Notes under the pieces: model-generated | What the model was told of the DNA's origin: nothing | Databases searched by the model: none | Seen by the model: only the letters and a program-made list of their open reading frames with translations | Made by a program: the position numbers and the translations under genes | Assembly (NCBI GenBank): GCA_039208735.1 | Contig: JBCCQY010000148.1 | Location: 1-23,415 of the forward strand | Direction: 5' to 3' | DNA from: Myxococcota bacterium | GTDB lineage: Bacteria > Myxococcota_A > UBA796 > GCA-2862545 | Length of the DNA: 23,415 nucleotides | Shown here: positions 1 through 23,415 of the stretch, one piece after another | Layout: each line of letters starts with the position of its first letter | Position numbering within the stretch: position 1 is the first letter of the stretch

Positions 1-189
1 GCGCCAGCCAAAGAACCCGTCGTCGTCCTCGAGCCACGCCTTGCGTTTGCCAAAGCGAACCGTGCCACGCGCCACGGCGACCACAAGCTGCGCGCCGTGG
101 ACCTTCTCGGTGGCCACCCAAGGGCCCCCGACCGTGGCTCCAGCCGCGTCAGGGCTTCGTGGAAGCTTGGGGAAGGCCCGAAAGTGCAC
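1..189 (-). CDS. RNA ligase, Rnl2-like nucleotidyltransferase family; 5' part only, runs off the window edge
   Basis: Not in the ORF track. Manual translation from GTG at 189 gives 63 open codons: MHFRAFPKLP...PWVATEKVHGAQLVVAVARGTVRFGKRKAWLEDDDGFFGWR. WVATEKVHG matches Rnl2 motif I (EKxHG, adenylylated Lys), followed by a motif Ia-like GKR. A purine-rich AAGAGAG lies upstream. Confidence 0.8.
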   Translation of the reverse strand, partial: MHFRAFPKLPRSPDAAGATVGGPWVATEKVHGAQLVVAVARGTVRFGKRKAWLEDDDGFFGWR

Positions 190-220
190 GCTCGACGCTC
201 TCTTCACGCCGATTGGTGCT

Positions 221-2293
221 CTAGGGGACGATGGCTCCGTCAGGGACCACCGCATCATCGGCGACGGTCGCGTCATATCGCACCAGCACGTCCGAGCCGA
301 TCTGGGCATTGAAACCGATCACACTCCGGTCCTGAAGTCGGGTTCGATCCCCCACGGTGGTGCCATCCCCCACCGCAACGTCGTGCCCCACTCGCAGCCC
401 AGACCCCATCTGGACGTTCTCACCTACGTAAACGCGTTCACGAAGGACCGAACAAGTGCCGATGGTCGTGCCATCGCCCACGTCGGCGTCATGGCCAATT
501 CGAACCGCCGCCTCGAGCACCACGTTCGCACCGATCGCGGCCCGGTTTCGGATCACCACGTGGTCACCGATGATGGCTGTAGGGTCGACGACCGCATCAC
601 TTGAGATGCTTGCGCTGATTGCGACACAAGCATCACCGAAGCCATCACTGTTCGCATCGGTTTGGTCGGCATTGCTGACCGTAGGACAGTTGTCGAAAAG
701 GTTGTCGACGCCGTCCCCGTCAGGATCGATGCGATCTGCCAGCCAGGCCCCGGCGAAGGTTGCCATGGCTGATTCATCGTGAGCAACCCCGGCCACTTCG
801 ACAATGTCCCATGCGAATGGCGTCCCGGCAGCAAGGGCCAGGCCTTCCGAGACCGCCAAGAAGTTGTAGGCGCGATCGTAGCGGTTGGTTCCCTGCAGGT
901 CGACATCGGTATTCCGGCGTAAATCCACCGCATTGGGGTCGTTGTCATCGCTGCCGATGTGCACCGTCAGATCCACCCCAAACCAATCGGGAGAGGCGAT
1001 CGCCGCGGGAGTCAGCCCAAACCCGTAGGGGAACGGTATTGCGGGGTCCGGAAGGGTGTACCAACCCGAGTTGGCGGGAATGACCTCACCGTAACGACCG
1101 TCGGGCAGGAACTCGACCAGCCGATGAAGGAACTGAGCGCCCGCTGAATGGCCCCATGCGTGGTAGACAGGCTGTTCGGATCCGATCCGGGCGGCGATTT
1201 CGTCAAACAGCGGCTCGATGATGGAAAAGGACCAATCCGATTCCACCCGCAATGTCGCTTGCGAGGGCGCATCCCCGTCCACAAACAGGCCACCGAAGTT
1301 GTAATTGTCGTCATTTGGGAAGTACTGACGGTTGAATCCCGGAGCGACCAGAACGAACCCGTACGTGTCGGCGGCCGCGATCCAGGCATCGCGTGTGTCT
1401 TCTGCGATGCGGCTTAGCGGATGGAACAGAAACACGATGGGGGACTTCGACGAGGTCGACGCCGGGAAGTGGTAGTACACATTGACGGGCTTGTCGGTGA
1501 ACCCTGGGGCGAAGTAAGCAAAGGAGCCGGTCCCCGCGATAGGCGCGTCGAATGCCGCCAGATCCACCTTGGTGCCTGGCGAAAACAGACGTGGACTGTG
1601 GCTTCCATGCTGGCTGTCGATGAAGCTCGCCGTGCTGAACGCGCCAAACAAGTCAGGGTCCAACGTGTAGGACTCATCGGGGTTGTTCGACAGCGCATCG
1701 GTGTCGACGAACTGGCGGGTCATCCCAAAGGCGTCCGCCACGTAGAACTCTTCTCCCGAGTTGTTGAGGCTCAGCGTGCCCGTTGACGCGGTTTGGACGG
1801 TGGCGTCGCCAAAGAAACCGGTGGGTGTACCGCCTCCGAATACGACCAGGGCCTGCGCAGGCTGAAGGACCGTGCCCATGGGCACGACATGTCGAGCTGA
1901 ACCGCCATCCGCCGGATCGGCGTCCCACAGACTGATGCCGGACAGGTCCAGAGCAACGTCCGCGACGTTGACGAGTTCCACAAACTCGTCGTCGAACGCG
2001 TCGCGCGTGCCATCACCATTGGCGTCTCCCGCAGCACCACTGGCGGGGTCGTATAGAATTTCGTTGACGACCAAAGCCGTCGACAGCGAGACGTCGCCAT
2101 CTTCGCAGTCATCGTCGATGCCGTTATCCGGAACCTCGGTTGCACCAGGGTTCACGGCAGGATTTCCGTCGTCGCAGTCGACGGCGGCGGCAAAACCATC
2201 CAGGTCTGCGTCGATCTCTTCGGCCAAGGACACCAACGGAAACAGGGCGAGTAACGCCCCAAGAGTCGAGGTAGGCAACAGAATCTCCGGCAT
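221..2293 (-). CDS. Secreted multidomain protein: MopE-type Asp/Cys repeat, lamin-tail domain, alpha/beta hydrolase, thrombospondin type-3 repeat and C-terminal hexapeptide beta-helix
   Basis: Signal peptide ending VSLA-EE. DLDGF..DCDDGNPAVNPGATEVPDNGIDDDC (MopE-type). LVVNEILYDP..DEFVELVN..SPG (lamin-tail domain). GHSAG nucleophile elbow at 1139-1153, with GSDD and GVAH as candidate Asp and His. DPDGDGVDNLFDNCPTVSNADQTDANSDGFGDAC (TSP3). About 130 aa of [IV]Gxxxx hexads at the C-terminus. Confidence 0.85.
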   Translation of the reverse strand: MPEILLPTSTLGALLALFPLVSLAEEIDADLDGFAAAVDCDDGNPAVNPGATEVPDNGIDDDCEDGDVSLSTALVVNEILYDPASGAAGDANGDGTRDAFDDEFVELVNVADVALDLSGISLWDADPADGGSARHVVPMGTVLQPAQALVVFGGGTPTGFFGDATVQTASTGTLSLNNSGEEFYVADAFGMTRQFVDTDALSNNPDESYTLDPDLFGAFSTASFIDSQHGSHSPRLFSPGTKVDLAAFDAPIAGTGSFAYFAPGFTDKPVNVYYHFPASTSSKSPIVFLFHPLSRIAEDTRDAWIAAADTYGFVLVAPGFNRQYFPNDDNYNFGGLFVDGDAPSQATLRVESDWSFSIIEPLFDEIAARIGSEQPVYHAWGHSAGAQFLHRLVEFLPDGRYGEVIPANSGWYTLPDPAIPFPYGFGLTPAAIASPDWFGVDLTVHIGSDDNDPNAVDLRRNTDVDLQGTNRYDRAYNFLAVSEGLALAAGTPFAWDIVEVAGVAHDESAMATFAGAWLADRIDPDGDGVDNLFDNCPTVSNADQTDANSDGFGDACVAISASISSDAVVDPTAIIGDHVVIRNRAAIGANVVLEAAVRIGHDADVGDGTTIGTCSVLRERVYVGENVQMGSGLRVGHDVAVGDGTTVGDRTRLQDRSVIGFNAQIGSDVLVRYDATVADDAVVPDGAIVP

Positions 2294-2492
2294 TTGTGGA
2301 AGCGAAGGCCCTTCCTGCGAGCGGGATTTGGTTTACCTCAGCCGACCCTGCGTTCTCGCCATTTCGGAAATCCCTATGCCACACCGCACCCCTCTGGCGG
2401 CTCCTTCAATCCCATCCTCATCTCGCCTCAACCACGTTCGGGACGATCGTGACGGCGCGCAGACATTCCCGCATCGACAATGCGGATTTTGA

Positions 2493-3527
2493 TCACCGCT
2501 CGCGTTCTGCGTTCCGCGCGCCTTCGACGACAATCTGCAGGCTTGCTTCCTCGAGCCACGGCACCTCCGGCATGTCAAGCTGCAGCCGGTGATCACGAAG
2601 CAACTGCCCATGAACCGCCGTGGAAAGTCGGCCTTCCGCGTACATGGGCGTCCGGCTCGACGACATCATCCCCCGAATGGCCACGTGGATGCTGTCCGCA
2701 GGAAATACGACCTCGGTCCCCTCCAAAGACGCCATCGTCGGCGTCTTGAGTTCGAGGACCAGGTCCCGAATCTCGACGGGTCCTTGCTGTGTCGGCAGCG
2801 TGAGCGACGGCGCTTTCAGCTGCAAGTGGTCAAGGCGAACCAACGAACCACTGACGACGAAGTCGCCAGTTCCGTTGATGGGGGCCTCGCCGCCCGAGCT
2901 ATGCATCATGCCGGTGGTCACCCCCGGGACGAACGGAGTGCAGGTATCGACCAGCTTGGGCGCTCCAAGGAAGTCGCACGCATGGGAATGGTGAATCGTG
3001 ACCGGGCTGTTCTGTACTCGGAAGTGGACACCTCCCTCACCGAAGACATCGAGCCAGGTGTAGACCTCTTGATCACACGCGTTCTGGCAAACTTCCTCGG
3101 CCATCGTCCTGCCCTCCGCGCACACGTCGAACCAGCCGGGGCGGGGCTCAACCGGGGGCATGGGATGCCACTCTCCCGATGCATCGTTGGGGGGTTCTGC
3201 CCCTGGCGCCACCTCCACACGGGACGGGCACTGCCAACGCCCTTGAGCCTCCCCGATCCCCTCGTCCAAGACGGCGTCCAGCCATGCGAAGTCAGCAAAA
3301 CAGGCGGGCGGAGCGCTCCACGAGCCCTCGGTCGGATCATGGCATCCGATCTCGACACACCGAAGCTCACAGGCCGCATCGGCAAGCCAATCGTAGGTCT
3401 CGAGGTGCACAGCATCGACACAGATGTCACCTACGTTGTCACAGGACACGATGTACCCGTCGTACGCTGGCGTAGTAATGCAGGCTCCACAGACAAGGAC
3501 GGCGGACAACAACATCGAGCGCTTCAT
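2493..3527 (-). CDS. Cys-rich hypothetical lipoprotein (344 aa)
   Basis: Start moved to ATG 3527, which has a perfect AAGGAGG 6 nt upstream (3534-3540). MKRSMLLSAVLVCGAC resembles a lipoprotein signal. There are 12 further Cys in the N-terminal 60%, then a beta-rich C-terminal domain. Confidence 0.75.
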   Translation of the reverse strand: MKRSMLLSAVLVCGACITTPAYDGYIVSCDNVGDICVDAVHLETYDWLADAACELRCVEIGCHDPTEGSWSAPPACFADFAWLDAVLDEGIGEAQGRWQCPSRVEVAPGAEPPNDASGEWHPMPPVEPRPGWFDVCAEGRTMAEEVCQNACDQEVYTWLDVFGEGGVHFRVQNSPVTIHHSHACDFLGAPKLVDTCTPFVPGVTTGMMHSSGGEAPINGTGDFVVSGSLVRLDHLQLKAPSLTLPTQQGPVEIRDLVLELKTPTMASLEGTEVVFPADSIHVAIRGMMSSSRTPMYAEGRLSTAVHGQLLRDHRLQLDMPEVPWLEEASLQIVVEGARNAERER

Positions 3528-3606
3528 GATGATCCTCCTTGGATGCATCAAAGCTAGGTTCGTGCCGGTCGCCAGAATGTGGCGAGTTGTGCCAGAGGGG
3601 GAAGTC

Positions 3607-5790
3607 GTGGTGTGGCTTTTGGGAATCCTGTGCGGCGTAGCCGGCCCGGTCACCGAAGAAGCGCAGATCGAACGCGCCGCGGCGTTTGCGAAGCTCTATG
3701 GCTACCTGCGTTGGTTCCACCCTTCAGACGAACTGCAGACCGTCGACCTCAATGCACTGGCCTGTGGCGGCATGGACGGCTTGGCATCAAAGCGTGAAGA
3801 CTGGCACGCAGCACTACAAGATCTCATCCGTCCCGTCGCGCCAACCGTGCAACTGTGGCTCGATGACGCGTCTGGGCCTTCACCCATCGTCACCCCGATT
3901 CCTCCGTCGCGCAGGTCCAAGCCTATCGCCTGGCGGCACCTGGGCCTCGGCCGACCCGAGTACCCAGGGCCCTACTGGTCGGCGCGGACCGGTGAGACGA
4001 CGACGCTGGTGCGCGATGGAGCGCGTCGGGGGGTTGTGCAGCAGTCAATGCCGGCAGATTCGCTACGGGGTCGTACCGTTCGGCTAAAGGCACGAGCCCT
4101 GCTCTCTCCGCGTTCGGCGGGACATCTCGACCTCTGGCTTCGCGCCGACGGACCTCGCCGGGCATTTGCCGACACCTCGAAGGCACCCATCGTCGAGCCG
4201 GAGTGGGGGGAGCACACCGTCACGCTCTCCATCCCGGCTGATGCGGAGCAATTCACATTCGGGGTGATGCTCGACGGGCAAGGCACCGGCGCGGTCGATG
4301 AGGTGCGACTGGAAGTGCGTAAGGGGCAACGATGGGTCTCGGTCTCCATCGTCAATGGCGACTTTGCCCGTGGCCTACGAGGATGGGAAGAAAAGGGCGA
4401 CGGCTACGCGTTCGAGGTGCGGCGGGCAAAGGGTGGGCGAATTCTCGAACTTCACCGAGAAGTTCGCCAGGTCAACCCTGGCTTGTCTCACACGGCCGCT
4501 CGCCCTGGCGATGCTGTCGAAGTCGACCTCGGGGCGGGGCTGCACGCCCGGTTACCCCTGGCGTTGTGGACCGAACGAGGTGCCACCCTGCCTAAAGGAC
4601 ACCCTTCCGAGAGGTGGGAAGCGCGCCTTCGTGCCAATCCCTGTCGGGATCCCGAGAACGCGGAGACCCGACTCGCCGCCGTGGGAGTGACCTGGGCCCT
4701 TTTCCAGCACTTCTTTCCGTATTTCGAAGACGTGGATGTCGACTGGGATGCCGCCTTGTCGACGGCACTCAGAGAGACCTTCAAGGTCGACCGTGGCGCC
4801 GACCTGGTGCCCGTTCTGGAGCGACTCGTCGCAAAGACGCGTGACGGGCACGGTCGCGTCCAGTCCTCGCGGTTTGGTCGATTCGGCTGGCTCCCGCTAG
4901 GGCTGTCCCTCATCGAGGACCAGCTGGTGGTGACTGCGTCGGAGACGCCAAAAATCCAGGTGGGCGAAGTGGTCACCGTGATCGATGGAGTACCGGTGGC
5001 CGTCGCCCTCGAGGACCAACGAAAGACGATCGCTGCATCAGACCAGCTCCTGAAGGTCAGTGCCGCGAGTCGGTTGAGTCGCAAGCCCTTGGGGGCGAAG
5101 GTCCCGGTTGAGCTTGGCAACCCGCCACGAACCGTCGTCCTTGAGGCCCTTCGGCGCTCCCCTCCGCCGCCCGAACGACCCAACGTCGAAGTGCTCGACG
5201 ACGGTGTCGTGTACCTCAATCTCAACCGCGCCCCGTGGACCGAGGTGGAAGCAGCGTTGCCGACCCTCGCTAATGCACCGGGCGTGGTCATCGACGTGCG
5301 GCGCTACCCGACGGATGCCGGGTATCGGCTTTTGCCCCACCTGATGGACGCACCCTGCCATCACGACTGGATGTGGCTCCCCGAAATCCATCGGCCCGAT
5401 CGTGTCGACTGGGGCTGGACCGGGTTGGGCTGGTCGATCGAGCCTGCGGAGCCGCACATCCAGGGCGCGGTGGTGTGGCTGACGACCCCGTTCGCCATCA
5501 GCTACGCAGAGTCCGTGCTCGGTCACGTCAAGGCCCACGATCTGGGGTCCGTCGTCGGGGGTCCAAGTGCGGGAACCAACGGCAACGTCAATCCGATTTT
5601 GGTTCCGGGAGACTACGAAATCGTCTGGACCGGCATGCGGGTGACCCAACACGACGGAACAAGGCATTTCGGTGTGGGGACGCGACCCGATGTTCCCGTG
5701 ACGCCCACGTTGGAAGCCGTGAGAGCCGGGCGCGATGTCTATCGAGACGCCGCGCTCGCCGAAGTTCGTCGACGCATCGCAGCTCCGTGA
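3607..5790 (+). CDS. S41 family (tail-specific/tricorn-like) serine peptidase with an inserted carbohydrate-binding-like domain and a PDZ-like segment
   Basis: LYGYLRWFHPS N-domain, W..FQHFFPYF, DGHG, GVVIDVRRYP, catalytic AISYAES, GPSAGTNGN, G.G.RPDVPV.PT. Start moved to GTG 3607 (GAGGGG upstream, then a short signal peptide); ATG 3577 is an alternative. The track start at 3424 overlaps the divergent gene. Confidence 0.88.
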   Translation: MVWLLGILCGVAGPVTEEAQIERAAAFAKLYGYLRWFHPSDELQTVDLNALACGGMDGLASKREDWHAALQDLIRPVAPTVQLWLDDASGPSPIVTPIPPSRRSKPIAWRHLGLGRPEYPGPYWSARTGETTTLVRDGARRGVVQQSMPADSLRGRTVRLKARALLSPRSAGHLDLWLRADGPRRAFADTSKAPIVEPEWGEHTVTLSIPADAEQFTFGVMLDGQGTGAVDEVRLEVRKGQRWVSVSIVNGDFARGLRGWEEKGDGYAFEVRRAKGGRILELHREVRQVNPGLSHTAARPGDAVEVDLGAGLHARLPLALWTERGATLPKGHPSERWEARLRANPCRDPENAETRLAAVGVTWALFQHFFPYFEDVDVDWDAALSTALRETFKVDRGADLVPVLERLVAKTRDGHGRVQSSRFGRFGWLPLGLSLIEDQLVVTASETPKIQVGEVVTVIDGVPVAVALEDQRKTIAASDQLLKVSAASRLSRKPLGAKVPVELGNPPRTVVLEALRRSPPPPERPNVEVLDDGVVYLNLNRAPWTEVEAALPTLANAPGVVIDVRRYPTDAGYRLLPHLMDAPCHHDWMWLPEIHRPDRVDWGWTGLGWSIEPAEPHIQGAVVWLTTPFAISYAESVLGHVKAHDLGSVVGGPSAGTNGNVNPILVPGDYEIVWTGMRVTQHDGTRHFGVGTRPDVPVTPTLEAVRAGRDVYRDAALAEVRRRIAAP

Positions 5791-5793
5791 CCG

Positions 5794-6471
5794 TCACGGT
5801 GGATCCACCTTGGGTGATGACTCGGGCTCGGGCGGCGGTGGAACTTCGGGAACGCGAGGCTCCTCCAGAGGCACCGACATGGGGTCGAAGCTCTGAATCT
5901 CTTCCTCGATCGCGCGCTCGCGGCGTTTGCGCCCTCCGACCGCTCCGCCCCGGAGGAACAACCCAAACCCGATCCCGCCGGTGAGCGACGCTTGACGCTC
6001 GAGAATGTAGTTCGGTCCGCCCTCGAGCCGAAACGTGAGGCCTACAGGACGCGTGAACCACCACACCCCACCGGCGGCAACGCGCGCAATGAGGCCGAAG
6101 CGGAATTCGGGGTCCTCGCTTAGGCTGTCGTCGGCCAACACAGCGCCTTCGACGGATATCCGCCAAAACGCCCCGGCCTTCAGCAGATCGACGCCACCGC
6201 CGAACTCTGGGCCCAGCGAGACGAGAGCCGTCTCGGGACCTGAAAGCACGGGTGCGGCCGAGACGGCCGACAGGCGCAGTCCCGCGCGGTTGTAGCGCCC
6301 GTACTGCAGCGTTGCTGTGTAGGGCCCCCAAAACGCCCCCCCTGCAATGCCGATAGCGCCTCCTCGAACGACCGGACCTGCAAAGTCGTTCCATGCGGCC
6401 CCCAAGGAAAGTTCGGCGTAGCCACCACCGCCACCTGCAAAAGCGAATGCGGTCCACAGCAGCCAAGTCAC
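5794..6471 (-). CDS. Hypothetical exported protein, possibly a small outer-membrane beta-barrel with a Pro/Glu-rich tail
   Basis: GTG start overlaps the upstream TGA (GTGA, 6468-6471). Short signal MTWLLWTAFAFA. Alternating Gly/aromatic beta-strand patterns up to GGIGFGLFL, then a charged and Pro-rich tail. Confidence 0.7.
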   Translation of the reverse strand: MTWLLWTAFAFAGGGGGYAELSLGAAWNDFAGPVVRGGAIGIAGGAFWGPYTATLQYGRYNRAGLRLSAVSAAPVLSGPETALVSLGPEFGGGVDLLKAGAFWRISVEGAVLADDSLSEDPEFRFGLIARVAAGGVWWFTRPVGLTFRLEGGPNYILERQASLTGGIGFGLFLRGGAVGGRKRRERAIEEEIQSFDPMSVPLEEPRVPEVPPPPEPESSPKVDPP

Positions 6472-8021
6472 GCGCGCTCCAGTCGCGTCAGGGACCGACG
6501 CGTCTCGAGGTAGCTGTAGGTGTCCTGTTCAACGGGGGCGAAACTGTAGCGTTGGCACGCCCCGTCTTCTTCGAGGTGCCAAGCCACGACGGTCGTCCCT
6601 TCGGGGTCTGCCTCAAGCGCCCAGATCAGTCGCTCAAAGCGGCCCGCGGCGCCGCTGTTGTAGTACCGACCGAGCGGCCCCGACGGCACGGTTCGAACCT
6701 CGTGGGTATGGCCGAGCACAAGGTCCGCATCGACCCGCCAGCGCTCGAGCCCCAGCACAACAGCCATCTCATCGAGATGGCGGAACTTGAAGAACTGCTT
6801 GCCGAGCATGGCTTGCTCGATGATCTTTTCGGGTTGGTAGACGCCGTACCGTGCGCTGGCTTGCCAGTTCTCGGCTGCATATTCCCAGGCGATGGGGTGA
6901 CCGAACAGCGCTTCCCATGCTTCGGCCCATTCGTCGACCGCACCATCGCCCGAAGCCAGCAGGGCGGTAGCCATGGCGCCGAGTGCTCCGCGGTTCCCGT
7001 GGCCGTGGGTCGACAAGCGGTTCGGAAAGCCCCCACGAAGAATGCGCGACACTTCGTGGGCGCCCCACGTACGGTCCGGGCCCTGGTACCACACGCCGAG
7101 GCACTCGCTGATGACTTCGCCGTACAGCGTTGCAATGCCGGGAGCCGTGGCCTGATCGAATTGATGACCATGCAGGATGGCCATGGGACGTTCACGGTCG
7201 ATGATGGCCACATCGACGGGCCGAACGAAGTCTTCGCCCGTCTTTAGCGCCTGCAGATTGTAGTCGTGGTTTCCCGCCACTCGGATGAGCTGGCCACTCG
7301 CATGCAGCTGCCGAAGCGTGTCGTAATAGGCCTGGTTTCCCGGCGCAGAACGGATAGCGTCATACTGGGCCTGGCGACGGGGAATGCGCGCCTGGACCAG
7401 CGCCTCAAAGGTCGCGACCGGGTTCGAGGCAATGCCTCGCAAAAGGTCTCGGGCGTGGCGCGTCCGCACCCGACGTCGAGACCCTCCGGTGAGCACCTCG
7501 GCGTAAAGCCCTTCCGTGACATCGGGTTCGAGGATGACCAAGTCTTCGATGTCGCCGTCTTCCACAACGGTCCAGTCGTTCTCGCCGTAGTGTTGCAGGA
7601 TGCGGGTGTAGCCATCGCGGTTGGCGCGCCAGACGCCGCTCTGACGATTTTCGTCCGGCAGGATGTGGTGGTCTGAGAAGATGACGACGCGCTCGGCGGA
7701 GGTGCGACGTACGGTGCGAAACCCCGGCTGTTCGGTCGGGCGATGGTCGAGCACCTCGTTCAGCCCGCGCATCCCCTTCTCGACGACCTGGTCGATGCTC
7801 GGCCAAGCGCCCAACTGCCGAATGGCTTGTTGTACGCGGAAGAGGCTGCGGAACGTCCGTTTGTCGCCCTGCAGGGCATAGCGTTCTGCCATTTCCAAGA
7901 ACAACGAGCGCTGCATCGAGGAGGCGAGGCCTGCTTCGGCGGGGGCCGGTACGCCTAGGGCGAGGAGCGCTCCGAGGCCTGTGAGCAGCTCACGTCGTTG
8001 AGCGTCCAGGTTTGCTTCCAT
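6468..8021 (-). CDS. Tat-exported calcineurin-like metallophosphoesterase (LpxH/YbbF-like motif set)
   Basis: Twin-arginine signal QRRELL...AEA. All five metallophosphoesterase motifs are present: FSDHH, GDIED, GNHD, HGH and GHTH. GGGAG lies upstream of the ATG. Confidence 0.85.
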   Translation of the reverse strand: MEANLDAQRRELLTGLGALLALGVPAPAEAGLASSMQRSLFLEMAERYALQGDKRTFRSLFRVQQAIRQLGAWPSIDQVVEKGMRGLNEVLDHRPTEQPGFRTVRRTSAERVVIFSDHHILPDENRQSGVWRANRDGYTRILQHYGENDWTVVEDGDIEDLVILEPDVTEGLYAEVLTGGSRRRVRTRHARDLLRGIASNPVATFEALVQARIPRRQAQYDAIRSAPGNQAYYDTLRQLHASGQLIRVAGNHDYNLQALKTGEDFVRPVDVAIIDRERPMAILHGHQFDQATAPGIATLYGEVISECLGVWYQGPDRTWGAHEVSRILRGGFPNRLSTHGHGNRGALGAMATALLASGDGAVDEWAEAWEALFGHPIAWEYAAENWQASARYGVYQPEKIIEQAMLGKQFFKFRHLDEMAVVLGLERWRVDADLVLGHTHEVRTVPSGPLGRYYNSGAAGRFERLIWALEADPEGTTVVAWHLEEDGACQRYSFAPVEQDTYSYLETRRSLTRLERA

Positions 8022-8124
8022 GGAAAGCTCCCAGGTTCCGTGGGTTTGAGGCCAACGCGGGGGGGCTTAACGTCGATGGGGCAAATCTTGAATGGTGTTC
8101 GGCCTCGAACTTCCGGATGCGCGG

Positions 8125-8781
8125 CTATTCTCGCGACCAGCTCTGCAGCGCCTCCTCGGCGGCATCGGGGACCAACAGCCCGAGCAGCATCATGCGGATG
8201 GACTGAGTCACGAAGCGTGCATCGAGGTCCTCGACTTCAAGCTCGACCCCGTAAGCGCGGATTTCTTCCCGGCGCTCCCAATACCCTTTGAACATTGCAT
8301 CCATGCTCAGCAGCGCGATGTCGACGTCGACGTCGGGGCGCAGACGGCCCGAGTCGTGGAAGTGCTGGAGCCGGGCCCGGACGTGCTGCGTGATCGCGAC
8401 GGCGGACGCCGACGGGGCGAGGGGGCGTCCCTCGAGCCGCGCCCAGGCGCCGAGTCGCATGAGGTCGCGGTGCTGACCCAGCCACTCGAACAACACGACC
8501 AGCCCGTGGGTGAAGAAGCGCAAATCGTCCATGGGCCGTGACCACTGCTCGATCTGCGCATCCTCATAATCCGACACTGCCGCCTCGAGAACGGCGTCAA
8601 ACAGCGCGTCCTTGGACCCGAAGTAGTGGTGGAGAAGCGGCTGGGTGACCCCCGCTCGACGTGCGATCTCACGGGTGGTCGTCGCGGCGAGACCGCGCTC
8701 TGCGAAGCAATCGCGAGCGGCGCGGAGGATGGTGTCGCGGGTGGCGAGGGCGCGAGGAGACAGAGTCCGGGTTTCGGTCAT
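8125..8781 (-). CDS. TetR/AcrR family transcriptional regulator
   Basis: TRDTILRAARDCFAERGLAATTTREIARRAGVTQPLLHHYFGSKDALF is a canonical TetR HTH. Start moved to ATG 8781 (MTETRT). Confidence 0.93.
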   Translation of the reverse strand: MTETRTLSPRALATRDTILRAARDCFAERGLAATTTREIARRAGVTQPLLHHYFGSKDALFDAVLEAAVSDYEDAQIEQWSRPMDDLRFFTHGLVVLFEWLGQHRDLMRLGAWARLEGRPLAPSASAVAITQHVRARLQHFHDSGRLRPDVDVDIALLSMDAMFKGYWERREEIRAYGVELEVEDLDARFVTQSIRMMLLGLLVPDAAEEALQSWSRE

Positions 8782-8889
8782 GCAAACCGGTATCGATTCA
8801 GCGGAGGGCCCCCCACACAACAACGCAACAAGCTTGGAATCCAGCGCACCGCGGTGCCAAACACCTACGGGATGCGATCCACCACGGGA

Positions 8890-9711
8890 TCAGTCCTGAG
8901 CGGGAGGGATGCCCGGCAGCTCGACGCACCAGATCGCAGGGCTGTGCGCCCCAATGACCGGGATCAGGCGAAAGACAGGAAACACGAACCGGCTGAGACC
9001 GCGAGGGAACGACCAGGCGATCTCACGCACGCGGGCGCCGGGCACGACCGCGGCGATCCGCTTCGGAAGCTCGGTACGGCTCACGCCGAATGGCATGGGC
9101 GGAGCGATGTAGTTCGGCGTGAGGCGGAACCCCTGCTCGCTCGTGGTTCGGCGCGAGAACCACCCGGGGATGGTGTCGAAGGCGACCCAGCCACCGGGAA
9201 ACCGCTCGGCCAGATCCCGGAACAGCGGATCGATGGTCTCGTCGGGGAGGTACATGAGCAGCCCCTGTGCCGTCACGAAGGTCGGTCCCTTAGGGACCTC
9301 GTCCATCCAGGACCGGTCGAGGACCGAGCAGGCGAGATGGCGGCGTCGCGGCGCCTCTGGCACGAAGCGCTCGCGCGTGGCGATGGCGGGAGGGACGTCG
9401 ACGCTCAGCCAGTCCAGATCGAGGTCAGCGAGACGAAGCGCCTGTGTCTCGAGGCCCTCACCGAGGTTCACGACCGTCCCACCCGGAAAATGCTTTTCAA
9501 ACAAACGGATTTCGGCATCAAAGAGGGCCGAACGCACCCCGTGTGACGCGTTGGCGCGACCGAAGGAGGCCTCGTAGTCGTAGGTGATGGCGTCGTAGAT
9601 CCGAAGACAATCCGGATCGCGGAGCACCCCGTCCGATCGGCGGCACTCGCTCGCTCGATTGTGGAGCGTCCACAACATGGTCTCGGGTACGCCAGATAGA
9701 TTTGGTTCCAC
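8890..9711 (-). CDS. Class I SAM-dependent methyltransferase, leucine carboxyl methyltransferase (LCM)/TcmP-like O-methyltransferase family
   Basis: LSGVPETMLWTLHNRA, RSALFD, VVNLGEGLET (SAM motif I variant), WLSVDVP and TAQGLLMYL are hallmark motifs. Start moved to GTG 9711 with GAGGA 5 nt upstream; the longer track start reads through the operator. Confidence 0.9.
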   Translation of the reverse strand: MEPNLSGVPETMLWTLHNRASECRRSDGVLRDPDCLRIYDAITYDYEASFGRANASHGVRSALFDAEIRLFEKHFPGGTVVNLGEGLETQALRLADLDLDWLSVDVPPAIATRERFVPEAPRRRHLACSVLDRSWMDEVPKGPTFVTAQGLLMYLPDETIDPLFRDLAERFPGGWVAFDTIPGWFSRRTTSEQGFRLTPNYIAPPMPFGVSRTELPKRIAAVVPGARVREIAWSFPRGLSRFVFPVFRLIPVIGAHSPAIWCVELPGIPPAQD

Positions 9712-9746
9712 CTTGGTCCTCGCTTGCCGTACGTAGAGTCTCGAGC

Positions 9747-9767
9747 TGAAATTGAATTTCAATTTCA
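9747..9767. promoter_or_regulatory. Fur-family operator upstream of the methyltransferase
   Basis: TGAAATTGAA-T-TTCAATTTCA is a perfect 10-1-10 palindrome. It equals two 7-1-7 units offset by 6 bp, and lies 35 nt upstream of the start. Confidence 0.8.
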
Positions 9768-9847
9768 ATAACGCGGTTCGAACTGAGGTCACGCATTGGG
9801 CAGCCTCCGGCCAGTCGGGTTCGCCCGCCGACCGGGCCGAGTTCGAG

Positions 9848-10597
9848 CTACCTCAGCCGGGCCTTGATGCTCCCGACCAGGCGCCGACTCACCGGCAAAC
9901 GCTCCGTCGATCCAGTGAGCACCACGTGCCAACCGTCATCATCCATCGAGAGCAGCTCGAGGTGCCTTAGGTTCACCAAGGTCGAGCGGTGGATCCGCAC
10001 GAAGGGCGGATCGGGCAGAGCCGATTCCCAAGCCTGCAACGACTCCTTGATCACCTGGTTCCGTCCGCTTGCGAGCACCACCTCGGTGTAGTCCCGGGCC
10101 GACCGGAGTGCGACGATGTCGCCGACCCTTGCGAAGACGATGTCGCGTCCGCGTTGGAGGCAGATCCGGTCGCCGAGGCCGAGGGGACCCGATGGCGTGG
10201 TGCTTCGGCGCGGAAACAAGAGCGGCGCTGGGGCAACGGGCGATGCCCGCTCACGAATACGTCCGAGCGCCCGCTCGAGCTGCAGACGGTCGACAGGCTT
10301 CACGAGGTAGTCCACCGCGTCAATCTCGAAGGCCGTGAGCGCATGCTCGCTGTAGGCCGACACACAGATCACCCGGCAGTCGCTCGACACCGCCCGCACC
10401 GCATCGAAGCCCATGCCATCGCGCATGCGCACGTCGAGGAACACGACGTCCGGTGCGAGCGCCTCGATGGCCGCCACCGCAGACTGGACCGAGTCGGCCT
10501 CCCCCACAACGGTCACGTCATCGCGCTCGCCGAGGAGGGAACGCAGCGCTACCCGCGAGAGTGGTTCGTCGTCCACGACCAGCGCCCGGAGCGTCAC
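9848..10597 (-). CDS. LytTR (LytR/AlgR) family response regulator
   Basis: Receiver motifs VVDDE, FLDVRM (phospho-Asp), SAY and LVKP. LytTR domain FVRIHRSTLVN...LPVSRR. Start moved to GTG 10597, overlapping the kinase stop (GTGA). Confidence 0.93.
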   Translation of the reverse strand: MTLRALVVDDEPLSRVALRSLLGERDDVTVVGEADSVQSAVAAIEALAPDVVFLDVRMRDGMGFDAVRAVSSDCRVICVSAYSEHALTAFEIDAVDYLVKPVDRLQLERALGRIRERASPVAPAPLLFPRRSTTPSGPLGLGDRICLQRGRDIVFARVGDIVALRSARDYTEVVLASGRNQVIKESLQAWESALPDPPFVRIHRSTLVNLRHLELLSMDDDGWHVVLTGSTERLPVSRRLVGSIKARLR

Positions 10598-11679
10598 TTG
10601 GCTGCACTTGGGATCTCGTCGGGCAGCCGTTCGTCGGTGTCGTAGGTGATGCGTGCCACGACCCATTGGTCACGCTCGATGAGGGTGAACGTCCCGGTTC
10701 GGGGGTAGCGGGTGGCAAGTCGCTCGCGAACGAGCCGCAGGCCTGAACCGTTCGCAGGAGTCGGGGTCCGGACCAACGAACCCGTATTGGCGACCTCGAG
10801 CGTCAAACAGGACCCGACCTGCTCGGCACGCAGCTCGACGAGCAGGGCTCGCTGTCCAGTCATGCCGTGCTTGACTGCGTTCTCGACCAGCGGCTGGAGA
10901 AGCAGGCTCGGCACCGAAGCACTCGAGAGTCGCTCGTCAATGTCCACGCGGAGGTGCAGCTCGGCGCCGAACCGTACCTGTTCGCACTGCAGGTAGCGCA
11001 GGACGAAGTCCAATTCGAGGTCCAGAGTCGTGGTGGTCTGCTCGGCGGTCTCGAGAGCGGTGCGAAGGAGTCGGGACAGGTCGCGGAGCATATCCTTGGC
11101 TCGTCCCGGGTCGACCTCGACGAGGCCGATCACCGAGTTCAGGGAATTGAACAGGAAGTGTGGGTTGATCTGCGATCGCAGGGCCTGCAGTCGCGCCTCC
11201 TTCGACTGCGCCTGGCTCTCGAGCAGCCGTTCGCGAACCTGCTGCAGGTGACGGGTGGACCGAACAGCCTGGTGGATGTAGCTCCAGCCGAACAGCGAGA
11301 AGGTGAAGAAGGGCAGCATGATGTCATAGACGTTGTCGACGTACCCGGGGCTCTGCCAGGTGGTGCTCGCCCATGCGTGGCGCATTGCACTCGCACATGG
11401 GATGCCGAGCAACAGCGACGCGCCGAAGTACCCGCCCGCCACCCAAAAGCCAGCCCCGGGGCGAGTTATCCATCGGTTGGGGAGGGCTTGGTAGAGCCCT
11501 CCAAGGCCCGTCGACGCTGCGATCCCTAGGCCCACGCACAAGGCGAAGATGGCGATAGACTCGTCCAAAGGGGCCTGTTCGAGGTCGAGATCGCGCACGA
11601 TGCGCGGTCCGATGGCGGCCGCGGTCATCAGCGTCCAGCCAAGGATCTGGGTCGACCAGAACACTCTCGAACCGATCAT
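10594..11679 (-). CDS. LytS/YehU-type membrane sensor histidine kinase
   Basis: About four N-terminal TM helices, H-box LRSQINPHFLFNSLN, LLQPLVENAVKHG, and NGSGLRLVRERL. GGAG lies upstream of the ATG, 14 nt after the lipoprotein stop. Confidence 0.93.
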   Translation of the reverse strand: MIGSRVFWSTQILGWTLMTAAAIGPRIVRDLDLEQAPLDESIAIFALCVGLGIAASTGLGGLYQALPNRWITRPGAGFWVAGGYFGASLLLGIPCASAMRHAWASTTWQSPGYVDNVYDIMLPFFTFSLFGWSYIHQAVRSTRHLQQVRERLLESQAQSKEARLQALRSQINPHFLFNSLNSVIGLVEVDPGRAKDMLRDLSRLLRTALETAEQTTTTLDLELDFVLRYLQCEQVRFGAELHLRVDIDERLSSASVPSLLLQPLVENAVKHGMTGQRALLVELRAEQVGSCLTLEVANTGSLVRTPTPANGSGLRLVRERLATRYPRTGTFTLIERDQWVVARITYDTDERLPDEIPSAAK

Positions 11680-11693
11680 CGCGTGCTCCGGGT

Positions 11694-12980
11694 CTACAGC
11701 GGGCTGACGCCAATGATGATGCCAGGCGCCTCAAAGGTGTCCACCGGATTCTGCGGATCGTCGATGTTCACGAAGCGCGTGCTGCTGAAATCGGCGCCAA
11801 AGCGCGCGATGTAGAGACTGTCGAGGATCCGCAGCGTCGCGAGGGCACCCGAGGTCGTGCCAATCGCGTCGATGCGCGTCGCCGTGGTCGCCGTGGCCGG
11901 ATCGTCGACCTGGAAGGCCACCCAAGCATCGGCGTTCAGCATGTCCTGGTCCGTCGTCTCGTCGGTGATCGGGGCGATCGTCTCGTCGTAGCCCACCAGG
12001 AACACCGAGCCGTCGGGTCCGAGCGCGAGTTCGCCGGTTGCCGCAAGGCCCGTCCAGTCCGCAATGGCAGGCTCGTAGTCGTCGTCGAAGGTCGCCGTCT
12101 CGATGTCCATGCGGACCATGCACGGCGGAAAGGTTCCCTCGATGCCCAGCCGATGACGGGCTGCCGTGCGAGCGCCGTTGCTGACATAGACGTAGCCATC
12201 GTCACTGGCCACAACGCTGGTATTGCTGGCTCCCCCGCACCGATCGGTGGTCGTGTGGACGATGGCGTCGGTGGCGATCTCGATGGTCGTGAGCACGACA
12301 TTCGACGTCGCAAGCTGTGTCGCCTGATCGAAGTACCCGCCCGCTGCGATGACCCGGTCGCCGACCACCAGGGCTGGCGAAATGCCGAAGCTCTGGCCCT
12401 TGGGAGCGGCGATATCGTCGAGTGAGAGCGTCTCGATGATCGTCATCGAACTCGGGTTCCAAACTACGACCTGCAGCGCAACGTCGTCGATGTAGTAGCC
12501 CTTGGTGTCCGAAACCACGAGAAGCCGTCCTGGACGGGCAGAGATGGTCGTGACGCCCAGATTCTGGAAACTCACCGTCTTGCCAAGGGTGAAAGTGCCC
12601 TCTTCGTCGATGTCGTATCGGGTGACGGTGGGTGCCTCGCCGCTACCCGCCCACAGCGTGCGTCCGCGAGTTGCACAGGCCGGAAACGGGGGCAAGGTGA
12701 CCACCGACGCCAGGTCGACGGTCGTATCGAGGTCGAACGAGTCGATCACGGTCGCATAGCCACCGGGCCCTTCGTCGGTAAACAGCAGTCCGCACAGTGA
12801 GAACCCGTTGCTGCCATCAAGGGGAGGGGTTCCGGTCTCTTCGGCACCTGTCTCCTCCGGCATCGAGTCGGTAGACACCGCATCATCGGTCGTGCAGGCC
12901 GAGGTGATGCAGAATGCGACGGCACAGAAGATGGCGAAGACCTTCCGAAGGAACGGGCCAGGGGTCGTCGAAGGATGCAC
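11694..12980 (-). CDS. MxcI-like lipoprotein (putative beta-propeller partner of a siderophore receptor)
   Basis: Start moved to GTG 12980 (AGGAG 6 nt upstream). Lipobox ITSAC, then an acidic linker. Motifs PTVTRY..G..SF.NLG, SDTKGY, VWNPSSMTI, RC..DGYVY.S and PCMVR...FD resemble myxobacterial MxcI proteins as I recall them; no search was run. Confidence 0.7.
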   Translation of the reverse strand: MHPSTTPGPFLRKVFAIFCAVAFCITSACTTDDAVSTDSMPEETGAEETGTPPLDGSNGFSLCGLLFTDEGPGGYATVIDSFDLDTTVDLASVVTLPPFPACATRGRTLWAGSGEAPTVTRYDIDEEGTFTLGKTVSFQNLGVTTISARPGRLLVVSDTKGYYIDDVALQVVVWNPSSMTIIETLSLDDIAAPKGQSFGISPALVVGDRVIAAGGYFDQATQLATSNVVLTTIEIATDAIVHTTTDRCGGASNTSVVASDDGYVYVSNGARTAARHRLGIEGTFPPCMVRMDIETATFDDDYEPAIADWTGLAATGELALGPDGSVFLVGYDETIAPITDETTDQDMLNADAWVAFQVDDPATATTATRIDAIGTTSGALATLRILDSLYIARFGADFSSTRFVNIDDPQNPVDTFEAPGIIIGVSPL

Positions 12981-13066
12981 GGAGTTCTCCTGCCGCGTCG
13001 AAACGCGCTGGTTCGGGGAAAATGGACGAGCAACGGCGCGGGCCCGCGCGACGTGGGTGTCCTTAA

Positions 13067-13087
13067 TGACATTGAAATTCATGTTCA
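13067..13087. promoter_or_regulatory. Fur-family operator for the lipoprotein-kinase-regulator operon
   Basis: TGACATTGAAATTCATGTTCA: two degenerate 7-1-7 units offset by 6 bp, forming an AT-rich island. Confidence 0.7.
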
Positions 13088-13113
13088 AGTCGAGTATTAA
13101 AGCCGATCTTCGC

Positions 13114-13147
13114 TGTCGACGAACGGTCGCCTGGTGTCGACGAAAGG
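13114..13147 (-). promoter_or_regulatory. Putative LytTR binding site (direct repeat, 21-bp period)
   Basis: TGTCGACGAACGG (13114-13126) and TGTCGACGAAAGG (13135-13147) are 12/13 identical and exactly 21 bp apart. They lie upstream of the operon that encodes the LytTR regulator. Confidence 0.7.
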
Positions 13148-13224
13148 CACTGTGTGGAGTGTCAGGCGCGACGCTGACCGATGGATTTGACCTCCGCGCA
13201 CGAAGACGGTACGCGGTGCACTGA

Positions 13225-13239
13225 TGAAAACCGTTTGCA
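13225..13239. promoter_or_regulatory. Fur-family operator upstream of the PepSY-TM operon
   Basis: TGAAAAC-C-GTTTGCA has one mismatch from a perfect 7-1-7. It sits just downstream of a candidate promoter TTGACC(13187)-17 nt-TACGCG(13210). Confidence 0.72.
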
Positions 13240-13273
13240 ACTAGCACGCTGATGCGCCTGGGGTCGGATTCTC

Positions 13274-14842
13274 ATGCCGCTCTTTCCACGCAAGGATCGC
13301 CAGCACCGTGTCTCGTACGACGTCCACACCTGGGCTGGGGTCGTCATCGGGTTGCTGCTGTACGTGATGTTTTTTACCGGCGCGATCGCGCTGGTCACCG
13401 AGCCGCTCGGCACGTGGGAGGAGCCCGCGCATCACGAAGCGGCCACCGGCACGCCGGGCGAGTGGTGGGCTTCACTGCCCGCCGAAGGCGACGACGTCGA
13501 CCGGGTGTCGCTCACCTTGCCGGACCCAAGCCACGGCCACCAGGCCCCGACAGGGATGGTGTCCCGCGACGGCGACCGTACCTACCTCGTGTGGCGATCG
13601 GGAGCGTGGGCCGAGCGAAGCTCCCACGCCGCGAGTTTCCTCTTCCGGCTGCACTTCCTCTACCATCCTTCCGTGCCATGGATGATCAACGTGGCGGGCC
13701 TGATCTCGATGGCCATGCTGCTCGCGCTGCTCACGGGGCTCGTCATCCATCTCCGCGACCTGTGGACCGACCTCGACACCTTCCGTCCAAAGCTGCCCAT
13801 CCGGGCCGTCTGGACCGATCTTCACAAGGTCACCGCGGTCATCGGCCTGCCCTTTCAGCTGCTCTTCGCCTACACCGGGGCGGTGCTGTGCCTGTCGTCG
13901 TTTGTGATCGCAGCGGTGGCCCTGCCCCTGTACAACGGCGACGTGGATCGACTCCGCAGCCTGCTATTCGAGACCCCACCCCCCATCGCGGCCGAGGCCG
14001 AGCCCGCTCCGATGAAGCCACTGCCCGAGTTGCTCACCGCGGCGCAGATCGCCGCTCCGACGATGGAGCCGTCGTTCGTCAGCGTCTCGAACCCAGGTCT
14101 CGCGACCTCCGAGGTTCGCATCGGGGGCGTCGTCCAAGGCACCAACGAACGAGCCAACATCCTGCTCGAGGCCACGACCGGTGAGGTGCGGATGGTGCAG
14201 GGCCTCGAGCCCCCTAAGCCACACCAGGCGCTAATCAACTGGCTGTTCGCGCTGCACTTCGCTCAGTTCGGGGGTGGAATGGTGCTGGTGGCCTACGCCG
14301 TCCTCGCCCTCGCGACCTGCGCCACCATCCTGTCGGGCATCGCGATCTGGCTGGGCAAGCGGCGACGCGCCAGCGACTGGGGCACCTGGCTGCTCCGCGG
14401 GCTCACCACCGGAGTGGGGGCAGGGTTGCCCCTCGCGTGTGCGGGCATGCTGCTTGCGAGCCGCGTGCTCCCCTGGTCGCTGACCGGCCGGGCTGACTGG
14501 CTCGAGGGCCTCTTCGTCGGGCTGTTCGTCTCGGCGCTCGCGTGGGGACTGGCCGACCGCAACGAGTCCCGGGCTTGGGCAGGCATGATGGGCCTTACCG
14601 CCGTCAGCTGTTTCCTCGCCCCAGTGTTCCAGGCCACCCTCACCTCAGCAGGCTTGGGTGGCGCACAGCCGCAGGCCGAGGTGGTCGGGGTCGACATCGG
14701 ATTCCTGGTGTGCGGACTTCTCTTCGCGACGGGTGCATTCGGCGCAGCGAGACGGGCCCGACGCCTCTCGGAAGCCGTCGAATCCCCGGCCCTGGCCGCG
14801 CCGTCGCTCGAGATGCCGAGCAAGGCGGTGGCCCGTGGTTGA
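13274..14842 (+). CDS. PepSY-associated TM-helix iron-regulated membrane protein (PiuB/FoxB-like, possible ferric reductase)
   Basis: YDVHTWAG..GLLLYVMFFTG, FRLHFL, TDLHKVTAVIGLPF.L.FA.TG and ALHFAQFGG. These carry the four His positions typical of the family, with many TM helices. Confidence 0.92.
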   Translation: MPLFPRKDRQHRVSYDVHTWAGVVIGLLLYVMFFTGAIALVTEPLGTWEEPAHHEAATGTPGEWWASLPAEGDDVDRVSLTLPDPSHGHQAPTGMVSRDGDRTYLVWRSGAWAERSSHAASFLFRLHFLYHPSVPWMINVAGLISMAMLLALLTGLVIHLRDLWTDLDTFRPKLPIRAVWTDLHKVTAVIGLPFQLLFAYTGAVLCLSSFVIAAVALPLYNGDVDRLRSLLFETPPPIAAEAEPAPMKPLPELLTAAQIAAPTMEPSFVSVSNPGLATSEVRIGGVVQGTNERANILLEATTGEVRMVQGLEPPKPHQALINWLFALHFAQFGGGMVLVAYAVLALATCATILSGIAIWLGKRRRASDWGTWLLRGLTTGVGAGLPLACAGMLLASRVLPWSLTGRADWLEGLFVGLFVSALAWGLADRNESRAWAGMMGLTAVSCFLAPVFQATLTSAGLGGAQPQAEVVGVDIGFLVCGLLFATGAFGAARRARRLSEAVESPALAAPSLEMPSKAVARG

Positions 14843-15164
14843 AGCGATCGCCACCGCGGCCGCGCTGGGCTCGGCGGGCCTGCTGATCGCGGCGCGAGAC
14901 TCCGAATCATGGGTGCCGTCGGGCCTCGGCTATGCGGCGGCGGCACTGTCCTACGCCGGCAGCATGGGGGCGGCGCGGTTCAGTGGACTCGACGCCGACA
15001 CCTGGTGGCTGTTGCCACTCTCCGTCTTCACGGCGGGATTCACCACGATCGCACTGACGCGCCCGATCGGAGCGCGCGCTTGGTTCGACGGCGCCGCGGG
15101 CCTGGCCTCCGGTCTCGCACTGCTCGGCACGGTCGGCCTGATGGGAGGCCTTCTTGCCGCGTGA
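14835..15164 (+). CDS. Small membrane protein (109 aa), in the position DUF3325-like partners occupy in PepSY-TM operons
   Basis: GTG 14835 overlaps the PepSY-TM stop by 8 nt. MVEAIATAAALGSAGLL... has about four hydrophobic helices. The upstream part of the track ORF (from 14658) is non-protein-like. Confidence 0.7.
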   Translation: MVEAIATAAALGSAGLLIAARDSESWVPSGLGYAAAALSYAGSMGAARFSGLDADTWWLLPLSVFTAGFTTIALTRPIGARAWFDGAAGLASGLALLGTVGLMGGLLAA

Positions 15165-15444
15165 GTCGACCTGGAACGGCCGGTGGGACACCATCGGGCG
15201 CAACGTCGCAGCGATCGTGGGGACCCTGCCGCCGTCGGTGCTCGTGGTGTCACTGATCTGTCGAGTGCTCCCGCTTGAGGAGGCCATGGGGGTCGTCGTA
15301 GGCGGCCTGTCGCTGCCCTTCGTCTGGGCGACCGCGGTGTGGCTCCTCTACCTGGTGCCCACCGCACTCCGGGCCTGGGCCATCGTGCTCATCAGCTTCA
15401 TGGGGCTCGCATTCGCCACATGGTTCCTCGGTCCGATGCCCTGA
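15154..15444 (+). CDS. Small membrane protein, DUF3649-like iron-uptake accessory
   Basis: TTG start with GGAGG 5 nt upstream and three TM helices. The pattern R.VAA...LP..E.......VW..AV......ALRAW resembles DUF3649 as I recall it. Confidence 0.72.
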   Translation: MPRESTWNGRWDTIGRNVAAIVGTLPPSVLVVSLICRVLPLEEAMGVVVGGLSLPFVWATAVWLLYLVPTALRAWAIVLISFMGLAFATWFLGPMP

Positions 15445-15471
15445 TCTACCGGAGCCGTGGCACCCGCGAGA

Positions 15472-18400
15472 TCACAGCCTGCCGTTGTCGGTCGGAGTCC
15501 GCTCGTAGGAAAGCCAGGCGTCGAGAACCAGGCCGTCCCAGGCCCAGGGTTCGATGTGGCTTTCGGAGGGGGCCCAGCCACCGTCCGACCAGCTCCAGCG
15601 CTGGCCCTGGACGTCGCCCGACGTCAGGTTCAGGTCGGACATGCGGGGAGCGCCGAGACTCGCGGTGGGCAGACGGTCGGCGATGCGGCCCGTCGTGAGG
15701 CGATCGATGGTCTCGGTTAGCTCGACCGGAGACTGTCGGCCGACCCACGGAAGCGCCGCAAGCGGGGCGTACTCCCCAGCCCAGCTCCCGGGCGGTGCGT
15801 CACCCACCGACCCCACGGGCACCGCACTCGCGGCTAGCGACAGGGTCAAATCCTGCGACCACTGCGACAACAGATCGGTGGCCACCTCAGGACCGTCCAG
15901 ATCGCCTACCGCGAGCAGCGCGAGCGCCCGCGGGATGCCCTCGGTGAGCCAGGCCTCTCCTGACTCGTCGCGGAGGTCGGCGCGCTCCGCGAGCGTGGCG
16001 CGCACAATGGCCGCACCGATCTCGGCCCGCCGGTCGGAGCGCCCAGGCCCTTCGGGCCCCACGTCCCAGCCGTGATCCTCGGGCAACATCAGCACGCCGT
16101 CGGCCATGACCGGCTCGCCCCACACGCGGGGCACCTGCACCACGGTGGTGACCGGCGAGACTTCGGGCAGCCGGGCCCGGAGCGCGCGGGTCGTCTGCTC
16201 GATGTCCTCGGCGACCTCGCGAGCGGCATCCGTGAATCCAGGCCCGGCGAGAACGGTCAAGCCACTTGCCGGGTGGGAACGCAGCCGGGGGGCCCACCAA
16301 GCCACGAACTCCAAATGACCCTCCGTGCGGCCCTTGCGAAGCACATCCCCGTCGGGGGTCCGCATGGTCACCGTCCACGTCCAGTCCCCCGCCGGGGCCA
16401 CGCCGTAGGCGGCCGTGGTCGCGGTGGCTGACAGCTCGGGAACGCTCGGCGGCAGATCGTGGTTCCGCCGATACCGGGGTGACCGCAGGATGCGCCGAGG
16501 ATCAAGGCCCAGTCGGGGCACGGCATGCTCGGCCCGCATCCAAGTGCCCTGGGACAGCGACCAGTGGGGTTCACCGTGCGCCGACCAGCCCTCATCCATC
16601 ACCGTCCAGCGCAGGGTGACGTCATGTGGATCGGCATCGCCCAGCGGCACCGCTAGCGTGTCTTCGGCGAGGCGGGGCGACACCGTCGCGCCATCGACCG
16701 TCGCCTCTTGCAGGGCAAAGCCGTCCGGTACGTGCGCGAAGAGCTGTCCTCCCGCTGCCTGGGCGTCAGCGAGCGACCACGTGCCCTGGACGCGCCCTGG
16801 CTCGACCGTGAGCGCAAGCGAGCCCCCTGCGACCGACCACGGCGCCGCCTCGCTGGCCCAAGCCTTCTCCCAAGCGGCATCGTCGGCGAGTTCTTGCCCC
16901 GAAGAGGCGTAGCCCCCGCGCGTAACGTACTGCTGGTACTGGACGACGGCTGAGGCACCAGCCACGACTGTCGCGCCGACGAGGACCACACCCGCGGCCC
17001 CCCGAAGCCGCCGGACAGCGACCGGTCCACGGGTGGCGAAGTCGCTCTCGACACCACGAACGACAAAGAGGTACCCGATTCCCATCACGAGGACCGAGAC
17101 CGAGAGCTTGTAGAGGACCGACACGGACACGAGCCCGGCCCACGGGGCCCAGCCGGTCAGCGCCGAGACCTCGATCGCCGACGGGATCGCGAACTCGAAC
17201 GTCGGATAGGACACGAGGTCCAGTTCGTGGTTCACGACGAGCACGAACACCGTGGCGATCGACAGACCATAGGCAAGGCCTGGCGAGCGGAGTGCAGTGT
17301 GGCAGAGCACGACCACCGCTCCGATCTCGAGGAGCGCCGGTGCGAGCACGGTGAGCTGATAAATCCACGGCGAAGCCCAGGCGGCCTCCGACGAAGCGAA
17401 GGCCGCAATGAGCACCGTCGAAGCCATGGCCGGAAGCAGGGAAAAGCCGACGATGAGGATCGTGGCGGTGAGCACGCTCGCCACGAAGCGCACCCCGGGA
17501 GGGGCGGGGCAAGCGTCGAGCATCTCCGAGAAGCCGATGGCATCGTCGCGGCGAAACACCGCCCCCACCACGGCCAGAATCACGAAGGCCAAGACGATGT
17601 ATTGGAAGTTCGCCATTAGGGGCCCCACAATCTCGGCCCGGGGCAAGATCGGGCCACGGGCATGCCCCAGGATGTGAACGAACCCACCTGCCATCCCCAT
17701 CGCCAGGAGCAGCACCGCGGTGACCCAGAGTCCCGGCCCTCGCAGCGCCAGGCCGAGCTGCCAGCGGGCGTCCTCGAGTGTGGCGTGGACCCAGGAGGTT
17801 TGGTTCGGCGAGGGGGAGAACGAGCCAGGAGGGACGGTGACGGACTTCGCGAACTTCCGGTTACGCGGCGCCCGCTCCAGCACCAGGTGCTCCCGCCGGG
17901 TCGTCACGAGGACGAAGGGAAGCAGGCCGAGCGGCAAAAGCCCCCAGACCAACCGATTGACCACCAGAGCTGGGGTCCACTCGAGCCAGGCCGTCATGCG
18001 CTCAGCCGGCGTCCACGCCAACACCTGATACTCAACCTCGGCGTAGGCGCTGGGATCGATGATTCCGGCCGTGAGCGGATCGATGTCCCCACCCTTCACG
18101 ATCACCATCGCGGCCATCCACAGCAGCACCATTGCGGTAGCGACGGCAAACGGTCCCGCCGTGCTCCGGGTGCGGATCGCGGCCACGAGGAAGAGCGCCC
18201 CGTAGCCGAACGCCGAAGGGACCGCGAGGCAGAGCCAGGCCCAGCCGAGCGTGCCCCAAGGCGTGGGCATCACCGTCCCCGCGTCGTAGAGACCGACGGC
18301 CGCCATCGGCTCGATCACGAAGGCGGCCAGCGGGCTCGACGCGGCGATGACAAGCGCCGTAACGGAGGCGCCCAGGAAGCGGGCGCCGAGCAGACTGCTG

Positions 18401-18708
18401 ACGGGAACGGGGGTCGCCAGCACCATCTCGTGCATTTGTGCGGTGCGGTCCCGTACTACGGGCTGCGCATAGACCCACGCCCACGCGATGAACAGCCAGA
18501 ACGTGTTGCCTGCGACCATCAGGTAGAGCACAAACGGCGAATTGCGCGCGACATCCACCGCACCGAGCTCACGCAGGTAGCCCGCGTGCGACAGCACGAG
18601 CACCATGTAGCCAGCCAGCAACGCGAACATCACCCACGTGAAGGGGCTCGTCAGCCCGGAGCGGGCTTCGTGGTAGGCCTCGGCCAATAGCGTGCGCAGG
18701 CGACTCAC
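15472..18708 (-). CDS. ABC-2-type permease (two membrane halves) fused to a degenerate M1-aminopeptidase-like domain (1078 aa)
   Basis: Start moved to GTG 18708 (GTGA overlap with the ATPase stop). Two permease halves (VVRDRTAQMHEMVLATP; FRRDDAIGFSEMLDACP), NRLVW and YE/WEK.W-like motifs. The soluble C-domain has WLTEG and a terminal ERTPTDN but no HEXXH. Confidence 0.85.
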   Translation of the reverse strand: MSRLRTLLAEAYHEARSGLTSPFTWVMFALLAGYMVLVLSHAGYLRELGAVDVARNSPFVLYLMVAGNTFWLFIAWAWVYAQPVVRDRTAQMHEMVLATPVPVSSLLGARFLGASVTALVIAASSPLAAFVIEPMAAVGLYDAGTVMPTPWGTLGWAWLCLAVPSAFGYGALFLVAAIRTRSTAGPFAVATAMVLLWMAAMVIVKGGDIDPLTAGIIDPSAYAEVEYQVLAWTPAERMTAWLEWTPALVVNRLVWGLLPLGLLPFVLVTTRREHLVLERAPRNRKFAKSVTVPPGSFSPSPNQTSWVHATLEDARWQLGLALRGPGLWVTAVLLLAMGMAGGFVHILGHARGPILPRAEIVGPLMANFQYIVLAFVILAVVGAVFRRDDAIGFSEMLDACPAPPGVRFVASVLTATILIVGFSLLPAMASTVLIAAFASSEAAWASPWIYQLTVLAPALLEIGAVVVLCHTALRSPGLAYGLSIATVFVLVVNHELDLVSYPTFEFAIPSAIEVSALTGWAPWAGLVSVSVLYKLSVSVLVMGIGYLFVVRGVESDFATRGPVAVRRLRGAAGVVLVGATVVAGASAVVQYQQYVTRGGYASSGQELADDAAWEKAWASEAAPWSVAGGSLALTVEPGRVQGTWSLADAQAAGGQLFAHVPDGFALQEATVDGATVSPRLAEDTLAVPLGDADPHDVTLRWTVMDEGWSAHGEPHWSLSQGTWMRAEHAVPRLGLDPRRILRSPRYRRNHDLPPSVPELSATATTAAYGVAPAGDWTWTVTMRTPDGDVLRKGRTEGHLEFVAWWAPRLRSHPASGLTVLAGPGFTDAAREVAEDIEQTTRALRARLPEVSPVTTVVQVPRVWGEPVMADGVLMLPEDHGWDVGPEGPGRSDRRAEIGAAIVRATLAERADLRDESGEAWLTEGIPRALALLAVGDLDGPEVATDLLSQWSQDLTLSLAASAVPVGSVGDAPPGSWAGEYAPLAALPWVGRQSPVELTETIDRLTTGRIADRLPTASLGAPRMSDLNLTSGDVQGQRWSWSDGGWAPSESHIEPWAWDGLVLDAWLSYERTPTDNGRL

Positions 18709-19583
18709 GCGGCCTCCCGCGGTGCATCGGCGAGGGCGACATGGTAGGCGTCCTCGAGTCGCGGAGGGTGAGGCTGGAAGGCGTCGGTCGGCGCCGTCGC
18801 ACTCCGGACGACCACAAGGGTGCCTTCGGGTCGCGCAGAGACGTGGATGGCTTCGGGAAGCGACTCGCCCCGAGGCACCACCCGTGACCACAACTGTCCC
18901 GCCAGCGGGGCCTCGAGTTCGTCGGGCGTGCCCTCCGCGACGATGCGTCCCTGGTCGAGGATCGCGAGGCGGCGGCACAGGTGCTCGACGTCTTCGACGA
19001 TGTGAGTGGACAGCAGCACCACGGCGTCCGTCGCGACCTCGGCGAGCACGCGATGGAACCGGTTGCGCTCGGCCGGGTCGAGCCCCGCGGTCGGCTCGTC
19101 GACGATGATCAGCCGCGGGGCCGCGAGCAGTGCGACGGCGATGCCAAAGCGCCGGCGCATTCCCCCCGAATAGGTCGCAACGGCCTGGTTGCCCGCGGCC
19201 GACAGGTTCACGCGGTCCAGCAGCGTCCCGACTTCACGGTCCCGCTCCGCCCGGTCCGTGCGCCCTTTGAGCCAGGCAAAGCGATCGAGGAGCTGACGCC
19301 CCGACACCGATGGATAGCTGCCGATGCTCTGGGGCAGGTAGCCAAGGTTGCGTCGCAGGTGGTCGGGGTCGGCCAGGCCATCGACGCCGTCGAGATGCAC
19401 CGATCCGCCGTCAGGGCGCTGCAGCGTCGCCAGCGTGCGCATCAATGTCGACTTACCGGCCCCATTCGGGCCAAGGAGCCCGTACATACCGGACTCGACA
19501 GTGAAGGAGACACCATCGAGGGCGCGAATGCCGTTGGAATACGTCTTCGAGAGGTTTTGCACGACGAGGCCAGGTTGGGACAC
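18705..19583 (-). CDS. ABC transporter ATP-binding protein (ABC-2/drug-exporter type)
   Basis: Walker A GPNGAGKST, Q-loop YLPQ, signature YSGGMRRR, Walker B IIVDEPT and H-loop LSTH. GTG start with GGAGGGAG upstream. Confidence 0.96.
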   Translation of the reverse strand: MSQPGLVVQNLSKTYSNGIRALDGVSFTVESGMYGLLGPNGAGKSTLMRTLATLQRPDGGSVHLDGVDGLADPDHLRRNLGYLPQSIGSYPSVSGRQLLDRFAWLKGRTDRAERDREVGTLLDRVNLSAAGNQAVATYSGGMRRRFGIAVALLAAPRLIIVDEPTAGLDPAERNRFHRVLAEVATDAVVLLSTHIVEDVEHLCRRLAILDQGRIVAEGTPDELEAPLAGQLWSRVVPRGESLPEAIHVSARPEGTLVVVRSATAPTDAFQPHPPRLEDAYHVALADAPREAA

Positions 19584-19601
19584 GCTCCCTCCATTGCTAA
19601 A

Positions 19602-19616
19602 TGAAAACGGTTTTCA
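19602..19616. promoter_or_regulatory. Fur-family operator upstream of the ABC operon
   Basis: TGAAAAC-G-GTTTTCA is a perfect 7-1-7 palindrome 18 nt upstream of the ATPase start. Confidence 0.8.
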
Positions 19617-19672
19617 CTTCTTCAGGCGTTTATCGACTGAACAACGCATCGCAACCGTCGCTCGGTCACCTT

Positions 19673-19694
19673 TGAAACCGAATTTCATTTTTCA
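19673..19694. promoter_or_regulatory. Second Fur-family-like operator upstream of the ABC operon
   Basis: TGAAACC-G-AATTTCA followed by TTTTTCA, forming an AT-rich island. Confidence 0.62.
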
Positions 19695-19916
19695 ATAGGA
19701 GATACGCAGGAAACGGTCACCCAAGCCCGCTCCCGTCTCCTCAACCGTGTCGCCACTGGACGCTCTGGCGTTCCACCGTGAGCCCGAGCTTCTCGATGGA
19801 GCGTCACAGCGCGTAGAGGTCCGTCGGGCGTAGCGACCGTGGCGAGGTCTCCCTTCTCGGCGACCTACGTGAGGAGAGAGTTGATGGCGCACGTACGCAA
19901 CCTGCGTTCCTCGGCG

Positions 19917-20444
19917 TCAGGGCGTGTCGCGGAGCTCGAGCGACGCGGCACTGCCTCCGACGACGTAGGAAGCCGCGCCTTCCACACCGTCAATCGAGAC
20001 ATCCCCCCATGGGACCTCGTCGAAGGGTACGATCTCGTAGGTCACGGTGACGGGCTCCTCTTCGGTGCCGTCGTCGAAGCTCGGAAGCGTCACGGCGACC
20101 ACGGGCTCCGCCATGGCGAGCGTGAAGCCCGAAAACGTAAGGTCGCCCACGGGCTCCGGGTGCGCGTCCGGGCTGACCGACAGCGAGAACAGATCCGTCT
20201 GGGTCAGCGACTGTGGCACGTCACCGAGGACGTACACCGTCACGCCCCCCTCGGGCACGTCGCCGTCCAGCGAAAGCGTGAACGTGGTCGACGAAGCCGG
20301 GGCTTCCGTCAGGGTCGGCGGCGCGATGGTCAAGCTGACCACGGGCTCGGCGTCGACACCGGTCTCACCCGTCTCGCCGGTGGGGTCGGAGGATGTCTCG
20401 GCGCAGGCAGGAAGCAGTACCACAAGGGCAGTCAATCGGAGCAA
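19917..20444 (-). CDS. Small acidic lipoprotein with a single Ig/Calx-beta-like domain
   Basis: TTG start with GAGG upstream, lipobox LPAC and a TGETGETG linker. The beta-rich domain VVSLT...TFTLSLDG.VP.GGVTV...TLP.FDDG.EE...VTY resembles Calx-beta-like modules. Confidence 0.75.
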   Translation of the reverse strand: MLRLTALVVLLPACAETSSDPTGETGETGVDAEPVVSLTIAPPTLTEAPASSTTFTLSLDGDVPEGGVTVYVLGDVPQSLTQTDLFSLSVSPDAHPEPVGDLTFSGFTLAMAEPVVAVTLPSFDDGTEEEPVTVTYEIVPFDEVPWGDVSIDGVEGAASYVVGGSAASLELRDTP

Positions 20445-20462
20445 TGGAGCCTCGCTGACCGA

Positions 20463-20483
20463 TGATAATGAATGTCGTTTTCA
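20463..20483. promoter_or_regulatory. Fur-family operator upstream of the small lipoprotein
   Basis: TGATAATGAATGTCGTTTTCA. The inner 19-mer matches the classical GATAATGATAATCATTATC at 14/19. Confidence 0.75.
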
Positions 20484-20542
20484 GTAGCAATTGAGAGAGG
20501 GGATCCGTTGACGCGTGCATCCACGAGGTTAGCCGTCCGAGC

Positions 20543-20565
20543 ATGAAAATGAATATCGTTTTCAT
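20543..20565. promoter_or_regulatory. Fur-family operator overlapping the receptor start codon
   Basis: ATGAAAATGA-ATA-TCGTTTTCAT is an inverted repeat with one mismatch. It matches the classical Fur 19-mer at 14/19. Confidence 0.75.
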
Positions 20566-22993
20566 CTGGCTTCTGGGAGCTGGGCCCGCTTGGGCACAGC
20601 CGGAAGCTCCGATGCCGGTTGAGCCGACGCCCTCCGACCCCGCGCCAGTCCCGGTCGAGCCTGTGCCGGAACCTGCCGAGCCCGAGCCGCCCCCGCCCGC
20701 TGCGCCGGCGGAGGGGTCGGTCACCGTGTCGCTGGCCGACCTACCCAACGACATCGCGGTTCGCATGCGCCTCATCCGTGCTGATGGCACCGCGCTGCCG
20801 CTCGTTCGTTCCGCTACCGGGGCGTTCGTGCAGCAGAAGGTGCCGATCGGATCCTGGATGATCGAGGTTGCCGATGACGAGACGGTGCTCTTGGAGCAAG
20901 TTGTCGAGGTGATTGCGGGCCAGACCACCCAAGTCCCTCTCTCGATGACGACCGACGACGACGTCACCGAGATTGTGGTGGTTGGCCTGACCGAGGCGAG
21001 CGAGATGCGCCGTTCGGCCGAGGCCGTGACCGTGGTCGAGACCGAGGAGGCCCAGCGGCAGTCCGCCGATCTCGGCGAGGTCATGGCCCGAACCCAGGGC
21101 GTCGGTGTACGTCGCGGCGGTGGGCTCGGCTCAGGTACGCGGTTCTCCCTCAACGGACTCACCGACGACCAAGTCCGGTTCTTCATCGACGGTGTTCCGC
21201 TCTCGCTTGCCGGCTACCCTCTGGGCCTTGCCAACGTGCCCGTCGACCTCGTACGGCGGGTCGAAGTGTTCAGGGGCGTGGTGCCCGTCCGATTTGGAGC
21301 GGACGCACTGGGTGGGGCGGTCAACCTCGTAAGCGAGTCCGAGCAGACGCGCACCGGCGGAAGCTTCTCGTACCAGGGGGGGTCGTTCGACACCCACCGG
21401 TTCGCCGCCAATGGACGCGGCAAGGCCGGGGGGCTGCGCCTCGCCGGGTCGGCCTACTTCGACACCTCTCGCAACGACTACGTCATCGACGTCGAAGTTC
21501 CCGACGAGCTCGGCCGGCTCTCGCCCACCGAGGTGCGTAGGTTCCACGATGGCTACCAGGCGGGTGGCGGCTCGGTCGAGGTGGGCGTCGCCGATGGCTC
21601 CTGGGCCGATGGCCTCACCCTGCGAGCGTTTGGGGCGGGATTCCGGAGGGAGTTTCAGCACAACGTTGTGATGACGATTCCCTACGGCGCGCCGGTGGGG
21701 ACGGTGATCACGGGCGGCACGATGTTGCGCTACCACCACAACCTCTCCGAGTCCGTTCGCATCGATGCGTTCGTGACCCCCACGCGGACCCGCCGCACCT
21801 TCACCGACACCGGCGACTGCATCGTCGACTGGTTCGGTCAGTGCGTGCGTGATCTCGACCCGGTGGGGGAGCTGTCGGTCGGCGGCATCGACGCCCGGGT
21901 CTTCGACAACAACCTCGTGGGGCGGCTCCGGCTCACCTGGCAGCCAAGCGACGGCCACACCTTCGAACTCGCGGTATCCCCGCAGACGTTCTCCCGGTCC
22001 GGCGAGAACCTGCTGTTGGACAACGAGGATGTACGTGACCCGCTGTCCGCCCGTCGGGACGCGAGCCAGCTGGTGAGTGGCCTTGAGCACATCGCGCGCA
22101 CCCGCGACGAACGGCTCGAGAACCGCGTGTTCGTCAAGCATTACGGCCAGTGGCTGCGTAGCGAGGAGCCGCTGCCGGGCGGGACCCTTCGCGACGTGAA
22201 TCGCAACACACAGCGGTTCGGGGCCGGCAACGGTACGCGGCTGCTGCTCGGTCAGTCCGCGTGGCTTAAGGCCTCCTACGAGTTCGCGACTCGGCTGCCG
22301 ACCCCCGACGAGGTCTTCGGTGACGCCGTGCTCGTGGTGGACAACCTCGAGCTACAGCCCGAGCAGAGCCACAACGTGAACCTGGGGCTGACCCTCGAGC
22401 CCCCGCCTGGCGCGACGGGGCGATGGACGCTCGACACCCAGCTGTTTGGTCGGTTCGCGAACGATCTCATCGTGCTGCTCGGCAACAGCCAGACATTTTC
22501 GTACTTCAACGTGTTCGGCGCACGCTCGGCAGGCCTCGAAGGTTCGGGGTCTTGGACGTCGCCTGGCGACGTCGTTCGCCTGTCGGCCAATGCGACGTGG
22601 CTCGAGTTCCGCAACACAAGCGACGAGGGCACGTTTGGCGACTTCGCGGGCGACCGCATCCCGAACCGGCCGTGGCTGTTCGCCAATGCATCGGCCCAAA
22701 TTGGTTCTTCGAACGTGGTGAGTGACGAGGATCGGCTCACGCTCGACTGGTACACGCGCTACGTTCACCCCTTCTTCCGGGGCTGGGAGAGCGTGGGACT
22801 CGTGCAGTTCAAGCAGGAGATCCCGGCTCAGCTCTCCCATGCGGTGGCCGTCACCTACGCCGTGCAGACCCCGCAGCGCCAGGTCAGCGTCTCGGCCGAG
22901 GTGCAGAACCTCACGGACGAAGCGTTGTTCGACTTCTTTGGAGTCCAGCGCCCTGGCCGATCGGTGTTCGGCAAGATTACCGTCGGTTTGTGA
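20543..22993 (+). CDS. mxcH: TonB-dependent siderophore receptor, MxcH (myxochelin receptor)-like
   Basis: Signal peptide (AWA-Q), Pro-rich linker, small N-terminal beta domain and TonB-box-like EIVVVG. Plug SAEAVTVVETE..SADLGEVMARTQGVGVRRGGGLGSGTRFSLNGL..RFFIDGVP..VEVFRGVVPVRFGADALGGAVNLV. Barrel ends NLTDEALFDFFGVQRPGRSVFGK. The TonB-receptor call is secure; MxcH orthology rests on recalled similarity. Confidence 0.9.
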   Translation: MKMNIVFIWLLGAGPAWAQPEAPMPVEPTPSDPAPVPVEPVPEPAEPEPPPPAAPAEGSVTVSLADLPNDIAVRMRLIRADGTALPLVRSATGAFVQQKVPIGSWMIEVADDETVLLEQVVEVIAGQTTQVPLSMTTDDDVTEIVVVGLTEASEMRRSAEAVTVVETEEAQRQSADLGEVMARTQGVGVRRGGGLGSGTRFSLNGLTDDQVRFFIDGVPLSLAGYPLGLANVPVDLVRRVEVFRGVVPVRFGADALGGAVNLVSESEQTRTGGSFSYQGGSFDTHRFAANGRGKAGGLRLAGSAYFDTSRNDYVIDVEVPDELGRLSPTEVRRFHDGYQAGGGSVEVGVADGSWADGLTLRAFGAGFRREFQHNVVMTIPYGAPVGTVITGGTMLRYHHNLSESVRIDAFVTPTRTRRTFTDTGDCIVDWFGQCVRDLDPVGELSVGGIDARVFDNNLVGRLRLTWQPSDGHTFELAVSPQTFSRSGENLLLDNEDVRDPLSARRDASQLVSGLEHIARTRDERLENRVFVKHYGQWLRSEEPLPGGTLRDVNRNTQRFGAGNGTRLLLGQSAWLKASYEFATRLPTPDEVFGDAVLVVDNLELQPEQSHNVNLGLTLEPPPGATGRWTLDTQLFGRFANDLIVLLGNSQTFSYFNVFGARSAGLEGSGSWTSPGDVVRLSANATWLEFRNTSDEGTFGDFAGDRIPNRPWLFANASAQIGSSNVVSDEDRLTLDWYTRYVHPFFRGWESVGLVQFKQEIPAQLSHAVAVTYAVQTPQRQVSVSAEVQNLTDEALFDFFGVQRPGRSVFGKITVGL

Positions 22994-23060
22994 TCAGACT
23001 CGCGCAAGCTTTGCTTGCTGCTGTTCTGATTTCGCGCAAGCTCCGCTTGCCGCTGATCAG
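22991..23060. repeat. Two tandem ~32-bp units, each with a GCAAGC-N3-GCTTGC mini-hairpin (REP-like)
   Basis: TCGCGCAAGCTTTGCTTGCTGCTG (23000-23023) and TCGCGCAAGCTCCGCTTGCCGCTG (23032-23055) are 21/24 identical. TGATCAG flanks the pair at 22991 and 23054. Confidence 0.6.
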
Positions 23061-23301
23061 CGTGCAAGAGCGAAGCGACGAAAGCTGACCGCGTGAACCT
23101 GCAGGCGCGTTGCGCCGGAGGCTGGCGGTGATCATTAGGAGAAGCTGCGTACTTCGTCGATTGGTCATAGCCTGGCGGTGGGATGGATCCCCTCGTCGTG
23201 GGATCTACCAGGGCATAGGGGCGACAAACTCGTTTTCCGGCTTCGGACGGGTGCCGATCTCAAAGACCCGCACGAAGCTTGCGCTATAGACGGTCCCGTA
23301 C

Positions 23302-23415
23302 GTGCTCGGAGTGGACGGGACGGAGTCGCTCGGGATCGCCGCCGATCCGGTCCGGCGGACCGTGGTCGAAGCGATGATGCAGTCGACGCACGCGCTCGGT
23401 TCCGAGTTCGCCCGC
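23302..23415 (+). CDS. Possible 5' end of a gene running off the window
   Basis: The frame is open for 38 codons from GTG 23302 (VLGVDGTESLGIAADPVRRTVVEAMMQSTHALGSEFAR) with GC-rich third positions. No motif recognised and the start is uncertain. Confidence 0.3.
   Translation, partial: MLGVDGTESLGIAADPVRRTVVEAMMQSTHALGSEFAR

Follow-up and report, generated by a model that had tools for sequence, protein, structure and literature searches.

Lid-assisted siderophore piracy has been published as a trait of Bacteroidetes, and the DUF4374 (XusB) family is described as exclusive to that group in the available part of its report (bioRxiv 2023.06.25.546471). For the sorangibactin (srb) cluster, the transport genes srbLMNOP are known from annotation only, as far as the accessible text of the source goes (PMC10127202), and on the side of chelator detoxification, Spm of Staphylococcus aureus is presented in the accessible sections of PMC10592502 as a Fur-regulated, pyochelin-inactivating methyltransferase. 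Here we describe a Myxococcota locus encoding relatives of these proteins, which is on balance probably a Fur-box-marked, Xus-type island for pirating foreign siderophores, with a predicted disarming and removal of the chelator, and which would extend lid-assisted piracy to Myxococcota.

The window analysed is the entire contig JBCCQY010000148.1 (positions 1-23,415; 23,415 nucleotides; hereafter C148) of Myxococcota bacterium GCA_039208735.1. The island (8890-22993) holds 11 intact ORFs in six units of mixed strand: a methyltransferase (strand -), a lipoprotein-LytS-LytTR unit (-), a PepSY-TM gene with two small membrane genes (+), an ATPase with an ABC-2/pseudo-M1 gene (-), a small lipoprotein (-) and a receptor (+). 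ORF calls and a matrix scan bear out the original observation of 11 contiguous genes in six differently oriented units, each with a box before it; the starts of the methyltransferase and lipoprotein genes were corrected to near 9711 and to 12980, dropping longer ORF starts. Immediately past the 3' end of the methyltransferase gene and beyond the span first delimited, a TetR regulator gene (8125..8781, strand -, PF00440) may also belong to the island; at 6 of 20 loci outside the window, the transporter described below has TetR genes at its flanks. Scans for promoters and terminators gave matches at chance level only. The genome (G000) is 92.7% complete with 6.15% contamination. Among contigs from three DNA runs, the C148 sequence was confirmed in X1 and the contig was not extended. 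Its 4-mer distance is typical (17 of 83 peers are equally far), and misbinning was rejected as the origin of the paralogues, given this composition and a median paralogue identity of 26%. Contigs C6, C8, C21 and C217 are mildly atypical.

The motif before the units, TGAAA-N5-TTTCA, matches 12 times in the window (up to two mismatches) vs. 2.5 expected, a count that 0 of 100 shuffles attained. Using a matrix trained solely on 33 perfect sites from other contigs (threshold ≥12 bits), we found 11 sites, all within 9483-20548; every unit is preceded by at least one, and the site at 9483 falls inside the methyltransferase gene. Two sites at 9745..9769 (29.0 and 28.3 bits) have the layout given in PMC545781, those at 13065..13241 (13065/13071 and 13223; 16.6, 25.3 and 17.1 bits) lie where the lipoprotein and PepSY units diverge, two more (19600..19689; 25.6 and 24.4 bits) are upstream of the ATPase, and those at 20461..20566 (20467 and 20542/20548; 20.7, 17.6 and 23.6 bits) separate the small lipoprotein from the receptor. 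The delta-proteobacterial Fur box is a 17-bp palindrome, WTGAAAATNATTTTCAW, often doubled at a 6-bp shift and found before feoAB (PMC545781). The genome consensus, ATTGAAAATCATTTTCAAT, equals this published dFUR box, from which the window sites differ by 2-4 mismatches, and doubled sites occur here as well. Genome-wide there are 36 perfect cores, and elsewhere the box precedes feoA-feoB, HemS/haem ABC, HmuY, imelysin, SIP and HugZ-like genes; four Fur-family genes are encoded. The operator is thus the genome-wide Fur box rather than the private, island-specific element first proposed, and the motif makes it likely that all six units are iron-repressed by Fur.

Single-sequence PDB searches with the methyltransferase, lipoprotein and PepSY protein returned nothing useful, and profiles were therefore needed. 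The TonB-dependent receptor of the MxcH/XusA family (20543..22993, strand +, 816 aa) best matches 9gbc_A (E 2.7e-76, residues 99-814), chain B of that structure being a DUF4374 protein. The lipoprotein (11694..12980, strand -, 428 aa, lipobox ITSA-C) is a XusB/DUF4374-like beta-propeller of the short, hookless, SrbN-like form: a profile search gives a match over its full length (E 4.5e-16; the DUF4374 Pfam score alone is 16.1, below the cut-off of 25), and its model (pLDDT 88.9) finds Bacteroides fragilis XusB as top fold match (TM 0.67/0.70), BtuG propellers coming next. The PepSY-TM protein (13274..14842, strand +, 522 aa; FoxB/XusC/HiuB family, PF03929 E 2e-47) is a predicted ferric-siderophore reductase in which H18, H127, H184 and H328 are invariant across 11 of 11 aligned sequences. 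On the evidence of profiles and models, the homology of the receptor to Bacteroides XusA and of the lipoprotein to hookless XusB is genuine, and the parallel to xusABC drawn originally holds in sequence and fold.

Small membrane protein 1 (14835..15164, strand +, 109 aa) had no match in a Pfam search and has a homologue at the equivalent place in genome G201. Small membrane protein 2 (15154..15444, strand +, 96 aa) is DUF3649-like as a lead only (Atlas 0.88, TM 0.81 vs. DUF3649 clusters), with a 53% paralogue on contig C267. The small lipoprotein (19917..20444, strand -, 175 aa), for which a Calx-beta-like fold is likewise only a lead (Atlas <0.9), has a homologue within the G201 receptor-lipoprotein-PepSY operon. 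The three-gene Xus operon is absent from the window, where the genes occupy three separate units, and forms a single operon in G201, G181 and G195. The receptor adjoins the lipoprotein in all 10 other genomes with lipoprotein loci read, and PepSY does so in 8 of 10 (the distant Myxococcota genome G204 set apart); the phylum search with the lipoprotein scored six candidates per genome and so gives a lower bound. The genome encodes 28 such lipoproteins and 6 MxcH/XusA-type receptors, and G204 encodes 37 and one. As few G204 copies are strongly boxed (6 of 37 vs. 10 of 203 neighbouring genes), many of them may serve other ligands. The acidic patch after the cysteine is richer in these proteins (2.07 vs. 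1.09 in other predicted lipoproteins; 15 of 28 parsed), a weak hint of surface exposure. Lid counts lie far above receptor counts in these two distant genomes, which makes the number of chelators per barrel and the swapping or shedding of lids directly testable.

As first noted, domain searches of the window detected no NRPS or DHB genes and no importer of the FecCD/FhuBCD type. Across the 92.7% complete genome, no NRPS, NIS or DHB/salicylate enzyme, condensation domain, IucA/C or DHB-AMP ligase was found, and the chorismate enzymes are TrpE/PabB only. This lack of a standard siderophore pathway supports the uptake-only character, and no biosynthetic cluster was found beside the island. A non-standard metallophore may be synthesized, because contig C29 carries a boxed nicotianamine-synthase-like gene. 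The receptor does pass the MxcH model (NF038079, 934.9 bits, cut-off 925), but so do receptors of salicylate-NRPS and NIS clusters, and none of 20 genomes with these modules has a DHB-AMP ligase; the MxcH label is therefore no sign of myxochelin, contrary to what had been assumed. A search of the phylum found the ligase in 0 of 301 genomes, weakly informative with only four candidates scored per genome. For the MxcI label, NCBIfam gave no match, and the phylum search (four candidates per genome) yielded no mxc cluster for comparison. Literature searches returned nothing relevant on myxochelin MxcI/MxcH, and none of the papers listed for xenosiderophore uptake via TonB-dependent receptors mentions Myxococcota.

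The largest protein of the island (15472..18708, strand -, 1078 aa) is an SrbP-type transporter with ~12-13 TM segments, in which two ABC-2 halves are fused to an M1-fold domain; it is encoded next to a DrrA-like, SrbO-type ABC ATPase (18705..19583, strand -, 292 aa) with Walker A, signature and Walker B intact. Its model (pLDDT 89.6) contains an M1 fold (Z 22) and an ABC-2 membrane domain (Z 16-18). The HExxH-(18)-E zinc site is lost, with AEIGA at the aligned site, and HExxH is absent from 72 of 72 members of the transporter clade (support 0.976), where W-D...R-R takes its place, which supports the dead peptidase proposed at the outset. ABC-2/M1 aminopeptidase fusions such as the C84 paralogue share the architecture, whereas the window clade lacks HExxH. 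ATPase and ~1100-aa permease fall in the clade of the Sorangium cluster protein (38% identity for the permease, about 50% for the Sorangium receptor). Five ABC-2/pseudo-M1 transporters occur in the genome, none in 60 of 60 close relatives, and only distant relatives on plasmids; the phylum search relied on a stricter first look and is a lower bound. Iron genes or a Fur box lie beside the transporter at 15 of 20 outside loci, with no iron marker at the other 5 (two being short contigs), and its neighbours repeatedly include TetR and RND genes. A complex prediction for the Sorangium lipoprotein and pseudo-M1 domain scored 0.00, which is no evidence either way. A candidate receptor-transporter fusion in L029 was rejected (the junction is off-frame), and a literature search for ABC permeases fused to M1 aminopeptidases found nothing relevant.

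The direction of transport separates our reading from an unlikely one that shares the piracy core, in which the SrbP-type machine would work inward, its dead M1 domain acting as a built-in binding protein that imports the ferric siderophore or strips it NosDFY-style, and cytoplasmic methylation would free the iron. In its favour, neither the window nor the sorangibactin cluster table has any other inner-membrane transporter, several copies of this one occur in genomes lacking NRPS/NIS (5 here; 2-3 per locus in L028-L030), at 8 of 20 outside loci the gene immediately upstream of the ATPase, in the same orientation, encodes a lipoprotein, and the best single match of the membrane domain is NosY (Z 17.9). 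However, exporters predominate among the structural neighbours of the membrane part, e.g., a fused mycobacterial efflux pump (8k1m, Z 16.1, 464 residues), the So0157-2 cluster holds a YbtP/Q-like pair as well as the transporter, and our genome has boxed YbtP/Q-like and AmpG/RhtX-like carriers at other places. To our knowledge, ABC-2-fold importers of small chelators are also not established in bacteria.

The Spm-like methyltransferase (8890..9711, strand -, 273 aa) is a SAM-dependent, carboxyl-type enzyme of the TcmP/LCM family (PF04072 E 2.5e-9; family profile matches PPM1/LCMT1 and ML2640). Strong boxes precede 4 of the genome's 6 TcmP-like genes vs. 65 of 7672 genes, and a fifth closes a boxed YbtP/Q-like operon. 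TcmP belongs to the transporter operon at 5 of 20 outside loci, and at 0 of 7 loci adjoining a biosynthetic cluster. The family is broad, and plasmid homologues have a siderophore receptor nearby in only 1 of 6 contexts read. The precedent of Spm, alone relevant in a literature search on TcmP methyltransferases and siderophores, supports the proposed role in chelator modification. The island in turn suggests that foreign siderophores are methylated in the manner of Spm outside Staphylococcus as well. The LytTR response regulator (9848..10597, strand -, 249 aa; PF00072 and PF04397) and the LytS-type histidine kinase (10594..11679, strand -, 361 aa; PF06580 E 6e-24, hydrophobic N-terminal part) recur with the lipoproteins: a lipoprotein gene adjoins 4 of 7 LytS pairs, vs. 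1.1% of genes, and a pair in G204 faces a PepSY gene. A candidate pair in L040 was rejected as OmpR-type.

The favoured reading, piracy followed by disarming and removal, would proceed as follows. Under iron shortage, Fur would free the six units, the propeller lipoprotein would pass bound ferric siderophore to the TonB receptor, with 28 divergent lipoproteins widening the chelator range of 6 barrels, and the PepSY-TM protein and its two small partners would, by family resemblance, reduce Fe(III) in the periplasm for import as Fe(II) by the boxed FeoAB. These steps are, jointly, very probable. With somewhat less than an even chance, chelator reaching the cytoplasm via importers encoded elsewhere would be methylated on a carboxylate, like pyochelin by Spm, and expelled by the ATPase and SrbP-type transporter, the dead peptidase domain holding cargo periplasmically; reduction in the periplasm would leave this methylation partly redundant, which counts against the reading. 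Last and most tentatively, LytS/LytTR may adjust expression to the chelator present. Uptake is well supported, while methylation-and-export and sensing are what we infer. It is tempting, if rather doubtful, to picture combinatorial piracy by non-producing marine myxobacteria, in which dozens of XusB-like lids would lend many specificities to few barrels while a previously undescribed ABC-2 transporter, its dead aminopeptidase serving to bind the ligand, would handle the chelator together with the Spm-like methyltransferase and the lipoprotein-linked LytS/LytTR.

Only sub-modules of the island are seen again at the loci examined, never the 11-gene order, so that a conserved 11-gene system is unsupported. 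Separately acquired Fur-controlled cassettes may instead have gathered here and act on different molecules, as one regulon and not one pathway, which we consider quite unlikely. The six separately boxed units fit this, as do paralogues reshuffled in other orders on C267, C21, C80, C52, C217, C1 and C17, lipoprotein and transporter copies dispersed over their trees, the absence of the system from 3 of 4 congeners and a transposase inside the C52 locus; against it, the same families reunite in unrelated genomes, where TcmP accompanies the transporter (Myxococcota and Acidobacteriota) and LytS, PepSY, RND and lipoproteins occur together (G204). That the receptor-lipoprotein pairs import amino acids, cobalamin or another metal chelate, as the lysine/tyrosine phenotypes of a distant Echinicola XusAB pair (bioRxiv 2023.03.17.533168), the BtuG fold matches and the many unboxed G204 copies might suggest, is very unlikely, given that a Fur box precedes each unit of the window, that a PepSY-TM reductase is encoded and that orthologues sit within siderophore biosynthetic clusters.

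Set beside described systems, the island resembles Spm, within the available text, in pairing a TcmP-like enzyme and a Fur box with nearby genes for siderophore uptake, in an organism that does not itself make the chelator (PMC10592502); the likeness is at family level, and the island genome differs in having six paralogues tied to a dedicated transporter. Caulobacter hiuABC is likewise Fur-regulated and serves xenosiderophores with a receptor, a PepSY reductase and a small membrane partner, whereas the operon, as given in the accessible part of its source, comes without lipoprotein lid, methyltransferase or ABC-2 pump (PMC12424826). With sorangibactin srbLMNOP the island shares a receptor, a ~400-aa protein, a ~295-aa ATPase and a ~1130-aa permease, and unlike that cluster, as presented in the available text, the window lacks salicylate synthase and NRPS (PMC10127202). 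Judging by sizes, order and the So0157-2 locus, the window genes probably correspond to the Srb names, which would give the previously unstudied SrbN/O/P genes a family and a fold. The transporters themselves form a rare ABC clade with a pseudo-peptidase domain, linked to siderophore loci. Bacteroides XusABC has, in the accessible parts of the reports, the homologous receptor, short propeller lipoprotein and PepSY-TM partner, and no standard siderophore of its own (PMC13142918; bioRxiv 2023.06.25.546471). The island differs in lying in another phylum, in the so far putative surface exposure of its lipoprotein, in its separately boxed units and 28 lipoproteins per 6 receptors, and in adding a methyltransferase, an ABC-2/pseudo-M1 transporter and a LytS/LytTR pair.

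The window makes up the whole of contig C148, from a genome (9.4 Mb, 64% GC, 92.7% complete, 6.15% contamination) that is most likely myxobacterial by its homologues and whose DNA is present in marine metagenome runs. At 8890-22993, the window encodes the 11 genes in six units of the original prediction, all recovered intact by family scans and codon-model gene calling. The shared motif occurs 12 times in the window at two or fewer mismatches (2.5 expected), and a matrix trained on 33 perfect sites from contigs other than C148 marked each of the six units and no position left of 9483, which bears out a common operator. Its assignment to the island itself did not hold, since the box occurs genome-wide (a strong site at 65 of 7672 called genes), and the consensus (ATTGAAAATCATTTTCAAT) matches the predicted delta-proteobacterial Fur box (WTGAAAATNATTTTCAW, in the accessible part of PMC545781), including doubles shifted by 6 bp. 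Because boxes also precede feoA-feoB, a haem ABC operon beside HemS, and genes for HmuY, imelysin, a siderophore-interacting protein and a HugZ-like protein, the island lies within a general iron regulon, and its operator is a predicted Fur box.

Outside the island, the window encodes a 690-aa protein (221-2293, minus strand) combining a MopE metal-binding motif, lamin-tail and esterase-like domains, a TSP3 repeat and hexapeptide repeats. At 3589-8021, no Fur boxes accompany the genes for an S41 peptidase (plus strand), a small barrel-like protein and a metallophosphoesterase-like protein that may have a Tat signal (both minus). Directly 3' of the receptor, a palindromic REP-like repeat (22990-23140) has its first 76 bases matched 28 times in the genome.

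The receptor passes the MxcH model cut-off, and among solved structures it matches 9gbc_A best (E 2.7e-76), from an entry that we infer to be XusAB because the partner chain is a DUF4374 protein. Four PepSY-TM histidines, presumably haem ligands, are invariant in all 11 aligned sequences. For the window lipoprotein, of the short, hookless type, the predicted model is a beta-propeller (pLDDT 88.9) whose best fold match is B. fragilis XusB (TM 0.67), and a profile from 23 of the genome's 28 lipoprotein paralogues matches XusB end to end (E 4.5e-16). The proposed xusABC parallel is thus upheld, the uptake core being Xus-like by sequence and predicted fold. In the accessible parts of the sources, the short hookless type binds ferrichrome in Bacteroides (PMC13142918), and DUF4374 is called exclusive to Bacteroidetes (bioRxiv 2023.06.25.546471). 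Among a sample of 300 other genomes of the phylum, at least 11 gave a strong lipoprotein match and 11 an MxcH-type receptor, 10 of the latter also with the lipoprotein; lipoprotein loci from 10 genomes other than G204 included a receptor in every case and PepSY in eight.

The island is not a myxochelin cluster. The context implied by the MxcH label fell away for two reasons: receptors from salicylate-NRPS clusters also score above the cut-off (1196 and 1062 bits), as does one from a hydroxamate NIS cluster (952 bits), and a DHB-AMP ligase is missing from each of 20 genomes with these modules. In the receptor tree, the window receptor falls with three others from its own family rather than with those of producer clusters, so the ligand class is not readable from it. 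Uptake without synthesis stands for this 92.7% complete genome, which contains no condensation domain or IucA/C and whose two chorismate enzymes are TrpE-like and PabB-like. Nor does a biosynthetic cluster adjoin the window, provided that its right-hand join is correct: contig C58 overlaps the left end, and near the right end a stretch of 106 unique bases is common to the window and C91, which runs on into purA, infB and nusA-like genes. This stretch opens C91 and is identical to 23183-23288, beyond which the two contigs diverge; the final 127 bases of C148 are perhaps an assembly tip. More Fur boxes lie at 552-700 of C91. Besides genome incompleteness, a boxed nicotianamine-synthase-like gene qualifies the uptake-only reading: this locus (C29:57922-60103; L017:2923-5104), with a 404-aa unknown gene and an AraC regulator, possibly makes an opine-type metallophore of the genome's own. 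It adjoins a boxed YbtP/Q-like ABC pair and a TcmP methyltransferase.

The 1078-aa transporter joins two ABC-2 halves to an M1-fold domain (pLDDT 89.6) that has lost its zinc motif. This loss extends beyond the window's clade (72 of 72 sequences, support 0.976), as 106 of 118 full-length relatives lack the motif and 12 keep it. Further ABC-2/M1 fusions outside the clade (P0076-P0160) are likewise without HExxH, showing other motifs instead. Members of the window's clade are scarce (none in 60 close relatives, at least 1 in 400 phylum genomes) and occur also in Acidobacteriota and Alloalcanivorax. The 20 outside loci are not independent, since they include four Sorangium and three Vicinamibacterales; in 15 of them at least one iron marker occurs (receptor, lipoprotein, PepSY, siderophore cluster or Fur box). 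Biosynthesis genes adjoin seven (six of the salicylate-NRPS type, one NIS), eight place a lipoprotein directly before the ATPase, five have a methyltransferase in the operon and six a divergent TetR. The Sorangium genes correspond in size and order to the transport genes SrbM, N, O and P of the sorangibactin cluster (PMC10127202, accessible part). Fold neighbors include NosY (Z 17.9; NosDFY background in the accessible part of PMC8457098) as well as the fused efflux pump 8k1m (Z 16.1). Export is the favored prediction for three reasons: TetR and RND genes are a recurrent feature next to the transporter; YbtP/Q-like and AmpG/RhtX-like carriers (the latter scoring under their cut-offs) are boxed elsewhere in the genome; and the So0157-2 cluster has a YbtP/Q-like pair. 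At L033:16454-21988, a DesABCD-like hydroxamate NIS cluster lies directly behind lipoprotein-PepSY-lipoprotein-ATPase-transporter-receptor, and three Vicinamibacterales genomes without NRPS or NIS (L028-L030) have two or three pseudo-M1 transporters in tandem with TonB receptors and TcmP.

The methyltransferase belongs to the LCM/TcmP family, its profile matching carboxyl methyltransferases, and four of six TcmP paralogues carry a strong box; no TcmP gene lies within the flanks retrieved for seven producer loci. S. aureus Spm is likewise TcmP-like and is Fur-repressed as the window enzyme is Fur-boxed; encoded behind fhuD1, it inactivates pyochelin by methylating its carboxylate (PMC10592502, accessible part). 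Against a siderophore role, the family is broad (2533 matches), and a siderophore receptor lies near a TcmP homologue in one of six plasmid contexts. For the putative sensor, four of seven LytS/LytTR pairs abut a lipoprotein (C148, C267, C21 and C17), where 1.1% of genes lie within two positions of one.

The 28 lipoproteins (median identity 26%, 15 strongly boxed) accompany six receptors, six TcmP-like methyltransferases, five pseudo-M1 transporters, seven LytS kinases and at least seven PepSY-TM proteins. One stretch (C6:86.7-103.8 kb, L009) has seven lipoproteins, four PepSY-TM genes, two TetR-like genes and five boxes, and no receptor within the part read. Among four congeners, G201 alone has the lipoprotein (three matches). 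G204, from another family (5.1 Mb, 97% complete; L039-L042, L084-L097), has 37 XusB-like lipoproteins, a single MxcH-type receptor split across two contigs, and one transporter, whose operon includes a methyltransferase; it has neither NRPS nor NIS. One of its two LytS/LytTR pairs faces a PepSY gene, and the genes for an RND pump and two lipoproteins follow that pair. Lipoprotein copies of the two genomes interleave in the tree, and in G204 a strong box marks 6 of 37 copies vs. 10 of 203 neighboring genes, so iron control may not extend to every copy.

The expected synteny held in part: the 11-gene order appeared at none of the loci read, whereas three modules recur: receptor-lipoprotein-PepSY with its small genes, lipoprotein-LytS-LytTR, and ATPase-transporter together with methyltransferase or TetR. 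The 11 genes therefore form a mosaic, in which recurrent modules share one regulon, rather than a conserved island. The literature within reach, which mostly excluded subscription papers and bioRxiv supplements, held no description of the disposal arm, sensor or lid expansion. Compared with Bacteroides Xus, the three core proteins are family members predicted to work alike, although their genes do not form one operon here; to this known type of uptake, the sequences would add a predicted disposal arm (methyltransferase and ABC-2 pump), a putative sensor and an expansion of the XusB-like lid.

Follow-up and report, generated by a model that had tools for sequence, protein, structure and literature searches.

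Peptidase-fused ABC-2 proteins make up family 3.A.1.145 of TCDB, for which PMC3924187 gives Myxococcus xanthus Q1D520 as an example. A protein of related context is SrbP (1130 aa) from the sorangibactin cluster, whose closest listed homologue is KYG09926.1 (PMC10127202). In that report SrbL-P are labelled as transporter-related and left without investigation, and a pseudo-peptidase domain goes unmentioned for SrbP in its text and gene table. SrbOP is the sole inner-membrane transporter in the published table (PMC10127202), which we counted for import, and the srb cluster has reportedly been expressed in Myxococcus xanthus already. For the uptake of pyochelin, the inner-membrane importer is encoded in the receptor operon, fptABCX, and PchHI belongs to the biosynthetic operon (PMC11354437). 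The Bacteroides xenosiderophore system XusABC, as described in PMC13142918, includes no ABC transporter, and its inner-membrane iron carrier is stated there to be unknown. Our literature search, which covered subscription journals thinly, retrieved no ABC-M1 fusion tied to siderophores.

We analyzed a window of 23,415 nt from a Myxococcota genome (the whole contig JBCCQY010000148.1), which encodes an SrbP-like permease of 1078 aa on the minus strand (15472..18708; pLDDT of the full model 90.6), composed of a tandem type V (ABC-2) membrane domain and a zinc-less M1 aminopeptidase domain. The reading frame is intact from GTG at 18708 to TGA at 15472 (1078 codons), and the permease start overlaps the ATPase stop in the sequence GTGA at 18705-18708, in agreement with the initial annotation, which had called the gene intact and translationally coupled. 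A 1168-aa version of the ORF was rejected, as its extra part is an upstream extension in the shadow of the ATPase gene. The SrbO-like ATPase (18705..19583, minus strand, 292 aa, PF00005) was also correctly described as complete in its motifs: Walker A, Q-loop, the signature YSGGM, Walker B and H-switch are all present. Its best NCBIfam match is the DrrA-type TIGR01188, below the cut-off. Of 77 related loci, 71 have, by our reading, an ATPase no more than 240 bp away from the permease match; of the remaining six, three have it a few kb away and three contigs have none. Profile searches with Pfam and NCBIfam gave no match for the permease, and a sequence search against solved structures returned chance matches only. 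With hhalign, homology to ABC2-M1 fusions that carry HEXXH was nevertheless evident over residues 1-987 (probability 100, E 1.5e-68). Like members of 3.A.1.145, the permease has 13 predicted helices and a C-terminal M1 domain; unlike the active members, to which it is 17-25% identical, it has neither a zinc site nor a PF01433 match and falls in a clade of its own. A HEXXH-intact member of 3.A.1.145 is encoded in the same genome on contig C84.

The predicted periplasmic pseudo-M1 domain comprises residues 598-1078 (15475..16917, minus strand), about 480 aa and not the last ~400 aa as first proposed. Its AlphaFold2 model (pLDDT 93.9) matched IRAP, PepN and ERAP1 in Foldseek (E 1e-15) and tricorn factor F3 (1z1w) in VIA (Z 21.8, rmsd 4.2, 384 aligned), and its Atlas features gave 0.94 to PF01433 clusters. 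On this model the M1 aminopeptidase fold, an N-terminal beta-sandwich followed by a gluzincin catalytic domain, was confirmed. The beta-sandwich and the thermolysin-like domain are shared with the zinc aminopeptidases 1z1w, LTA4 hydrolase, PepN and Deinococcus 6a8z (Z 19-22); unlike these enzymes, the domain has no HEXXH, is only ~10% identical, is tethered to a membrane transporter and, over the aligned range, lacks a helical C-terminal domain. A gap-free alignment to active relatives places the degenerate zinc site at 15940..16014 (minus strand), where HEXXH-X19-E has become A899-A900-I-V-R903...E923, so that A899, A900 and R903 replace H, E and H. Both zinc histidines and the catalytic Glu are thus absent, and a search along the entire permease found no HEXXH, as had been claimed. 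The initial annotation had read the motif from the string AEIGAAIVRATL...AWLTEG (residues 895-924, bases 15937-16026). It was right that both histidines are gone and the distal Glu is kept, but it missed the loss of the catalytic Glu and was four residues out of register: the AEIGA register was rejected on the alignment, in which the Glu of AEIG does not occupy the catalytic position. The survival of E923 carries little weight, because only 24 of the 90 members of the clade keep the distal Glu. Replacement metal ligands were checked by alignment: conserved His and Cys residues of the clade are missing from this copy, and near the old zinc site no set of His, Asp or Cys is conserved in both. 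The column of the transition-state Tyr is a gap in 90/90 members, although Y980 (88/90) stands two columns off and may be the same residue. None of 69 soluble domains matched PF01433, or any other Pfam or NCBIfam model, whereas the C84 paralogue does match PF01433.

The loss is not peculiar to this copy. The 90 full-length relatives form one clade (SH-aLRT 100) in which the zinc motif occurs in 0/90, and dN/dS within the clade is 0.16-0.35, and at most 0.42 in every usable pair, which indicates purifying selection. A pseudogene or a relaxed lone copy was therefore rejected for the family, and the proposals of a catalytically dead M1 domain and of HEXXH loss defining a clade under purifying selection both held up. 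Of the outcomes named beforehand as refuting (no M1 fold, replacement zinc ligands, or HEXXH kept in relatives with relaxed selection here), none was observed. Beyond the clade there are 29 more distant HEXXH-less proteins; a class-wide search aimed at the neighborhoods of such lineages returned active members and one known clade copy, so that one broken example (L100) represents them. This genome holds five HEXXH-less copies. The copy in the window keeps 82 of 97 conserved residues compared with a clade median of 91, and columns 695, 842 and 933, Cys in 96% of the clade, hold none here, both of which we counted against import; the nearest relative is 80% identical over the membrane part only. 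One might suppose that the cap is purely structural, folding or stabilizing the membrane domain, or that the cargo serves another need under iron stress (a peptide, a lipid or a precursor such as salicylate). In Pseudomonas members the soluble domain shows up to double the evolutionary rate of the membrane domain (dN/dS 0.21 versus 0.11), these members are without the final ~50 residues, and the HEXXH-intact parent family has no known function. However, W881, D882, R893, R913, W976 and Y980 around the old site are 90-99% conserved, clade-specific and unlike the active family, and together with the low dN/dS in every usable pair they make this explanation quite improbable.

The membrane part (residues 1-597; 16918..18708, minus strand) is predicted to contain two ABC-2 halves of six helices each, mutually related at E 1e-6, and a 13th anchor helix. 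The 13 predicted helices and the positive-inside rule would place the M1 domain in the periplasm, as the initial annotation had assumed. Foldseek with the full-length model gave M1 matches only, while the membrane fold matched NosY (Z 17.5, rmsd 3.8, 236 aligned), ABCG2 (15.5), PmtCD (14.5) and, over residues 1-554, the mycobacterial efflux pump 8k1m_B (15.2). On the model, the membrane domain and its coupled intact ATPase qualify as a type V ABC transporter (ABC-2/ABCG-type fold). The solved relatives of this fold, NosY, ABCG2 and PmtCD, are exporters or motion transducers, which we counted against import, and we know of no bacterial type V importer. NosFY transduces motion. NosDFY resembles our system in having the closest solved membrane fold and a big periplasmic partner; unlike in NosDFY, a single chain combines both membrane halves with the periplasmic domain. 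No copper-enzyme genes were found among the recurring neighbors of clade loci. If the permease worked like NosFY, no substrate would cross the membrane and ATP would drive a movement of the cap that detaches the complex from the receptor or extracts the metal in the periplasm, free iron then entering via PchHI/YbtPQ-type or other carriers. This would account for the coexistence with YbtPQ, and a fraction of ferri-pyochelin is reported to come apart in the periplasm through a mechanism not yet known, PchHI taking up the free iron (PMC11481552, PMC11354437). We consider it unlikely even so, as NosY leads ABCG2 and the efflux pump by just ~2 Z, the clade and this copy have no conserved His/Asp/Cys set in common near the old site, and PepSY reductases already fill the role at some loci.

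Around the operon, a Fur-like palindromic box lies immediately upstream of the ATPase ribosome-binding site (19600..19618) and a second one, from consensus and matrix scans, at 19671..19689, which correspond to the two operators proposed earlier and remain putative sites. They match the Fur consensus at 11-12 of 19 positions. A matrix built on 42 sites from other parts of the genome scores them at 23-24 bits, a value that is partly circular because the seed pattern was written after these boxes had been seen. Such putative sites (11-15/19 matches to the consensus) repeat before iron-uptake genes. Upstream of the operon and on the same strand follows a predicted lipoprotein of 175 aa (19917..20444, minus strand) with a lipobox-like start, no family match and a single copy in the genome. 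Divergent from the operon is a TonB-dependent receptor of the MxcH/XusA/SrbM type (20543..22993, plus strand; NF038079, 934.9 bits, cut-off 925) with Fur-like boxes at 20467 and 20548, whose best solved relative is XusAB (9GBC, E 3e-76). On the other side lie two small membrane ORFs without family match (14835-15164 and 15154-15444), which follow the gene for a PepSY-TM protein of XusC/FptC type (13274..14842, plus strand; PF03929, E 2e-47), a likely ferri-siderophore reductase going by the role given in PMC13142918. This reductase could free iron in the periplasm, a point counted against import. Further along are a DUF4374-like lipoprotein of XusB/SrbN type (11694..13079, minus strand; weak PF14298 match, E 0.004, below cut-off), which has a Fur-like box overlapping its start region and 12 matches in the genome and groups with the gene that occupies the srbN position in Sorangium loci, and an LCM-type SAM methyltransferase (8890..9792, minus strand; PF04072) with a Fur-like box at 9745-9769, whose family flanks 18 of the 77 related loci. 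Receptor, DUF4374-like lipoprotein and PepSY protein recall XusABC. ATPase, MxcH-type receptor and a ~410-aa lipoprotein are likewise the neighbors of SrbO/SrbP, although the window, unlike the srb cluster, has no biosynthetic genes. KYG09926.1 (P0048 in our set) is 38% identical to the permease and lies in the 90-member clade, in which SrbP is placed via this listed homologue; siderophore handling, as first suggested, is well supported by this context. Judged from sequence, the window is best read as a Fur-like-boxed, XusABC-like siderophore-piracy locus.

Across related loci, a TonB receptor lies within 1.5 kb of the permease in 60 of 77 cases and within 5 kb in 69, and on the permease's strand in all but one; the corresponding numbers for HEXXH-intact fusions are 0/16 and 1/16. 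The tie of the HEXXH-less clade to receptors, which sets it apart from the active members, extends over four bacterial phyla and nine lineages grouped by hand, bar a 1.1-kb contig, but the co-occurrences are not independent because the loci are related to each other and travel together as a single island. The adjacent receptors most resemble FyuA, the receptor for yersiniabactin (2/2 tested), or MxcH/XusA. The predicted linkage to TonB receptors was thus borne out; that to PepSY genes proved rare, occurring in this window and 2/77 loci. Lipoprotein handling found no support, DUF4374-like lipoproteins flanking myxobacterial loci only (3/77, and 4/5 copies in this genome). Among 301 Pseudomonas genomes the permease and its receptor occur in the same ten, eight of which have the biosynthetic enzyme and two do not. 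The permease family tracks the receptor and not biosynthesis, because 39 of 51 carrier genomes, including this one, are without a thiazolinyl reductase over the cut-off (present in only 12/51); despite its five permease copies, no NRPS of the thiazoline-reductase type was found in this genome. Within the DNA covered per locus, 40/77 have neither biosynthesis nor a YbtPQ-type pair.

Part of this context would suit an exporter or recycler, which would pump metal-free siderophore (freshly synthesized in producers; spent, perhaps methylated, in non-producers) out of the cytoplasm and to the cap in the periplasm. The type V exporter fold and the ATPase, which is nearest to DrrA-type exporters (counted against import), point this way, no MFS or RND exporter was found in the clusters examined, and how freshly made pyochelin is exported counts as an open question in PMC11481552. 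YbtPQ-type importers, counted against import as well, occur within 10 kb in 13/77 loci, 10 loci without biosynthesis among those where they coexist, and inside all three clusters covered far enough. LCM methyltransferases are found at 18/50 non-biosynthetic but 0/27 biosynthetic loci. Two of the five copies in this genome lie beside RND efflux genes, again counted against import. On the other hand, the permease occurs mostly in non-producers (the 39 of 51 genomes), it is co-oriented with the receptor and not placed in the biosynthetic operon, and no outer-membrane channel recurs among the neighbor clusters. Sorangibactin-type clusters are split in the same way as the pyochelin genes, with srbOP within the receptor operon, which we counted for import. 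Export appears to be the less probable direction.

Taken together, the permease is very probably a transporter of a siderophore pathway with a dead cap. Going by sequence and context, we favor import of ferri-siderophores, with the pseudo-peptidase acting as a tethered binding protein, at a probability of about 0.5. Iron limitation would release the operon from its Fur-like boxes, and a metal-loaded siderophore of foreign origin would reach the periplasm through the neighboring TonB receptor. There the dead peptidase cleft, predicted to be tethered via helix 13 above the pseudo-dimeric membrane domain, would bind the siderophore and so stand in for a free periplasmic binding protein, and two copies of the coupled ATPase would drive it into the cytoplasm. 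The fuller version, a new importer architecture in which a type V ABC transporter of exporter fold works inward, has a dead aminopeptidase as covalent binding protein and provides the inner-membrane step for pirated and aryl-thiazoline siderophores across four phyla, is put forward more tentatively.

The family offers a clean case in which catalytic loss accompanies a changed gene neighborhood. If import is true, it would be a type V ABC transporter running inward with a pseudo-enzyme as its binding protein; if export is true, it would provide a secretion route for aryl-thiazoline siderophores, stated to be unresolved for pyochelin (PMC11481552); and if siderophores are stripped in the periplasm, it would supply the missing dissociation step of ferri-pyochelin (PMC11354437). 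Our findings offer a first lead to the function of a family so far unannotated and of the srbOP genes of sorangibactin-type metallophore clusters.

The permease gene runs from a GTG at 18708 to 15472 on the minus strand (1078 codons), and its start overlaps the stop of the gene for a 292-aa ATPase in which all motifs are present. No Pfam or NCBIfam model matched the permease, and a motif search of the whole protein found no HEXXH. The AlphaFold2 model (mean pLDDT 90.6, 64 relatives in the alignment) contains 13 membrane helices ahead of the soluble domain, and the family profile aligns with that of HEXXH-bearing ABC2-M1 fusions over residues 1–987. Modeled alone from 69 sequences (pLDDT 93.9), the soluble domain shows an M1 aminopeptidase fold (Foldseek E 1e-15; VIA Z 21.8, rmsd 4.2, 384 residues), which bears out the M1 assignment of the initial annotation. 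The dead zinc site described there stands with regard to the missing HEXXH and the loss of both His, while its register was one helical turn off: in the gap-free zinc-motif alignment of 140 rows the H, E, H and distal E correspond to A899, A900, R903 and E923. Among 90 close full-length proteins, which count the window permease itself and near-copies and include one row with a shifted tail (P0061), the expected residue occupies these four positions in 2 (H), 2 (E), 1 (H) and 24 (E) proteins; the complete motif occurs at the site in none of the 90, and a chance HEXXH elsewhere in one. Judged from the alignment, there is no likely substitute set of metal ligands conserved in both the clade and the window copy. 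Members from Pseudomonas and Ectothiorhodospira (L051–L082, 1017–1034 aa) miss the last ~50 residues of this C-terminal cap. A GAMEN motif is expected ahead of the zinc helix in aminopeptidases; since no recognizable one is found there even in the HEXXH-intact fusions (alignment A7), the active fusions may be unusual rather than ordinary aminopeptidases.

Homologue searches gave 17, 60 and 591 matches, the best 150 of the last being used, and 139 proteins of at least 990 aa plus the active paralogue of the genome entered alignment and tree. The 90 zinc-less (dead-type) proteins form a single branch with an SH-aLRT of 100 (quick IQ-TREE, midpoint root). HEXXH-X19-E is kept in 21 of the 140 rows; 29 more rows without it sit at three places on the tree (alignment A4; e.g. 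P0126, P0165 and P0182), so repeated loss of the zinc site is possible. Arg often replaces both His in these 29 more distant proteins. For the soluble domain, median pairwise dN/dS ranged from 0.16 to 0.35 across six lineage groups, calculated from the 219 pairs whose dS lay between 0.03 and 1.2 (remaining pairs dropped); these figures describe relatives of the window copy, and pairs from non-producers such as L051/L053 gave 0.23. The proposal that HEXXH loss defines a clade under purifying selection thus agrees with our data, and the sequences identify the 90 zinc-less proteins, as a family, as a clade and not a wreck. Divergence is comparatively high in the window copy, which keeps 82 of 97 conserved residues versus a clade median of 91 and none of the cysteines kept by 96% of the clade. 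A divergent 1094-aa fusion with HEXXH and without Pfam match (L099:4471-7752) adjoins a LytTR-type two-component pair.

A GTDB genome scan with a single peptide pattern found 87 relatives, from which we kept a sample of 77 distinct loci in Pseudomonadota, Acidobacteriota, Myxococcota and one Desulfobotulus. Of these, 60 have a TonB receptor no more than 1.5 kb away and 69 have one within 5 kb; the flank is short at five of the eight loci without one. By lineage, grouped by hand from record titles, receptors within 5 kb were present in Vicinamibacterales (17/22), Pseudomonas (19/19), Chromatiales and Ectothiorhodospirales (6/7), Burkholderiales and Rhodocyclales (5/5), Xanthomonadales (4/4), myxobacteria (3/3), Desulfobotulus (1/1), others (14/15) and Janthinobacterium (0/1, a 1.1-kb contig). 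Of 16 HEXXH-intact control loci, none had a receptor inside 1.5 kb and a single one had it 4.5 kb away; the flanks were about 6–8 kb, shorter on one side in several, and two contig ends were taken as one gene. The receptor profiles were made from the test loci, so the larger control ORFs were also run against Pfam (29 + 9). At 69/77 versus 1/16, the suspected link between the HEXXH-less clade and TonB receptors was recovered. For the two receptors tested, one proteobacterial and one acidobacterial, FyuA was closest. Tandem arrays of two to four dead-type copies occur in Vicinamibacterales genomes (L007, L009, L012, L081). At L100:4935-11374 a more distant, apparently HEXXH-less permease in pieces adjoins a TonB receptor likewise in pieces, a hint that other zinc-site losses also go with receptors.

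The window receptor is MxcH/XusA-like and not FyuA-like; with the PepSY protein and the DUF4374-like lipoprotein of the window it corresponds to the parts of the Bacteroides piracy system XusABC. In the genome (92.7% complete) there are five dead-type permeases and one active fusion, along with six MxcH-type receptors and twelve DUF4374-like matches, and no matching NRPS was found; 150 other sampled genomes of the phylum have no dead-type permease. Fur-like boxes, judged by the general Fur consensus, precede the genes for the ATPase, the receptor, the lipoprotein, the PepSY protein and the methyltransferase. Those at 20542–20566, 13065–13089 and 9745–9769 extend over what are probably the start codons of the genes for receptor, lipoprotein and methyltransferase, so that operator and first codons use common sequence; a similar box lies at the start of the receptor on contig C80, and a strong one directly upstream of the permease copy on C1. 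Three of the five dead-type permeases (L002:8091-11354, L003:8247-11699, L004:8235-11639) have no ATPase gene nearby and may borrow an ATPase in trans. Two of the five paralogues (L001, L004) have RND efflux operons together with TetR genes as neighbors, with no receptor directly adjacent. The window further encodes a 690-aa protein that looks secreted and combines MopE-like, lamin-tail, TSP3 and hexapeptide-repeat parts (221–2293), an S41 peptidase-like protein (3424–5790), a metallophosphoesterase-like protein whose leader is twin-arginine-like (6468–8021) and, downstream of the lipoprotein, a LytS/LytTR-type two-component pair (9848–11679; similar arrangement at L117). The LCM-type methyltransferase (8890–9792) recurs at 18 of the 77 loci, flanking non-biosynthetic ones only, and elsewhere in this genome comes after a YbtPQ-type half-ABC pair (L118:8485-9420); it may modify imported siderophores.

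Biosynthetic genes occur within 10 kb in 27 of the 77 loci. Longer stretches from four of these are parts of one cluster type, with two large NRPS, a YbtPQ-type pair, reductases, methyltransferases, a P450, a VOC protein, an aryl ligase and a chorismate-binding enzyme, and match the sorangibactin gene table in PMC10127202. There a receptor and a 407-aa protein are followed by the ATPase SrbO (297 aa) and the permease SrbP (1130 aa), whose closest homologue listed, P0048, belongs to the dead-type clade; SrbP is already in print, listed without study, as its authors did not investigate SrbL–P. The bulbichelin and anthrochelin clusters are called similar to this type in PMC13573596, and organism names suggest that L047, L049 and L048 represent them. 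For the pyochelin-like cluster of P. simiae WCS417, which may be the one at L062, PMC4509608 reports no siderophore activity under the tested conditions. A thiazolinyl reductase, a marker blind to other siderophore types, exceeded the cut-off in only 12 of 51 carrier genomes (those of 50 of the 77 loci and the window's genome, many incomplete); producers are a minority among carriers. Among 301 Pseudomonas genomes, permease and receptor share the same ten, with a close biosynthetic orthologue in eight and none in two; because these genes travel together, this is one island's history, not ten tests. TCDB lists the parent architecture as family 3.A.1.145 (PMC3924187), and a search of the open-access literature turned up nothing on the zinc-less subfamily or on a connection of it with siderophores; we regard the observation on the dead-type permease as real.

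The membrane part consists of two mutually related six-helix halves (E 1e-6). Loops preceding helices 7 and 13 are rich in basic residues (9 and 5, respectively) and those preceding helices 4, 10 and 12 have none, a pattern that predicts an inside N-terminus and a periplasmic C-terminal domain. In structure comparison the modeled membrane fold resembled type V ABC transporters (NosY, Z 17.5; ABCG2, 15.5; PmtCD, 14.5), and a mycobacterial efflux pump matched over residues 1–554 (Z 15.2). The best match, NosY, would fit a NosFY-like device that removes the metal on the periplasmic side. Such a device would fill a gap stated for pyochelin uptake in PMC11481552 and PMC11354437, and we consider it improbable. 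Export or recycling of the apo-siderophore suits the type V fold, the coexistence with YbtPQ-type pairs, observed in 13 loci, and the presence of the methyltransferase at 18/50 non-biosynthetic versus 0/27 biosynthetic loci; we regard it as possible and rather doubtful. From its gene context we assign the transporter to siderophore use, and we favor a siderophore importer, at a probability of about 0.5. The permease shares an operon with the receptor, the slot of the importer FptX in fptABCX (PchHI sits with biosynthesis; PMC11354437), it is retained without biosynthesis, and 40 of the 77 loci show neither a YbtPQ-type pair nor biosynthesis nearby. No separate binding-protein gene recurs among the neighbors of the 77 loci, which also argues for import, as the cap tethered to the permease would stand in for such a protein.
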